Source: Candidatus Bathyarchaeia archaeon (GTDB lineage: Archaea; Thermoproteota; Bathyarchaeia; Bathyarchaeales; Bathycorpusculaceae). From it: a stretch of DNA of 64,000 nt. The stretch covers positions 480,001 through 544,000 of the forward strand of contig JAVYWL010000001.1 of NCBI GenBank assembly GCA_038727135.1, read 5' to 3'. The position numbers and the translations under genes were made by a program. Positions 1-64,000 of the stretch are shown piece after piece (the first letter of the stretch is position 1; each line of letters starts with the position of its first letter). A model generated the notes under the pieces. The model worked only from the letters and a program-made list of their open reading frames with translations, did not search any database and was not told where the DNA came from.

Positions 1-317
1 CGGAAGGCCCCCACTTTGTTGAGCAAGCCATAGCTGGCATAAAACATGTTAGGTCAAGGGTTCCGGACTTCGTTAGCTTTTCCGAAATTGAAAAGTATGT
101 TGTGAGAAAGCCCATTATAGAGGAGCTGCATGAAAATGACATAGTCGAGGTTACAGACGGCCCCTTCAAGGGAATGCGAGCCAAAATCACTCGCATTGAC
201 AGAACGAAGGAGGAGGTGACACTGGAGCTTCTCGAAGCTACTTTTACGCTTCCAATAACAGTTCATTCGGATTACGTTAAGCTTGTTGAAAGGGCAAAAA
301 CGGAAGGAGGACCATAA
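1..317 (+). CDS. spt5: Transcription elongation factor Spt5/NusG (5'-partial)
   Basis: Frame is open from the window start ([20 protein letters not shown]...). C-terminal KOW motif [17 protein letters not shown]. Lies directly upstream of rpl11. Confidence 0.95.
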
Positions 318-318
318 C

Positions 319-813
319 ATGAGTGAGAAAAAAGTTGTGGAATTACTTGTAAGCGGAGGACAAGCAACAGCTGGTCCACCATTGGGTCCGGCTCTGGGAC
401 CCCTTGGCGTTAACGTCATGGCCGTTGTGAATAAAATTAATGAGCTTACGAAAGATTATGCTGGAATGAAAGTTCCGGTGAAGGTTACTGTTGACCCTGA
501 AACAAAAACCTTTGAAGTTAGTGTCGGAACGCCCACAGCCTCAGCCCTAATTGTCAGCGAGCTTAAAATTGAGAAGGGCTCTGGAAACCCGAAAGCACAG
601 AAGGTTGGAAATTTGACAATGCAGCAGCTTATTCGCATAGCCAAGATAAAGCGTCCAGAACTGCTTTCAAAAACATTGAAGTCTGCGGCCAAAGAAATTC
701 TTGGAACATGTGTGAGCATGGGCGTAACCGTTGAGGGGAAAGACCCGAAAGAGGTTATGCGAGAAATCGACGAAGGGAAATATGACAAAATATTCGCTGA
801 AAGCGAAGCGTAA
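319..813 (+). CDS. rpl11: 50S ribosomal protein L11 (uL11)
   Basis: [20 protein letters not shown] signature; ATG at 319 follows GGAGG. Confidence 0.98.
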
Positions 814-866
814 AGGAACATTTTTATAATGGCTTTATAATCCATCAATGGCACGGAGCCAGCAAA

Positions 867-1520
867 ATGCTAATAGAACAGAAAACACTGCTTTCAGCCT
901 TAAAAGAGGCAAAAGAGAAAGGCGGCAAAAGAAACTTCACTCAGTCAGTTGAGCTCATCTTAAACTTGCAGGACATTGACATGAAATCTCCAGAAGGAAG
1001 GCTTCAAGAAAACGTGGAGTTACCTTATCCGCCGGCAGAGAAAACAAACAAGATCTGCGTGATTGCCACCGGTGAGCTCGCCCTCAAAGCTAAAAAGGCT
1101 AATGCTGACCTAGTGCTGGATAGGGTTGAGCTTGAAGGATTAGCTGGAAAGAAAAAAGACTTGCGTAAACTAGCCAACGAATATGATTTCTTCATTGCGG
1201 AAGCGCCTCTAATGCCGCTGGTTGGCAAGGTTTTAGGTCCAGCTCTCGGACCACGAGGGAAAATGCCTGTACCGGTTCCGCCTACAGCGGACATTGAAAG
1301 CTTGCTTAAAAAGTACCGCAAAACTGTTGTTGTTAGGATGCGCAACCAGCCGGTAATTCAGTGCCGCATCGGAACGGAGAACATGAAAGAGGAAGAGTTA
1401 GCGGAAAACATACAGGCGGTCTTGAGGGTTATTGAGGGGAAACTGAAAAGGGGAATGAAAAACATTAAATCAATCTGTATAAAAACAACCATGGGCGCGC
1501 CGGTAAAAATTAAGCTATAA
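867..1520 (+). CDS. rpl1: 50S ribosomal protein L1 (uL1)
   Basis: KRNFTQSVEL, LGPRGKMP and KTTMG motifs; operon position. Confidence 0.98.
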   Translation: MLIEQKTLLSALKEAKEKGGKRNFTQSVELILNLQDIDMKSPEGRLQENVELPYPPAEKTNKICVIATGELALKAKKANADLVLDRVELEGLAGKKKDLRKLANEYDFFIAEAPLMPLVGKVLGPALGPRGKMPVPVPPTADIESLLKKYRKTVVVRMRNQPVIQCRIGTENMKEEELAENIQAVLRVIEGKLKRGMKNIKSICIKTTMGAPVKIKL

Positions 1521-1533
1521 AGAGGGGAAGCGT

Positions 1534-2409
1534 CTGCCGTCTCAACAAGTTCTGAAAGAAAAAATCGATGAGGTTGAAGAAATAACGAAAATTCTTAGGC
1601 AATACAAGGTAGTGGGCATAGCGAGTCTCCAAAAAGTTAGGGCATCCCAACTACAAGAGTTTAAGAAAAAGCTGGCGGCAGACGTTTACATGCGCGTCGT
1701 AAAGAACACGTTGATGAAAAGAGCCATTGAAAACTGCAAGGAAAAGCAAGGATTAGAAAAACTGGAGAAATACTTGACAGGACCAAATGTCTTCCTCTTC
1801 ACAAACCTTAACCCATTCAAATTAGCACTGCTCCTTGAAAAAGGGAAAGTTCGCCTAACAGCAAAGGCTGGTGACATAGCATCCTTCGACGTCATAGTAC
1901 CCGCTGGAAACACTGGACAACCGCCGGGACCAATAATAAGCCAGTTAAACGCTGTGGGTTTGCCGACAAGAATTGAGGCTGGAAGCGTATGGATAACAAA
2001 GGACACATTAGTGGCGCGCAAAGGCGAGGTCATTTCCGAAAGGCTCGCCAGTGTCTTGTCAAAGCTTGGAATAAAGCCTGTTGAAGCGGGACTCATAATG
2101 AAAGTTGTATATGATGAAGGCTTAATCATAGAAGGAGAGCAGCTCAAAATCGATTTGGAGGGAACCAAGAAACAGTTTGAAACTGCCCATGCTGAAGCCT
2201 TCAAGCTGTCAATAGGCGTAGCTTATCCAATAAGAGAAAACATACAAGCCTTAATTCAAATCGCCCACCAAGAGGCATACGCCCTCTCGTTGGGGGCGGC
2301 CATACCAACCAAGGAAACAATAAAAGACCTTATTAGAAAGGCTCACGCTGAAATGTTAAGCTTAAGTATGAGAATTCCCAATTTGGAAGGGGAAACCAGG
2401 CAAAATTAA
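1534..2409 (+). CDS. rpl10: 50S ribosomal protein L10/P0 (uL10), probable CTG start
   Basis: VVKNTLM and PAGNTGQPPGP motifs. Frame extends from the ORF-track start (1612) back to CTG at 1534, behind GAGGGG. Confidence 0.95.
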   Translation: MPSQQVLKEKIDEVEEITKILRQYKVVGIASLQKVRASQLQEFKKKLAADVYMRVVKNTLMKRAIENCKEKQGLEKLEKYLTGPNVFLFTNLNPFKLALLLEKGKVRLTAKAGDIASFDVIVPAGNTGQPPGPIISQLNAVGLPTRIEAGSVWITKDTLVARKGEVISERLASVLSKLGIKPVEAGLIMKVVYDEGLIIEGEQLKIDLEGTKKQFETAHAEAFKLSIGVAYPIRENIQALIQIAHQEAYALSLGAAIPTKETIKDLIRKAHAEMLSLSMRIPNLEGETRQN

Positions 2410-2435
2410 AAAGATTTGAATAGAGGTGAAAATGT

Positions 2436-2759
2436 ATGGAATACATTTACGCTGCAATGCTCCTCCACAAAGCTGGAAAACAAATAACCGAAGAAAACCT
2501 AACACAAGTTCTAACAGCCGCCGGAATAAACGTTGACGCCATGAGAGTTAAAGCCCTAGTGGCTTCATTGGCAGAGGTCAATATAGATGAAGTTATAAAG
2601 TCAGCTCCAACATTTATGGCAGCGCCAGTCACCGCACCAGCAGCTGCAACACCGGCAGCGGAAGCCAAGCCAAAAGAGGAAGAGAAGAAAAAGAAGGAAG
2701 AAGAGGAGAAAGCCAGAGAGGAAGCAGCGCTCGAGGGGCTTGGAGCACTCTTCGGCTAA
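2436..2759 (+). CDS. rpl12: 50S ribosomal stalk protein P1/L12
   Basis: [12 protein letters not shown]-terminus, Ala-rich hinge, C-terminal GLGALFG. Confidence 0.98.
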
Positions 2760-2843
2760 ACATGCCTTTTATTTTTGTAGACCAGAAGTCTGTGTTTAAA
2801 AGCCTAGCAATGAATATAAACAAATTTTAAATTATCGACTATC

Positions 2844-3257
2844 ATGAAGCTCTGCAGCGCTTGCTTATTAGGAATAAGATGCAGATACGACGGAAGAGAT
2901 GCCCTTAACGAAAAAGTTATCATGCTGCTGAAAACGGAAACCCTTATACCAGTGTGCCCAGAACAACTTGGCGGCTTACCAACACCAAGGGAACCAGCAG
3001 AAATCAAGGATGGAAGGGTAATCACAAGGTCTGGAAGAGACGTAACAGAAAACTTCAAACGCGGAGCCGAAGAGGTTTTGAAAATCGCAAAATTATTCGG
3101 CGTAAAGGAGGCTGTGCTAAAGCAGGGAAGCCCCTCATGTGGCTGCGGACGCATCTACAATGGCACGTTTTCCGGCAAAACCATGAAAGGCGATGGAATT
3201 ACCACAGCCTTACTCAAAAAGCATGGAATTAAAGTGATAACTGAGGATGACCTATAG
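2844..3257 (+). CDS. DUF523 family protein (TudS-like thiouracil desulfidase, Fe-S)
   Basis: SACLLGxxCRYDG, VCPEQLGGLPTPR and SPSCG motifs. Confidence 0.9.
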   Translation: MKLCSACLLGIRCRYDGRDALNEKVIMLLKTETLIPVCPEQLGGLPTPREPAEIKDGRVITRSGRDVTENFKRGAEEVLKIAKLFGVKEAVLKQGSPSCGCGRIYNGTFSGKTMKGDGITTALLKKHGIKVITEDDL

Positions 3258-4277
3258 ATTTTGGTTTTCGCTATACCATTTTGATGTTTTTAAAGCTTTT
3301 AGTAACAGCAGAGGCAGCCATCCGCAAATAATCATTAGGGTTCCGGGAAAAGCCCTCAAGTTGAAGGTCAAGATTAATGCTTCAAAAATGAAGAAGGATG
3401 CCGCCATAGCGACTGCCGATAAAACTGCAAGTTGCCGCCCGTATTTCTTGTAGGTTTGCACTGCTATAAGACCAGCGAAGAAGAAGTCACCTAAACCAAG
3501 GGATATATAAAGCACACCCCAACGTGTGGCTATTTCCGGGATTGTTGGAAAAGTAACAAGTACTGGAAGCCTTAGGGCAGTAACATGTGTCGCTGCCGAA
3601 ACCATTGCTCTCGTCACAAGAACAAGAATAATATCTGCAACTGTTAGAAGCCCGGCAAAGATCAGCGTTGTTTTCCACGTGAAAAGTGCTCCGAGATAGA
3701 GAATTACGAGAATAGCGAAAACTATGCCGTACATGTTGAGCAAATACGGAAACCATACTGGGCTTCTGCTGTAAAAAGCGTAAAGGATTATGAATAGAGC
3801 TGAGGGCATGATAGCCAAATACCACCGCCGCCTAAAACTTGTTCTTGTTTCCTCATAAATTAGGGCTATAAAAGAAAAACCCAGTAAGCTGAAGAGTGCC
3901 GCAGCCCCATAGGCGGGTAACCTCCCTAACACGTCCATGCTGAAGAGGCTAACCGTCGCCGCTACAAAGCTGATTGCAAAAAAGGCTCCACAAAAGAGTT
4001 GAGCCCTAATTTTTCTAAAATCTGAGAAGATATAGGTGAATATAAAGAGAAGAGATGCATAGGCGAACAGAAATATTGTCATAACAGCCATTTGCGGGAC
4101 AAAAACCATGAGCGAGATAGCCACACTTATCGCGGCTACAAGCATGACGGCATCTTTAACGCCGAACTCCCTCTCCTCAAAGGTCATCTTCAGTTTTCTC
4201 TCAACTTTATCATTTAGAAGTGTGGCTATAGTAGTGACGGCAAAAAGCGTCAGCGGCATGGCGATGTCGAAGTACAT
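3252..4277 (-). CDS. Presenilin/signal-peptide-peptidase-like GxGD intramembrane aspartyl protease
   Basis: Multiple TM helices; ADIILV and LGLGDF catalytic motifs; FPGT in place of PAL. Start placed at ATG 4277 to avoid overlap with the upstream gene. Confidence 0.75.
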   Translation of the reverse strand: MYFDIAMPLTLFAVTTIATLLNDKVERKLKMTFEEREFGVKDAVMLVAAISVAISLMVFVPQMAVMTIFLFAYASLLFIFTYIFSDFRKIRAQLFCGAFFAISFVAATVSLFSMDVLGRLPAYGAAALFSLLGFSFIALIYEETRTSFRRRWYLAIMPSALFIILYAFYSRSPVWFPYLLNMYGIVFAILVILYLGALFTWKTTLIFAGLLTVADIILVLVTRAMVSAATHVTALRLPVLVTFPTIPEIATRWGVLYISLGLGDFFFAGLIAVQTYKKYGRQLAVLSAVAMAASFFIFEALILTFNLRAFPGTLMIICGWLPLLLLKALKTSKWYSENQNL

Positions 4278-4302
4278 GAGCGCAAATAGGCTAAACGGGC
4301 AT

Positions 4303-5163
4303 TTAAACCTTAAACCCGAAACTACAATTAAAAACGGCCAAAGAGGCGATAAGCGCCTCTTCGGTTCGCACAGTTTCAGTGGACTGCCATGGGATTGTAT
4401 TAACGACAAAATCTACAATTTGGTCGAGATTTAACCCTTCCTGCTCGGCTATTTCGTACAGCCCCCTTGTTGGTGCTCCAAAGGCTACCAATATTTTTTC
4501 CGCAGTTTTCCATTTCTCAGCAATTCTTTCTTTGACATCTACAAAGGGGACGCCACACTTTGATGTGGCTATTTTCAAGTTAAAATGTCTGCGCTCTACC
4601 AGTTTCCCAAAGGGTTCTTCCCAAACGGTTACCGCATATCCCCAGTAATGAGGGACCTCATTGCGGTTTACGAGGCTTGCCGCAACATGCTTGTTTACGC
4701 CGGTGACCCTCACCGTCACTCGCTTTCCGATGGGCAAATGTAAGTCTGGAATTAGGACAAGTTTGTCCACACCTATATCCACAAGCACGCCTTCCTTCGA
4801 CTTCGCTACTGTGACGCCCTCTCTGTATTCGCCAACCTTTAGGTCTGCCGCCTTTTTGCCTAAGGGATGATGTGGTGTTCTTAGCGGCGGGAGAATGCCA
4901 GCAAAACGCAATTCGGGCTTCAACTTGAAAAGCTTCTTGCGTAAATACTGCGGAGTTTCCATGTAGCTTAGTAGCGTGGCGATTAAGTCCATGTCTGCCT
5001 TCTGATTGAGCTTTAACTCGTCCTTGTAAATTATTATCTCTTCAATTCCAAAAATGGCAGCTGCTCTCCCAATCAAGCCTATTTTTGAGGTTTTTTCTCG
5101 GAGATGCGGAGTGTCGGAAACAACAGATGCTGGAATGGCGATTGAGATGCTTTTTCTCTGCAA
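4303..5163 (-). CDS. SPOUT-class RNA methyltransferase (DUF171/MTH1 family)
   Basis: SIAIPAS, ETPQYLRK, LPPLRTPHH and QSTETVRTEEA motifs. Confidence 0.9.
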   Translation of the reverse strand: MQRKSISIAIPASVVSDTPHLREKTSKIGLIGRAAAIFGIEEIIIYKDELKLNQKADMDLIATLLSYMETPQYLRKKLFKLKPELRFAGILPPLRTPHHPLGKKAADLKVGEYREGVTVAKSKEGVLVDIGVDKLVLIPDLHLPIGKRVTVRVTGVNKHVAASLVNRNEVPHYWGYAVTVWEEPFGKLVERRHFNLKIATSKCGVPFVDVKERIAEKWKTAEKILVAFGAPTRGLYEIAEQEGLNLDQIVDFVVNTIPWQSTETVRTEEALIASLAVFNCSFGFKV

Positions 5164-5248
5164 CCCTTTTACACCATCCCGCGTTATTGTATGATGGTTT
5201 TAACTTAAAAGCTAAAAGCAAAAGTTACTAACTGCATACAGATGCAAA

Positions 5249-6367
5249 ATGCCAAAAGCATCAATTCTTGACAACCTTGACAAGATTAGAGAAGTAGATA
5301 AAAACGACATGCTCTCCTTTTGCGTCAACGCCGCAAAACATTATGAAAGTGCCGTTCGAATAGCTGAAAAAGTTATGATTGATTATCCAAAACCAAGATC
5401 GATAATCGTGGCTGGCATGGGTGGCTCGGCAATAGGTGGAGAACTTCTAAAAGACTGGGCAAACGACAAGCTAACAATTCCGGTGGAAGTTTGCAGGGAG
5501 TACACGCTACCGGCTCACGCCGACAAAAGGACATTAACGTTTATTGTAAGCTATTCTGGGGAAACAGAAGAAACCTTAAGCGTTTTTCTCGATGCGGTAA
5601 AGCGGAACTGCATGATAATCTGCATAAGCTCCGGAGGCACTCTCTTAAATTTTGCAGAAAAACTGAAGATTCCAAGCATACGTGTTCCAGAAGGAATCCC
5701 GCCGAGGGCAGCCCTTCCATACCTTTTCATCCCAACGCTAGTTATCCTACAGAAACTTGGCTTAGTTACAAAAGTTAGAGCTGAAATTTCTGAAGCTGTC
5801 ACAGTTTTAAGGCAGGTTTGTATTGAAAATGCGCCGGAAAAACCTTTGAAAGAAAACTTTTCTAAAAAACTTGCCACCGATATTGGCGGAACGGTTCCTG
5901 TAGTTTATGGCTTTGGGTTTTATCGTTCTGTGGCGCAGCGCTTTAAACAACAGTTCAACGAGAACAGTAAGGTTCCCTCAAAATGGGAGGTTTTCCCAGA
6001 GCTAAACCATAATGAGGTTGTGGGATGGGAAAAAGCCGAGGAACTGGTGGACCATTTTTCAGTGGTTATTATACGGGACAAGAGCGAGCCAGAGTCCATT
6101 AAATGCAGAATAGAGGCAACCAAGGAGTTGTTAAGTGGCAAAGTGGAGGGAATCTATGAGGTCTGGAGTAGGGGTGAAGGAAAGCTGGCTAAAATGTTGT
6201 CTACAACAGTTATAGGAGACTTTACAAGCGTTTATCTTGCCATTCTGCGCGGCGTGAACCCTACGCCAGTAAAGACCATTTCTGTGTTAAAGGATAAAAT
6301 TTCCAAAACAGGGCTTAAAGATAAGGTAGTTGGCGAATTACAGAACCTTGTTGGGAGAAGAGGTTAG
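5249..6367 (+). CDS. Bifunctional phosphoglucose/phosphomannose isomerase (SIS fold)
   Basis: GMGGSAIGG, SYSGETEET, NENSK and PELNHNE motifs. Confidence 0.93.
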   Translation: MPKASILDNLDKIREVDKNDMLSFCVNAAKHYESAVRIAEKVMIDYPKPRSIIVAGMGGSAIGGELLKDWANDKLTIPVEVCREYTLPAHADKRTLTFIVSYSGETEETLSVFLDAVKRNCMIICISSGGTLLNFAEKLKIPSIRVPEGIPPRAALPYLFIPTLVILQKLGLVTKVRAEISEAVTVLRQVCIENAPEKPLKENFSKKLATDIGGTVPVVYGFGFYRSVAQRFKQQFNENSKVPSKWEVFPELNHNEVVGWEKAEELVDHFSVVIIRDKSEPESIKCRIEATKELLSGKVEGIYEVWSRGEGKLAKMLSTTVIGDFTSVYLAILRGVNPTPVKTISVLKDKISKTGLKDKVVGELQNLVGRRG

Positions 6368-7431
6368 CCTTGACGTCTTTGGGCAATGAACTCTTCAAAC
6401 ATTTTCTCGGCAATCTCTAAGGAAAGCAGTTGCGGCGGGTGTTTGAAGGCGTACGCGCATATTGGGAGAATTGCCCCCTTCAAGTTTCTGTTTAAAGCGA
6501 TTTTAACAGCTCTTATAACGTCCAACAGCACTGAACCAGCATTTGGCGCGTCCACAGTTGAGAGGCGCATATCTATTTGCATTGGTGTCCCGCAGAAGTA
6601 CAAGCCCCTAATCCAGAAGTAGCTGTCCCGTCTGTTCTGCAAAAAATCAACATAGTCCGTCGAACCCGCAACCACTTCCGCTTCGTATGGCAGCGCCGCC
6701 TTAACAGTCTCGGTCTTAACAGTCCTTTTCAGTTCGCGCGTTCTGTCCAGCGCGTCAAGCGACTCTGTCCCTCCGCCAACGTCGAGCTGGTAGGTTTCAG
6801 TTATGCGCACGCCATGTCCTGAAAGAAGCTGCAACAGCGTTTTGTGCAACGTTGTGGCGCCTATCTGGTCTATGAGGTCGTCGCCGACCAAGGGCAGTCC
6901 AGCCTCTTCAAAACGCCTCGCCCAAGCTGAATCGCTTGCTATGAAAGCTGGTGTAGCGTTTATAAAGGCACATCCAGCCTCCAAAGATTGGCTGGCATAC
7001 CATTCAGAAGCCTTCACGGCACCGCCTGGAAGCAGATTAAGTACAATTTCCGCCCCGCTTTCCTTTAACACTTCTGCGACATTAGCTTCTTTTGAACCGT
7101 TTACTTTGACAACTTCTTTTGTGTATTCGCCTACACCGTCTAAAACTGGTCCCTTTTGAACTATTACGCCAGACGGAGGGACATCTACAAGTTTTGGGGC
7201 ATTATTCGGTGGTGCAAATATAGCTTCTGAAAGGTCCCTTCCAACTTTTCTGCTGTCGACGTCAAAGGCTGCGACTATTTGAATATCTCTTGGGTGAAAG
7301 CCTCCCAAGAAGAGGTTGCGTAAACCAACACATTCATCATCGCTATTAAAGTTCTTATAGTAGTGTAAGCCTTGCACAAGGGCTGATGCACAGTTTCCAA
7401 CGCCAACAACCGCTACTTTTATTTTTGGCAA
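6364..7431 (-). CDS. ino1: myo-Inositol-1-phosphate synthase
   Basis: GVGNCASALVQG, AAFDVDSRKVG, GDD and DAPNAG motifs. Confidence 0.9.
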   Translation of the reverse strand: MPKIKVAVVGVGNCASALVQGLHYYKNFNSDDECVGLRNLFLGGFHPRDIQIVAAFDVDSRKVGRDLSEAIFAPPNNAPKLVDVPPSGVIVQKGPVLDGVGEYTKEVVKVNGSKEANVAEVLKESGAEIVLNLLPGGAVKASEWYASQSLEAGCAFINATPAFIASDSAWARRFEEAGLPLVGDDLIDQIGATTLHKTLLQLLSGHGVRITETYQLDVGGGTESLDALDRTRELKRTVKTETVKAALPYEAEVVAGSTDYVDFLQNRRDSYFWIRGLYFCGTPMQIDMRLSTVDAPNAGSVLLDVIRAVKIALNRNLKGAILPICAYAFKHPPQLLSLEIAEKMFEEFIAQRRQG

Positions 7432-7508
7432 GCCTAAACCACCATTTTGTTCCTTTCATATTACATACGGATTTATAAAGTTCTATGCCAATCCATTAGC
7501 AGTTAAAA

Positions 7509-7757
7509 GTGATAGAAATGAAGACATGGTTGGATGTTTCGGTTCTACGTTGTCCAAACTGCGGCCGCCACTACGTTGAAGCCTCATGGTATGTCGTTGA
7601 AATGGAGGCAGATATTGAATGCGGGGAATGCGGAAAAGAGTTTAACAGTAAGAAGAACGCGTTGGACAGGGTACTCCTAGAATTTGAAATTGGCGAGGAT
7701 GGAAAACTCCGGAAAGTGGACGTTAAAAAACATTTAAGAATAGAAAAGGGCACGTGA
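7509..7757 (+). CDS. Small zinc-ribbon protein
   Basis: CPNC...CGEC pairs in 82 aa; fills the gap between flanking genes. Confidence 0.7.
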   Translation: MIEMKTWLDVSVLRCPNCGRHYVEASWYVVEMEADIECGECGKEFNSKKNALDRVLLEFEIGEDGKLRKVDVKKHLRIEKGT

Positions 7758-7761
7758 AATG

Positions 7762-8831
7762 CTAAGTTGCTAATTTTGCTATTGGAACATACTCCACAAA
7801 AATTCCGGACCTCTGCAGCACATCGCGCCACAATTCAAGTCCCTTACTGGTAACCCACTTCTCCGGCGCCGGCAAACCCAAAACGGTCAGTCTATCCCCT
7901 TCCACAATCTTTTCAGCAGTTATACACTTACCTGTTTTTGGATGGACAGGCGTTATTATGTCAGGCGCCACAGCAGCGAGTCGTCCATCCTTATAGGCGA
8001 CCAGTACCTCGTTTTTGGCTTTAAACTCAAATCTGCTTCCGGCAAATTTGCCAGCACCTTTAAACTTCACATTAACGAAGGTGAAGCCCCCTTCCGTTCT
8101 CCTCTCGACCATGCTTACAACTCCCTCGAAAAGCCTGTAGCCTCCAGTTTCTTTCAACAGATCGTCAATTGAGCTTTTAGCCTCTCTTATAATTCTTCCA
8201 ACTTTTATAGCCTTGGACAAGCTTCGCTGCACCGGAGAAGTTTTCACTTGGACCCCGCTTAATATCCTCCTCGCAGTATAGGCTGAGTGCCCCCACTCGG
8301 CGGCTAATACACGGGCAATTCTTTCAGCAGCCCTCGCGTCAACAGTCTCCTTAACTATAACCACGTTTTTAGCGTGCACATCAGCAACAACCATCGGCGC
8401 GAGCGGAATATCATCAATTGTGTAAACTTTTAAGTGGACCTCTGGAACGGATCTGCCAGCTCCATCCGCGTCCACAACTGGAATGCCGCGTCGAGCAGCA
8501 ACATCAACAGCTGCCAATGTGTTAAATCCGCCTAATTCTACGGGGATTGTGGCGAAAGCACAGAAGCCAGCATATTCCTCTAACGCTTTTAAGGTTTTAC
8601 TGCAGCATCCGAGTCATAATCAACAGAGGTCGTCGCGCCCACACATGCAAAATTCACAACTTTGGCATTATCAGGAACCTCTAAGGGATCAACCATCTCG
8701 ACGGGGATTTTATCTGCGGCGAGGGTCTTTACTATTCTGTATCCAACTTCCGGGTCTCCACCGCCTCCAGCTGAAAATATCGCTGCCCCATCCACCAAAT
8801 CCATTAAATCTTGATAGCTCAAAGTCTTCAA
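7762..8831 (-). pseudogene. DUF917 family protein split by a single-base deletion near 8595
   Basis: N-terminal part has GGGGDP; C-terminal part has VVDADGAGRSVPE, KNE and PDII. Adding one A to GTAAAACC gives continuous DAAVKTLKALEEYAG...ELGGFN. Confidence 0.8.
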
Positions 8832-8925
8832 GTTCGAGTCTCCACCATTTTGCTTGAAAATTTATTATTGAGGAAGCCTTTAAAGGCTTTAACCAGCCGG
8901 CTTAAAAAACGGGTGGCAAAGAAAG

Positions 8926-10683
8926 GTGAACAACCAAACACAGGACAAGTTCACAATAATTAACGAGTTAGCCCGCCGCAGAGGCTTTTTCTGGCAATCC
9001 TACGAGATATACGGGGGCGTAAGCGGTTTTGTAACCTACGGCTTTTTAGGCGCAAAATTAAAACAAAATATTGAAAACAAGCTTAGGGAAATCTTCGTTA
9101 ACAGACTTGGAATAATGGAGATAGAAGCCCCCATAATCGCGCCGGGCAAGGTTTTTGAGGCTTCGGGTCATGTTGACCACTTTAAAGAGCCTATGGTTGA
9201 ATGCCTAAAATGTAAAAGGCGATTCCGGGCAGATCATCTGCTTGAAGAAATGGTGAAGCTAAGTGCATCAGACGTTGAAAAATTAAGCTTAGAAGAGCTA
9301 AGAGAGGCTATCGAAAAACATGACGTGCGCTGTCCGGAATGCGGAGGCACTTTTAGCGAACCAAAACATTTCCTAACAATGTTCAAAACAACCATAGGTC
9401 CGTACTCTGAAGCTGTTGGTTATGGTCGCCCGGAGGCTGCTCAAGGCATATTCGTGGAGTTCAGACGTCTATATGAAATGGCGCGGGAAAAATTACCTTT
9501 CGGCGTAATGCAGATAGGCCACGCATTGCGGAATGAGATTTCGCCGAGGCAGGGTTTGATAAGGCTTAGGGAATTCACGATAGTGGATATAGAGTTTTTC
9601 TTTGACCCTGAAGATCCCAATTGTTTTCTGTTGGAGGAAGTGGGAGACGAGACCTTACGGCTTGTTCTAGCTGAAAGCAAGCTTCGCGGCTCTGAGGAAA
9701 TCGTGGAAGTTACGGTTAAAGAGGCGCTTAAAAAAGGTTATATTAAAGTTCCATGGCAAGCCGCGTTCATGGCATTAGCTAAAAGATTATTGATGGAGCT
9801 AGGTGTCCCAGCTGAAAGTCAAAGGTTTATTGAGAAACTTCCATGGGAGCGGGCGCACTACTCAGTACAAAGCTTCGACCAAGAAGTCTATGTTGACCGC
9901 TGGGGATGGATTGAGGTTTCTGGACACGCTTACAGAACGGATTACGATTTAAAGCAGCACATGCAGTTCAGCGGAACAGACACAAGGGTATTCAAAGAAT
10001 ATGAAAAGCCTGTGGTGGTGGAGAAAAAGGTTGTTAAGCCTTTAATGATGAAGCTTGGACCAGCCTTTAAAGTAGAGGCACAAAAAATTGCTGAAATGCT
10101 TTCTGAGGCTAATCCGGAAGAGGTTGAAGCCTCATTTAAGGCGAAAGGTTATTTCATGCTTAGAGAGCATAAAATTTTGCCCGAACACGTGGAAATCACA
10201 ACGTTTAAGGTGGAAGAGAGGGGTAGACGCTTTATACCACATGTTGTGGAGCCTAGTTTCGGCTCTGATAGGCTTGTTTACGTAACCCTCGAGTACGCAT
10301 ACCGTGTGAAAGATGATAGGGTGATACTAAGTTTTCCAAGGGATATAGCCCCAATACAAGTTGGAGTTTACCCGTTGGTGAGCAAAGATGGATTGCCAGA
10401 AAAAGCAATGCAAGTTTACAAGATGCTAGTCAATGAAGGTTTTACAGCAGAATATGATGAGGCTGGTTCCATTGGGAGACGCTACGCTAGAGCAGATGAG
10501 GTGGGCATACCACTGGGAATAACAATTGACTATGTCACCCTTAAAGACGACACTGTCACTATTCGAGACCGCGACACTTGGAGACAGGTCAGGAACAGCA
10601 TAGACGCTTTACCAGAGCTCCTGCACAAATACTTCCGTAAAAAAATCGAGTTTGAAGATTTGGGCACGCTTGTTAAGGAATAG
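8926..10683 (+). CDS. glyS: Glycyl-tRNA synthetase (alpha2 type)
   Basis: ASGHVDHF, RPEAAQG, RNEISPRQGLIRLREF, EPSFG and SIGRRYARADE motifs. Confidence 0.97.
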   Translation: MNNQTQDKFTIINELARRRGFFWQSYEIYGGVSGFVTYGFLGAKLKQNIENKLREIFVNRLGIMEIEAPIIAPGKVFEASGHVDHFKEPMVECLKCKRRFRADHLLEEMVKLSASDVEKLSLEELREAIEKHDVRCPECGGTFSEPKHFLTMFKTTIGPYSEAVGYGRPEAAQGIFVEFRRLYEMAREKLPFGVMQIGHALRNEISPRQGLIRLREFTIVDIEFFFDPEDPNCFLLEEVGDETLRLVLAESKLRGSEEIVEVTVKEALKKGYIKVPWQAAFMALAKRLLMELGVPAESQRFIEKLPWERAHYSVQSFDQEVYVDRWGWIEVSGHAYRTDYDLKQHMQFSGTDTRVFKEYEKPVVVEKKVVKPLMMKLGPAFKVEAQKIAEMLSEANPEEVEASFKAKGYFMLREHKILPEHVEITTFKVEERGRRFIPHVVEPSFGSDRLVYVTLEYAYRVKDDRVILSFPRDIAPIQVGVYPLVSKDGLPEKAMQVYKMLVNEGFTAEYDEAGSIGRRYARADEVGIPLGITIDYVTLKDDTVTIRDRDTWRQVRNSIDALPELLHKYFRKKIEFEDLGTLVKE

Positions 10684-10759
10684 TTTTCGTTACCTTTTTT
10701 AATACTTCTGCAATATTAATGCTAGAAAAGCATAACGTGGTTTTGCGGCGGGAAGAAAC

Positions 10760-11419
10760 TTGGTGCTTCCAGCAGAAACAGAGGAACGCGTTAAACGTAG
10801 AGCTTTAAGCGTATGTCAAGAACACCTAAGGAAGGTACTAGACTTAACGCGAAAGGTTCCCCAAATGATTGAATGCTTTATAAAAAACGACAAGGCGCGG
10901 GCAAAGCAAATCTATAACGAAATCAGAATGGGCGAAGAAGACGTTGATAATGCTAGACGCCTAGTTTCCCGCGAGCTTGCAGAGATAGGCGCCATACTCC
11001 TAAGCCGCGAAGACTTCCTAAGATTCACAAATTTGGCTGGGGAAATTGCCGACTTCTCTGAGGGAATAGCCTTCCGCATCCTCGAAATAATGGAGCACAG
11101 CTGGAACGTGCCTACGGAGATAAAAAAGGACCTTTTAAAACTTTCAGAAGCCTCGCTGGAAACTGTGCTTAAACTGAGAGAAACAATGATGGTCTTGGCT
11201 TATGGTTCAGAGAAAGCTATGGAAAAAGCCAGCGAGGTTGAATCGGCGGAACGCGTTGTTGACGAGCTTTATCGGACCCTTGAAATAAAACTTCTAAACA
11301 GCAAGCTGGAAATCCCGGCGCTCATACTTTTGAGGGACATCCTACAACTTTTGGAGGATTCCGCCGACAAAGCTGAAGATGCTGCAGACGCCGCAAGAGT
11401 CTTATCCTTCATAATGTAA
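10760..11419 (+). CDS. DUF47/PhoU-like helical protein
   Basis: Repeated ExxxD helical pattern (EEDVD, ERVVD, EDSADKAEDAAD). Confidence 0.8.
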   Translation: MVLPAETEERVKRRALSVCQEHLRKVLDLTRKVPQMIECFIKNDKARAKQIYNEIRMGEEDVDNARRLVSRELAEIGAILLSREDFLRFTNLAGEIADFSEGIAFRILEIMEHSWNVPTEIKKDLLKLSEASLETVLKLRETMMVLAYGSEKAMEKASEVESAERVVDELYRTLEIKLLNSKLEIPALILLRDILQLLEDSADKAEDAADAARVLSFIM

Positions 11420-11441
11420 TGCAAAGCAAAGGGACAAAACA

Positions 11442-11999
11442 GTGCCGAGAAAAATACCAGTAGAATTCATCGAAAACTTTCTGGTGGTTTGGAACCCAAG
11501 CGATGGGTCTGAACTTTACAAGATGGGTTTTTATGGCAAGCCACTTGGGATACCAAAGCCGAAAATTCCAGAGTTTAATGTTCCATTGATTTTGGATTTG
11601 ATGGAGGGTTTATACCTCGCCGAGAAGGGAATAATCACCGTTTATGAGGGCGCGGAAAAAACCCGCGTAAGTCTCAAAAAACTTCGACAGAAAGCCAGAA
11701 CATTATATGAGGAGTTTGACGAGAAATATGCTGTTTACCGTGACCTGCGGGACAGCGGAATGGTTGTCACGCCGGGAATAAAGTTTGGATGCGACTTTGC
11801 AGTCTACAAGCATGGACCGGGATTGGAACACGCCCCCTACATGGTCTCAGTTAAGAAGGCCTCATCCGAATTAACAGCCACAGAAATAGTTAAAGCTGGA
11901 AGATTGGCGACGACTGTGCGGAAAAGATTCATAATAGCGGTGCCAGATTTGGAGAAGGGGAAAATAAGGTACCTGATATTTAAGTGGTTTAAAGCATAG
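11442..11999 (+). CDS. endA: tRNA-splicing endonuclease, catalytic subunit
   Basis: VYRDLR, PGIKFGCDFAVY, HAPY and RLATTVRK carry the Tyr/His/Lys triad; GKPLGIPKPK loop. Confidence 0.95.
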   Translation: MPRKIPVEFIENFLVVWNPSDGSELYKMGFYGKPLGIPKPKIPEFNVPLILDLMEGLYLAEKGIITVYEGAEKTRVSLKKLRQKARTLYEEFDEKYAVYRDLRDSGMVVTPGIKFGCDFAVYKHGPGLEHAPYMVSVKKASSELTATEIVKAGRLATTVRKRFIIAVPDLEKGKIRYLIFKWFKA

Positions 12000-12485
12000 C
12001 TACATCTTTCTTTCAGCACTTTTCATGATTATTTGAAGAAGCTCTTCTTCTAAAGTTAACCCCAACTTCGGATTCTCAACCATCCTTCCCAGCTCCACAC
12101 CTTCCTTGTTAAAAATCAGAATTAAGGGGATTTTGTCCACGTTAAATATTTCAACCTCTGGTGGCGACGGCGGGATGCTCCATTTCCGTTTCAGATTTAG
12201 CGGGTCCCTCTTTAGCCCTCCGAAAATCCTGACATCTAATCCTGTTGCTTCCGATAACAACGCTAAAACTGGGATGTTGGCAGCGCAGTCTTTGCACCAC
12301 TCAGCGGAGAAGGCAACCACCACAACGTTGTTTGCGAGCTTCTTTAGTTCGCTAACCGCTTCTGGGTTTAGCTTGTACGCCTTCTTCCGTTCAAGAAATT
12401 TTTCGCGGAAGGGTTCGCTGATATTTGCGATGTATTGATTTACGGACACTGTTCTCTGCTTGATCTGCTCTAAGTCGATTTTCAT
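12000..12485 (-). CDS. Thioredoxin-fold protein
   Basis: WCKDC redox motif, cis-Pro KIP and ELGRMVENP. Confidence 0.85.
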   Translation of the reverse strand: MKIDLEQIKQRTVSVNQYIANISEPFREKFLERKKAYKLNPEAVSELKKLANNVVVVAFSAEWCKDCAANIPVLALLSEATGLDVRIFGGLKRDPLNLKRKWSIPPSPPEVEIFNVDKIPLILIFNKEGVELGRMVENPKLGLTLEEELLQIIMKSAERKM

Positions 12486-12487
12486 TT

Positions 12488-13768
12488 TTAACCCGGCATT
12501 ATTGTCTGATTCACAAATTCGCCTCTAACATATTGGTGGGGATAAATTTTTGTCGCCTTGAGAAGGCAGCCTTCGGCTATTGTGACGTCGTCTGCTATAA
12601 CTGAAATTTCGCTTATTTTTGTTGGTTTTCTTGCACTGGAGCGGATTGTTACATGTCTCCCTATTATGCTGTCTTTTATTTCGGCTTTCGCCTCTATTAT
12701 GGCTCTGTCCATTACGGCGGAGTTTTCTATGGTCACTCCATCCTCTATTTTTGTGTAGCTGTCGATGCATGAGTTCGCGATGTGCACTCCGTCGCCTATT
12801 TTACAGTGTCGCCCAATCAAAACTGAGCCTTCAACCTCAATTTTTCCCTCTTTAATCTTCCTTATAATTTCCTTTCGACGCTTAATGGACTCTGGACTTT
12901 CACCTTGAACCCAAACCCTTGTTTCTTCACCTATTCTCCCACCAAAGTCCGTAAGTGAGGAGAAGCGTCCCTCAAGCATGTCTCTCATGGCTTCCAAATA
13001 GCGTTTTGGAGTGCCAACATCATACCAGCTTCCCTTTAGAACATAGCCATAAACTGGTCTGCCAGTCTCTATCACATATGGAATAAAGTCGTAGCCAAAG
13101 TCCAGACGGTTTCGCTCTTTCATCAGTTTTTTAACACCCTTTTCTTTGAAAATTTTCCTTATTTCTGGAGAGACCATGTATAAGCCAGTGTTAGCCAGAT
13201 TTGACGGCGCCTCCTTTGGTGTTGGCTTTTCCACAAATTTACGGATTCTCATGTCTTTGTCTATGTCAGCTATTCCATAACCCTCGACATCTTCAACTTC
13301 TCTGAGGGCTATTGTTATAATCGCTTCTTTCTTGCGGTGAAATTCAATGAGTTCTTTCAAATCGACGTCAAATATGTTGTCTCCTTGAACCGCAAACACG
13401 GGGTCCCTCACGTTGTAGTATTCTATGTTTATTCTCGCCGAGTCGGCGCTTCCCAAGTCGTCTATGTTTGGCTGGTATTTAATGTGCACACGGGGCGTTA
13501 TACCATAACGGGCTGAAAAACCGTAACCAGACTCGAAATAGTCATGCAAATCCCTATAATTTGTGTATCCTTTAACACCAAAGATGAAGTTTCTAATGCC
13601 TTGACGAGCGAGGGACAATAGCGAGAATTCTATGAGGGGTCTGTTTAGTAGGCGGATGCAAGCCTTGCTGGTTTCTGCTGTTAACGGCAGCAGCCTTGTG
13701 GCTTTACCCCCTACTGGAATTATGACTCGTAACCTCTCCGGTTCATAGTTGTGGCGCAAAAACTCCAC
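12488..13768 (-). CDS. NDP-sugar pyrophosphorylase (nucleotidyltransferase plus left-handed beta-helix)
   Basis: GGKATRLLPLT, FVEKP and WYDVGT motifs; hexapeptide-repeat C-terminus. Confidence 0.9.
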   Translation of the reverse strand: MEFLRHNYEPERLRVIIPVGGKATRLLPLTAETSKACIRLLNRPLIEFSLLSLARQGIRNFIFGVKGYTNYRDLHDYFESGYGFSARYGITPRVHIKYQPNIDDLGSADSARINIEYYNVRDPVFAVQGDNIFDVDLKELIEFHRKKEAIITIALREVEDVEGYGIADIDKDMRIRKFVEKPTPKEAPSNLANTGLYMVSPEIRKIFKEKGVKKLMKERNRLDFGYDFIPYVIETGRPVYGYVLKGSWYDVGTPKRYLEAMRDMLEGRFSSLTDFGGRIGEETRVWVQGESPESIKRRKEIIRKIKEGKIEVEGSVLIGRHCKIGDGVHIANSCIDSYTKIEDGVTIENSAVMDRAIIEAKAEIKDSIIGRHVTIRSSARKPTKISEISVIADDVTIAEGCLLKATKIYPHQYVRGEFVNQTIMPG

Positions 13769-13872
13769 CAGCTTTTACAATGCATATTATGATTAAGCGT
13801 ATTAAACTTTCTAAAGGGAAACGCGAATTTTATAACTAAAGCCAAATTATTTTAATGCGAAAGGTTTAGGTT

Positions 13873-14742
13873 ATGAACGAAATCTTTGGTTTCGTTCGTT
13901 TGATGCGCCCCGTAAACTGTTTGATGATGGGTTTTGCCGTTATAGTTGGTGCAGCCATTGCAGATCCGAAGGCCTTAACAACTCATCTATGGAGCCTCAT
14001 CTGCGGGTTTTTCACAGGTTTTTTGCTAACGGCGGCAGCTATGACCATAAACGACTATTATGATAGGGAGATAGACGCCATAAACGAGCCTTCTAGACCT
14101 ATCCCGAGCGGCGTAATTAAGCCAACAGAGGCACTTGTCTTCGCCCTTTTGCTCACAGCATCGGGCTTGGCGACAGCTGCCATCACATGCGTTGCCACAA
14201 AGTCCATTCATTGTTTTTTAATAGCTTTAATTTTTTGGCTAATTTCAGTAGCATATGCCACCGTTGGGAAGCGAACTGGGCTTCCGGGAAACTTCTTGGT
14301 TAGCGCGTGTGTTTCAGCTCCTTTTGTCTATGGAAGCTTAGCTGTAACTAACAAAGTTGTATTGAACATGTGGATTTTCGTTTCCATTGTTTTTCTGTCG
14401 AACACGGGAAGAGAAATAACGAAAGGTATTGTTGACATTGAAGGAGATAAAGCACGAAACGTGCGCACTTTAGCTGTCCTCTTTGGACCGCGCAAAGCCG
14501 CAGTTGCAGCATCCATCTTTTACTTATTAGCCGTTGCTTTGACTCCACTGCCGCCAGCCTTAAATCTCGTTTCAGCGTGGTTTATCCCCATAGTAGCCAT
14601 AACAGACATAGGATTGGCGGCATCTTCAATTTCAATTTTAAGGGACTATACAAGGGAGAACGCCAAAAAAGTGAAAAACCATGTTTTGTTATGGTTTTTT
14701 GCAGGACTTATTGCCTTCGTGGCAGGAAGTTTGTTGCGTTAA
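13873..14742 (+). CDS. UbiA-family prenyltransferase, probable DGGGP synthase
   Basis: RPVN, NDYYDREIDAINEPSRPIPSG and REITKGIVDIEGD motifs. Confidence 0.9.
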   Translation: MNEIFGFVRLMRPVNCLMMGFAVIVGAAIADPKALTTHLWSLICGFFTGFLLTAAAMTINDYYDREIDAINEPSRPIPSGVIKPTEALVFALLLTASGLATAAITCVATKSIHCFLIALIFWLISVAYATVGKRTGLPGNFLVSACVSAPFVYGSLAVTNKVVLNMWIFVSIVFLSNTGREITKGIVDIEGDKARNVRTLAVLFGPRKAAVAASIFYLLAVALTPLPPALNLVSAWFIPIVAITDIGLAASSISILRDYTRENAKKVKNHVLLWFFAGLIAFVAGSLLR

Positions 14743-14824
14743 AATTGTTCACGCTCAATGTTCTAGAAGTTGGAATTATAAGCACTCCTAGCTATTACTT
14801 TCATTTAGACCCCAAAAATGTGAA

Positions 14825-15280
14825 GTGCTGCAATTGCATAGTGAAGAAGAAAGCAAACTTGAGTATGCCCTCCGCGGGAAGGCTTGGAAGGTTTACTGGC
14901 TTCTCTTGAAAAACGGGCGCCCAATGAGCGTGCGCGAGGTTCAAAAGGCTTTACGTTTCAGCAGTCCAAGCGTGGCACAACATCATCTTGAACAATTAAG
15001 AGAAATGGGCTTAGTTCAAAAACAGGAGGTGGGCGGCCACTACTACCTTGTAGGCGAAGTTAAAATTGGTGTACTTCGTCACTTTGTTAAGTTGGGCAAA
15101 CTTCTCTTTCCAAGATACTTGTTTTACGCTGTTTTCTCCACAACCTTCTATGCAACCTACCTCATACTTTCCATGCCCAATTTCACACGGGAAAGCCTAT
15201 TCCTCATAATTTTTGGAGCCATTGTATCAGCAATATTTTGGTATGAAACTATACGAGTATGGTTGTTAAAACCGTTCTAA
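14825..15280 (+). CDS. Winged-helix protein with C-terminal transmembrane helices
   Basis: MSVREVQKAL.FSSPSVAQHHLEQL wHTH followed by two hydrophobic helices. Start position uncertain. Confidence 0.8.
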   Translation: MLQLHSEEESKLEYALRGKAWKVYWLLLKNGRPMSVREVQKALRFSSPSVAQHHLEQLREMGLVQKQEVGGHYYLVGEVKIGVLRHFVKLGKLLFPRYLFYAVFSTTFYATYLILSMPNFTRESLFLIIFGAIVSAIFWYETIRVWLLKPF

Positions 15281-15350
15281 CCGTTAGACGGATTGTACCA
15301 AAAATTAGGATAAAATAAAAGAAAGCGACATTTTTAAACGGTGAAACAAT

Positions 15351-17192
15351 TTGTCAAGAGAAGTTAAAAGGCGGGCGGCAACTTACAGTCTAGCAGCAGT
15401 CTTAATCGCCCTAATATTAGGGGCATTATGCCATAACCTTGGAACACAACCATTAGGAAACCAAAACCAGAATCAGCCTACTCCACAACCATCACCGCAA
15501 CCGTCACCAGAGCCAACGCCCCAACCCTCACGACAATCCCTGAAAACCTTCTCATCGTATCAAGAACTTCTAAACTTCATAACGAAGAATGTAAATGTGG
15601 GAGTTTACCCATTCTATGGACCGGTAGACCTTAGAGTATTGGAAACAATAAGCCCAACACCTGTTTATAAAGATGTGGAATATTCAACTACAAATGTGCA
15701 AGTAGCGGGTGTTGATGAAGCAGACATTGTAAAAACTGATGGCGAATACCTCTACGTGATAGCCAACAACAACGTCTACATTTTGAAGGCTTATCCGCCG
15801 GAAAGCGCCACCTTAATTTCAAAAATAGCATTAGAAAACAATACCTACCCAGCTGGATTATTTGTAAGCTCTGATGGTAATAAGCTGGCAGTTCTTGGAA
15901 GCAAATACAGTTTTCCGCCATGGTCATACTATTACGGGCATTGTTATATTATTGATGGCAAAACGTTCATTTACGTCTATGACGTCTCAAACAAAACAAA
16001 CCCCGTTCTCGTAAGAGATTTCATGATGACTGGCAGCTATTTCAACTCAAGAATGATTGGCGAGTACATATATGCCGTCATCGGTCAACCAGTCTACGTA
16101 ATCTATGATAAGGTTATTCTCCCACAAGTCTACCTAAAGGATGGGATTAGAGAGATTGAAGCCACAAAAATATACTATTCAAACGTGTCTGAGGAACACT
16201 ACGCTTTCACGACAATCGTCGCCTTAAATATAATGAACGAAACTGAAGAACCGAACACCCTAACTATAATGATTGGAGGAACAAGCAACCTATACGTCTC
16301 ATTAAACAACATCTACATAACATTCCACAGCTTTAATTGGCGAACAAACATTACCGCACCTTGGCAAACAACCATTTACAGAATAAGGATAGAAAACAAA
16401 ACAATGAGTTGGGAAGCAACGGGCACAGTGCCAGGACATGAAATTAACCAGTTCGCCATGGACGAGTACAATAACCATTTTAGAATAGCAACCATGAAGT
16501 GGGTTGACGGGATAATTCAAAATGACCTATACATACTAGACATGAATCTAACAATAGTCGGAAACTTAACAAATATAGTACCCAACGAAACTTTAGACTC
16601 GGCAAGATTCATCGGAAACCGCTGTTACCTAACGACATCGGTTCGAAGGATAGACCCCTTCTTTGTGATAGATGTTGAAAACCCATACAAGCCAAAGATT
16701 TTAGGCAGTTTAAATATTCCTGGTTTCACAAGGTACCTACATCCATATGATGAAACGCATCTGATTGGCGTCGGCAGGGACGAAAGAAACAGTGTGCAAA
16801 TATTGCTGTTTGATGTGAGCAATGTTAGCAATCCAATAACGGTTGGTAACTTTACGGTTGTGGGGGAATATTCGGACACACCAGTTTTGTGGGAGCATAA
16901 GGCGTTTCTCTTTGATAAGGCTAAGGAATTGCTGGTTATCCCGTTGCTTATCTGCGACTATTCGAAAACCTGTTGGCAAGGCGTCTACGTATTTAACACA
17001 ACCGACTGTGCACTTACACTTAAAGGAAATGTCACACATTTAGAAGGCGACACCAGTTGGCGGTGGGACTACGCCTACCAGATTAAAAGATCCTTATACA
17101 TCGAGGACATGCTTTACACAGTGTCTGAAATGAAGCTAAAAATAAATTGGTTAGTGGACCTTTCGCCAAAAGCAGAAATTGTCTTCCCCTAA
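15351..17192 (+). CDS. Secreted or membrane-anchored beta-propeller protein (Beta_propel family)
   Basis: N-terminal hydrophobic segment, P/Q linker, YSTTNVQVAGVDEADIVKTDG, DPFFVID and LNIPGF..YLHP motifs. Confidence 0.88.
   Translation: MSREVKRRAATYSLAAVLIALILGALCHNLGTQPLGNQNQNQPTPQPSPQPSPEPTPQPSRQSLKTFSSYQELLNFITKNVNVGVYPFYGPVDLRVLETISPTPVYKDVEYSTTNVQVAGVDEADIVKTDGEYLYVIANNNVYILKAYPPESATLISKIALENNTYPAGLFVSSDGNKLAVLGSKYSFPPWSYYYGHCYIIDGKTFIYVYDVSNKTNPVLVRDFMMTGSYFNSRMIGEYIYAVIGQPVYVIYDKVILPQVYLKDGIREIEATKIYYSNVSEEHYAFTTIVALNIMNETEEPNTLTIMIGGTSNLYVSLNNIYITFHSFNWRTNITAPWQTTIYRIRIENKTMSWEATGTVPGHEINQFAMDEYNNHFRIATMKWVDGIIQNDLYILDMNLTIVGNLTNIVPNETLDSARFIGNRCYLTTSVRRIDPFFVIDVENPYKPKILGSLNIPGFTRYLHPYDETHLIGVGRDERNSVQILLFDVSNVSNPITVGNFTVVGEYSDTPVLWEHKAFLFDKAKELLVIPLLICDYSKTCWQGVYVFNTTDCALTLKGNVTHLEGDTSWRWDYAYQIKRSLYIEDMLYTVSEMKLKINWLVDLSPKAEIVFP
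15458..15530 (+). repeat. Low-complexity coding repeat (NQNQNQ followed by PTPQ/PSPQ/PSPE units)
   Basis: Degenerate 12-nt units such as ccacaaccatca, ccgcaaccgtca and ccagagccaacg. Confidence 0.7.
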
Positions 17193-18556
17193 ACTCCTTC
17201 CTTTTTTGGCTCCATGTGAACCGTGACTATGGTTTCTGTGAATCTTCGTTTCACTCCATTCTCGATTTTTGATGCTACTTTGTGGGCTTCCTCTATTGAG
17301 ATTTGGCTTGTGAAACAGCAGTCTATGTTTATGTAGCGTTTCCCGCCTACAATGTATGTGACTATTCGCTTAACTGAGAACACTTGTTGCAGGTTTTCAG
17401 CCGTTTTATAGATTACTTGCTGAATTTCCCTTTCATCCACTGCTGGGCCTCGCTGTTTCATGTCAAATGGTTCGATGTGAACTGTTACGTTGCTGACGTT
17501 TTCCAGTTTTTCGCTTAGCCTACCCTCTATCTTCTCAGCAAGCTCATGAGCTTCACTTATAGACAAAGAGGGATCAACATATGCGTGTAATGTAACGTAG
17601 AGTTTGCCATGGGAATAAACAACATTTACTTCGTGAACCTCTTTGACGCCCTCAACTTCCCTAGCCAACTTTTCCACAAGTTGAGGAGTTAAAATTTCCT
17701 TTTCTGGTGGCTCCACGTGGATTAAGACTTCAGCATTCCTCAACACTTTCTTCAGCTTATCCTCAACATGCGTTGCAAGAGTGTGGGCTTCCTCCAGCCC
17801 TATGTAGTCTGGAACTTGTATCGTAGCTTCAACAAAGGTTTTGTCTCCAGCCCTTCTAACCCTTAACCCTTTAACGTTGGAAACACCTATGGTTGAGGCT
17901 ATTTCCTTTCGCACCTTTTCTGCAACATCCCTTGAGATCGCGTCGCTCAGCTCCATTCCGCTTGTTTTCACCAGCCTAATGCTCAAGTAGCCTATAGCAG
18001 CGCTTAATATGAGAGAGGCAACAGCATCTGATACTGGAAAACCCAATGTGGCAAGTCCGAAGCCTAAAAGAGCGATGAGAGTTGAGCCTAAATCTGCCAG
18101 AGCATGATAGAAGCCAGCTTTAACGGTCACGCTTTCCATCTCCACTGAATGTAGCACCCTAACTCTTAAAATGTCTATGCAGAAGGTGTAGCCTATTGCG
18201 GCGAAACCAACTAGCTCCCACTCTTGGTTTAAAGGCTCACCATGCAAAAGCCTTTGAACAGCCCTGATAATTAGGAGAATGCCTGTGCCGAAAAGTATGA
18301 CCCCACCAATAAGCCCGCCGAGCGGCTCAATTTTCTCATGCCCATACATGTGTTCCTCGTCCGGCGGCTTTAGCGAGGCTTTGGCTGCCACCAAGAGAAT
18401 TAGCATGGTTACGGCATCCAGCAATGCGTGCACGCCGTCGCTCAGGATGGCTAGGCTGCCAACAGCCAAGCCCAAAACAACTTCTACAATCACAACGCTG
18501 GATATGGCTATGGCTGAAATTTTTAGGCTTCTAAGCCCGGTCTCTTTTAAAGGCAT
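17189..18556 (-). CDS. Cation diffusion facilitator transporter with three tandem C-terminal ZT_dimer domains
   Basis: SLAILSDGVHALLD, PPDEEHMYGHEKIE and HALAD; three repeats of EAH...HxEP. Confidence 0.92.
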   Translation of the reverse strand: MPLKETGLRSLKISAIAISSVVIVEVVLGLAVGSLAILSDGVHALLDAVTMLILLVAAKASLKPPDEEHMYGHEKIEPLGGLIGGVILFGTGILLIIRAVQRLLHGEPLNQEWELVGFAAIGYTFCIDILRVRVLHSVEMESVTVKAGFYHALADLGSTLIALLGFGLATLGFPVSDAVASLILSAAIGYLSIRLVKTSGMELSDAISRDVAEKVRKEIASTIGVSNVKGLRVRRAGDKTFVEATIQVPDYIGLEEAHTLATHVEDKLKKVLRNAEVLIHVEPPEKEILTPQLVEKLAREVEGVKEVHEVNVVYSHGKLYVTLHAYVDPSLSISEAHELAEKIEGRLSEKLENVSNVTVHIEPFDMKQRGPAVDEREIQQVIYKTAENLQQVFSVKRIVTYIVGGKRYINIDCCFTSQISIEEAHKVASKIENGVKRRFTETIVTVHMEPKKEGV

Positions 18557-18764
18557 TATTCATCAAATAGATTGCCCAGCCCTCGGGATTTAAGGATTGT
18601 GAAGCAGGGCTTAGCAAAACATTTAAAATAATAGCTTTTTACATGATTATGTGGGTATCAAAGTGCAAGGTGAACACTTTAACCCAGCAACATAAACCCC
18701 AGAAAATTTTCACCACACTCTATAGACTTGTTTCTCCTGAACTTTTTGAAGGAGGCACAAAACA

Positions 18765-20057
18765 ATGAGCATAAGCGACATCCTAGACGGAAGGCTAACC
18801 GAAAACGAAGTTGAAATAAAAGGCTGGCTTGTCAACAAACGCTCAAGCGGCGGAGTCCAATTCCTAATAATACGTGACGGGACAGGCTTCATACAAGCAA
18901 CCATCCACAAAGACGAGGTTTCAACAAAAGTTTTCGAAGACGCGGAGAGGCTAACTCAGGAATCCTCCATTATATTAAGGGGTGTCGTTAAGGAGGATAA
19001 GCGTGCGCCCGGAGGCTACGAAATAAGGGTTAGTGACCTGCAGATAGTGCACTTGGCTGAACGCGAATACCCATTGGCAAAAAAGGAGCACGGCATAGAC
19101 TTCCTAATGAATTATAGGCAATTGTGGATTAGAAGCCCAAGGCAGACAGCCATCCTTAGGATTAGAGCCGAAGTGATTAAGGCTTGCAGAGACTTTCTAG
19201 ACAGCAGAGGCTTCGTCTTAACAGACGCCCCAATATTCACGCCCGCCGCTGTTGAAGGAACAACAACCCTTTTTGAAGTTCCGTACTTTGGTGAGAAGGC
19301 CTACTTAACCCAAAGCGGACAGCTTTATGTTGAGGCCACAATGGCTGCCTTTGGAAAAGTATACTGTTTCGGCCCAACATTTAGGGCTGAAAAGTCCAAA
19401 ACGCCTAGACACTTAACAGAGTTCTGGATGGTTGAGCCGGAAATGGCTTTCTGTGATTTCGAGGAGAACTTGAAAGTGCAAGAGGAAATGGTAACCTACA
19501 TTGTTAAAACTGTTCTAGAGAGGCGGCGAAGAGAGCTTGAAACCCTTAAGCGGGACATAACACCTTTACAGAAGGTTGAGCCGCCCTTCGAGAGGATAAG
19601 CTACACAGAGGCTGTGGAAATGCTGCAGAAGGCTGGCTTCCCTATCCAATGGGGAGAAGACCTTGGAGCACCCCACGAACGGCACATTTCCCTTCAGTTT
19701 GAAAAGCCGGTGTTTGTCCACAGATATCCAGCCAAGGCTAAAGCCTTCTACATGCAGCCAGACCCAGAAAACCCAGAAGTCGTATTATGTGCCGATTTGA
19801 TGGCGCCTGAGGGCTATGGCGAAATAATAGGTGGGAGCCAACGCATTCACGACCTAAAACTGCTGGAAAAACGCATAGAAGAGTTTGGCTTGCCAAAACA
19901 AGCCTACGAATGGTACTTGGATTTGCGGAGGTATGGTTCAGTGCCGCATTCAGGCTTTGGACTGGGAATTGAGCGAACAGTCATGTGGATTTGCAAACTA
20001 AAGCATATAAGAGAAGCAATACCTTTCCCGAGGACGATAACCCGTATATATCCGTAG
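18765..20057 (+). CDS. asnS: Asparaginyl-tRNA synthetase
   Basis: [39 protein letters not shown] and [11 protein letters not shown] motifs. Confidence 0.93.
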
Positions 20058-20071
20058 CTTTTTGACGTTTG

Positions 20072-22897
20072 TTATTCCCATTTCCAGACTTTTCTGCCCA
20101 TGAATATTTCTGGAAAGATTAAGAGACCCCAGCTAGCTACTCCTGCAACATAGGCTAGGTCTGTAAGGCTTAAGCCTGTAAGGTGGAATAGTTGCTGAGT
20201 GATTGGTATGTAGGTTATTCCAAGAGTTAGGGCAACTGACACCAAATCGGCAATGACAAAGAACTTGTTTTCGAAGGCCTTTCTACCCATTCTCCAAACG
20301 CTACGCTTTTCTGAGCGACAGTTCCAAACAACAAACAATTCGAATAAAGCTGCTTGCACAAAGGCTGTAGTGGTGGCCTCCCGGTAAGTAAGCTGTCTTG
20401 CCATCTCATCAACCGTCCCATCAGGGCGAATCCATGGGTGAGAAGGCCAGACGTAATATTCCAGGCAGAACACCAGAATGGTCCCAGTTGCTTGGAGTAT
20501 GAAGGAGGCTATTATGAATGCTCCCATTCCATGAAGTATGCCTTCTTCAGGTTTACGTGGTGGTCTATCCATGACATCAACATCTGGAGGGTCTGTTGCG
20601 AGGGCCACTGCCGGAGCCCCGTCTGTTACAAGGTTTATCCACAGTATCATCGCTGGTAGTAGCGGAAGCGGAAACAGTTCTGGTGAGAATATTCCACCGA
20701 GAATGGCGAATGTGCCTATAACCAGCAACTCATCGAAGTTGCATGATATGAGAAAACGTGCATATTTCCTTATATTGTCGTAGATAACTCTTCCTTGCTC
20801 TACAGCCTTAACTATTGTTGCGAAGTTGTCGTCTGTTAGAACAAGGTCCGACGCTTCCCGTGTAACGTCTGTCCCGCTGATGCCCATCGCGACACCGACA
20901 TCGGCGGCTTTAACAGCTGGCGCATCATTAACGCCATCACCAGTCATTGCCACTATGTGGCCTTTCTTTTTCAAAGCATTGACAATTTTTAGTTTGTGTT
21001 CTGGTGAAACGCGGGCGTAAACGGTTACTTTTTCAACTATTCCTTCAAATTCCTCGTCGCTTAGCTGGTCCATTTCAGCGCCAGTTAAGACCAAGTCGCC
21101 TTCCTTGTATATTCCAACCTCCTTTGCAACAGCAATGGCGGTCAGCTTGTGGTCGCCTGTTATCATAACCGTCTTTATGCCGGCCTTTTGGCATTTCTTG
21201 TTGGCTTCTATGGCTTCCTCTCTTGGAGGGTCTATCATTCCTTGAAGCCCAACAAAAACCATTCCTTTTTCAACTGTTTCAGCTTCATACTTTGTCATGG
21301 TTGGCGGCAAGCGCTTATACGCCATAGCAAGAACCCTTAGGGCGTTTCCAGCCAATTGCTCGTTCACAGCTAGGATCTCTTTTTTCCGTTCTTCCGTAAG
21401 TCTCCTTTCTTTTCCTCCCTCAAATACGTGGGTACATCTTTCCAGAACGACTTCAGGCGCGCCCTTCATGTAGGCGTGAACTTCGCCTTCCGGAGTCTTG
21501 TGGATTGTGGTCATACGTTTCCTTTCAGAAGTGAAGGGTATTTCACCAACGCGTGGATAACTATTTTCTAAAGCCTCTTTGCTAAATCCAGCCTTGGCAG
21601 CCGCTACAACAAGTGCTCCTTCTGTCGGATCGCCGAAGATTTCCCAACTGTTGTTTTGCTCATTTTTTCTTAAGCTGGCATTGTTGCATAGGGCACCTAT
21701 CCTTAAAACAAATTCAAGACTGCTATCAGGCTTTACAGGGTCTCCTTCAATGCGAAACTCACCCTTAGGCTCATAACCAACCCCAGTCACTTCAACAAGT
21801 TTTCCATCAACATAGATTTGGCGAACAGTCATTTCGCCTTTAGTTATCGTCCCAGTTTTGTCAGAGCATATGACCGTCACCGCGCCGAGACTTTCTGCCG
21901 ATGAAAGCCGCCTCACTATGGCGTTGCGCTTCGCAAATTCCCTTGCCCCTAGTGCCAGCGCTATAGTAACAATGGCTGGTAGGCCCTCAGGAACTGCGGA
22001 TATTGCCAATGAGATTGAGGACATAAAAGCTTGAATGAAGCCTTCGGGTTCAAAGTGCATCTTCATTATTACCTCAAATGCTTCCAAAGCAAAAATAAGC
22101 ACACAGACGGCGATTACAACCTTGGCAATTTTGCTGGCGAATCTGTCTAATTTCTTCTGAAGTGGCGTTTCTTCCTCTTCAGCGGTCTGAACCATCTCGG
22201 CAATTTTGCCAAATTCTGTGTTCATTCCTGTGGCGGTTACAACCGCTTTGCCCCTGCCGTAAACAATGTGGGTAGCGGAGAAAACCATGTTTCTTCTTTC
22301 TGAAACGGGAGTATCCTCCTTAAGAACCGCCAACTCTTTCTCGACGGGTGTGGATTCACCGGTTAGAACAGCCTCATTCGCCTTTAACTCAACAACCTCA
22401 ATGAGCCTAGCGTCAGCGGGAACATGGTCGCCTTCCTCAAGTGCCAGAATGTCGCCTGGAACAACTTCGCTGGCTGGAATAATAATTTCCTTTCCATCTC
22501 TAATTACACGGGCTTTAGGAGCTGCCAACTTTTTAAGGGCTTCAACAGCCTTTTCCGCCCTATACTCCTGAACAAAGCCTGTGATGGCACATAAAAGGAC
22601 TATGGCGCCTATCGTTATTGAGTCTGCGTAGGCCTCAAGGAACTCGCGGCCCTCAAGCATTTCGTAGTATCCAACAATAACCGAACATATGGCCGCCGCG
22701 ATCAACAATAAAATGAAGACGTCTTTAAATTCGTCTAAAAACATGTGGAGGGCTGTTCGCCGCTTCACCTTCCTAATCTCGTTTGGCCCATATTTCTTAA
22801 GCCTTTCAAGGGCTTCAGATGAGGATAAACCGTTACGGCTTACCCCTAACTCACTCAAGACTTTGTCAACTTCCATGGCATGCCAAGGCCTTGACAT
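20072..22897 (-). CDS. P-type ATPase, type II (Ca2+-like)
   Basis: LTGES, VPEGLP, DKTGT, KGAPE, TGDGVND and WINLVTD motifs. Confidence 0.95.
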   Translation of the reverse strand: MSRPWHAMEVDKVLSELGVSRNGLSSSEALERLKKYGPNEIRKVKRRTALHMFLDEFKDVFILLLIAAAICSVIVGYYEMLEGREFLEAYADSITIGAIVLLCAITGFVQEYRAEKAVEALKKLAAPKARVIRDGKEIIIPASEVVPGDILALEEGDHVPADARLIEVVELKANEAVLTGESTPVEKELAVLKEDTPVSERRNMVFSATHIVYGRGKAVVTATGMNTEFGKIAEMVQTAEEEETPLQKKLDRFASKIAKVVIAVCVLIFALEAFEVIMKMHFEPEGFIQAFMSSISLAISAVPEGLPAIVTIALALGAREFAKRNAIVRRLSSAESLGAVTVICSDKTGTITKGEMTVRQIYVDGKLVEVTGVGYEPKGEFRIEGDPVKPDSSLEFVLRIGALCNNASLRKNEQNNSWEIFGDPTEGALVVAAAKAGFSKEALENSYPRVGEIPFTSERKRMTTIHKTPEGEVHAYMKGAPEVVLERCTHVFEGGKERRLTEERKKEILAVNEQLAGNALRVLAMAYKRLPPTMTKYEAETVEKGMVFVGLQGMIDPPREEAIEANKKCQKAGIKTVMITGDHKLTAIAVAKEVGIYKEGDLVLTGAEMDQLSDEEFEGIVEKVTVYARVSPEHKLKIVNALKKKGHIVAMTGDGVNDAPAVKAADVGVAMGISGTDVTREASDLVLTDDNFATIVKAVEQGRVIYDNIRKYARFLISCNFDELLVIGTFAILGGIFSPELFPLPLLPAMILWINLVTDGAPAVALATDPPDVDVMDRPPRKPEEGILHGMGAFIIASFILQATGTILVFCLEYYVWPSHPWIRPDGTVDEMARQLTYREATTTAFVQAALFELFVVWNCRSEKRSVWRMGRKAFENKFFVIADLVSVALTLGITYIPITQQLFHLTGLSLTDLAYVAGVASWGLLIFPEIFMGRKVWKWE

Positions 22898-23008
22898 CTA
22901 AGCGCCTCTTCCAAATTTCAATGGTTAAAAGACTCATACAGCAACTTATTTATAAAATTCGCTATCCACAAGCCTTTTTAATGCATGTTTCAGAGAAAGG
23001 GAGGAAGC

Positions 23009-25069
23009 TTAAGCGATTAGCAGGAGAATCAGTGGAGCGAAGACTTCGGCTACCAGCGACATAACTGTAATCATTGTGTTTAGTGACGGCCCAGCCGTGT
23101 CCTTAAAGGGGTCTCCAACGGTATCGCCGGTCACAGCAGCCTTGTGAGCCTCTGAGCCTTTTCCGCCGTGTGCCCCAGCCTCTATATATTTTTTCGCGTT
23201 GTCCCAAAGCCCGCCGGCATTCGCCATAAACAAGGCGAAGATTATGCCAGTAACAATGCTTCCAGCCAAAAAGCCCGCTAAAGCCTCTTTTCCAAGCGCT
23301 ATCAGTGTTATGATGGGGACTATTATGGCTAGTAGGCATGGCAGCATTAGCTCTTTTATGGCTCCCTTTGTGGCAATATCCACACATTTAGCATAATCTG
23401 GCTTGGCTTTGCCTTCCATAAGCCCAGGAATCTCCCTAAACTGGCGCCTAACCTCCTCAACCATACGTTCGGCATTTCGCCCCACAGCCAAAATCAGCAA
23501 TGCTGAAAGCAGCGGAGGCATCATACCGCCCAAGAAAATCCCGGCAACAACTTCAGGCTTCATTAGGTCTAACGAGGTTATGTCAACCAGATGAGCATAA
23601 GCCCCAAACAGCGCAAGCACAGTCAGTGCAGCGGCACCAATGGCAAACCCTTTTGTTATGGCCTTTGTGGTATTACCCGCGGCGTCCAACCTATCAGCAA
23701 TTTCAATAACCTCTTCGCCTAATCCAGACTGTTCGGCTATGCCCTTCGCGTTGTCGGAAACCGGTCCATAAGCATCCGCAGATATTGTCATCCCAACAGT
23801 GGCAAGCATCCCAACGGCTGATATGGCAATTCCATAGAAGGATGGAACATTAAACGCGGCTGCAAGATACCAAGCAGCCAAAGTGGCAACGCAAATACCG
23901 AGTATTGGTGGAACAATGCTAATCACCCCGTAAGAGAAGCCAGTAAGGATGTTGATAGCAGCCCCCGTTGTGGAGGCTTGAGCCACCTTTTGCGCCGGTC
24001 CCCTATCAATAGACGTGAAGTAGTCAGAGGTTATTCCAATAACAACCCCCGCAGCCAGCCCTGCAACCGTGGGCAAGAAAACTCCAAGCCATCGGTCACC
24101 TAGACCAGAAAAGTATGTGACCAAGAATAGAAAAACCGCAAAGATAATCCATGTTGCAAACGAGCCGCGGTTAAGAGCCGCCCCAGGATTGCTCTTTATG
24201 CTAAGTTTAACAACAAAGGCGCCAATTATTGAGGCGAAAAGCCCAACAGCAGCTATTATGAGCGGCAAAGCCACTAACACGCCTAAATTGGAATCGAGGA
24301 GCGCGATCTCTGCGCCAATTATCATGGCAGCTACAATGCTGGCGATGTACGAGTCTATTAGGTCGGCGCCCATTCCAGCGACGTCGCCCACATTGTCTCC
24401 AACATTGTCAGCTATGACCGCTGGGTTCCGTGGGTCGTCTTCAGGAATTCCAAGCTCAACCTTCCCTACAAGATCTGCACTGATATCAGCTGTTTTTGTG
24501 TATATGCCCCCACCAGCCTTAGCAAAAAGTGCCAATGCGCTGGCTCCAAAGCTGAAACCAAGAACCACATTTGCGGCGTCCTCAGCCTTCCAGCCTAAAA
24601 CTACATTGTAAATGTAGAAAAGCAAACTGATGCCCAGCAAGGCCAAACCTACAACAAACAATCCCATAACTGCCCCGCCATAGAAAGCCACTGGAAACGC
24701 CCTCTTCAATCCCTGTTTGGCGGCGTTTGCCGTTCGAACATTAGCCTCAACAGCAGCCATCATACCAATATAAGCCGCAACGGTGGTGCAAACCGAACCA
24801 AAAATATAAGCCAAAGCAATGCTTCCACCATAGGCAAAACCTCCGCGAATAGCGTAAAGCACACCAAGAGTCGCTGCCATTATGACAACAAAGATGGCCA
24901 ATGTCATATTCTGCCTTCTAAGGTAGGCTTTTGCACCCTCCTTTATGGCGTTGGCGATTTCTCTCATCCTCTCAGTGCCGCTGTCTTGTTTTGTAACATA
25001 TTTGTATAGGTAGATGGCCAAACCAACAGCAGCCAAGCCAGCTATAGGCGTAATATAGAACCACTCCAT
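23009..25069 (-). CDS. hppA: Membrane-bound ion-translocating pyrophosphatase (K+-independent signature)
   Basis: [34 protein letters not shown] and [14 protein letters not shown] motifs. Confidence 0.96.
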
Positions 25070-25215
25070 ATACTAAACCACCATCAGCTACCCGCCTTTA
25101 CAAACCGTTTGAGATAAAACCACAAGCTTATAAATCTACTGTGAGCAAAAGCCAAAAAGGCTTTTCTACCCAAAGAAGTTTATTTGCAAAGCAAGCACTG
25201 TTTACAGCGGAGGGT

Positions 25216-26369
25216 ATGCCTTTGAGTTCAGAAGAAGTTAACCTACTATCAAAACTCGTGTCCATAGACACCACATCCACGGAACGAAAAAATTATGAAA
25301 CGTTTGCAGACTTACTTATGGAAGAGACACAAAAACGCGGTTTAACGGCTGAAAAAGTAGTTGATAAGAAGGGAATTCCACACATCATCGTAACGATCCC
25401 CACAGCCCCTAAAAAAGCGAAAAAAGTCGTTTTCATAACCCATTACGATGTCGTCCCAGCTGGCGAAGGTTGGGACTTCGACCCATTTAAACCATTTGTA
25501 AAAGACGGCAGGCTTTATGGGAGAGGGGCTGCTGACAACAAATCAAATATTGTAGCCGCAGTCACAGCTTTCCATGAAACTTTAAAAGAAAAGCTACCGT
25601 TGAAAGTCTATCCGATTTTAGCTGTGGCAGGCGGAGAAGAAACAGGCGAGTCAGAGGACTTCTTTGAAACATTAGAGGGAGACCTAGCTGTGGTACTTGA
25701 TGTGGGTTGTGAATCCATTTCTATCGGTTCCTCCGGACTGGCGCGTTTAACAGTTAAAGTATTAGGCAGACAGGCGCATTCCGCATGCCCCTATAAAGGG
25801 ATAAACGCCATATATGAAACGGTAAAAGTGATAGAGTTCGTAAAGAGAAAGGCTAAAGAGTTTGAGGAAAATATTCTTTCAAAGTTTCCAGCTTCAACAT
25901 ACTACAAGAGACTACCAAGAAGAATGAGCGTTACAATGATAAATGGTGGCGTTGCAGCCAACATAATTCCCGGTGAGTGTACACTAACTATTGACGTAAG
26001 AACAATTCCGGAAGAAAAAGCGTAAAAGCAGCTGAAGAAGTTAAAGCCATGCTAGAAAATTTTGCAAAAAGGGAAGGAATAAACATTGACGTTCAAGTTC
26101 AATCTTTTTCAGATGGGTGGTACACCACCAACAAAAAGGTCGTAAACACCATTAAAAAAATAGCTGAAAGCGTCGTTGGAGAAAAATTAAAGCTAAGCGT
26201 CGAGTTAGGCGGAACAGATGGAAGATATCTTATTGAAAGAATGCCTGTGGTTCAATTCGGCACATTAAGGGAAGATACAAACATCCATGGCAAAAACGAG
26301 TTTGTATACCTTGCAGACTTAGATGTCGTGAAAAGGTTCATTAAAAAAGTGTTAACAGTTCAGCTTTAA
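25216..26369 (+). pseudogene. M20/ArgE-DapE family metallohydrolase split by a single-base deletion near 26021
   Basis: HYDVVP, GRGAADNK and GEE in the first ORF; GGTDGR and NIHGKNE in the second. Frames join if one base is added at gaaaaagcgtaaaagca. Confidence 0.8.
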
Positions 26370-26380
26370 AGAAACGGAAT

Positions 26381-26420
26381 TCAAAATGGTTGCATAACAG
26401 TAGATGCAACAACATTTTGA
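26381..26420. repeat. Inverted repeat/hairpin between the convergent M20 gene and tRNA
   Basis: TCAAAATG-GTTGCAT (8-nt loop) ATGCAAC-aa-CATTTTGA: 15 bp with a 2-nt bulge. Confidence 0.6.
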
Positions 26421-26507
26421 CAGTTTGCGCAAATGCAGTGGAGCATACCTATTTCAGTATACCCCCAATAGAGAGAAGCCAAGCTCAAGTATTTTTAACC
26501 GGTAAAT

Positions 26508-26631
26508 TGGCGCCGGGGAGGGGATTCGAACCCCTGCGAGCCCGAAGGCCCACTGGCTCCCTTGTCAAAGCCCCATTCTGAACGGCGGGCAGATCTCGAG
26601 GCCAGCGCGTTAACCACTCCGCCACCCCGGC
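26508..26631 (-). tRNA. tRNA-Ser(CGA) with 36-nt intron at 37/38 (26559-26594); CCA encoded
   Basis: GCCGGGG/CCCCGGC acceptor stem, G discriminator, CTGGC/GCCAG anticodon stem, long variable arm GGGCCTTCGGGCTC, T-loop GGTTCGAATCC. Confidence 0.95.
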
Positions 26632-26666
26632 CCTCACAAGTTAAAAGGAATTAGGTTCTTAAAGGG

Positions 26667-27470
26667 TTATGCCTTCATAAGCGATGGGAAAAGCCACCTC
26701 TTACCTTTAGCTTTCTTCTTTTCATCCCATTCGTTTAAAATTTTCACCGCTTCGTTGGCCACTTTTATGGCGTTTTCCTCGCCCTCTCCTGGTTTAAAAT
26801 CGCCAGTGCACCTATTAGCGTAGATTGCGCAGACCGCCCCAGCCCTTAAACCATAGAGGTTTGCAAGCGTATAGAGCGTCGCGGTTTCCATCTCAAAATT
26901 GAGCACACCGGCCTCTCGCAAGACTTGAAGAATGTTGGCTGTTTTAGTTTTGGTTGGGCGGTTCTGGCCGGCATAAAAGTCTGATGTTGTGGCTGTTACG
27001 CCTACATGGTAATTGTTTATGCCGAGGCTTTCAGCCGCCTCAATCAAAGCCAACAAAACCTCGTAGCTGGCTGTAGCTGGATATTCCGGCATAATGTAGC
27101 AGATGCTCGTCCCATCAAGGCGAACAGCAGCCGACGAAATAACAAGGTCCCCGCATTCTATGTCCCTTTGAATTGCTCCTGAACTTCCCACACGTATAAA
27201 GGTATGGACGCCTATGGCCGACGCCTCATTAACAACTATCGCCATGCACGCCGGACCAATACCACTTGAAATTGCCGATATTAGGACACCTTTGTAGGTG
27301 CCTGTGAAGCTTCGGAACTCCCGATGGCAAGAGACTTCTCTGGCTGAATCCCAGAATTTTGCAATTTTTGGAACACGGTCAGGGTCGCCTGGAACCAGCA
27401 GATATTCCGCCAAGTCGCCCTTTCCGCATGCTATATGGTACTGTTTACCGCTTTCCAATGTATGATGCAA
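26667..27470 (-). CDS. udp: Uridine/nucleoside phosphorylase
   Basis: YHI, PGDPDRV, HREF, IRVGSSG, DFYAGQ and NFEME motifs. Confidence 0.9.
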   Translation of the reverse strand: MHHTLESGKQYHIACGKGDLAEYLLVPGDPDRVPKIAKFWDSAREVSCHREFRSFTGTYKGVLISAISSGIGPACMAIVVNEASAIGVHTFIRVGSSGAIQRDIECGDLVISSAAVRLDGTSICYIMPEYPATASYEVLLALIEAAESLGINNYHVGVTATTSDFYAGQNRPTKTKTANILQVLREAGVLNFEMETATLYTLANLYGLRAGAVCAIYANRCTGDFKPGEGEENAIKVANEAVKILNEWDEKKKAKGKRWLFPSLMKA

Positions 27471-27480
27471 ACTTTCACCC

Positions 27481-28470
27481 TCAGGTCGGCAGTTTCTTCG
27501 GCATAGCTAAGTCCGCAATGTCGACACTGTGCTCATATATTTGGTGTAGGGTTGAAACCGCGGCTAGGAGATGGGGCATCACTTCAAGGCTTTGCCCTTT
27601 AGCACTTTTCTCGATGGCTGCTAAGGCTTTTTCCACCTTCTCCCTCATGGTTCGCACATCTTCTGCCAAGCCAGTATCGCCGGTAAAGAAAGCTTTTAGG
27701 GCGTTTTCGTGAGCCTCAAAGCAGAGGGAATGAAACTCAACAATAAGCTTCTTCAAATCCTCATTTAACTTAGCCCCTTTTAGTTCTGACACTTTAAGGG
27801 CTGTGCGTACGCATTCGTCCCCGATAGTTTCTACAAGGCTCGCGGCTAAACGGTAGTCAAGGCATTCTATTGGTTGCACCCCAAGCTTTTCACTAAGGCT
27901 CGGATTTTGAATAATGGTTCGGAGAATCCTTACGAGGAGAAAGTAAAGCCTATTGACCTCCTCGTCGCGGGCGATTACACTTTTTGCCATGTGCACATCA
28001 CCGTCAACAAGGGCGTTTACGACATCCCGATGCATACCCGCAACTATCGAGTAGCCCCTCCGAAGAATCTTCTCAGGTGGGAAACTGGAAGGCTCAAGTA
28101 AGCACTGTAAAACAATCTTTGAATAGTCTTCTTCAATTATCTCGAGGCCCACTAGGCGGCTAGCCGCTTTCTTAACATTTTCCCGAACCTCAATGCTTAT
28201 TGCCTCTTTCCCTTCCACACGGATGATGTCATACCCGAGCAAATACTTTCCAACGACTTCACGGCTTAAATATGGTCCAGGCTTTAAAACAATAGTGCGG
28301 GGGGAGGGGGCCGCCCCATATTCCGGATCTATAAGAAGTTTACCGTCGCTGGTCTCATTTACCGCTACAACAGATCCACGTTTAAGTCCATAACGTTCAG
28401 CCCAATCTTTTGGTATGCAAACGAAGAAGGTGCCGCTTGGTGTTCTCTGAATCTTACGGATCGTTCCCAA
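27481..28470 (-). CDS. Phosphate-uptake regulator (AbrB-like N-terminus plus two PhoU domains)
   Basis: RKIQ..GTFFVCIPKDWA N-terminus; RDEEVNRLYFL and ETIGD PhoU repeats. Confidence 0.9.
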   Translation of the reverse strand: MGTIRKIQRTPSGTFFVCIPKDWAERYGLKRGSVVAVNETSDGKLLIDPEYGAAPSPRTIVLKPGPYLSREVVGKYLLGYDIIRVEGKEAISIEVRENVKKAASRLVGLEIIEEDYSKIVLQCLLEPSSFPPEKILRRGYSIVAGMHRDVVNALVDGDVHMAKSVIARDEEVNRLYFLLVRILRTIIQNPSLSEKLGVQPIECLDYRLAASLVETIGDECVRTALKVSELKGAKLNEDLKKLIVEFHSLCFEAHENALKAFFTGDTGLAEDVRTMREKVEKALAAIEKSAKGQSLEVMPHLLAAVSTLHQIYEHSVDIADLAMPKKLPT

Positions 28471-28556
28471 TTCATATCACACCATAACGGTGTATGGATT
28501 AAACAGCGAGTATTAACAAATTTAAACAAAGCTTCAATATATAAACTTAAGCGTAA

Positions 28557-29153
28557 GTGTTGAAATTGGAAAACAAAGTTATAATTGGTATAGACTTGGC
28601 GGGTAAAGAGGAAAACCCTACGGGTTTAGCGGTCTGGCGAAACAAAAGCGTGGAAACATGCCTAATTTACACGGATAAGGAAATTTTGGAAAATGTTGCA
28701 CGTACAAACCCAAAAATTGTGGCAATAGATGCGCCACTGAAACCCCCGAAAAGTGGGATTTTTAGAAAAGCAGACAAGGAGCTAATCAAAAAAGGTTACC
28801 GCGTTTTTCCACCAGGCCTGCCAGCTATGAAAACGTTAACCCTTCGGGCAATTAGGCTAAATAGGTTAATAATAGAGATGGGTGTACAAACAATAGAAGT
28901 GCACCCAACCTCGACAAGAAAGGCTCTAGGCATGCCAGCAAAAGACTGGAAAACAATACAAAACATTCTAAACCGTATCGGCCTAGCTGGGTCTATAAGC
29001 CAGCGTATATTGGCGCCGCACGAGATAGACGCTGTAACAGCAGCCCTAACGGGTTACTTTTACGTGAAAGGCTTAACAGAAAGCGTGGGCGACCGTGAGG
29101 AAGGCTTCATCGTGGTTCCAATAAAGCGAGATTGGAGAGAAATAAGGCTATGA
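28557..29153 (+). CDS. DUF429 family protein (predicted RNase H-fold nuclease)
   Basis: IGIDLA, VAIDAPL, IEVHP and HEIDA motifs. Confidence 0.85.
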   Translation: MLKLENKVIIGIDLAGKEENPTGLAVWRNKSVETCLIYTDKEILENVARTNPKIVAIDAPLKPPKSGIFRKADKELIKKGYRVFPPGLPAMKTLTLRAIRLNRLIIEMGVQTIEVHPTSTRKALGMPAKDWKTIQNILNRIGLAGSISQRILAPHEIDAVTAALTGYFYVKGLTESVGDREEGFIVVPIKRDWREIRL

Positions 29154-30730
29154 GCTTTCCGGAGAAGCTTCAAAAGGCTGTCGAGCTTACTATAGCAGCG
29201 GGTTACCAGCTTAATAAAGAGGCCTTTGAGTTCTTAAATGAGGCATCTGCAACTGAAGACCCCGTAGAAATTATGAGCAAGGCACTGGCCAAAATAGAAA
29301 CATTAAAGGATAAACCCCTTTTCATTGAAAGAAGCCTTTTAGAAGAGCTTGTAAAAAAGCCTGAACGCGTTGAAACCCCTTCTTTAGCACCGCAGACAAA
29401 GGAGGAGTCTCTACACGCAATCCTTCAAGAAACACACGTGCAGTCGCAATTAGTCCTTGAGGGGAGGAGACTTTTCCGTCCATACGCCAAAGAGGTAGAA
29501 GCTGAAATTAAGATTATTGAGGACGCTGGCAGTAAACTAAGCTCAAGCGGAACATTAGAAGATTATCTTGAATATTTCCGAGATAGGTTTAACCGAATCG
29601 AAAAACTGCTAAAGCAAAGGATAGACGTAAGAGGCGCGGTTTCAATTGCCGACGCGGTAAGAGCCTCACCTAACACAAAACTCAAAGTAATTGGCATGAT
29701 AACAGAGAAAAGGGAAGCCAAACAAAAAATTCTTTTAACGTTAGAAGATCTCAGCGCAAGCGCCACTGTTCTGGTGCCACAAAACGCTCCTCCCGACCTT
29801 TTGACCAAAGCAAGGGCACTCTTGTTGGACCAAGTTATTTGTGTTAGCGTAACTAAGACACGAGGAAACTTGTTAATAGTTGAAGACATCATCCTCCCAG
29901 ATATCGCCCCTAAAAATCCGAATAGGGCTGATGTCCCTGTTTACGCCGTGCTCACTTCAGATTTGCATGTGGGCAGTGCAAAATTCCAAGATCACCTTTT
30001 TAACAGGTTTGTTTTGTGGCTAAAAGGGGAATATGGAAATGGGCAAATGCGGGAAATGGCTAGCCATGTAAAATATGTTTTGATAGCCGGCGACATCGTT
30101 GACGGTATAGGCGTGTACCCAAATCAAGTTAAGGAACTTGCAATAAGAGACATTTATGGGCAATACAGGTTGGCCTCAAAGCTCATTAAGCAAATTCCGG
30201 ATTACATTGAAATCACAATTATTCCGGGAAACCATGACGCCCCAAGAAAGGCCTTACCTCAACCGTCAATACCCGACGCCTTTTTAGAGAAGCTTCATGA
30301 TGTAAGCAACATCCACCTTGTTGGAAACCCATGCCTTCTTAGCCTCCACGGTGTTGAGGTTCTCATGTACCATGGTCGAAGCCTCGACGACATAATCTCC
30401 ACAGTCCCGGGAATAAGTTACACTCAGCCAGAAAAAGCCATGACCCTACTTTTGCAGTGTCGCCACCTGGCACCAGTTTATGGAGGAAAAACCCCCATCG
30501 CGCCTGAAAGCAAAGATCGCCTCGTCATAGAACGGGTACCCGATATTTTCCATGCCGGGCACATTCACACGGTCGGCCATACAAATTACAGAGGTGTCAC
30601 CGTCATTAACTCTGGGTGCTGGCAGGAGCAGACCGAATACATGCGAAGGCAAGGGTTAACCCCAATGCCGGGCCTAGCGCCAGTGGTAAACCTTCAAACA
30701 TTGGATGTAAAAATTATTTCATTTGTCTAA
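29150..30730 (+). CDS. polD1: DNA polymerase D small (exonuclease) subunit DP1
   Basis: OB fold plus phosphoesterase motifs SDLHVGS, GDIVDGIGVYPNQ, PGNHD, YHGRS, RHLAP and GHIH; ATGA overlap with the upstream gene. Confidence 0.96.
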   Translation: MSFPEKLQKAVELTIAAGYQLNKEAFEFLNEASATEDPVEIMSKALAKIETLKDKPLFIERSLLEELVKKPERVETPSLAPQTKEESLHAILQETHVQSQLVLEGRRLFRPYAKEVEAEIKIIEDAGSKLSSSGTLEDYLEYFRDRFNRIEKLLKQRIDVRGAVSIADAVRASPNTKLKVIGMITEKREAKQKILLTLEDLSASATVLVPQNAPPDLLTKARALLLDQVICVSVTKTRGNLLIVEDIILPDIAPKNPNRADVPVYAVLTSDLHVGSAKFQDHLFNRFVLWLKGEYGNGQMREMASHVKYVLIAGDIVDGIGVYPNQVKELAIRDIYGQYRLASKLIKQIPDYIEITIIPGNHDAPRKALPQPSIPDAFLEKLHDVSNIHLVGNPCLLSLHGVEVLMYHGRSLDDIISTVPGISYTQPEKAMTLLLQCRHLAPVYGGKTPIAPESKDRLVIERVPDIFHAGHIHTVGHTNYRGVTVINSGCWQEQTEYMRRQGLTPMPGLAPVVNLQTLDVKIISFV

Positions 30731-31260
30731 GACAAGCCACGAGCAATTAGTCTAGCAACGCGAAGCGGTTCCGGCACACGGCCACAAACAATAAAACTTG
30801 TTATAAACTGGCTGGCCCACTCCGCATTTGCCCCAACAACCTCAAAATATAATGGAGCCTCTTTATCAAACACCTTAACTTTATGAATTGGCCCCAATTT
30901 TGCAAAAACTTCCCAGTGTCTTTTCCAGTCTTCGAAATGTCGCATAAGTGCCCTTTTAACAGCCCTATTATCAGGCTTTGCCCTTGCCACAATGACTATT
31001 GGTCTATGAAAGGCGCCAGAAAGAGCCAAAGGGTCTATAACGTTGAAGCCGGCAAAGGACACCCCAGCAAGCATGACCGCCTCAAAATCCCAACACTTCA
31101 AGATTTCTGCAGCTTTTTCTGTCGCATCTAATCCATCAACAGTTATCCACTTGAAAGCTACATCCTCAATCCTTAACCCCTTAAAAAGGACAGCGACCAA
31201 AAGAGCCTTTTTATCAACGCCTTTTACAAAGCTTCCATCTTCAATTCCTACTACTCGCAT
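30727..31260 (-). CDS. DUF99 family (endonuclease V-like) protein
   Basis: VVGIEDG, ITVDGLDAT, AGFNVID and PEPLRVARLIA motifs. Confidence 0.88.
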   Translation of the reverse strand: MRVVGIEDGSFVKGVDKKALLVAVLFKGLRIEDVAFKWITVDGLDATEKAAEILKCWDFEAVMLAGVSFAGFNVIDPLALSGAFHRPIVIVARAKPDNRAVKRALMRHFEDWKRHWEVFAKLGPIHKVKVFDKEAPLYFEVVGANAEWASQFITSFIVCGRVPEPLRVARLIARGLS

Positions 31261-32491
31261 TCTTTGAAAGGCATCTGGGCTCATAATCAATCAAGCGTCC
31301 AAGCCTACTGTCATTAGAGAAGGCTTCTTTAATAAGGGTGCGCGTCACTTCCATGCGGATCTTTTTCGTCCGTCCATAGCGCCCCATGCTTACAACTTGA
31401 GCGTTCAGCAAACCCAAAGCATCAAGCTCGTTGACCAAAGTGCTAACACGCCTTTGAGTTAAAGGTGTTACAGCCAGCTCACTGCAAAGCTCATTATATA
31501 CTTCATATATCTCACCCGTAACCGCACGGTAACCATTAGCCCTAACAAGGTGATAGACGCTCAACATCACAAGCTTAGAGTGCAAGGTTAAATTTGCCAA
31601 GGCGTCAACAACCCTATTATGCTCTATAAGCCTTTCAGCCTCACGGACATGTTCCTCGGTGACGACGCCTGCACCCTTACGTTCTGCAACCTCGCCTGCC
31701 ACTCTGAGCAAATCCAAAGCCCTCCGCGCATCACCATGCTCAGCAGCAGCCAAAGCCGCACAAAGGCTCAAGGCTCCCTCGCTAAGGGCTCCCTCTCTGA
31801 AGGCTATCTGCGCCCGCTCAGCCAAAATATTCCGCAGTTCAGCCGCATTATAGGGCCTAAAGACAATTTCCTCCTCACTTAGAGAGCTTAAAACTCGGGG
31901 ATCTAAGAACTCCTTTAGACGTAAATCATTTGAAATGCCAATTATGGAGACTTTACTGCGCTTTAATGTTTCGTTAATCCTTGTAAGTTCGTATAAGAGA
32001 ATGTCGCTCCGCGCCTTTACCAGAGCGTCTACCTCGTCAAGTGCAACTATCAGTATTTTTTTAGCTACGTCTAAGCCTTGCTTAAATCGGTCAAAGACCT
32101 CGCCAAGAGACAGCCCGGTGAACGGAACCACGAGGTTAATACTCTGACATAAGCTCGCAAGAACTCTATACTCGGTTCCAGCTAAGCGGCAATTCACATA
32201 GCAAAAACTTACAGGCGCGCCGATTTCCTTAGCCTTAGCCTCCAAGCGATTTAAAACATACTTAGTCACCGCCGTCTTACCAGTCCCTGTCTTTCCATAA
32301 ACAAAAATGTTAGAACATCGTGCGCCCTTCAAAACTGGTGCAATTGCCTCCCCGAGGCGTCGGATTTGTTCTTCACGATGCGGAAGTCTTTCGGGTAAAT
32401 AATCATGCCGTAGAACCTCCCGGTCCTTAAACACGCCGACGGTATTGCAGAACCTTTCAAACACCTCGTCAAGTATACCTGCATCGTTCAT
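31241..32491 (-). CDS. cdc6: Orc1/Cdc6 replication initiator
   Basis: YLPERLPHREEQI, Walker A GKTGTGKT, LDEVD, HGDARRALDLLR and C-terminal wHTH GRYGRT. Confidence 0.97.
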   Translation of the reverse strand: MNDAGILDEVFERFCNTVGVFKDREVLRHDYLPERLPHREEQIRRLGEAIAPVLKGARCSNIFVYGKTGTGKTAVTKYVLNRLEAKAKEIGAPVSFCYVNCRLAGTEYRVLASLCQSINLVVPFTGLSLGEVFDRFKQGLDVAKKILIVALDEVDALVKARSDILLYELTRINETLKRSKVSIIGISNDLRLKEFLDPRVLSSLSEEEIVFRPYNAAELRNILAERAQIAFREGALSEGALSLCAALAAAEHGDARRALDLLRVAGEVAERKGAGVVTEEHVREAERLIEHNRVVDALANLTLHSKLVMLSVYHLVRANGYRAVTGEIYEVYNELCSELAVTPLTQRRVSTLVNELDALGLLNAQVVSMGRYGRTKKIRMEVTRTLIKEAFSNDSRLGRLIDYEPRCLSKNASSRN

Positions 32492-32639
32492 TAGTCACAC
32501 CTTCCTCCTAAATGAAACTCTTAACGCAAGCGTTCGCCCTTTTCTTCCGCCAATTTAAGATAAGGCATGCCATACAGAAAAGTGAACAAGCAACAGAAAA
32601 ATCCTAAAATGACAAAGGTTTTATTGTTGGGAAAAGGGA

Positions 32640-32664
32640 GACACCCCATCACTTCAACTGGAAA
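32640..32664 (-). promoter_or_regulatory. ORB element 1
   Basis: Minus strand reads TTTCCAGTTGAAGTGATGGGGTGTC, matching the ORB consensus TCCAGTGGAAA plus G-string. Confidence 0.88.
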
Positions 32665-32831
32665 ACTCTAAAAGCTGTTACTTAATATCCTTGTTTCCTT
32701 CGTAGAAAGGAAAATACTCTGAAAGGTTAGAACATTCAGAAAGGTAAAAAGGATTCTCCTAGAAGTTTTTATACCTAAACTAAAAATGTTTCACTTCAAT
32801 GCTGAATTAGAAATCTACTGCTCACCAACCT

Positions 32832-32852
32832 CTCCAGTGGAAAATATGGGGT
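32832..32852 (+). promoter_or_regulatory. ORB element 2
   Basis: CTCCAGTGGAAAATATGGGGT. Confidence 0.9.
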
Positions 32853-33049
32853 AGCACTTCGCCATCTTTTAAGTAGAGTTCAAAAAGGGTGCGAGTTTCG
32901 TTATGGTTTACGGGATGCATTTGCCATATTATGGTGCAGGTAAACGACTTCACTTTTGTGAAAACCTTGTGAAGTTTACTCATTTTTGGCGTTTTTATCC
33001 GAGCAATTCTCGTGACGTTGCTATTTCTGTGTCTTTTCTCTGTGAAAAA

Positions 33050-33074
33050 GACACCCCATCATTTCTACTGGAAA
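33050..33074 (-). promoter_or_regulatory. ORB element 3
   Basis: Minus strand reads TTTCCAGTAGAAATGATGGGGTGTC; 23/25 identical to ORB1. Confidence 0.88.
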
Positions 33075-33272
33075 GCTGCAAGCATAATTTAACGATTTTT
33101 CATTTGCAAAATGGGTTTTGCTGTAAACTCTGTTAATAAAAATCTTTGGAAATAAGGCTCTTCACGCTGCTTTCAGTTCAAAATTTGCTCTTTATTTTTC
33201 TCCTTTTCACCGCAATAGCTATATCTTGTGAAGTGCAAACTTGTGAAAAGAATTTGCGGGTGCCCGACAACA

Positions 33273-33707
33273 GTGCCAGCGAGAAAGATGCGAATAGAAG
33301 TGTTCGACAGTGAAGGTAATAAGTACAGCATAGCCTTTGAAGGACAAATCACGCGAGATAAAGCCCTCCGCCTATTAGATCTGGTAGAATTGCTTGGAGG
33401 AGTTACATCGAGCGGCACTAATCCTAGCGTTAGCGCTGTCAACATTGAGAAGTCAAAATACGATAAGTTGCTAGCTGTCCTCCAAAAGAACTTTCCCATA
33501 GTTTGGTTCTCATCAAAGGAAGTTCAGGCTGCCTACGAACAAGAGTTTAAAGAACCCATCAGCTTAAGCACCGTGGCCACGTATCTTTCAAGAATGGCTA
33601 ATAAAGGATTGCTCATGAAGGCCGGCGCCTCTAACCGCCTTAAATATAGAATTGCGCCTGGCCCTCCACAAGTTATAGTGAAGCATCACCTACCAAGCGA
33701 GGGTTAA
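33273..33707 (+). CDS. Origin-adjacent hypothetical protein with C-terminal winged helix
   Basis: GTG start (MPARKMRIEV); FSSKEV...ISLSTVATYLSRMANKGLL is wHTH-like. Confidence 0.78.
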   Translation: MPARKMRIEVFDSEGNKYSIAFEGQITRDKALRLLDLVELLGGVTSSGTNPSVSAVNIEKSKYDKLLAVLQKNFPIVWFSSKEVQAAYEQEFKEPISLSTVATYLSRMANKGLLMKAGASNRLKYRIAPGPPQVIVKHHLPSEG

Positions 33708-33713
33708 TGCTTC

Positions 33714-34427
33714 TTAAGTGGCCTCCGTTTCAGCTCTTTTCAAAAATTTCTCCATTTCCTTCTTCACACTGTATTTGAAGGGGATTTTACTTGAGTCCCT
33801 TTCTAAATAACCTTCCTCGTAGAGCCTCTTCATAAGCCTAGCTGTGTGCTCCCTGCTAAGCCTAATCCTCTCCTTAATTTCCGGGGCTGTTTTTGGGCCC
33901 TCAGCGGCCAACATCTCCAACACAGCAAGCTCCGTTTCAGTTAATTTGGCTAATGCCTTCTCTCTCTTTATTGGTATGGCCGCCTCAACTCCGATTTCAG
34001 GAAGCGTTGACACTGTTTGGGTTCTCTCTTCAATCGTTGAAACTTTAGCGAGAACCTCTTTTTGTGCTTCGGTAACGTCACGGGTCTGTTTCTCTATATC
34101 GTTTAGTCGAGTTAGCATCTTCTCCTTGTCCTCAAAAAGCTCCTTCGCCTTGTCTTCCAAGAGTTTTAGCCGATTCTCCATGTCTTTAACGGCCTTTAGC
34201 GCATCGGTGCCCTTGGCAGAAGCGGCTTCAATCTTATAAGAAATGGTTTGTAAGACGTCTGTCGCATGCTTAAGCTCCCTACTGAAGCTCAAGATTATAT
34301 CGTTAAATGCTTCCTTGGCCTTCTCGTACTCTTTTCTAATTTTAACAAGGTTCCTATAATACTCTACAGCAGCACCAACAGCCACTGCCAGAAAGATGCT
34401 CGAGATAATAATTAAGAGATCAACCAT
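33714..34427 (-). CDS. Membrane-anchored coiled-coil protein with C-terminal winged helix
   Basis: N-terminal TM (LLIIISSIFLAVAVGAAV), about 110 aa of charged heptad-like sequence, then LTETELAVLEML...TAPEI...SREHTARLMKRLYEEGYL. Confidence 0.82.
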   Translation of the reverse strand: MVDLLIIISSIFLAVAVGAAVEYYRNLVKIRKEYEKAKEAFNDIILSFSRELKHATDVLQTISYKIEAASAKGTDALKAVKDMENRLKLLEDKAKELFEDKEKMLTRLNDIEKQTRDVTEAQKEVLAKVSTIEERTQTVSTLPEIGVEAAIPIKREKALAKLTETELAVLEMLAAEGPKTAPEIKERIRLSREHTARLMKRLYEEGYLERDSSKIPFKYSVKKEMEKFLKRAETEAT

Positions 34428-34692
34428 GTGATGCCTCCTGTGATTCTTCTGTAATATGTCGTGACTTTAACATGTTACATCACACATCACAGTTTTAGCC
34501 TAAAAATCATTTAAAGATTGTGGTCGCCGTGAAGACTTATGACGTCACAGGTCACGAATAGATGCGTCCAACGTTATCTTATCCTTTTAAAGAAAACCTC
34601 GTTTTTGCCTTCTTCTTCCATTTGGCCCTATTTTTCACTTCCTTTATCTGCAATAGGGACTTGTAATTTTCTCTGTGATTTGTGATGTCACA
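34427..34692. repeat. Array of YGT(G/A)A(T/C) motifs including three 19-bp compound sites
   Basis: TGTGATGTGTGATGTAACA (minus, 34473-34491), CGTGACCTGTGACGTCATA (minus, 34538-34556), TGTGATTTGTGATGTCACA (plus, 34674-34692); single half-sites at 34427, 34439, 34450, 34460 and 34662. Confidence 0.75.
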
Positions 34693-35164
34693 TAAAACCT
34701 TCCGATGGGTTTGAGAGTACATTTAAGCTGTTTTCAAGCTCTTCCCTTAACATTTTAAGGATTTTTATTTGTTCCTCTGGCTGCTCGATTTTGTTTGACA
34801 GACCTTTGTGGGCGTTAATGTATTCTTGCAGTTTGTTTGCGATTTCAATATATTGGTCAAGTGCTGTGCTTTCAAAAATTCCTAAATACCCTAAAAGCAG
34901 CACTGTGTAAACCGCTTTTATGACATTTTTTTGCGCTTGCTTTAAGGTTCTATTGAAGGCCCCGCGGCTTATTTTTGCCTTTGTTAGGCGTAATTTGGCT
35001 TTTTCATCGTATTTCATCGGTTTTTCCGAAAAATTTTCGGCTAAAATGTCTATGAGCAGCGTTTCTAGCTGCGTTTTTGTCAGGTGGCTATTCTTTGTGA
35101 GTATTTTGACTATGGGATCTTCTAAAGACTTTTTTAACCATAATTGAACGCTGTTTTTCAACAT
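34688..35164 (-). CDS. Hypothetical protein with putative HTH
   Basis: LTKTQLETLL...KAKLR...ISRGAFNRTLKQA is HTH-like. Start placed at ATG 35164. Confidence 0.7.
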   Translation of the reverse strand: MLKNSVQLWLKKSLEDPIVKILTKNSHLTKTQLETLLIDILAENFSEKPMKYDEKAKLRLTKAKISRGAFNRTLKQAQKNVIKAVYTVLLLGYLGIFESTALDQYIEIANKLQEYINAHKGLSNKIEQPEEQIKILKMLREELENSLNVLSNPSEGFM

Positions 35165-35314
35165 TTCAGTTTCGCCACTATTAGCTATGCTTGTTGAATA
35201 CACTTTTGTATACAGGCTTTTAAGAGTTCTGTTCAACATTTAAAAGTACGCTTTCAAGACGCAACCATTATATGCTAAAGCATATAACACGTAGTTCGAG
35301 GAGAGCGTTTAACA

Positions 35315-36488
35315 TTGCAATTTAAGGCTTCTGAACGCCTAAAAAACATAAAGCCCTCTGGAATTCGCCGATTTTTCGCTTTGGCCCAAGAATTTCCCGG
35401 CATTATCAATTTAAGTGTTGGAGAGCCGGATTTTACACCGCCGATGCATGTTTTGGAGGGAGGATGGAAGGCAGTATTAGAGGGCAAAACCCATTATGCT
35501 CCAACTAATGGCATTCCAGAACTTCGAGAGGCTCTAGCTGAAAAGGCCCGTAAAGAGTACGGTCTTAAGTATGACCCAAACTCTGAGGTTTTGGTCACTG
35601 TTGGCGGTACAGAAGCTATTTCCCTTGCTTTAATGGCTCTGGTCAATCCAGGCGACGAAGTATTAATCCCTAATCCTGGATTTGTTTGCTAGAGCCTAGT
35701 GTTAGATTGGCAGGTGGGATTCCTGTTTCAATTCCAATTTTGGAGGAAAAGGGGTTTAAGCCTCCGTTGATGATGTGACGTCACTTATCACGGAGAAATC
35801 ACGTGTGATGATTTTGAACTCTCCAAATAACCCAACAGGGGCTGTTCTTTCATATGATGAACTTAAAGCATTAGCCAAAATAGCTGTTGAGCGTGATTTG
35901 ATTGTGATTTCGGATGAGGTTTACGAGAAAATAATCTATGATGGAGAAAAACACTGTTGCCTAGCGACGTTTCCGGGGATGAAGAAGCGCACCTTAGTTG
36001 TAAACTCTTTTTCTAAAACTTATGCTATGACGGGCTTAAGAGTTGGTTATGTTTATGGCCCTAAAGAGCTTATTGCTCACCTATGGCTTTGCCACCAATA
36101 TTTTACTGCTTGTGTTGATACCTTTGCACAGTATGCGGCGTTAGCCGCTTTGAAAGGGCCACAAGACTTTGTTAAAGAGATGGTGGCTGAGTTTGATAAG
36201 CGAAGGCGCTTCGTCTTTAAGAGGCTGAATGAGATTGGAGGATTTAGATGTAACCTCCCGAAAGGCGCCTTCTACATGTTTCCAAGCATAAAAGCCTTTA
36301 ACATGTCTTCGGAGGATTTCGCCCAACTTCTGCTTAGAGAAGCACGTGTTGCCACTGTGCCGGGTTCTGCTTTTGGTTCTTATGGTGAGGGTTACATCCG
36401 GATTTCCTACGCCGCAGCCTATGAGCAACTGGAAGAGGCTTTTAACCGTATGGAGAAGGCTGTTAAAAAGCTTAAGGGCTCTTGTTAG
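35315..36488 (+). pseudogene. Class I/II PLP aminotransferase (aspartate aminotransferase-like) with two single-base deletions (near 35691 and 35763)
   Basis: GEPDF, HYAPTNGIPELRE, NSPNNPTG, SDEVY and SKTYAMTGLRVG. The bridging peptide EPSVRLAGGIPVSIP lies in a third frame. Confidence 0.85.
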
Positions 36489-37318
36489 AGCTTTTCTGCT
36501 TTCTCCTTTAGTTTGTCGAAAAGTTCCGGGCGCAAATCTTTCAATGTTGGGACAAAGGCTTCAATAGGCTTTATGTTGGCATAATTTACTTCGCCCACCA
36601 CGAGGTCTTCCTCGTCGTATTTCGCCTTTGCAATTATTTTCCCGTTTGGGGCTATTAGTCTGCTTCCACCCCAGAACTGCAGTCCATCTTCTATGCCTAC
36701 AAGGTTTACATAAGCAAGAAACACCGCATTTTCAATAGCCCTAGCAACCGTTAGAGTCTCGAAAAACGATTTGCGAACGGCTGGCGAAGCTGAAATACAG
36801 ACAATCATTTGAGCGCCTTCTAAACGTGTTAGCCGGCAAACTTCTGGGAAAAAGATGTCATAGCATATTATTAGCCCAATTTTTCCAATGGCTGTTTCGA
36901 AGGCACTTGCCTGGTAGCCTTGTCTAAAATATCTCTTCTCCTCAAAAACGCTGTGGGTTGGTAGGTGCATCTTCCTATATTTCCCAATGTAACCTTCCGG
37001 TCCTACGAGAACTGCAGTATTGTAAATGGTTGCTTGTGCCTTTTCGCTGAGTTCCGGCATCCCAAACACTATGTAGACTTTATACTTCTTCGCGATTCTT
37101 TCGATTGCATCGGTTGATGGCCCTGGGATTCTTTCTGCCAATTCATAAAGTTCATCCCTTACCGTATATCCTGTCAGTGAGAGTTCGGGGAAAATAACGA
37201 GCTCTGCACCTTTTCGCTTTGCTTTTACAGTGAATTCTTCAATTTTCTGTATGTTTGCCTTTTTATCTCCCCGTTGGCAGCTTATTTGGGCAAGGGCTGT
37301 CAAGAATTTTTCCTTCAA
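36485..37318 (-). CDS. Carbon-nitrogen hydrolase (nitrilase fold), candidate glutaminase partner of NadE
   Basis: FPELSLTGY, YRKMHLP and ICYD carry the Glu-Lys-Cys triad. Confidence 0.9.
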   Translation of the reverse strand: MKEKFLTALAQISCQRGDKKANIQKIEEFTVKAKRKGAELVIFPELSLTGYTVRDELYELAERIPGPSTDAIERIAKKYKVYIVFGMPELSEKAQATIYNTAVLVGPEGYIGKYRKMHLPTHSVFEEKRYFRQGYQASAFETAIGKIGLIICYDIFFPEVCRLTRLEGAQMIVCISASPAVRKSFFETLTVARAIENAVFLAYVNLVGIEDGLQFWGGSRLIAPNGKIIAKAKYDEEDLVVGEVNYANIKPIEAFVPTLKDLRPELFDKLKEKAEKL

Positions 37319-37330
37319 ATTTTTCCTTCC

Positions 37331-38170
37331 TTATCTTGTGAATGGTATTCTAAAGTCAAATCCAGCGGTCCTATATTGAAGTTTTGTTGTTAGCGGCATC
37401 CTTCTCTTATGTTCCATTTTTAGCCACCGCTCTTTTACCCTTTCCACCAAGTCTTTTTGCAGGCCTAGCTGTTCAGCTATATCCTCTATTTTCATGAAAT
37501 GCTCAAGTCCGTATAGGATAAGGTCTAACGTTTCATATTTTATCCCTAATTCTTCCTCTGCCGTTTGCCCGGGCCACAATGTGGGGGATGGCGGTTTCTC
37601 CACAATTTCTTTTGGTATGCCCAAATGTCTTGCAAGCTTTTTCACTTGGGTTTTGTAAAGGTCCATTATTGGAGATATGTCTGCTGCTACATCTCCCCAT
37701 TTAGTGAAGTAGCCCATCATCGTCTCCGACTTGTCAGAGCTTCCACACACTATCAGGTTAAGCTTGTTGGCGTAATAATAAATGTAGAGCATACGCATCC
37801 GTGCTTTCAAGTTGCCCTTAGAAAGCTTATCTTCAGCATCAAAAATTGGTAGCGTTTTTTGGAGCGCCTCCAATGCCGGTGTGATATCTATGGCTTCTGT
37901 TTTTAGGCCGAACTTTTCTGCCACAAGCCTTGCGTGCTCCATGTCTTTTGGGTTATATGTTTCCTTCTCTGGAAGCATAAGTCCCAAAACCTTGTTTCCT
38001 CCCACGGCTTTAGAAGATAGTGCTGCCACTGTGCTACTGTCTATGCCGCCGGAAAGCCCTAAAACAATGCCGTTAGCCTTTGCCTTTTCCACATAATCCT
38101 TTATGAAACGTGTTATCTTCTCTTCTACTTCCGTCCAGTCCAGCTCCAATACTGATGGTATCAATTTCAA
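37331..38170 (-). CDS. nadE: NAD+ synthetase (NH3-dependent domain)
   Basis: LSGGIDS, GNLKARMRM, GYFTKWGD, DLYKTQV and KPPSPTLWPGQTAE motifs. Confidence 0.96.
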   Translation of the reverse strand: MKLIPSVLELDWTEVEEKITRFIKDYVEKAKANGIVLGLSGGIDSSTVAALSSKAVGGNKVLGLMLPEKETYNPKDMEHARLVAEKFGLKTEAIDITPALEALQKTLPIFDAEDKLSKGNLKARMRMLYIYYYANKLNLIVCGSSDKSETMMGYFTKWGDVAADISPIMDLYKTQVKKLARHLGIPKEIVEKPPSPTLWPGQTAEEELGIKYETLDLILYGLEHFMKIEDIAEQLGLQKDLVERVKERWLKMEHKRRMPLTTKLQYRTAGFDFRIPFTR

Positions 38171-38272
38171 AGGGTTTCATCCTCACTGTTTATGGGATTA
38201 GGCAAGTATTTAAGGACGAAGATGGGATAATGAATAGGTGTAGCCTTAAACACGTACGTGAAGGATTGGTGT

Positions 38273-38542
38273 ATGGGGCGTAGAAGGCGGAAGGTTGTCC
38301 GAATTCCAAAGAAGCGTTTGCCAAAATTCTTCTCATGCCCTATTTGTGGAAAGGCCTCGGTTCGTGTTGAAATGTTCAGGGATGAGGGAAGAGCTGTTGT
38401 AAGCTGCGGTAATTGCGGTGCAAAAGAGGAGTTTCCAGTTAAAGGTGCCCTTGGCGAGATAGACGTGTACTGCATGTTCACCGACAAGATCTACGGCGGG
38501 GTTAGGCGACTGCCCGCCCCAGAGGTTAAGGAATCCGCATAA
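38273..38542 (+). CDS. elf1: Transcription elongation factor Elf1-like protein
   Basis: MGRRRRK basic N-terminus, FSCPIC...CGNC and IDVYCMFTD. Confidence 0.88.
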
Positions 38543-38557
38543 AAGGATGGATAGCTC

Positions 38558-39310
38558 TTGATAGGAGCTGTTGAAAAATATCTGCTGGATAAAATCAGTT
38601 CAGAGGGGTCGATTCACATAACTCTGATCGACCCCGAGAAAGTTACGCCTTCTCAAGCCTCAGCAATAGCCAGAAAAGCGCGGGCTAGTGGGACGTCTGC
38701 AATAATGATAGGGGGCTCGACTTTTATCTCGGCTAAACACTTAGATGACGTTGTTAAGACGGTTAAGCGGGCTGTGGATATCCCTATAATCCTATTTCCA
38801 AATAATGTCACTAGTATTAGCCGTTATGCGGACGCCATATGGTTCATGTCTCTCCTAAACTCCCTTGATCCGTACTTTATTGTGGGAGCGCAGGTTTTAG
38901 GCGCGCCCTTGATTAAGAGGTACCGCCTCGAGCCGATTCCGCTGGGCTACATTATTGTTGGTGAAGGTGGGACAGCTGGCATTGTGGGGAAGGCTGTTCC
39001 CATACCTTATGATAAGCCGGAATTGGCTGTTGCTCATGCATTGGCGGGGCAGTATTTGGGCATGCGTTTCATTTACCTCGAAGCGGGTTCAGGTGCCAAA
39101 AAACCGGTTCCCAAGGAAATGATTCGTGCTGTGAGGAAAAGCATTGATGTTCCTTTAATTGTTGGTGGAGGAATAAGGACAAGGGCGCAGGCACTGGCGG
39201 CAGCATCGGCAGGCGCGGACATTATTGTTACAGGCAATGTTGTTGAGAATGGTCAGGTTAGGGACAAGGTTTCAGAGATTGTTGAGGGCTTGAAAAGCTG
39301 TAAAGCGTGA
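38558..39310 (+). CDS. Geranylgeranylglyceryl phosphate synthase
   Basis: TLIDPEK, IGGST, SLLNS, YLEAGSGA and VGGGIR motifs. Confidence 0.95.
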   Translation: MIGAVEKYLLDKISSEGSIHITLIDPEKVTPSQASAIARKARASGTSAIMIGGSTFISAKHLDDVVKTVKRAVDIPIILFPNNVTSISRYADAIWFMSLLNSLDPYFIVGAQVLGAPLIKRYRLEPIPLGYIIVGEGGTAGIVGKAVPIPYDKPELAVAHALAGQYLGMRFIYLEAGSGAKKPVPKEMIRAVRKSIDVPLIVGGGIRTRAQALAAASAGADIIVTGNVVENGQVRDKVSEIVEGLKSCKA

Positions 39311-39446
39311 CACTGCTTATAAAGTTTGCATTTTCTTGTATAAAACTTGATAGCTTTGCCGCTCCAAGGCAATGGCGTCTTTGCCTCTTACTTGTTAGAA
39401 AACAGAAATATGCAACTACCAGCCAAATGAAGTACCGAGTGGTTGA

Positions 39447-42400
39447 TTGGACATTCTGATGAGCAAATCCTACGAAAAATACATCGAGGCTTTAGAAAAA
39501 CAACTCGGGCAATTATACAGCGTAGCCGCCAAAGCCCGAGAAAAAGGCCTCGACCCCGAATTTAAGCCTGAATGCACAATTGCAAGGGACATGGCTGACC
39601 TTGTTGAGGGGCTTGTCGGTCCCAAAGGCGTTGCTGAAAGAATACGGGAGTTAAGCTCAAAACTCTCGAGGGAGGAGCTTGCCTTTAAAATTGCTGAGGA
39701 AATTGTTTATGGAAAGTTTGGGCATTTGGAGCCTGAAGCTGCCGCTGAGCAAGCCATACGCACGGCCTTGGCTATTCTCACGGAGGGGGTTACCGCCGCC
39801 CCCATACAAGGCGTTGCACAAGTTAAGATTAAAACTAACCATGATAGGTCAAAGTATTTGGCTATCTACTTTGCTGGTCCTATACGTTCTGCTGGTGGCA
39901 CAGATCAAGCGCTCACATTAGTCATAGGTGACTTTATTCGTAGGATTCTTGGGCTTGACCGTTACAAGCCCACGGAAGAGGAAATCGCTCGCTTCGTTGA
40001 GGAGGTTAGGCTTTATGAACGCAGTGTCAGTCGCTTCCAATATCATGTTTCAGACGAAGAGTTACAGAGGGCGCTACGCTGGCTGCCAGTAGAAGTTACC
40101 GGCACAGAATCTGACCCTGTGGAGGTTTCAGCTTACCGTAATCTACCTCGCATTGAAACCAACAGGGTTCGAGGCGGAGCATTGCGTGTGGTTAATGATG
40201 GGATTGTTGGTCGGGCCTCGAAGGTTTGGGCTATTGTGGAGAAATTGGGCATCCAAGGCTGGGATTGGCTTAAGGAAATCCGGAAAATGTCTGAAAAGAA
40301 AGCGGCTGGTTTTATGGACGACATTGTTGCAGGACGCCCCATATTCTCCTTTCCGGGCAGCCGTGGAGGCTTCCGCCTACGATATGGAAGGGCAAGAAAC
40401 ACAGGATTAACAGCTGTGGGCGTTCATCCAGCCACGATGCTTGTTCTTCAAGGGTTTATTGCAGCGGGCACTCAGCTTCGCCTTGAGCTTCCAGGGAAAG
40501 GTGGAATCGCAGTGCCTGTTGATGCTTTAGAGCCGCCAATAGTGAAGTTAAGAGACGGGTCAGTTGTGCGCGTCACCTTGGAAAATTTCAGCGATGTTAA
40601 AGACAGAATTGAGAAAATCTTGTTTTTGGGTGACATCCTCATAAGTTTTGGCGATTTCCTTTACCAAGGGAAAAGCCTTGTTCCTGCCGGATATGTTGAA
40701 GAGTGGTGGGCTGGAGACTTAAAAAAAGCCATAGCCGAGAAGTTTGGAGGAGATTTTGAAAAGGCTGCGGCTGCCGCCGGGATACTTGTTGAGAGGCTTA
40801 AAAGTTTTCTTGGAAACCCGTTTGTGAATAAGCCGACATGCAAGGAGGCTATAGCACTTTCACTAAATGTTACAATTCCGCTTCATCCAGCCTATACCTT
40901 CTTCTGGTCCAGTTTAGGTTCCGTTGAGGAGCTTAAGCTTCTTAGGAACTGGGCGCTTACGGCTAGTGTGGAGTGTGATGAGGGCTTCGCTCACCGTATA
41001 GTTGGTAAGATGGATGAAAGTGTTAAGAAGGCTCTGGAAGCGATATGCTTGCCCCATAAAGTTGTTGGTGGCAATATAGTTGTTGAAGGGGATGATGCGT
41101 GTGCCTTCACCTTCTGCCTTGGCATTGGTAAGTCTGACGTTAATTTTCGACAAGTGGGAGATGTTTTGAAGGCTATTGAGGAACTTTGCGGTGTGGTTGT
41201 TAGGGATAAGGCTTCAACTTTTATTGGTGCAAGGATGGGGCGCCCTGAGAAGGCTAAGAGGCGGGAGATGAAACCTCTTGTGCATGTTTTGTTCCCCGTG
41301 GGTTTGGCTGGTGGTTCTCAAAGAGATGTTTTGGAGGCTGCCAAACGTGGAAACGTTTACGTGGAAGTTGTCAAGCGCAAGTGTCCTCCATGTAAGACAG
41401 TTGCCTTTGGGAGAAAGTGCCCCGCGTGTGGTTCTGAAACGATTTTGGAGCATGTTTGCCCAAGATGTGGAAGAACCCTCAATGGGGGCGGCGAATGTCC
41501 GGTTTGTAAAGTTTTTGCGGTTCCCTATCAGCGGCAATACGTTAACATAAGCGAGCTGCTGGACCAAGCGTGCAGCCATCTGGGTGTTTCGTCGCTGAAG
41601 ATTTTGAAGGGTGTTAAGGGCTTAACCAACGAAACTAAGACTCCAGAAATTCTAGAGAAGGGTGTTTTGCGGGCAAAGTATGACTTATCCGTATACAAGG
41701 ATGGCACTATTCGCTTTGATGCAACAAACGCTCCGTTAACACATTTCAAACCGTCGGAGATAGGGATTTCCGTTGAGAAACTTGTTAAGCTTGGTTACAC
41801 AACTGATGCTTATGGCAATCCCCTAACAAGTCCGGAGCAGATATGCGAGCTGAAAATACAAGATGTCATCATCCCAATTAAGTGTGCAGAATATTTTGTT
41901 CGTGTGGCAAACTTTGTTGACGAACTTCTCGTGAAAGTTTATGGACTGCCAGCATACTACAATGTTAGGAACATTGAAGACCTTATCGGTCACTTGGTTA
42001 TTGGTTTGGCTCCTCACACATCTGTTGGCATTCTTGGACGGATAATTGGTTTTACAAGCCTAAATGTTTGTTATGCCCATCCAGTTTGGCATTCTGCCAA
42101 ACGGAGGGACTGCGACGGCGACGAGGATGCGCTAATGCTTGCACTAGACACATTGCTAAACTTTTCAAGGGTTTTCTTGCCAGCGCAAATAGGCGGAATA
42201 ATGGATGCTCCGCTGCTGCTGATATCTGTTGTTAACCCAAAAGAGGTGCAAAGGCAAGCCCACGACTTTGATGTGGCTGAAGCCTATCCATTAGAGTTTT
42301 ACCAGAAAACTTTGGAAAAAGCTGAAGCCAAACATGTTAGCCCACTAGTAGACCTCATCGAATATCGCCTTGGCACAGAAGCACAGTTTGAAGGCTACCA

Positions 42401-42863
42401 CTTTACAGTTCCCGTTTCAAACATTAATATGGGAAATGAGGAAAGCTCCTACAAACGCTTCAAAACCATGGTGGAAAAGCTTAACGGCCAGCTGGCACTC
42501 GCGGAGAAAATTGAGGCTGTGGACGCCAAAAAAGTCGCCTTAAAAGTCTTGACAAAACATTTTATCCGCGACATTGCCGGAAACCTTCGGGCCTTTTCAA
42601 TGCAAGGGTTCCGATGCAAATCTTGCAATAAGCGTTTTCGACGTTTGCCACTACGGGGTAAATGTCCAACATGTGGTGGAGAGCTAACCTTGACAGTCTA
42701 TCGAGGTGGCATAGAAAAGTATCTTGAGGCTGCTGAGCATATAATTAAGAAGTATGATTTGCCACGCTACTATAGTCAACGGATTCTGCTTGTGAGGGAG
42801 GAGATTAACTCTTTATTTGAGGGTAAAAAGCCAAAACAAATTAGCCTAACAAGCTTCGCCTAA
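39447..42863 (+). CDS. polD2: DNA polymerase D large subunit DP2 (no intein)
   Basis: AGPIRSAGGT, GGFRLRYGR, RMGRPEKA, catalytic RRDCDGDED, Zn fingers and C-terminal PIP-like QISLTSF. Confidence 0.98.
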   Translation: MDILMSKSYEKYIEALEKQLGQLYSVAAKAREKGLDPEFKPECTIARDMADLVEGLVGPKGVAERIRELSSKLSREELAFKIAEEIVYGKFGHLEPEAAAEQAIRTALAILTEGVTAAPIQGVAQVKIKTNHDRSKYLAIYFAGPIRSAGGTDQALTLVIGDFIRRILGLDRYKPTEEEIARFVEEVRLYERSVSRFQYHVSDEELQRALRWLPVEVTGTESDPVEVSAYRNLPRIETNRVRGGALRVVNDGIVGRASKVWAIVEKLGIQGWDWLKEIRKMSEKKAAGFMDDIVAGRPIFSFPGSRGGFRLRYGRARNTGLTAVGVHPATMLVLQGFIAAGTQLRLELPGKGGIAVPVDALEPPIVKLRDGSVVRVTLENFSDVKDRIEKILFLGDILISFGDFLYQGKSLVPAGYVEEWWAGDLKKAIAEKFGGDFEKAAAAAGILVERLKSFLGNPFVNKPTCKEAIALSLNVTIPLHPAYTFFWSSLGSVEELKLLRNWALTASVECDEGFAHRIVGKMDESVKKALEAICLPHKVVGGNIVVEGDDACAFTFCLGIGKSDVNFRQVGDVLKAIEELCGVVVRDKASTFIGARMGRPEKAKRREMKPLVHVLFPVGLAGGSQRDVLEAAKRGNVYVEVVKRKCPPCKTVAFGRKCPACGSETILEHVCPRCGRTLNGGGECPVCKVFAVPYQRQYVNISELLDQACSHLGVSSLKILKGVKGLTNETKTPEILEKGVLRAKYDLSVYKDGTIRFDATNAPLTHFKPSEIGISVEKLVKLGYTTDAYGNPLTSPEQICELKIQDVIIPIKCAEYFVRVANFVDELLVKVYGLPAYYNVRNIEDLIGHLVIGLAPHTSVGILGRIIGFTSLNVCYAHPVWHSAKRRDCDGDEDALMLALDTLLNFSRVFLPAQIGGIMDAPLLLISVVNPKEVQRQAHDFDVAEAYPLEFYQKTLEKAEAKHVSPLVDLIEYRLGTEAQFEGYHFTVPVSNINMGNEESSYKRFKTMVEKLNGQLALAEKIEAVDAKKVALKVLTKHFIRDIAGNLRAFSMQGFRCKSCNKRFRRLPLRGKCPTCGGELTLTVYRGGIEKYLEAAEHIIKKYDLPRYYSQRILLVREEINSLFEGKKPKQISLTSFA

Positions 42864-42909
42864 AGTGAAACCTTTTCTACACCCTCATTACAAAAATGTT
42901 TTGATGGAC

Positions 42910-43173
42910 ATGCCACGGGAAGGGTATCACCCCAACGCTTACCTTAAGGACTTTAGAAACGTTAAGCTGGGCTTGAATGCGCGCACCCTAATACTGAATT
43001 TTCTTGAGAGGTCTTCTGCGGATGCAAAAACAATTGCTAAAGAGACAGGCTTGCCCTACAACGTGGTCTTGCATCACCTAAAACTTCTAGAATTAAAGGG
43101 AATTACAAAAAGGGAAAGCAAGCGTCCATCTGTTTGGGCTTTAACTGGACTTGGACAGAAACGTTTAGGTTAA
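42910..43173 (+). CDS. Small ArsR-like winged-helix protein
   Basis: ARTLILNFL...AKTIAKETGLPYNVVLHHLKLLE. Confidence 0.75.
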   Translation: MPREGYHPNAYLKDFRNVKLGLNARTLILNFLERSSADAKTIAKETGLPYNVVLHHLKLLELKGITKRESKRPSVWALTGLGQKRLG

Positions 43174-43183
43174 TGCTGATACC

Positions 43184-43471
43184 CTAAAAAGTGCATTGAC
43201 AAGGTGAGTGTCTACATTTCGGGCATTTTCCATCATACTTGCCCAGAGCAGCCTTTTCCAAATCTACGTTTGTTATGTTGGCTAATGATGCGAGCCATGC
43301 GATGACGTCTGCAAACTCGTTTTCCAAGGCTTTTCTATCATCCGTCCTTAGTGCTTCACCTAGTTCCGCCACTTCTTCCACAAGCCATTCAAAGGTCTTT
43401 TCTACACCCCGCTGTGAGTCTCTGTGAAAATACAGAGTTCGCATCATCTCCTGAAACTCGTGTATATGCAT
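43184..43471 (-). CDS. MazG-like nucleotide pyrophosphohydrolase with C-terminal Cys cluster
   Basis: EEVAEL...EFADV; CPKC...CQC. Confidence 0.9.
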   Translation of the reverse strand: MHIHEFQEMMRTLYFHRDSQRGVEKTFEWLVEEVAELGEALRTDDRKALENEFADVIAWLASLANITNVDLEKAALGKYDGKCPKCRHSPCQCTF

Positions 43472-43507
43472 TCTTTACTGCACCAGCTAATCGGGTTTGT
43501 ATTGCTT

Positions 43508-43948
43508 TTAGTTTTTAAAGTTAAGTAAGGCTTTCTGTCCTTTGGCTGTTATGTGGATAACCTTTACGCCTCTTTTCTCAAGATGGGTGGCAATAAAACG
43601 CCTGTGACAGTATTTTGGGTTTGGCTCCATACACATCATGCATGTTCTCTTTTGGCTGGCAATTTCAAGGAGCTTTTTTATGCCCTCTCTAAAAAGTTTG
43701 GTTCGCATGTGCCTTTTATATCCGCCCTTTCGATAGCCTCCCAACTCTCTGCCTAGCCAAACGTATTCTATTCCGTTTTCTGGCAGCCACTTTTCCATTT
43801 GTTCTCTTTTGAAATGTTCGATTTTTGATGTTGGGAAATGGCGAATGTCCGCCAATACTTGTATTTCATGCTCCTTTAGCATTTCTAGGAAGGTGCTAAT
43901 AGAGCGGTTACTGTGCCCAATAGTCCAGACGATCACTTGTTTTTCCAT
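43508..43948 (-). CDS. DUF488 family protein
   Basis: WTIGHSNR, DIRHFP, LGG and CME...CHRR motifs. Confidence 0.9.
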   Translation of the reverse strand: MEKQVIVWTIGHSNRSISTFLEMLKEHEIQVLADIRHFPTSKIEHFKREQMEKWLPENGIEYVWLGRELGGYRKGGYKRHMRTKLFREGIKKLLEIASQKRTCMMCMEPNPKYCHRRFIATHLEKRGVKVIHITAKGQKALLNFKN

Positions 43949-43956
43949 TGGTGAGC

Positions 43957-45291
43957 CTAGCGGATTCTTATGTACTGATAGGCCTCTGTTGCGTTCTCGA
44001 AGCAGTAGTGCACTTTCTGGTAGTCTTTTCTGAACTCCGCCACGTCAATGGCTACCTTTTCTGGTGGTTCCTTATCTATTACCACGCGTTTTATGAATTC
44101 GGCTATTTCCACCATCTCCGACTCTCTCATTCCAAGCCTTGTGACCTCCGAAACGCCCAGTCTTATGCCGCCTGGATGCTGGAAGTGGCGTCCCTCCTTA
44201 ATGTCCCATGGCAACAGATTCCTATTGATAATTATGTTTGCCTTTTCCAATGTTTCTTCTATGGTGCCTCCATCGCCGTACTTTGTTATGTCTATTAGAA
44301 TCACGTGGGATTCCGTGAAGCCCTTATGTTCAGCCAATACGTTGAAGCCTCTCTCATACAATGCTTGGGCTAAAGCCTTTGCATTTTTAACAACTTGGCG
44401 TGCATATTCTCTTCCAAACTCAAGCAGCTCTGCTGCGGCAATTGCCACACCAGCCACTGCATGCAAGTGGTGGTTGCTCACCATTCCAGGAAAGGTGGCA
44501 CGCTTTATCTTGTCGGCGTACTTCTCCCAAGACAAGACTGCACCGTGTTGAGGTCCAAAAAACGTTTTGTGAGTACTTAAACTTACAACGTCAGCACCCT
44601 CGCGGAGAGGATCTTGGAAACACTTTCCAGCGATTAAACCAGCGACATGGGCAGCATCATAACCGACGGTTCCCCCCACTGCGCGTATAGTGTCTGCTAA
44701 CTCTTTTACTGGGTGGGGGAATGGGAAGACGCTGGCTCCAAACATCACAAGTTTAGGAGGCTTTCCTTCCGCCGCAAGTTTTTCTATCCTTTGCTTCGCC
44801 TTATCCACGTCGATGTTTAACTCTTTGTAGTCCAAAGGTAAGTATTCAACCACTAAACCGTGAACCGCGCCCGCTGTACCCCCAAGTTCCTTCTTGCCCA
44901 TTGTTATATGCCCACCACAAGGTATGGACAAAGCCATCATCACATCGCCCGGCTCAGTAAAAGCCGTATAAACAACAAGGTTTGCCACAACACCAGAAAT
45001 GGGACGCACATCCACGAACTCCGCGTCAAAAAGCCTCTTCATAAGCTCAATACATTTGAACTCAACTTGGTCTATGAAGCGGCATCCAGCATAAACCCTT
45101 TCTCCAGGCCAACCTTCAGCGTATCTGTTTCCAAAATCTGTTGTTAATGCTTCACGCACCGCTGGGCTCGGTATATTTTCACTTGCTATTAGGGGGATGC
45201 ATTCTCGGAACCATGCATGGTGCTTCTGCAGAACATCCAACACAAACTGATATTCTTCGCGTGGGGTTGGCATTAACATACCTCGCTTCAT
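43957..45291 (-). CDS. glyA: Serine hydroxymethyltransferase
   Basis: LIASEN, RYAEG, GGH, DAAHVAGLIAG and STHKTFFGPQ motifs. Confidence 0.97.
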   Translation of the reverse strand: MKRGMLMPTPREEYQFVLDVLQKHHAWFRECIPLIASENIPSPAVREALTTDFGNRYAEGWPGERVYAGCRFIDQVEFKCIELMKRLFDAEFVDVRPISGVVANLVVYTAFTEPGDVMMALSIPCGGHITMGKKELGGTAGAVHGLVVEYLPLDYKELNIDVDKAKQRIEKLAAEGKPPKLVMFGASVFPFPHPVKELADTIRAVGGTVGYDAAHVAGLIAGKCFQDPLREGADVVSLSTHKTFFGPQHGAVLSWEKYADKIKRATFPGMVSNHHLHAVAGVAIAAAELLEFGREYARQVVKNAKALAQALYERGFNVLAEHKGFTESHVILIDITKYGDGGTIEETLEKANIIINRNLLPWDIKEGRHFQHPGGIRLGVSEVTRLGMRESEMVEIAEFIKRVVIDKEPPEKVAIDVAEFRKDYQKVHYCFENATEAYQYIRIR

Positions 45292-45397
45292 TATCGCCTT
45301 TACAGAAATAAAACTGTTTTGAACAACAACGCAAGGTTAATAATGGAGAAGTCTAAAGGTTTAAAGTGCCTAAGGACTGTTTGGAGACGATTTACTA

Positions 45398-45568
45398 ATG
45401 AGTAAGAAAAAGAAGAAAAGCGAATCAGCGCCAATGCCCGCCGCAAGCGCCGGATTGCTGCGGTTTTTTGAGGAGGAAACAGAAGGCGTTAAAGTAAGAC
45501 CAGAAATTCTAATAGCTGCAGCCATAGCCCTAATAGTGATATGTGTTTTGGCGCGCCTACTTTTCTAG
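45398..45568 (+). CDS. secG: Preprotein translocase subunit Sec61-beta (absent from the ORF track)
   Basis: Manual translation MSKKKKKSESAPMPAASAGLLRFFEEETEGVKVRPEILIAAAIALIVICVLARLLF: AGL.RF(F)EEE motif plus one TM. Confidence 0.92.
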   Translation: MSKKKKKSESAPMPAASAGLLRFFEEETEGVKVRPEILIAAAIALIVICVLARLLF

Positions 45569-45579
45569 GCTTTACTCTT

Positions 45580-45867
45580 TTAGCGGCGAGAAGTTGGATG
45601 TAAAATTTCAATTCTCTGAACGGAATTTAAGTGAATGAATATTTCGCTACGCTCCTCTCTGCTCGCAACCTGTGGGATGGGCTGGGCAATCGTCGCCCGT
45701 AGAACTATGGCTTCAGCGTTTGAAAGCCATATGCCGGCTGGTTCACGGGTTACTGCCGCCAAAACGCCCTCAAAACCATAGGAAGGGTCTAAGATAACGC
45801 GGACACTCTTTCCAAGGTTTTTCTCGAGCATATGAAATATTGTCGGGGGGAGGGATTGCTCGGGCAT
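45580..45867 (-). CDS. Divergent Sm/Lsm-fold small protein
   Basis: LEKNLGKSVRVIL...FEGVL...IWLSNA (Sm1-like) and EIFIHLNSVQRIE (Sm2-like). Confidence 0.6.
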   Translation of the reverse strand: MPEQSLPPTIFHMLEKNLGKSVRVILDPSYGFEGVLAAVTREPAGIWLSNAEAIVLRATIAQPIPQVASREERSEIFIHLNSVQRIEILHPTSRR

Positions 45868-46034
45868 AGCACCAGCAAAACTATAGACGGCTTTCAAAGA
45901 TAAAACACTTGCTCTTCAAATTAACATTTAGTGCAACCGCAAGGGCGCCTTTCCTCAAAATTTTTGCTCTTTCAAAATTTATGCAACACTTTAATATGTC
46001 TATACACCTTCAGAAACTCTTTGAGCGGATAAGC

Positions 46035-47846
46035 GTGGCTAACGATGCCTCTTTAAGCCAGTATTTAGATAAGGCGGTTAAACACTATTCATCGCTTTTT
46101 AGGCTTCCATCATATAAAAGGACAGTCCAACTTCTGGCCGCGTTTTGTGTAGTATGCGGTTTTTTGTCGACTTTTACTCTCCAGGCTTCTGGACTGGTTT
46201 CTGGGATGCTTTTGGGTTTTACGCTGTTTTTCATGACGCTTCTTGCAGACTATCTTTTGGCGCTGTTTGTATTAAAAAAGGACCCAATTTATGACTTGAG
46301 AAGGACCGCTGCTCTTTCCTTGTTCTGCTGGGGATTGTGGCTTTTCTTCATCGCCACGGGCTGTGCTACAACCTATTTTACGGCTTTTCCGTTGTGGGCG
46401 GTCAGGCTTTGCCTTCTAGGTTTTTCAGCTGTTTTGATATCCCGCATTATCGTTTTATACTCAACATCATCCGTGAGTTATCCGCGCTTTTTGTTAGCCT
46501 CTATTCTCCCGCCTTTTCTATGCCTAATCCCTTTCATGTTTTTATGGTGGTTTAATAATGCCAATATTCCAGCCATTCTGAGTTTTTCAACTGTTGCGTC
46601 AGCCGTTGCTTTAGCCTCCGGCTTCGCTTTTATTTTCCTTTTGAATTTTATTGGAAAACGCTCTATTGGTGAACAGTCGATTCCCATTTTTAGAGCTTTC
46701 CTACTTAATTGGGTTGCAGACCTAAACGCGCCCTTCGAAGCTTTTCTCGAAAAATTGAGCGAGGAACACGATATTGAGGTTTCAATAATAAAATTTGACT
46801 GTTCAAAACCCGTGTTTATTGTTGTTCCGTCAGTGCACCCGGGGCCGTTCAAAAATGTTGGTAGTAGCTTTTTGCCTTTCATGCTTAAAACGGCTTTAGA
46901 GCAAAAGTTTGGTGGTGTTGCGTGTGTGCCATTGGGTTTGCTGGGCCACGAGCTTGATGTTGCTTCCCAAAGCCAAGTTCAGAAAATTATTACTGGCACC
47001 CTTGAATCAGCAGATTTTACGGCGAAGGGGGTTAAGACTACCCCTTTCATTAAAGTTAGTAACGGCTTAGCTACAGCTTGCTGCCAAGTTTTTGGCAAAA
47101 CTGCGTTAATTGTGTTTTCCCTAGCCCCGAAAACAACAGAGGATTTTCCACAAGAATTAGGCGACGCTATTCAAAAAGAGGCTGAAAATCTTGGCTTGGA
47201 ATCTTGCATTGCCATCAACGCGCATAACAGCATAAACGGAGTTGTGGACACGCAAGCAGCATTAGATGCATTGAAAGATGTTGCTTCTAACTGCTTAAAA
47301 GAAGCGATCTCCGCGAGGCCTACCTCATTTAAAGTGGGTGCTGCCACGGTCTTGCCAAAAGAGTTCAGCCTTAGGGACGGAATAGGTCTTGGTGGCATAA
47401 CAGTGATTGCCATCGAGGCTAGTTTGCAGAAAGTCGCCTATGTAATTGTTGACGGGAATAACATGGTTTCGGGCTTGAGGGAAAAAATTTTGGACGCACT
47501 CAAGTCGCTGGGCTTTGCCGATGGTGAGGTTTTCACTACGGACACGCATGCTGTTAATGCCGTGACGTTTAATGAGCGTGGATACCATCCAGTGGGCGAG
47601 GTAATAAGTCATGAGAAGCTGATAGGCTACATAGTTGAAGCTGCAAAGAGCGCGCTGGCAAGCCTAGAGCCAGCCAAGTTCGGATACAGAAGTGCACTTA
47701 TTTCGGGTGTGAAGGTTATTGGGCGGAAACCACTGGAGAAATTGTGTGTATTCACAGACAAAGTAATTCAAACTGCAAAGAGGATAGTTATCCCCTTGTT
47801 CGGTGCGACCTTTCTCGTTTTAACGTTGATTTCACTTTACGTTTAG
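46035..47846 (+). CDS. DUF2070 family membrane protein
   Basis: N-terminal TM bundle; HPGPFKNVGSS, NAHNS, DGNNM and TTDTH motifs. Start position uncertain. Confidence 0.85.
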   Translation: MANDASLSQYLDKAVKHYSSLFRLPSYKRTVQLLAAFCVVCGFLSTFTLQASGLVSGMLLGFTLFFMTLLADYLLALFVLKKDPIYDLRRTAALSLFCWGLWLFFIATGCATTYFTAFPLWAVRLCLLGFSAVLISRIIVLYSTSSVSYPRFLLASILPPFLCLIPFMFLWWFNNANIPAILSFSTVASAVALASGFAFIFLLNFIGKRSIGEQSIPIFRAFLLNWVADLNAPFEAFLEKLSEEHDIEVSIIKFDCSKPVFIVVPSVHPGPFKNVGSSFLPFMLKTALEQKFGGVACVPLGLLGHELDVASQSQVQKIITGTLESADFTAKGVKTTPFIKVSNGLATACCQVFGKTALIVFSLAPKTTEDFPQELGDAIQKEAENLGLESCIAINAHNSINGVVDTQAALDALKDVASNCLKEAISARPTSFKVGAATVLPKEFSLRDGIGLGGITVIAIEASLQKVAYVIVDGNNMVSGLREKILDALKSLGFADGEVFTTDTHAVNAVTFNERGYHPVGEVISHEKLIGYIVEAAKSALASLEPAKFGYRSALISGVKVIGRKPLEKLCVFTDKVIQTAKRIVIPLFGATFLVLTLISLYV

Positions 47847-47895
47847 CTAAACACTAATAAGGGAAGCGGCTTAACCTTCCAATTCTCAAGAAGGG

Positions 47896-48462
47896 TTGAA
47901 AGGCTTGCTTAGAGAAATTAGGATACATGGTCGGGGCGGGCAAGGCGCTGTCACAGCGGCACAACTGTTAGCCCACGCGGCTCACATAGAGGGCAAATAC
48001 GTTCAAGCTTTCCCATATTTTGGGGCTGAACGCAGAGGCGCCCCAGTTAAAGCCTTCGCCAGAATAAGCGACGCGCCCATTCTCCTCCACAGCCAAGTCT
48101 ACAACCCAGACTATGTGGTGGTTTTAGACCCGCAGCTTTACAAAATAATAGATGTTGCCGAAGGTCTCAAAAAAGATGGCATAATAGTTATGAACACCAC
48201 CAAGAAGCCGGACGAGTTAGGTTTAAAGGGTTGGCGAGTTGCCACAGTCGATGCTACTGGAATAGCCCTTGAATTGAACCTTCGGGTGGCTGGCTTACCA
48301 GTAGTCAATACCTCAATTTTAGGCGCGTTTGCTGGAGCAACAGGCGAAGTTCGTTTAGAAAGTGTTTTGAAAGCTATAAAGGAGAACTGGCGGGGCAGCG
48401 CTGGAGAGAAGAACGCCCGCGCTGCGGAGCTTGCCTACGAACGCCTAATTAAAGGGTGGTGA
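47896..48462 (+). CDS. porC: 2-oxoacid (pyruvate):ferredoxin oxidoreductase gamma subunit
   Basis: [11 protein letters not shown] and [10 protein letters not shown] motifs. Confidence 0.93.
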
Positions 48463-48466
48463 AAGG

Positions 48467-48748
48467 ATGACTGTTCCTAAATCGCGTAAAGATATGCCTC
48501 TTACTCCCATATCTTATCCAACATTCGGGAGCATGGGAAAAACTGGGTCATGGAGGACCTTCCGTCCCATAATAGACTATTCAAAGTGCACGAAATGCAC
48601 GCTCTGCTGGGTTTACTGCCCAGACGCAGCCATAACAAGACGTGAGGATGATTCTCCTGAAATTGATTATGAATATTGCAAGGGCTGTGGAATATGCGCT
48701 AACGAATGCCCAGTTAAAGCAATAACAATGCAGAGGGAGGAAGAATAA
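48467..48748 (+). CDS. porD: 2-oxoacid:ferredoxin oxidoreductase delta subunit
   Basis: TGSWRTFRP and two CxxCxxCxxxCP motifs. Confidence 0.93.
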   Translation: MTVPKSRKDMPLTPISYPTFGSMGKTGSWRTFRPIIDYSKCTKCTLCWVYCPDAAITRREDDSPEIDYEYCKGCGICANECPVKAITMQREEE

Positions 48749-49926
48749 TGGCACAAATCATAATTGATACGGCAAATCACATTGCTGGTTACGCCGCCAA
48801 AGCCGCGAGGGTCAAAGTGGTTGCTGCATACCCCATAACACCACAAACAACAGTCGTGGAAAAAATCGCCGAATTTGTTGAAAACGGAGAAATGGATGCC
48901 GAATATATCCGTGTAGAATCCGAACACAGCGCGATGGCGGCGTGCATAGGAGCCGCAGCAGCCGGTGTTAGAACTTTCACGGCAACCTCAGCTCATGGCT
49001 TGGCTTTGATGCATGAAGCTTTACACTGGGCTTCTGGTTCCCGCTTGCCAATTGTTATGGCTGTTGTTAACCGTGCAATGGGAGCGCCTTGGAGCATCTG
49101 GCCAGACCTTAGCGACTCGCTTTCGCAGCGGGACACCGGGTGGATTCAGTTTTACTGCGCTGATAATCAAGAGGTTTTCGACACGATTATTCAAGCCTAC
49201 AGAATATGCGAAGATGAACGGGTTTTTCTGCCAGCCATGGTATGCCTAGAAGGATTTATCCTATCCCATACATACATGCCCGTGAAAATTCATGATCAAG
49301 AAGAGATAGACGCCTTTCTGCCCCCATACAGGTCTGGGTGGATTTTAGACGTGAATAACCCCTTTTCCCATGCGAACCTTGTTTCACCTGAATGGTACAT
49401 GGAGTTCCGCTATATGATACAGGAGGCTATGGAAAACGCCAAGCGGCTAATACCGGAGATCGATAAGGAGTATGGGCGACGCTTCGGCTTTCAATATGGC
49501 GGACTCATTGATAAATACATGTGTGAAGATGCAGATTTAATCATCTGCACAATGGGGACCATGGGAAGCGAAGCCAAAATAGCCGTTGACAACCTTAGGA
49601 AAGAGGGCTTAAAAGTTGGAGCTGCAAGGATAAGGGTTTACCGCCCCTTCCCTGTTGAAGAGGTTAGGAAGCTTGCCGAACATGCCAGCATTATAGCCAC
49701 AATAGACCGCCACATATCCTTCGGGATGGAAGGCTTCCTTGCATCAGAAATTAAGGCTTCGCTCTATCATATGGAGGGCAAACCCCTGCTAGCTGGCTTC
49801 ATTGCAGGCTTGGGCGGACGGGATGTGACATTCAAAACTATTGAGGGGATTGCCAGAAAATCGCTGAAATGGATGAAAGCGGGAAGGGTTGAGAAAGAAA
49901 CAGTATGGGTTGATTTGAGGGAGTGA
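48748..49926 (+). CDS. porA: 2-oxoacid:ferredoxin oxidoreductase alpha subunit
   Basis: YPITPQT, VESEHSA and GLGGRD motifs. Confidence 0.93.
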   Translation: MAQIIIDTANHIAGYAAKAARVKVVAAYPITPQTTVVEKIAEFVENGEMDAEYIRVESEHSAMAACIGAAAAGVRTFTATSAHGLALMHEALHWASGSRLPIVMAVVNRAMGAPWSIWPDLSDSLSQRDTGWIQFYCADNQEVFDTIIQAYRICEDERVFLPAMVCLEGFILSHTYMPVKIHDQEEIDAFLPPYRSGWILDVNNPFSHANLVSPEWYMEFRYMIQEAMENAKRLIPEIDKEYGRRFGFQYGGLIDKYMCEDADLIICTMGTMGSEAKIAVDNLRKEGLKVGAARIRVYRPFPVEEVRKLAEHASIIATIDRHISFGMEGFLASEIKASLYHMEGKPLLAGFIAGLGGRDVTFKTIEGIARKSLKWMKAGRVEKETVWVDLRE

Positions 49927-50834
49927 AAAACATGGTTACAATTAAAGAGTTTCCTAAAGAGGAGTACCTGCTAAAAGGGCACGCGGCTTGTGCTGGGTGC
50001 GGTCCGTCAATAGCTCTTCGCCTCCTCTTTAAAGCTCTTGGAAACAAGGTCATCATGGTTGTTCCGGCATGCTGCACCACAGTTATCCAAGGGCCATACC
50101 CATACACTTCTTTTGCAGTTCCTCTTCAGAACATGCTTTTTGAAGCCACTGGTGCCACATGCTCGGGGATAGTGGCAGCTTTGAAAATTCGAGGTTTAGA
50201 GGATATAACAGTGGTTGGATGGGCTGGCGATGGAGGAACAGTGGACATAGGAATACAAGCCCTATCCGGCGCTGCAGAACGGGAAACCAACTTCATCTAC
50301 ATATGCTACGACAATGAGGCTTATGGCAACACTGGGCTTCAGAGAAGTGGGGCTACTCCCTATGGCGCTTGGACAACTACAACGCCTACCGGCAAGAAGG
50401 AGCGAAAGAAGAACATGCCCTTAATAATGGCTGCCCACAAGATACCGTATGTCGCAACCGCATGCCCCTCTTATCCTGTTGACTTTGTAAATAAGTTGAG
50501 GAAAGCTAAGGAAATTAAGGGAACCAAATACATCCATATCTTGGCTCCGTGTCCAACTGGCTGGCGCTATGACACTAGCAAAACTGTGGAGATTGGGCGG
50601 CTTGCGGTTCAAACCGGCATATGGGCTCTTTACGAAATCGAATATGGAAGGTTTAGGCTGAACCCACCGAGCGACCGCTTGATTGACAAGTCGAAGCGTA
50701 AGCCTGTTAGGGAATATTTGGCTATGCAGGATAGGTTCCGCTACTTGACGGAGGCTGACATTGAAAAGATTCAGCGGTGGGTTGACGAGGACTGGGAATA
50801 CTACCGAAAATTAGCCTCCAACGAGTGTGCCTGA
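49923..50834 (+). CDS. porB: 2-oxoacid:ferredoxin oxidoreductase beta subunit
   Basis: GHAACAGC, TPP motif GDGG...DNEAY.NTG.Q and PCPTGW. Confidence 0.93.
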   Translation: MKNMVTIKEFPKEEYLLKGHAACAGCGPSIALRLLFKALGNKVIMVVPACCTTVIQGPYPYTSFAVPLQNMLFEATGATCSGIVAALKIRGLEDITVVGWAGDGGTVDIGIQALSGAAERETNFIYICYDNEAYGNTGLQRSGATPYGAWTTTTPTGKKERKKNMPLIMAAHKIPYVATACPSYPVDFVNKLRKAKEIKGTKYIHILAPCPTGWRYDTSKTVEIGRLAVQTGIWALYEIEYGRFRLNPPSDRLIDKSKRKPVREYLAMQDRFRYLTEADIEKIQRWVDEDWEYYRKLASNECA

Positions 50835-50930
50835 TTTAACTCTGCACGGAAAAATATAAGAACTCCAACAACATTATGATACGATTACAACTGCCACCAT
50901 AGCGTTTAGATGCTGAAAAGGAGGTTAAGT

Positions 50931-51263
50931 ATGTCGGAGGAAAAGCCTAAGAAGACTGCCAAAGAGGAAAAAGCCGCCAAAACGGCACAAGCAAACGAAA
51001 ACACCGTGCTGATTGGCAAGAAACCAGTAATGAACTATGTGGTCGCCTGCTTAACCTTCTTCAACTCCGGTGCACAAAAAATTGTTGTGAAGGCTAGGGG
51101 GCGGGCGATCAGCAGAGCCGTCGACACTGTTGAGTTGTTGAGAAGGGCTTTCATGAAAGACCTACAACTGAAAGAAATCAAAATAGGCACTGAGGAGGTC
51201 ACCCGCGGCGAGGGACAGAAAACCAACGTTTCAACCATAGAAATAACCGTTGCAAAACCATAA
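50931..51263 (+). CDS. albA: Chromatin protein Alba
   Basis: [22 protein letters not shown] and VSTIEI motifs. Confidence 0.96.
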
Positions 51264-51414
51264 AGGGTTGTAACAGATACATCAAGGCATAAGCCAACAA
51301 TGTGCTAATGGCTATTTTATACTATAAATGATGTTTCTTTCTCTCGGCGTGGTTACAGATAGCTATATATAACTTGTTTTGGCTAAAAGTGGTTAATCCA
51401 GTCTGGTGAGGCGT

Positions 51415-52752
51415 ATGACTGATTATCCGAAAATTGTTGTAACTCCGCCGGGACCGAAAGCTAGAGAGCTTGTGAAAAAGGATGAGAGGTTCATTTCGCC
51501 TTCCTATGTGCGCTTCTACCCCCTCGTCGTCGAGTCTGGTAAGGGCTGCATAGTTAGGGATGTTGACGGAAACGAGTACATAGACTTTAACTCCGGGCTT
51601 GCGTGCTTAAATGTTGGTCATAACCATCCAAAAGTTATTGAAGCCATAAAAAGGCAGTGTGACCGCTTCCTTCACTATTCGAACACAGACTTCTACTATA
51701 ATGAGGTTGTCGCACTTGCCGAGAGACTTGCCGAAATTACTCCCGGAAATTTTGAGAAGAAGGTTTACTTCGGCAATAGTGGAACTGAGGCTGTTGAGGC
51801 GGCAATTAAGCTGGCTAGGTGGCACACGCGGAAACAGCTTTTCATAGGTTTCATTAACGCCTTTCATGGGCGGACAATAGGCTCCTTGTCCTTTACGGCT
51901 AGCAAGCCAACTCAAAGGCGCTATTTCTTCCCCCTAATGCCAGGGGTAAACCATGTTCCGTACCCGTACTGTTATCGTTGCCCCTTTAAGCAGACCTACC
52001 CCGACTGCCACTATTGGTGTGTTGACTTCATCGACGAGTTTGTTCTGCAAAAGTATGCGCCGCCAGAGGACGTTGCCGCAATTGTTTTCGAGCCTATTCA
52101 AGGGGAGGGCGGATACGTTGTTCCACCGCCAGAATACTTCCAACGCCTAAAGAAACTAGCCGACAAATACGGCATCCTGCTAATAGATGATGAAGTTCAA
52201 TCTGGAATAGGGAGAACTGGGAAATGGTTCGCCATTGAACACTGGAATGTAGAGCCAGACATAATATGCAGTGCTAAGGCTTTGGCTTCTGGACTGCCGT
52301 TGGGCGCAACTATTGCAAAGGCGAAAATAATGGATTGGGTTGGAGGCTCTCACGCCAGCACTTTCGGCGGAAACCCGCTTTCATGCGTTGCGGCAATAGC
52401 CGTCATAGACGCCATTAAAGAAGAGCGACTGCTGGAAAACGCCACCAAGCAAGGAACCTACATCATGAAGAGACTTGAAGAGCTGAAAGAGAAAAGCGAA
52501 ATAGTTGGAGACGTCAGAGGCAAGGGCTTAATGATTGGCGTTGAATTCGTAGAGGACAAGGATAGCAAAAAACCAGCACCCCAAAAAGCAAATGAGATTA
52601 TGCTGAGGTCATGGAAGCGCGGGGTAGCCGTCATCACATGTGGAATTTCAACCCTAAGAATTGTGCCGCCCCTCAACATTACAAGAGAGCTTGTGGATGC
52701 CGGACTAGAAATAATCGAAGATGTTGTAAGGGAAGTTGAAAAGGAGAAGTAG
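51415..52752 (+). CDS. Class III PLP aminotransferase (4-aminobutyrate/ornithine-type)
   Basis: NSGTEA, AFHGRT, EPIQGEGG, DEVQSG.GRTG and TFGGNP motifs. Confidence 0.93.
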   Translation: MTDYPKIVVTPPGPKARELVKKDERFISPSYVRFYPLVVESGKGCIVRDVDGNEYIDFNSGLACLNVGHNHPKVIEAIKRQCDRFLHYSNTDFYYNEVVALAERLAEITPGNFEKKVYFGNSGTEAVEAAIKLARWHTRKQLFIGFINAFHGRTIGSLSFTASKPTQRRYFFPLMPGVNHVPYPYCYRCPFKQTYPDCHYWCVDFIDEFVLQKYAPPEDVAAIVFEPIQGEGGYVVPPPEYFQRLKKLADKYGILLIDDEVQSGIGRTGKWFAIEHWNVEPDIICSAKALASGLPLGATIAKAKIMDWVGGSHASTFGGNPLSCVAAIAVIDAIKEERLLENATKQGTYIMKRLEELKEKSEIVGDVRGKGLMIGVEFVEDKDSKKPAPQKANEIMLRSWKRGVAVITCGISTLRIVPPLNITRELVDAGLEIIEDVVREVEKEK

Positions 52753-52768
52753 AGGCTAAAGGCGTTTC

Positions 52769-53197
52769 ATGGAAATTCGAGAATTAACAATAGACCACTA
52801 TGAAGAGCTCATCAACCTTTGGCGTAGGGCAGGTTTACCCTTCAAACCGAAGGGGAGAGACAGCAAAGAAGCCATAGCAAGGCAGATAAGCGCGAACCCA
52901 GAATTTTTCTTGGGAGCTTTCGAAAATGGTAGGCTGATTGGCGCGGTTATTTTAAGTTCTGATGGGCGAAAAGGCTGGATAAACCGGCTGGCAGTAGACC
53001 CAAGTTTTAGGCGCCGCGGCATTGCAAGTGCCTTGGTTGCTGAAGCTGAAAGAGTCTTTTTAAAGCATGGTATCAAAATTTTCTGTGCGCTAGTTGAGGA
53101 TGAGAATGAGGTTTCTAAAAGGCTTTTCAGAAAATGCGGATACATGGAACACCGTGATATAATCTACTTTAGTAAGCGCGAATCCGATGATATCTAG
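52769..53197 (+). CDS. GNAT-family N-acetyltransferase
   Basis: LAVDPSFRRRGIA acetyl-CoA motif; N...LF.KCGY. Confidence 0.92.
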   Translation: MEIRELTIDHYEELINLWRRAGLPFKPKGRDSKEAIARQISANPEFFLGAFENGRLIGAVILSSDGRKGWINRLAVDPSFRRRGIASALVAEAERVFLKHGIKIFCALVEDENEVSKRLFRKCGYMEHRDIIYFSKRESDDI

Positions 53198-53769
53198 AAG
53201 CTGGAAGGCTTCGCTATAACCTCTTTTATTTTTAAATCGAAGAATCTTGCACTGTTTGCTGGTTGTATGCGCAACGCTGTGTCGGCGCCTCTGCCGGTCC
53301 CGGCTATAGCTATGACATCTCTATCAGCCGGTATTAGTCCAGCGTCAGCTGCCATGAGAACAATTTCTACGCATACTTTTGTTCCTTCCCCCATAAGCCT
53401 GAGAACATTGGCGATAAGCTCTAGGGGCTGAAGGGTTCCAAAATCCTTTCGTATGGCTCGCTCAACGCTGCTGAGGGCGTGGGTTCCCGTGAAAATTTTG
53501 CCACCGTTATTTAGAATTTCTTTCTTAAATTCCTCTTTTAGCTCGCTTTCTCCCGGCTTTTGGAAGCCAACATGATGAGTTACAACGACAACGTTGTAGC
53601 CTTTGAAAATTTTTGAGGCTTTTGCACCAGTCTCGCCTGTTGTGGACGCAACAACAATGTCTCTTATGCCTTCCTTTTCTGCGTATTCTTTAACAATTTC
53701 CAGCAGTGTGTCCGTGTTGGCTTTCCCAGCGCTTTTGAAATATGCAGTTTTCCTTTCAATGTAGCTCAT
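53194..53769 (-). CDS. Stand-alone pyruvate-kinase C-terminal-like domain protein (MTH1675-like)
   Basis: GKANT, VVASTTGET, VVVTHH, KVCVEI..MAADAG and GRGADTA motifs. Confidence 0.85.
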   Translation of the reverse strand: MSYIERKTAYFKSAGKANTDTLLEIVKEYAEKEGIRDIVVASTTGETGAKASKIFKGYNVVVVTHHVGFQKPGESELKEEFKKEILNNGGKIFTGTHALSSVERAIRKDFGTLQPLELIANVLRLMGEGTKVCVEIVLMAADAGLIPADRDVIAIAGTGRGADTALRIQPANSARFFDLKIKEVIAKPSSF

Positions 53770-53787
53770 TTCATCCCAACCTCGTTC

Positions 53788-54321
53788 TTACTCTTTTTGA
53801 GAGGTTTTTCTTAATGGTTTCCTTTTAAGCTCTGTGCCACAAATTTGACATTTACTTAACTTGTAGTCTGAAGGATATTTTCTGTGGCATGCGGGACAAT
53901 ACCTCACCCACTTTAGCGGTTGGCGTATGCCAAAAGTTATAAGGGACGCGAACTCTATGCCCAGGTGTTTAGCCACGTTCTGGATGGAATAGTCGTCTGT
54001 TGCCACTAGCGGTGTGCATCCCTGCATTTTCAACTGCAAAGCTAAAGCCAAAACCTGCACATCTGTCTCAGAAAGCCAAAAGGCATCTCCAACAGCTTCA
54101 GCCGAAGCCTTAACCTCGTCGATGAAAGCTTTTCCAGGCGTCTGAATTTTTAGGCGTCCACTTTCGATGGCTGTTTTAAAGCGTATTCGGGCTATGCGGC
54201 TCCCCGCCACCTCCTCCCTAACCAAGGGAACTGTATACTGCTCCTCGCTTATCGAGAACGGATCGAAGCCAGCCACAAAAGCCGAAGTGTCTAGGACAAT
54301 AACCCTTTTGATGGCGGCCGT
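53788..54321 (-). CDS. nob1: Nob1 rRNA-processing PIN nuclease, probable ACG start
   Basis: The VIVLDTSAF PIN motif lies upstream of the ORF-track start; LSETD, TDDYSIQNVA and CPAC...CQICG follow. Confidence 0.88.
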   Translation of the reverse strand, partial: TAAIKRVIVLDTSAFVAGFDPFSISEEQYTVPLVREEVAGSRIARIRFKTAIESGRLKIQTPGKAFIDEVKASAEAVGDAFWLSETDVQVLALALQLKMQGCTPLVATDDYSIQNVAKHLGIEFASLITFGIRQPLKWVRYCPACHRKYPSDYKLSKCQICGTELKRKPLRKTSQKE

Positions 54322-55169
54322 TAGATTTTTCCTCCAAACCCGCGGAAGATAAGCCTACCCCTCAAACGGTTGTAGAAGTTTTCCCGAAACCTAATGAAGG
54401 TTGTCGCGTTTTCTGAACGTGTAACTGTTATGCATGGATTTTTAGATTCTAAAACATGCCTATAGGCTCCATCAACAACAACCATAATTCGTTTAGGCCT
54501 TAACACGGTAACCATAATTTTTGAATCACTTGGGAAAACTATTGAGCGTAAAACGCTTAGGGAGCATATGGGCGTTAAAACAAAAGCATCAACATTTGGG
54601 TCTAGAACTGGTCCACCAGCTGAAAGCGAATAACCTGTTGATCCGGTTTGGGTGGCCACCATCAACCCGTCTGCTTGGCAATCTAAAACATGCTCACCAT
54701 TTTTTGAAACTTTAGCGTATAGCAGTTTTACTGGCTCATCTACGGCTATGAGAACCTCGTTTAATGCATCTGGAATTTTTGCGTTATCCGCTGTTATGGC
54801 GAGTTTTGCGCATTTCTCCGTTATATAATCGCCCTTGAGACACCTTTCAACAGCCGTGTAAGCCTCTTTCGGCGTGACTTCTGTCAAAAAACCCCGAACA
54901 CCCATATTTATCGCCAAGATTGGGGGTTCAGGCTTTGGGATTGCAACACATGTCCTTAAAATTGTTCCGTCTCCGCCAATCGTTATTATAAGGTCTGTTT
55001 TCATGTCTTCCAGCGGGCGGAAGTTTCCTCCCTTCTTGACTTTTCCCTTCAACGTTTCTTCGACGTAAACCTCTAAGCCCTTTTTTTCTATGTATGCCGC
55101 TAGGTCTTCTGCAAGTTTTATGGCGTTTCGCTTGTCATAGCGGGCCACTATACCGACGCTTTTGAACAT
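54321..55169 (-). CDS. nadK: NAD kinase
   Basis: GGDGT, GFL, NE and DGLMVATQTGSTGYSLSAGGP motifs. Confidence 0.95.
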   Translation of the reverse strand: MFKSVGIVARYDKRNAIKLAEDLAAYIEKKGLEVYVEETLKGKVKKGGNFRPLEDMKTDLIITIGGDGTILRTCVAIPKPEPPILAINMGVRGFLTEVTPKEAYTAVERCLKGDYITEKCAKLAITADNAKIPDALNEVLIAVDEPVKLLYAKVSKNGEHVLDCQADGLMVATQTGSTGYSLSAGGPVLDPNVDAFVLTPICSLSVLRSIVFPSDSKIMVTVLRPKRIMVVVDGAYRHVLESKNPCITVTRSENATTFIRFRENFYNRLRGRLIFRGFGGKI

Positions 55170-55261
55170 TTCCCTCCCTTCGACAGCGAAATCTTTAAAC
55201 TCAACTTATATATGGGTGTTGTTTAAAATTGCTGTGGTGAAACGTTTAAGCTGGTGGTAAT

Positions 55262-55654
55262 GTGAGCAAACCCGTGGATGTTGGGAGTCTTCGCGAAGGC
55301 GGATACATTATTGTTGATGGGGAACCATGCCGAATAGTTGAGATAACAAAGTCTAAGCCGGGAAAACATGGCTCTGCGAAGGCGCGGATAGTTGCCATAG
55401 GCATCTTCGACAGCGTGAAAAGAAGCATTGTTAAACCGGTGGATGCAACAGCTGAAGTACCTATAATTGAAAAAAGAAGTGGACAAGTTTTCGCCGTCAC
55501 GCCTACAAGCGTCCAGATTATGGATTTAGAAACTTACGAATATTTGGATGCACCATATCCCGAAGAGGAGGAGCTTAAGGCTAAGCTGGCGCCAGGCGTT
55601 GAAATAGAATACTGGAAGATACTTGGCAAAGTTAAGATTGTAAGAACAAAATGA
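55262..55654 (+). CDS. eif5a: Translation factor aIF-5A
   Basis: Hypusine motif SKPGKHGSAK. Confidence 0.97.
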   Translation: MSKPVDVGSLREGGYIIVDGEPCRIVEITKSKPGKHGSAKARIVAIGIFDSVKRSIVKPVDATAEVPIIEKRSGQVFAVTPTSVQIMDLETYEYLDAPYPEEEELKAKLAPGVEIEYWKILGKVKIVRTK

Positions 55655-55685
55655 TCTCGTTTGTTTTACTTTGGGGACTTGCTAG

Positions 55686-55895
55686 TTACCGCCACCACTC
55701 CCAGTCTAACCTTTTAAAGCCTATGTATAGGATTAAGAGGATGACACCCCAGCTTAGGGCTATTGCCGCGGCTTCTAGGATCACGTTTCCGCTTAGGTAG
55801 GTGTAGCTTGCCCAAGCGCTTAGTCCGCATAAGCCTACGAGAATAAGGATGAACATGGCGAATTGTATTGCCCTTTCCGCGGTCAAATGTGTCAC
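55686..55895 (-). CDS. Small two-TM membrane protein
   Basis: 69 aa with two hydrophobic helices; fills an intergenic gap. Confidence 0.55.
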   Translation of the reverse strand: MTHLTAERAIQFAMFILILVGLCGLSAWASYTYLSGNVILEAAAIALSWGVILLILYIGFKRLDWEWWR

Positions 55896-55974
55896 CGGCT
55901 AAACCTAGTTTTAGGCAGTTTTTGTTTTAAGATTTTTCATTAAGCTTATTTGGCAGTTTTGTCCCTTTAACTTT

Positions 55975-56039
55975 TGAAGCCGATGATGCGAGAAGAGCCG
56001 TCTGAATTGTGACGACGTCTGAGGAGAGCTGAGGCTTCA
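55975..56039 (+). ncRNA. Box C/D guide sRNA
   Basis: Terminal stem TGAAGCC/GGCTTCA; C box ATGATGC (55983); 12-nt guide; D' CTGA (56002); C' GTGACGA (56009); 13-nt guide; D CTGA (56029). Confidence 0.88.
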
Positions 56040-56486
56040 TTCGATTGGAATTTCATACTCGTGTTTTCTTGGTAAGCGGATTTCTAGTATACCTCTTTTG
56101 AAGCGGATTTCCATTCGGTCCATGTAGACGGGCACCGGAATCCGTGTTTGGCAGTGGAATCTTTGGAACTCGCCTCTGTGGTGGGTTATGCCAAACTCGT
56201 CAAAGCTTATTTTGCGTCGCATTTTCGCCGAAATTTCGATGGTGTCTCTGCTTATGGGTTTAACCTCTATCGTGTTCTGCTCGGCATAGGGCAGATCAAC
56301 AGTCACTATTACTTCGTCGGCTGTTACCATAATATCCCGCAGCGGCTCCATGGTGCATGTCCTACAGTTCCAGCTGGGCCTTTCCATTAGGGTTTCTCTT
56401 ACTCTTTCAGCCCATAATTCAAGGCTTTCAAAATACTCGTCTATTATGTCGAAGATTGAGCGCCTTCTGCGGCTATAATCCGACAT
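56037..56486 (-). CDS. Small heat-shock protein (Hsp20)
   Basis: VTVDLP, F.RGILEIRLP and C-terminal IPIE (IxI) motif. Confidence 0.88.
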   Translation of the reverse strand: MSDYSRRRRSIFDIIDEYFESLELWAERVRETLMERPSWNCRTCTMEPLRDIMVTADEVIVTVDLPYAEQNTIEVKPISRDTIEISAKMRRKISFDEFGITHHRGEFQRFHCQTRIPVPVYMDRMEIRFKRGILEIRLPRKHEYEIPIE

Positions 56487-56500
56487 TCTCCATCAGCCTC

Positions 56501-57247
56501 CTAGGAAATGTATAATGGTATGTCGTATTCCTGTGTCTTCCGCATTTTCGCCAGTTCCTGCTGTGTTCTCTTCATCATGTCCCTTGCTTTTAGGCGTATC
56601 TCCTCGCCTTTTTCCAAAAGCTTTGAAACATCCACCTTCACTCCCGTTAAATTCGCAAGTTGTTCTAATGCTTTGGCTGCGGCCTCCGGATCTGGGTAGT
56701 TGAAGAAGCATTGTGCCAAAAGTGTCAAAGCTGGCACTCCGAGGGTGGCGCAGTACTGGAGCATAACCGCTTGGGGGCCGACCATGTAACCTTCCCTCAA
56801 AATTTCTAAACCCTTATCCTGAACCAATTTCAGCATTTCTGGACTTGAGGCTGCTGCGAAAACCTTCAATTCGTCAAGGTCTTGTCTATCTTGAACTGGT
56901 ATGCCGCTTAGTGAAATCATCATTTTAGCCCCTTTGGTTTTTCCCCAGTCGATTAGCGCGTGCATTACTGGGTAGATGAGGTCTTCCCGTAGGGCTGTTT
57001 CTGAAACTGCTAGGAGGATTTGGTGATTTCCAAAAATCCTTATGGGCGAGTGTGGAAGCCCCTCATGCAAGACTATCACTGGGGGCAGAAGCCTTGAATC
57101 CATGTAGGCAACCTCCTCCAACCCAAGCTCTGAAATTAGGTGGGAGGCTGCTATGACTCCGACTAGTCCCACGTCTGGGAAGCCGAAAACCATGACGGCC
57201 CCTTTTGGAATCTCCTTCCTCTCAATAATTTTGATTTCTTCGCTCAA
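56501..57247 (-). CDS. Proteasome assembly chaperone (PAC2/PbaA-B family)
   Basis: GFPDVGLVGVIA, PIRI, PDPEAA and a C-terminal LYIS tail. Confidence 0.9.
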   Translation of the reverse strand: MSEEIKIIERKEIPKGAVMVFGFPDVGLVGVIAASHLISELGLEEVAYMDSRLLPPVIVLHEGLPHSPIRIFGNHQILLAVSETALREDLIYPVMHALIDWGKTKGAKMMISLSGIPVQDRQDLDELKVFAAASSPEMLKLVQDKGLEILREGYMVGPQAVMLQYCATLGVPALTLLAQCFFNYPDPEAAAKALEQLANLTGVKVDVSKLLEKGEEIRLKARDMMKRTQQELAKMRKTQEYDIPLYIS

Positions 57248-57321
57248 AATTTAACCCTCTTGAAAATGTTCTGTTGGGAAACTGTAAAAAGCTTGCGGCA
57301 AAAGCCTTAACTTAACAAGCT

Positions 57322-59427
57322 TTAAGGGTCGTTAGCCATAAACTGCTCTATTCTGGTGAGTATTTTCTCTATTTGGAAATGAGCCTTCATCTCTTTTTGC
57401 CATTCTTCTGGCAGTTTGCGTTTAAATCTTCCAGCGGCACGCTTGTCCATGATGACTATTATGCCTCTATCTTCTGGGCTGCGTAAGAGTCTCCCGGCTG
57501 ACTGGGCTAGCGCATTTAGGCATGGCATGTTGTTGGCGTATTCTATGGCTTTAGCCCCGAACTTCTCTTTAAAGTACTTGTAGAGGGCTGCTTGAAGCTC
57601 TGTCTTTTTTGGAAACGGCAACCCAACAATAATGACTGCTGAAAGTAGGCTTTTCCCCTCCATTGTCATGTCAACACCCTCGCTTATTTTTCCCCTTGCC
57701 ACGCCGAAGACAACGCAGCTTCCATTTTCCTCTAAAAACTTGAGGACGTCCAGAATCTTTGTTCGCTTTTCTTCTACTAGCAGTGGCTGTTCCAGCTTGA
57801 CTATTTGGGCGATGTCTCTCATTACCTCGTATGATGGGAAGTACACGGCGACTCTTCCGCCAACTTTTTGGATTATTTGGCTGAGGTGGGCTGCTATGCG
57901 CTTCCATTGTATTTCGTTGCGTTTCTCAAACTTTGTCGTAACAGCCTCATCCACAAGTATAAGCCTATTCTCTGGTGGGAAGGGGTTTGGAAGCTCTAGG
58001 CTTTGGCAGCGGCTTCTGTCAAGACCTAAAACATCCATGTAATAGTCCATGTTCCACAAAGTGCCGGACATAAGTATGGTGGAGCGAAGCTCGTTGATTA
58101 TGCCAGCCGCCAATGAGGGGTCAAGGCATTTGATTCCAAGCCTCACACGTTTTTTCTGGTCTCTGTCCACTTCAACTTTAACATATCGCACATAGCTTGA
58201 ACCTGTTAAGCTTACCCAATTGGAGAGAAATTCTACGCAACGTGAGAGATATGATATTGGACTTTTTCCCATCTCGCTTCTTTTGACGCGGATTTGTTCA
58301 CCCTTGTCAGCCAGTTCTTGCAGTAGTGCATCCAGTTTTTCGTGGTTGATTTTGAGTTTCTCGCCTAAGGCATAGGTTAGCGCTTCTCCATCGATTATGT
58401 GTTCAATGTCCAATCCATAGTTTCTGTAAACCTTTTTTCCAAAATTCACCATGATTGTGTATAAGGCTTCTAAAAAGCCCGAGTCGTCGATCTCGAAGTT
58501 TTTAATCTCTTTATGTGCTCTTCTGACAGACCTTGATGAGAGTTCTTCTGAAAATATGCCGCTTGCATAGTATGGGAGGCTGTGAGCCTCATCAAAGACG
58601 CAGTTAATTGCCTTCGTGCGTATTCCGGCTTTTCCCAATATTGAGCCGCGTATAGCGTCCACCAGAATGTAGTTGTAATTGCCTATGACGATGTCTGCGT
58701 AGCGTGTCAGAATCTTTGTAACTTCGTAGGGGCATAATCCCTCGTCGCGGCATATTTCATAGGTTTCCTCTGGCAGTAGGGGTCCAATCTTCTTTATTTT
58801 GCCTACTAGATTGTAGGCTTGCCAGCTTGGCTTCCACCCGTCATATGTTCTTTCATAGTATTCACATGTTTTGCCGAACAAGCCTTCCTTCATGCCCTTG
58901 CAGTAGTAGAGGAAGTCCCGGTAGGCTATGTCCTTAAGCTTGGGGTCTTCGAAGGCATGGGGGCACATTTCCTTCTTGCTCTTAAAGATGGATGCGGCAA
59001 AACTTACGCCACTGTGGTCTTTTATGTTCTTTAGCTCTCTTGAGTAGATTTCAAGCTGATTTTTCGTTCTAGTTAAGGCAATGAGCCTTCCAATAGAAGG
59101 ATTTTGTTCTTTCGCCACGAAAAAGGCTGTTAAAACCGAGATGGATTTTCCAGTGCCGCATGGGGAGCATAGCAAACCAATTCTTCCTTCTTTGAAGGTT
59201 TGGTAGGCGAATTTTATGGCTTTAATCTGGAAGGGGCGGAAACTCTGGTAAGGAAAGAACTTCCTAACTAGATCATCAAAATGTTCTTCATCTTCCTCTT
59301 TTATTGCAGTTTGATGCACCGCTGTTCTTGTCAAAAAGGTTCCACAGCTTCCACAGAAATGGCTCTTCAAATATTCCTCGGCGGTGTAGGTCCTCCCGCA
59401 TCGGCGGCAGATGTAAACTGTTTCCAT
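57322..59427 (-). CDS. xpd: XPD/Rad3-type Fe-S DNA helicase with N-terminal zinc ribbon
   Basis: R..Q motif, PCGTGKS, Fe-S cysteines (MCP, CK, CEYY, CPYE), DEAH, SGTL, SEGVD and QSAGRLLR. Confidence 0.88.
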   Translation of the reverse strand: METVYICRRCGRTYTAEEYLKSHFCGSCGTFLTRTAVHQTAIKEEDEEHFDDLVRKFFPYQSFRPFQIKAIKFAYQTFKEGRIGLLCSPCGTGKSISVLTAFFVAKEQNPSIGRLIALTRTKNQLEIYSRELKNIKDHSGVSFAASIFKSKKEMCPHAFEDPKLKDIAYRDFLYYCKGMKEGLFGKTCEYYERTYDGWKPSWQAYNLVGKIKKIGPLLPEETYEICRDEGLCPYEVTKILTRYADIVIGNYNYILVDAIRGSILGKAGIRTKAINCVFDEAHSLPYYASGIFSEELSSRSVRRAHKEIKNFEIDDSGFLEALYTIMVNFGKKVYRNYGLDIEHIIDGEALTYALGEKLKINHEKLDALLQELADKGEQIRVKRSEMGKSPISYLSRCVEFLSNWVSLTGSSYVRYVKVEVDRDQKKRVRLGIKCLDPSLAAGIINELRSTILMSGTLWNMDYYMDVLGLDRSRCQSLELPNPFPPENRLILVDEAVTTKFEKRNEIQWKRIAAHLSQIIQKVGGRVAVYFPSYEVMRDIAQIVKLEQPLLVEEKRTKILDVLKFLEENGSCVVFGVARGKISEGVDMTMEGKSLLSAVIIVGLPFPKKTELQAALYKYFKEKFGAKAIEYANNMPCLNALAQSAGRLLRSPEDRGIIVIMDKRAAGRFKRKLPEEWQKEMKAHFQIEKILTRIEQFMANDP

Positions 59428-59535
59428 TTTTGGGTTTTCACTAACTTTACTAGTGGCTTTCGTAGTAAAAGAGGTTTGCCTAGTTAGGACTTGTGAAAAT
59501 GTTAGGTTTAAGTTCTCTGTAAAGCCATTTATTGA

Positions 59536-60216
59536 TTGAGGCGCATTGGCGTGTCAAGCGAGTTTAAGCCAACGGTTTTCGCCGATATCCGCGAAAGCAT
59601 GGACGTGAAAGACCATTTGAAAGAGCTTGGATGCGAAGTTGTGGAGAAGGCTTTGGCTCCAGCGGACTATGTAGTGGCTGAGGACTACGCCGTAGAAAGG
59701 AAAGAGCTTCACGACTTTTTCCGCTCGGTCTTTGACGGCAGACTTTTTGAGCAGGCTGAGAGGCTTGCAAAAACTTACGAGAACGCGTGCCTTATTGTTG
59801 AAGGAGACGTTGTCAACGCCGTAAAGTATATTCGCACTCCACGAGCCTTCTGGGGAGCACTTTCAAAGGTTATGGCTGACCATAATATCTCGGTGGTGTT
59901 CACCCCCAACGAGGCGCACACAGCCATGTTCTTGTATACATTAGCCAAGAAACTGCAAGAAGAGGAAAGACGAAAAATAGCTGTCAAGCACAAGCCGAAA
60001 ACCTACACGCTGAGACAGAGGCAACTCCTTGCAGTGCAAAGCCTGCCAAAAATAGGTCCGGAAAGGGCAGAAGAACTTTTAAGGCGTTTTGGAAGTGTGC
60101 GCCGCGTTTTCCAAGCCTCAAAGAGGGAGCTGCTGTCCGTTAAGGGACTTGGCGAAAAGACTGTCCAAGCTATAATTGAAGTTTTGGACACAAAATATCC
60201 CGGACTGGAGCAGTAA
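59536..60216 (+). CDS. xpf: XPF/ERCC4 structure-specific endonuclease (short form)
   Basis: DIRE, ADY, VERK...D..S..DGRLFEQ and tandem HhH. An alternative GTG start lies at 59551. Confidence 0.92.
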   Translation: MRRIGVSSEFKPTVFADIRESMDVKDHLKELGCEVVEKALAPADYVVAEDYAVERKELHDFFRSVFDGRLFEQAERLAKTYENACLIVEGDVVNAVKYIRTPRAFWGALSKVMADHNISVVFTPNEAHTAMFLYTLAKKLQEEERRKIAVKHKPKTYTLRQRQLLAVQSLPKIGPERAEELLRRFGSVRRVFQASKRELLSVKGLGEKTVQAIIEVLDTKYPGLEQ

Positions 60217-60286
60217 CGGCTCATGTTATTATCGGCATGTTTAAATGTATTTAAGTGTGTAAGCAGTCTTAAATCTGGAGAACGTC

Positions 60287-61621
60287 ATGGCTTTAGAAAG
60301 GCTTGGCGCTTCGCTTCACGAAGCTTTGAGAAAGCTTTTCAGAGCCGCCGCTGTCGACGAGGCTGCTGTAAAAGAGCTTGTGAGGGACGTGCAACGAGCT
60401 TTACTGCAAGCTGATGTGAACGTTCAACTGGTCTTGGAAATTTCTAAACGCATAGAAGAAAGAGCCCTAAAAGAGAAGGTTCCGCCTGGAATTTCGCGCC
60501 GCGAACATGTCATTAAGGTTGTTTATGAGGAGTTAACACGGTTTCTAGGGGAAAAGCCAGTCCCATTAAAGGTTGAGCCTGGAAAAAGGAAGGTTTTGAT
60601 GCTCGTCGGCATCCAAGGTTCTGGTAAAACCACTGCTGCGGCTAAGCTTGCAAGATACTTCCAGAAAAGGGGCTTAAAACCCGCCTTAATATGTGCTGAC
60701 ACCTATCGTCCAGGCGCCTTTGACCAGCTTCAGCAACTTGCCAACAGAATTAATGTGCCAATTTACGGCGACCCAAAAGCCAAAGACCCTGTTAAAATTG
60801 CTCTCGAAGGTTTGAAGCATTTCAGCGACAAAGACATAGTCATAGTTGACACGGCTGGACGCCACAAGGAAGAACGCGAGCTCATAAAGGAGATGAAGGT
60901 GCTTGAGGAGAAAATCAAGCCAGACGAGGTTATGCTTGTCATTGACGGAACCATTGGTCAGCAAGCCCTTGTGCAAGCCAAAGCCTTCAACGAGGCAACA
61001 TCCATAGGCTCCATACTTGTGACGAAGCTTGACGGCTCAGCCAGAGGTGGAGGCGCCCTGTCCGCTGTTGTAGCCACTGGCGCGCCAATAAAGTTCATAA
61101 GCACTGGCGAAAAGGTTGAGGACATAGAGCCCTTTGTTCCATCTCGTTTTGTTGGCAGGCTCCTAGGCATGGGCGACTTGGAAACTCTCATCGAGAAGGT
61201 TCGGGAAGCCGAAATTAAGGTTCCGGAAAAGAAGGCTAAGGCTATTTTGAGCGGCAAATTCACTTTGACGGATATGTATGAACAGTTTGAAGCCATGAAG
61301 GGCATGGGGCCCTTCCGGAAACTCTTGAAGATGCTGCCTGGCATGTCTTACAATGTGCCTGAAGAAATGCTTGACATGGCTGAGGACAAGCTGGAAAAGT
61401 GGCGGGTCATAATTCAATCAATGACTCCGGCAGAGCGAGAAAACCCCAAAATCTTTAATGCCTCAAGGATTAGGCGTGTGGCGCGGGGCTCTGGAACTAG
61501 CGAGAAAGATGTGAAGGAGCTTTTGAAACAGTATGTTCTCATGCGGAAAATGTTGAAAACATTAAGGAGAAAGAAGAGGCTTCCTTTCTTTGGAAAGGGA
61601 CTGCCCGTTGGCGTAGGCTAA
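60287..61621 (+). CDS. srp54: Signal recognition particle protein SRP54
   Basis: GIQGSGKTT, DTAGRH, TKLDG.ARGGGALS and M-domain SRIRRVARGSG. Confidence 0.98.
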   Translation: MALERLGASLHEALRKLFRAAAVDEAAVKELVRDVQRALLQADVNVQLVLEISKRIEERALKEKVPPGISRREHVIKVVYEELTRFLGEKPVPLKVEPGKRKVLMLVGIQGSGKTTAAAKLARYFQKRGLKPALICADTYRPGAFDQLQQLANRINVPIYGDPKAKDPVKIALEGLKHFSDKDIVIVDTAGRHKEERELIKEMKVLEEKIKPDEVMLVIDGTIGQQALVQAKAFNEATSIGSILVTKLDGSARGGGALSAVVATGAPIKFISTGEKVEDIEPFVPSRFVGRLLGMGDLETLIEKVREAEIKVPEKKAKAILSGKFTLTDMYEQFEAMKGMGPFRKLLKMLPGMSYNVPEEMLDMAEDKLEKWRVIIQSMTPAERENPKIFNASRIRRVARGSGTSEKDVKELLKQYVLMRKMLKTLRRKKRLPFFGKGLPVGVG

Positions 61622-61660
61622 GGCTTTATCGCGGTAAAGCATACCTAAAAGGAGTCTTTT

Positions 61661-62998
61661 ATGGGGATATTAGAAAAAGCCCTACAAATGCTGGAAAGAT
61701 ATCCCCTATGTGACCACTGTTTGGGTAGGCAATTCGCTTTTCTGGGGCATGGAATGGAAAACGATGGGAGAGGAAAAGCCATAAAAAATGTCTTATTAAT
61801 GGAAGCCCAAGCCCTTGCCTGCACAAAAAAGGATGAAGGGGCAAGAATTCTCAAAGTCCTTGCAATAAACGGCTTCTGTAAAAAAGCATTAGAGGCTCTT
61901 CGCAGGATGGGAAGACGCATTTCCGAGAAAAAAGTGGCGAAGACCTGTTTTCTCTGCGAGAACAGTTTTGAAATAGTTGACGAGTTGGCAAAAAGGGCTG
62001 TTGAAAAGCTACAAGAATATGAGTATAGCAGCTTTTTGGTGGGCATCGAACTTCCAGTCGAGGTTGAGGAACGCGAGGACGAGTTTAAGGCTCGCTTTGA
62101 CGTGGAATACGGCGAAAATATGAGGCTGGAATTTGGGAGAATCTTAGGCAAGAAAATCGCCGCATACAGCCAAAAAACAGTGGAACACCGAAAACCAGAC
62201 ATTGTTGTGCTCATAAACCCCATGACCAGCGAAATAAGGGTTCAGGTTAACCCCCTCTACATTGCCGGACGCTACAAGAAACTTGTTAGGGGCATACCCC
62301 AATCAAAATGGTTCTGCACCAAGTGTTACGGAAAAGGATGCGGGAAATGTAACTGGACCGGGAAAAGATATCCAGAATCCGTTGAGGAGTTAATAAGCGA
62401 ACCCATTCTCGCAGTTACGGGCGGCACTAAAACAGCATTTCATGCCTCCGGAAGAGAGGATGTGGACGCCCGCATGCTTGGAAAGGGCAGACCCTTCGTC
62501 ATAGAAATAGCACAGCCAAGAAAACGCTTCCTAAACCTTAAGGAAATTGAGGAAGCCGTAAACGCCCACGCGAAAGGCAAGGTTGAGGTTTCAGAACTCC
62601 GCTTTGTTGACAAAGACTTCGTGCGGAAACTGAAAAAGGCGGAGTCTGCGCAAAAAGAGTACCGCGTCACTGTGGAATTTGAAAAAGAAGTTTCAGACGA
62701 GGATTTAAAGCTGTTGGAGGAAAAGCTTAGCGGCGCAGTTGTTAAGCAGAGGACGCCACTACGTGTTTTACACAGGCGGGCGGATTTAACGCGGGAAAAG
62801 TACATATATGAGGTTAAAGCTAAAAGATTGTCACCGAATAGGGCTGAACTGAAAGTTAGATGTCAAGGAGGACTATATGTAAAAGAACTGGTGACGGGTG
62901 ATGAGGGAAGAACAACCCCAAGCGTCTCAGAAATTCTCGGGAACAAAGCGAAGCCTATAAAACTTGATGTTTTAAAGGTAATTGTGAAGGAAGGGTGA
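61661..62998 (+). CDS. pus10: tRNA pseudouridine 54/55 synthase Pus10
   Basis: LCDHCLGR, GRYKK..RGIPQ, GREDVDARMLG.GRPF and GGLYVKEL motifs. Confidence 0.95.
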   Translation: MGILEKALQMLERYPLCDHCLGRQFAFLGHGMENDGRGKAIKNVLLMEAQALACTKKDEGARILKVLAINGFCKKALEALRRMGRRISEKKVAKTCFLCENSFEIVDELAKRAVEKLQEYEYSSFLVGIELPVEVEEREDEFKARFDVEYGENMRLEFGRILGKKIAAYSQKTVEHRKPDIVVLINPMTSEIRVQVNPLYIAGRYKKLVRGIPQSKWFCTKCYGKGCGKCNWTGKRYPESVEELISEPILAVTGGTKTAFHASGREDVDARMLGKGRPFVIEIAQPRKRFLNLKEIEEAVNAHAKGKVEVSELRFVDKDFVRKLKKAESAQKEYRVTVEFEKEVSDEDLKLLEEKLSGAVVKQRTPLRVLHRRADLTREKYIYEVKAKRLSPNRAELKVRCQGGLYVKELVTGDEGRTTPSVSEILGNKAKPIKLDVLKVIVKEG

Positions 62999-63002
62999 AA
63001 AT

Positions 63003-63299
63003 TTGAGAAAGTCAAAGGGATACAGGTCAAAAACGCGGCGCCTCCTTAGGAAAGACCCTAGGGAAAGAGGCAAAATGAGACTAAGCAAACTGCTCCACGA
63101 ATACCAGCCTGGAAACAGCGTGGTCATAAAAATTGACCCAAGTGTTCAGAAGGGCATGCCCCATAGACGCTATCATGGAAAAGTGGGAAAGATTGTCGGC
63201 GTGCGCGGTAAAAGCTACATTGTAAGCGTCACTCAAGGTGATGCTGTCAAGGAGATCATTGTTAGACCAGAGCATTTGGAGCCCTATAAGGGTGGTTAG
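63003..63299 (+). CDS. rpl21e: 50S ribosomal protein L21e
   Basis: SKGYRSKTR, KGMPHRRYHGK and RPEHL motifs. Confidence 0.97.
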   Translation: MRKSKGYRSKTRRLLRKDPRERGKMRLSKLLHEYQPGNSVVIKIDPSVQKGMPHRRYHGKVGKIVGVRGKSYIVSVTQGDAVKEIIVRPEHLEPYKGG

Positions 63300-63300
63300 G

Positions 63301-63648
63301 ATGCTGGAAAAGGCTGAAACTGAAAAGGTTAAGGAGAAAATCCTAACGATTCCACAGGTCAAAAAGCTACTGGAGGAGCTGGGCGAGGAAAAGTTGGACC
63401 AGTTCCAGAGGCGCGTGCTTGACTATGCATCCAAGTTTTCAAAAGTTAACGCCGAAACTGCCGAGATGCTTGTGGAAAAACTTGTTAAAGATTTTGGTTT
63501 AGAAGAAGCCGAGGCTGTTCAAATAGTTAATTGTATGCCCAGCACCATTGAAGAGCTTAGAGTCTTTCTTGGGGGCGGGCGCAAAATTATTGAAGCCTCT
63601 AAACTGGAAGCAATGGTTAAACTTTTAAACGAACATAGATTGAAATAA
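63301..63648 (+). CDS. rpoF: RNA polymerase subunit Rpo4 (F)
   Basis: Q.R.LDYASKFSK and AVQIVNCMP..IEELR; position after rpl21e. Confidence 0.9.
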   Translation: MLEKAETEKVKEKILTIPQVKKLLEELGEEKLDQFQRRVLDYASKFSKVNAETAEMLVEKLVKDFGLEEAEAVQIVNCMPSTIEELRVFLGGGRKIIEASKLEAMVKLLNEHRLK

Positions 63649-63694
63649 CTCTTCAAACCGTATTTTAAATGTAAGGGGTTTAAAAGGGAATACA

Positions 63695-64000
63695 ATGGAG
63701 AAGGAGAAACGCTACGAAGAGTACGCCTACGTCCTAGACTTTCTCCCCCACGGGCGCCCTGGAGTTCGAATAACAGGACGAGCTGGCTACAGAGCTGGAG
63801 CCCTAGTCCAGCTTGTCGGCGAGGAATTCTTCACCCTTTTAGAGGCTTTGGTTAAGGAAGGTGTCACTTTAAAGCCTCATGACCGTGTTTATGTTGGGAA
63901 GGATGCTCGTGAGGAGATAACCTACATTATTGGGCGGATAGGTTATGACGAATTGACATCAGCCGCTAAAATGGAGCTTCCAGCGGTTATAAGCCGCATA
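63695..64000 (+). CDS. DUF655 family putative RNA-binding protein (3'-partial)
   Basis: Manual translation MEKEKRYEEYAYVLDFLPHG...QLVGEEFFTLLE...RVYVGK; conserved position after rpoF. Confidence 0.88.
   Translation, partial: MEKEKRYEEYAYVLDFLPHGRPGVRITGRAGYRAGALVQLVGEEFFTLLEALVKEGVTLKPHDRVYVGKDAREEITYIIGRIGYDELTSAAKMELPAVISRI

Follow-up and report, generated by a model that had tools for sequence, protein, structure and literature searches.

A conserved set of three predicted DNA-binding proteins and their candidate binding sites beside a predicted replication origin of Bathyarchaeia

The predicted origin and the adjoining gene gI

The locus described here comes from an uncultured hot-spring archaeon and lies within a 64-kb window, the whole 64,000-nucleotide stretch of Bathyarchaeia DNA that was analysed. 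To the right of a gene for a Cdc6/Orc1 initiator of the Cdc6-1 type (31241..32491, minus strand; Pfam Cdc6_C 1.3e-28, Cdc6_lid 2.9e-26) and a predicted oriC, three genes follow in the order gI, gII, gIII, and all of these elements were found where the initial annotation had placed them. The genome contains two Cdc6 genes, with the second paralogue located on contig C3. The spacer between Cdc6 and gI (32492..33272) carries three ORB copies, two direct and one inverted, at 32639-32667 (plus strand), 32830-32852 (minus strand) and 33049-33077 (plus strand), which were recovered in the repeat search as D1, I1 and I7. An ORB pattern of 22 letters, allowing at most 3 mismatches, gave 3 matches in the 64-kb window compared to 0.00 expected from 100 shuffles, and the ORB blocks are kept in 15 aligned relatives. 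Taken at this length, the ORB copies occupy 32643-32664 (plus strand), 32831-32852 (minus strand) and 33053-33074 (plus strand). Given these repeated ORBs in a spacer adjoining cdc6, the region is predicted to be an archaeal oriC with Orc1/Cdc6. No Rfam matches were obtained in 32000-36500 at E values up to 1, no tRNA genes were found, and a sigma-70 promoter scan, which relies on a model not applicable to archaea, yielded no excess. The sole tandem repeat found is a 7-nt unit, ACATCAC, present in 2.1 copies.

gI (33288..33707, plus strand) encodes a soluble protein of 139 aa in which a BlaI-like wHTH follows a small, conserved N-terminal domain. Its previous description as a soluble wHTH protein holds; within the ORF (33228-33707, plus strand), the conserved start is ATG 33288 or, as an alternative, the GTG at 33273 that had been assigned before. 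Similarity to the wHTH of the BlaI/MecI/CopY (Penicillinase_R) repressors is common among gI orthologues (23 of 25; best E value 3.9e-5). In contrast to these repressors, gI has a private N-terminal domain of ~40 aa and lacks the BlaI C-terminal dimerisation domain. With this domain absent and the protein from the window scoring below the Pfam cut-off (19.4-19.8 bits against 22.6; match to profile positions 19-63 of 115 only), membership of gI in the BlaI/MecI/CopY family was rejected. Throughout the phylum, the recognition helix of gI hardly varies. Databases hold more than 5,500 clusters of gI-like proteins, nearly all named “hypothetical protein”; one NCBI record labels a gI-like protein with the BlaI/MecI/CopY (Penicillinase_R) name, and in ESM Atlas homologue clusters Penicillinase_R appears in 11-18% of the members, which is a weak lead.

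TGTGAA repeats on the plus strand (32957, 32968, 33041, 33227 and 33242; span 32957..33247) are interleaved with ORB3 and overlap the gI promoter region. Their offsets from the gI start (-330, -319, -245, -165, -60 and -45) are conserved across the order, such that the sites reach 330 bp into the origin, abut ORB3 and sit in conserved blocks. Four of the 20 TTGTGAA matches in the window fall within this span, and both paired forms of TGTGAA are unique in the genome. In all three Nitrosopumilaceae loci, the spacer between Cdc6 and gI contains 8-10 copies of a one-letter variant, TGTTAA, compared to 0.2-0.6 expected; the P values for TGTGAA and TGTTAA are optimistic because the motifs were picked after inspection of the sequence. 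The assignment of the motifs to gI is by adjacency only, and gI is probably the protein that binds the repeats interleaved with ORB3 and lying over its promoter.

gII, gIII and the GTGAY/RTCAC array

gII (33714..34427, minus strand) encodes a protein of 237 aa with an N-terminal TM anchor, a coiled coil of ~115 aa and a C-terminal MarR/TrmB-type wHTH. Residues 1-22 are hydrophobic (KD19 2.45) and are followed by a K/R run; from residue 21 to ~147, hydrophobic residues occupy 5-7 of 8 a/d heptad positions, and the gII profile matches coiled-coil chains in the PDB (MCP, 8.3e-8; tropomyosin, 1.9e-5). The wHTH (residues 162-221) scores above the Pfam cut-offs for both MarR (33.3 bits, cut-off 24.6) and TrmB (27.8 bits, cut-off 25.6). 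In the recognition helix, R192, E193, H194, R197 and K200 are invariant among 15 homologues from across the phylum, whereas the mean column identity is otherwise 28%. Hydropathy, heptads and Pfam matches thus bear out the build of TM anchor, coiled coil and wHTH put forward in the initial annotation, and show gII to be a predicted single-pass membrane protein with the N-terminus outside, the C-terminus inside and a cytoplasmic coiled coil carrying the wHTH. The extracytoplasmic part comprises only 2-3 residues, and members of the order share a conserved juxtamembrane motif, EYEKAKE...DIILSFNRQL. The anchor and the coiled coil are not universal, because the TM helix, present in 22 of 29 gII homologue frames, is absent from the other 7, and in family f44 the spacer has shrunk to almost nothing; the length of the spacer is accordingly not conserved.

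The C-terminal 60 residues of gII share the MarR/TrmB domain with archaeal wHTH regulators of the MarR/TrmB/Lrs14 type, but the MarR match is confined to the HTH core (profile positions 1-52 of 59), the dimerisation helices of MarR regulators are absent, and the N-terminal TM helix and long coiled coil are foreign to these families. Thus, gII is not a whole-protein MarR regulator (soluble, ~140-150 aa), as the remainder consists of TM helix and coiled coil; it falls far below the cut-off for the Lrs14 family (NCBIfam NF040939; 26.2 bits against 90), and the coiled-coil matches are merely compositional, so that a CdvA-like or SMC-like identity was rejected as well. A recent paralogy of gI and gII was likewise discarded (hhalign only 59.7%).

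The initial annotation had noticed a repeated motif array between gII and gIII, and we indeed identified 10 GTGAY/RTCAC sites there (34428..34691), at positions conserved in 30 relatives and at a density far above chance (genome mean, 1.71 per kb). These sites form clusters A (34428-34490), B (34544-34555) and C (34675-34691), of which A and C make up a 21-nt inverted repeat (I2) with 180 nt between them. The array also contains palindromic half-site pairs, a further likeness to regulators of the MarR/TrmB/Lrs14 type. Cluster D (35775..35908) adds 7 sites inside the coding sequence of a class I/II-like aminotransferase (35315..36488, plus strand) and is also conserved in relatives. The window copy of the aminotransferase gene has two 1-nt gaps, and the missing bases are present in public runs. 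The whole array therefore spans 1.5 kb at a distance of 1.35-2.8 kb from the ORBs; its 17 sites, grouped in four clusters, surround the gII promoter, flank gIII and extend into the aminotransferase ORF. Cluster D exceeds synonymous-codon shuffles in all 20 aminotransferase orthologues (P <= 0.0185 each) and is, as judged from these comparisons, under predicted synonymous constraint within the ORF.

Over the whole window, GTGAY is not enriched (132 observed, 147.65 expected), and it is the clustering alone that is unusual. In the 1,548,789 bp scanned, only two clusters with at least 6 sites per 150 bp exist, both in the array, which furthermore accounts for 4 of the 7 tandem pairs with 7-bp spacing and 2 of the 3 triple-site matches in the genome. 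The region upstream of gII is unremarkable as RNA (fold z -1.61; 12 of 200 shuffles equally good). At the class level, at least 5 sites per 150 bp lie beside gII or gIII in 14 of 14 loci with gII and in 1 of 7 without it; genome searches failed to find gII elsewhere in the genomes of these seven. At one locus (L069), clusters of 5-6 GTGAY sites per 150 bp surround gIII and gII was not found in the genome, which is 86% complete, so that gIII stays a possible GTGAY binder. Two loci of family f49 encode a gII with TM helix and wHTH without an array (at most 4 and 2 sites per scanned window). When 16-kb loci were scanned for their densest GTGAY window, it fell in the gIII-gII spacer in all three Nitrosopumilaceae loci and inside the gII or gIII ORFs in 2 of 3 f44 loci. 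The same-strand triple-site pattern fails in Nitrosopumilaceae, where the locus holds 1 of 4, 0 of 3 and 0 of 14 of the matches in three genomes (G262, G345 and G330, respectively).

gIII (34688..35164, minus strand) encodes a helical protein of 158 aa with an HTH resembling DUF134 and sigma-70 region 4. The HTH-like character noted before is supported by this DUF134 likeness, but the gene is shorter than the 183-aa ORF in which it lies: the 25 extra codons correspond to a conserved DNA box and are interrupted by stop codons in 5 relatives. This promoter box, GTATACAAAAGTGTAT (35198..35213, minus strand), is located ~34 nt upstream of the gIII start, is nearly invariant in 20 aligned upstream regions, and has one exact copy in the genome, with one 2-mismatch match elsewhere. 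The gIII HTH aligns with DUF134 over 47 columns (hhalign probability 83.7%, E value 8.1e-6) and shares the SRG...R...A+..V pattern with DUF134/UPF0251, proteins with a sigma-70 region 4-type HTH, from which gIII is set apart by two insertions within its HTH region and by an additional C-terminal helical half (~70 aa). Membership in DUF134/UPF0251 was nevertheless rejected, with 0 of 24 orthologues reaching the Pfam cut-off (27 bits) and a best single match of E 0.056; gIII has no Pfam family, and bona fide DUF134 genes occur separately from gIII in 32 of 61 class genomes. Among distant relatives of gIII, no Pfam family was found except for two weak DUF134 matches, and cluster names are uninformative. 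There are more than 3,900 clusters of gIII-like proteins in databases, nearly all named “hypothetical protein,” with a weak lead from the ESM Atlas (Sigma70_r4 in 14% of one Hadarchaeota cluster, score 0.78). We regard gIII as a predicted HTH protein of DUF134-like type that has a separate box at the gIII promoter.

PDB sequence searches with gI and gIII gave no match below E 0.049, PHROGs and NCBIfam searches gave nothing for either, and literature searches found no description of gI, gII or gIII. As the proposal in the initial annotation requires, none of the three could be placed in a characterised regulator family; only the generic HTH/wHTH fold is shared.

Conservation and separability of the three genes

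Among 31 order-level loci, 28 retain the order Cdc6-oriC-gI-gII-gIII, and the remaining three are truncated by contig ends; the order also recurs across the class and in Nitrosopumilaceae, where the same block stands beside the sole Cdc6. Linkage alone proves little, because the whole 16-kb neighbourhood is syntenic. Synteny holds for the entire block bounded by the genes for the small and large PolD subunits, metabolic genes included. A mobile or defence island was rejected given that the block is a class-wide syntenic core.

The phyletic patterns of the three genes differ. Among 151 class genomes, gI and Cdc6-1 are both present in 88, gI alone in 1, Cdc6-1 alone in 11, and neither in 51. The lone gI is a weak match (9.5e-4), and gI is accompanied by Cdc6-1 in 88 of 89 genomes, which shows that gI is distributed as a subset of the adjacent Cdc6-1/oriC. 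In one genome in which gI is not beside Cdc6, it adjoins PCNA. gII, on the other hand, is found in 33 genomes that lack Cdc6-1, while 24 genomes with Cdc6-1 have no gII; in family f24, 30 of 33 genomes contain gII and only 1 of 33 contains Cdc6-1, and in one complete genome of this family a distance of 343 kb separates gII, gIII and the arrays from the only Cdc6. gIII was detected in 126 of the 151 class genomes and, at the level of the phylum, in 91 of 201. Because related genomes do not represent independent cases, these co-occurrence counts overstate the number of independent events. With three different phyletic patterns, gI, gII and gIII are separable and do not form one machine. The proposal in the initial annotation that they constitute a single module is accordingly not supported, and the origin linkage that it predicted in relatives applies to the conserved gene order, including that in Nitrosopumilaceae, but not to gII in f24, an outcome that goes part of the way to refuting the proposal as far as gII is concerned. 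For gI, proximity to the origin looks like a functional property, and we infer that gI is an accessory or regulatory factor tied to the Cdc6-1 initiator and its origin. For gII and gIII, it looks like an inherited position in the replication island delimited by the PolD subunits.

Possible roles of the locus

We propose that the origin is flanked here by an ancient set of three distinct proteins, each binding DNA site-specifically, of which gII pins its own locus; this reading derives from comparative sequence analysis, and we give it about an even chance of being correct. Within the genome, the private motif of each gene occurs in clustered or paired form only at this locus. Dimers of gII would bind the GTGAY/RTCAC sites of the four clusters and, because DNA-bound gII would stay anchored, this binding could pin the locus to the membrane at the noted distance from the ORBs. 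The same binding would probably repress gII and perhaps gIII, possibly accompanied by looping between the inverted clusters A and C, while gI would act on the TGTGAA repeats as an accessory or regulatory factor of the Cdc6-1 origin.

Several known systems offer comparisons. In SegAB and ParABS, clustered sites lie beside the gene of the binder and near the origin, as with gII and its array; unlike these systems, the locus and the 64-kb window have no ParA-type ATPase, and no ParB or SegB-like domain was detected. As no ParA/SegA Walker ATPase gene is adjacent, a ParABS/SegAB system was rejected. The earlier statement that no ParA is encoded is correct for the window, where none of the ORFs in two profile scans (57 in one, 7 in the other) belongs to a ParA-type family, but not for the genome, which has five AAA_31 (ParA/MinD-type) matches, all outside the window, as well as SMC genes elsewhere. 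With ParA/MinD-type genes present elsewhere, the term “ParA-independent” is not demonstrated.

RacA and Noc of Bacillus subtilis are DNA-membrane tethers of the same kind as RicO of Staphylococcus aureus. According to the preprint, RicO has a coiled coil in addition to its DNA-binding domain and its membrane helix, and bridges DNA and membrane at 9 origin-proximal sites spread over about 700 kb (bioRxiv 10.64898/2026.03.06.710092). Like RicO as described there, gII is a single polypeptide in which a coiled coil accompanies a DNA-binding head (the wHTH at residues 162-221) and an element for membrane binding (residues 1-22), as expected of a tether. The domain order is reversed, however, with an N-terminal TM helix in gII and a C-terminal amphipathic helix in RicO, and the gII array packs its 17 sites into 1.5 kb around its own gene. 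To the extent that these proteins could be compared, no sequence relationship of gII to RicO, RacA or Noc was seen; gII is archaeal and not always linked to the origin in relatives, its sites being origin-proximal here and in Nitrosopumilaceae but not in the complete f24 genome.

The role proposed for gI with TGTGAA resembles that of UBP at Sulfolobales origins, which the accessible text presents as a small non-initiator DNA-binding protein that recognises a motif, ucm, between ORBs (PMC12141716). Going by the same text, UBP differs from gI in being a beta-rich, saddle-shaped protein of 111 aa rather than a wHTH protein and in having hundreds of genomic sites, whereas the putative paired sites of gI are unique to oriC; the UBP gene is not described there as origin-adjacent (PMC12141716).

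The foremost alternative is that the three proteins are ordinary autoregulated transcription factors, with the gII anchor serving to couple envelope signals and the position at oriC reflecting inherited gene order; we regard this as possible, though on balance unlikely. All three motifs overlap or lie next to the promoter region of the gene to which they belong, and the array overlaps the gII promoter region, as the simpler explanation offered in the initial annotation predicts. The synteny of the PolD-to-PolD block with its metabolic genes, the persistence of gII, gIII and the arrays far from the only Cdc6 in f24, and the dispensability of gII in 24 genomes that retain Cdc6-1 point in the same direction. 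But an array of 17 sites, spread in four clusters across 1.5 kb, far exceeds what a simple operator needs, with cluster D held inside an ORF in 20 of 20 orthologues; the TGTGAA sites run deep into the origin and abut ORB3; and gI, one weak match aside, was never found without Cdc6-1 in 151 genomes. Furthermore, no regulon is visible, because clustered or paired copies of the three motifs were not found elsewhere in the genome.

A more ambitious version of our proposal would make gI an origin-specific accessory factor acting on TGTKAA repeats together with Cdc6-1, and gII with the GTGAY array a centromere-like membrane attachment without a dedicated ParA, with both functions common to Bathyarchaeia and ammonia-oxidising Nitrososphaeria; taken jointly, these claims appear doubtful. 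We consider improbable the model of the initial annotation, a dedicated ParA-independent system in which gII and the array hold the origin at the membrane with gI and gIII as partners. The anchor-spacer-head build of gII, the unique, centromere-like array close to the ORBs, its conserved arrangement beside the sole Cdc6 of Nitrosopumilaceae and the bacterial precedents of RicO, RacA and Noc would all suit such a system. Yet gII and its array are not origin-linked in f24, where gII is widespread and Cdc6-1 is nearly absent; gII is missing from 24 genomes with Cdc6-1 and oriC; 7 of 29 frames no longer have the TM helix and the spacer varies in length; outside the window, the genome has ParA/MinD-type matches, and SMC genes are also present elsewhere in it; and the three genes show three phyletic patterns. 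Finally, it is very unlikely that gII is a membrane-sequestered transcription factor freed by regulated proteolysis (anti-sigma/SREBP-type), with the array as target of the soluble form: the single N-terminal TM helix with its minimal extracytoplasmic part and the conserved juxtamembrane motif would fit, but no protease gene is linked to the locus, gII has neither a sensor domain nor a cleavage site marked in its sequence, and no gII target is visible beyond its own locus.

To conclude, our preferred reading of three separate DNA-binding proteins, one of which may pin its own locus, concerns a subject on which little is available: chromosome organisation, positioning and segregation are essentially unknown in Bathyarchaeia and Thaumarchaeota, and an archaeal cell-cycle review, in the portion available, names only SegAB and ParA/ParB homologues as segregation candidates (PMC7617429). 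What is new here is the size of the array and its reach into the aminotransferase ORF, its uniqueness in the genome, its link to gII and the conservation of the block from Bathyarchaeia to Nitrosopumilaceae. The locus illustrates how putative protein-binding arrays can be kept inside a coding sequence against synonymous drift, and how the occurrence of gI, a small wHTH protein, hinges on a single, specific paralogue of the initiator. Even if the conservative reading of ordinary transcription factors holds, three class-wide, unannotated families of DNA-binding proteins would remain. The locus provides both a protein and a unique cis-element that are well enough defined for direct testing and, since the block lies beside the single Cdc6 of Nitrosopumilaceae, for testing with the proteins and DNA of cultured ammonia oxidisers.

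Gene order at the Cdc6-proximal origin

The genome (G000) comprises 1.55 Mb in 7 contigs and is 94.7% complete. In the window, the genes for the PolD small subunit (29132–30730, +), endonuclease dU (30727–31290, −) and Cdc6/Orc1 (31241–32491, −) are followed by gI (33288–33707, +), gII (33714–34427, −), a 260-bp spacer, gIII (34688–35164, −) and an aminotransferase gene (35315–36488, +), with CN-hydrolase, NAD synthase, Elf1 and GGGP synthase genes between the latter and the gene for the PolD large subunit (39447–42863, +). The AT-rich spacer of ~780 bp between Cdc6/Orc1 and gI contains two direct ORBs and a third in inverted orientation (3 matches to the 22-letter pattern in 64 kb vs 0.00 expected), and has the sequence features of a textbook archaeal oriC. 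The Cdc6–DP1 “replication island” pattern is already known, as described in the available text of PMC2643942.

In all counts reported here, the relatives are non-independent samples. The initial annotation placed the three genes directly beside the origin, and the order Cdc6–oriC–gI–gII–gIII is kept in 28 of the 31 order-level loci, the remaining 3 ending at contig edges. The block recurs in 15/20 class-level loci and, outside the class, in families f37 (Nitrosopumilaceae), f41, f47, f48 and f54; in one complete Nitrosopumilaceae genome it adjoins the sole Cdc6 gene. In 11/30 order-level loci (e.g. locus L034, 5412–7995), gI and gII are separated by an insert, oriented like gI, of a HerA gene (DUF87, 3.4e-11) and a gene for a partner of ~340 aa that has no Pfam family; tblastn found neither in G000.

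A second Cdc6 paralogue, 36% identical to the Cdc6 in the window (Cdc6-1), is located on contig C3 (149799–150905) and possibly implies a second origin. The C3 type is the sole Cdc6 type remaining in lineages that lost Cdc6-1 and gI.

The aminotransferase gene is broken into three frames in the window, with two bases missing, at 35691 and 35760, and is in frame in most relatives. In Logan contigs of public hot-spring runs, a T is inserted behind 35691 (4/4 runs) and a C behind 35760 (3/4 runs), and either insertion restores the frame. Thus, the breaks are assembly errors or strain variants rather than a conserved pseudogene. An M20 peptidase occurs as two adjacent ORFs (25141–26025, N-terminal part and dimer domain; 26049–26369, C-terminal part), probably owing to a further frameshift or stop of this kind. 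An XPD-type helicase gene (DEAD_2, HBB), divergent from a neighboring gene for an HhH-containing XPF/ERCC4 nuclease (57322–60216), and an Alba gene (50910–51263) are ordinary repair and chromatin genes.

Architecture of the three DNA-binding-type proteins

The product of gII consists of a TM anchor, a coiled coil and a wHTH domain, as initially described. Residues 1–22 are strongly hydrophobic (KD19 2.45), with 2–3 residues preceding the hydrophobic segment and a K/R-rich stretch after it, and by the positive-inside rule the bulk of the protein would be cytoplasmic. Residues ~24–140 show heptad periodicity and a near absence of Pro and Gly, and as a profile match coiled-coil chains in the PDB; residues 162–221 score above the Pfam cut-offs for both MarR and TrmB. 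Across 15 homologues aligned phylum-wide (mean column identity 28%), the TM helix is kept in 15/15, the spacer varies in length, and invariant residues (R192, E193, H194, R197, K200, G206, R210 and Y219) are confined to the wHTH. The TM helix is lost in 7/29 gII frames.

The gI protein begins with a conserved domain of ~40 aa, which a variable linker separates from a wHTH; the wHTH yields a weak Penicillinase_R match in 23/25 orthologues and has a recognition helix nearly invariant phylum-wide. gIII starts at an internal ATG at 35164, the 25 “codons” upstream being a conserved DNA box, broken by stop codons in five relatives. A Pfam search assigned gIII to no family; an alignment built from 19 Bathyarchaeia DUF134 proteins matched its HTH region (hhalign, 83.7% probability, E 8.1e-6), which bears out the initial guess that gIII is HTH-like. 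All three proteins are labelled “hypothetical protein” in almost all public records seen, and we found no description of them in the literature searched.

RacA, Noc and RicO are functional analogues, none of them homologous to gI, gII or gIII. The nearest functional analogue of gII is RicO of S. aureus, a coiled-coil protein that, in the available text of its preprint, has a DNA-binding domain as well as an amphipathic membrane helix, and nine origin-proximal sites (bioRxiv 10.64898/2026.03.06.710092). The closest conceptual parallel to gI is the non-homologous UBP, with its ucm element, in Sulfolobus origins (available text of PMC12141716).

A clustered GTGAY array and other motifs

GTGAY/RTCAC sites show no overall enrichment in the window (132 vs 147.65 expected) and are strongly clustered, with 10 sites at 34428–34691 (clusters A, B and C) and 7 at 35775–35908 (cluster D, within the aminotransferase ORF). 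These are the only two clusters in the genome with at least 6 sites per 150 bp, and they account for 4/7 of its 7-bp-spaced tandem pairs. Clusters A and C are mutual inverted copies 180 nt apart, 10-base palindromes such as GTGAC-GTCAC occur in B and D, and site positions are conserved in 30 order-level relatives. The aminotransferase cluster contains 4–8 sites against synonymous-codon shuffle means of 0.5–3.2, an excess found in 20/20 orthologues (P <= 0.0185), and the other ~190 codons hold just 0–2 sites. Thus, a DNA element is maintained inside coding sequence. In family f24 (loci L061, 9991–12315, and L278, ~7675), clusters are embedded in other neighboring coding genes, at densities per 150 bp of 10 sites (a HypF gene) and 8 sites (an NAD synthase gene), so coding-embedded arrays are a recurring feature of the gII/array system.

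Among class-level loci centered on gIII, at least 5 sites per 150 bp lie beside gII or gIII in 14/14 loci with gII, and no cluster (at most 2–3 sites) is present in 6 of the 7 loci without gII, a gene not found in the respective genomes. The seventh, L069 (9205–11669; genome G090, 86% complete and partly masked), has 5–6 sites per 150 bp flanking gIII although no gII was found in this genome, and the gII position is taken by an ORF of the XRE-HTH plus CBS-like type. Further afield, the array accompanies the gII/gIII pair in 3/3 Nitrosopumilaceae loci and in 2/3 loci of family f44, there inside the ORFs; two loci of family f49 have gII and no array. Given this co-occurrence, the recurrence in Nitrosopumilaceae and f44 and the invariant wHTH residues, we assign the array with moderate confidence to gII as its predicted binder. 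Because of L069, gIII is also a possible binder.

The right half of oriC contains five TGTGAA copies, one abutting ORB3, at offsets from the gI start that are conserved order-wide. gIII is preceded at a distance of ~34 nt by a 16-nt box, GTATACAAAAGTGTAT, near-invariant in 20 relatives. Genome-wide, the paired TGTGAA forms and this box are each single-copy, apart from one further box match with 2 mismatches. The Cdc6–gI spacer of the Nitrosopumilaceae loci (L086, 9726–10202; also L084 and L085) contains two ORB-like repeats and, in 3/3 loci, 8–10 copies of TGTTAA, a motif chosen post hoc, often as the palindrome TGTTAACA and one letter off the Bathyarchaeia repeat.

Separability of the genes and a possible mechanism

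In an evenly drawn sample of 151 class genomes (Cdc6-1 orthologue defined by a best E <= 1e-100), gI was present in 89, gII in 108, gIII in 126 and Cdc6-1 in 99; among 41 relatives, gII was present in 32. gI and Cdc6-1 occur together in 88 genomes, gI alone in 1 (a 9.5e-4 match), Cdc6-1 alone in 11 and neither in 51; for gII and Cdc6-1 the respective numbers are 75, 33, 24 and 19. In four genomes, gII–gIII abut the PolD small subunit gene without Cdc6, the sole Cdc6 is the other paralogue, located elsewhere, and gI was not found anywhere. In a complete f24 genome, a distance of 343 kb separates the sole Cdc6 gene from gIII, gII and two arrays of 9 and 8 sites. In the complete f44 genome G204, with three Cdc6 genes, gI is divergently adjacent to PCNA with no Cdc6 neighbor (L250, 7759–9077), and the gIII–gII pair is 490 kb from gI and ~14.5 kb from one Cdc6.

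The three genes can thus occur apart from one another. The co-distribution of gI with Cdc6-1 and its position beside PCNA indicate a tie of gI to a single initiator and its origin, with a looser link to replication genes. The occurrence of gII without Cdc6-1 and the f24 arrays far from Cdc6 show that gII and the array form a self-contained unit able to exist far from a recognizable origin. As regards the initial proposal of a ParA-independent origin-tethering or segregation module, the window encodes no ParA-type gene, but the rest of the genome has five, along with an SMC gene. A dedicated role in origin segregation is weakened by the f24 arrangement, the gII-less lineages, the TM losses and the variable spacer.

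As for mechanism, the near-invariant gI recognition helix and the TGTTAA repeats in the Nitrosopumilaceae spacer point to gI as a putative binder of TGTGAA in oriC. Dimers of gII are predicted to bind GTGAY pairs and probably to repress gII itself, where sites overlap its likely promoter and leader. Since gII is anchored, its occupancy of these sites would pin the locus to the membrane.
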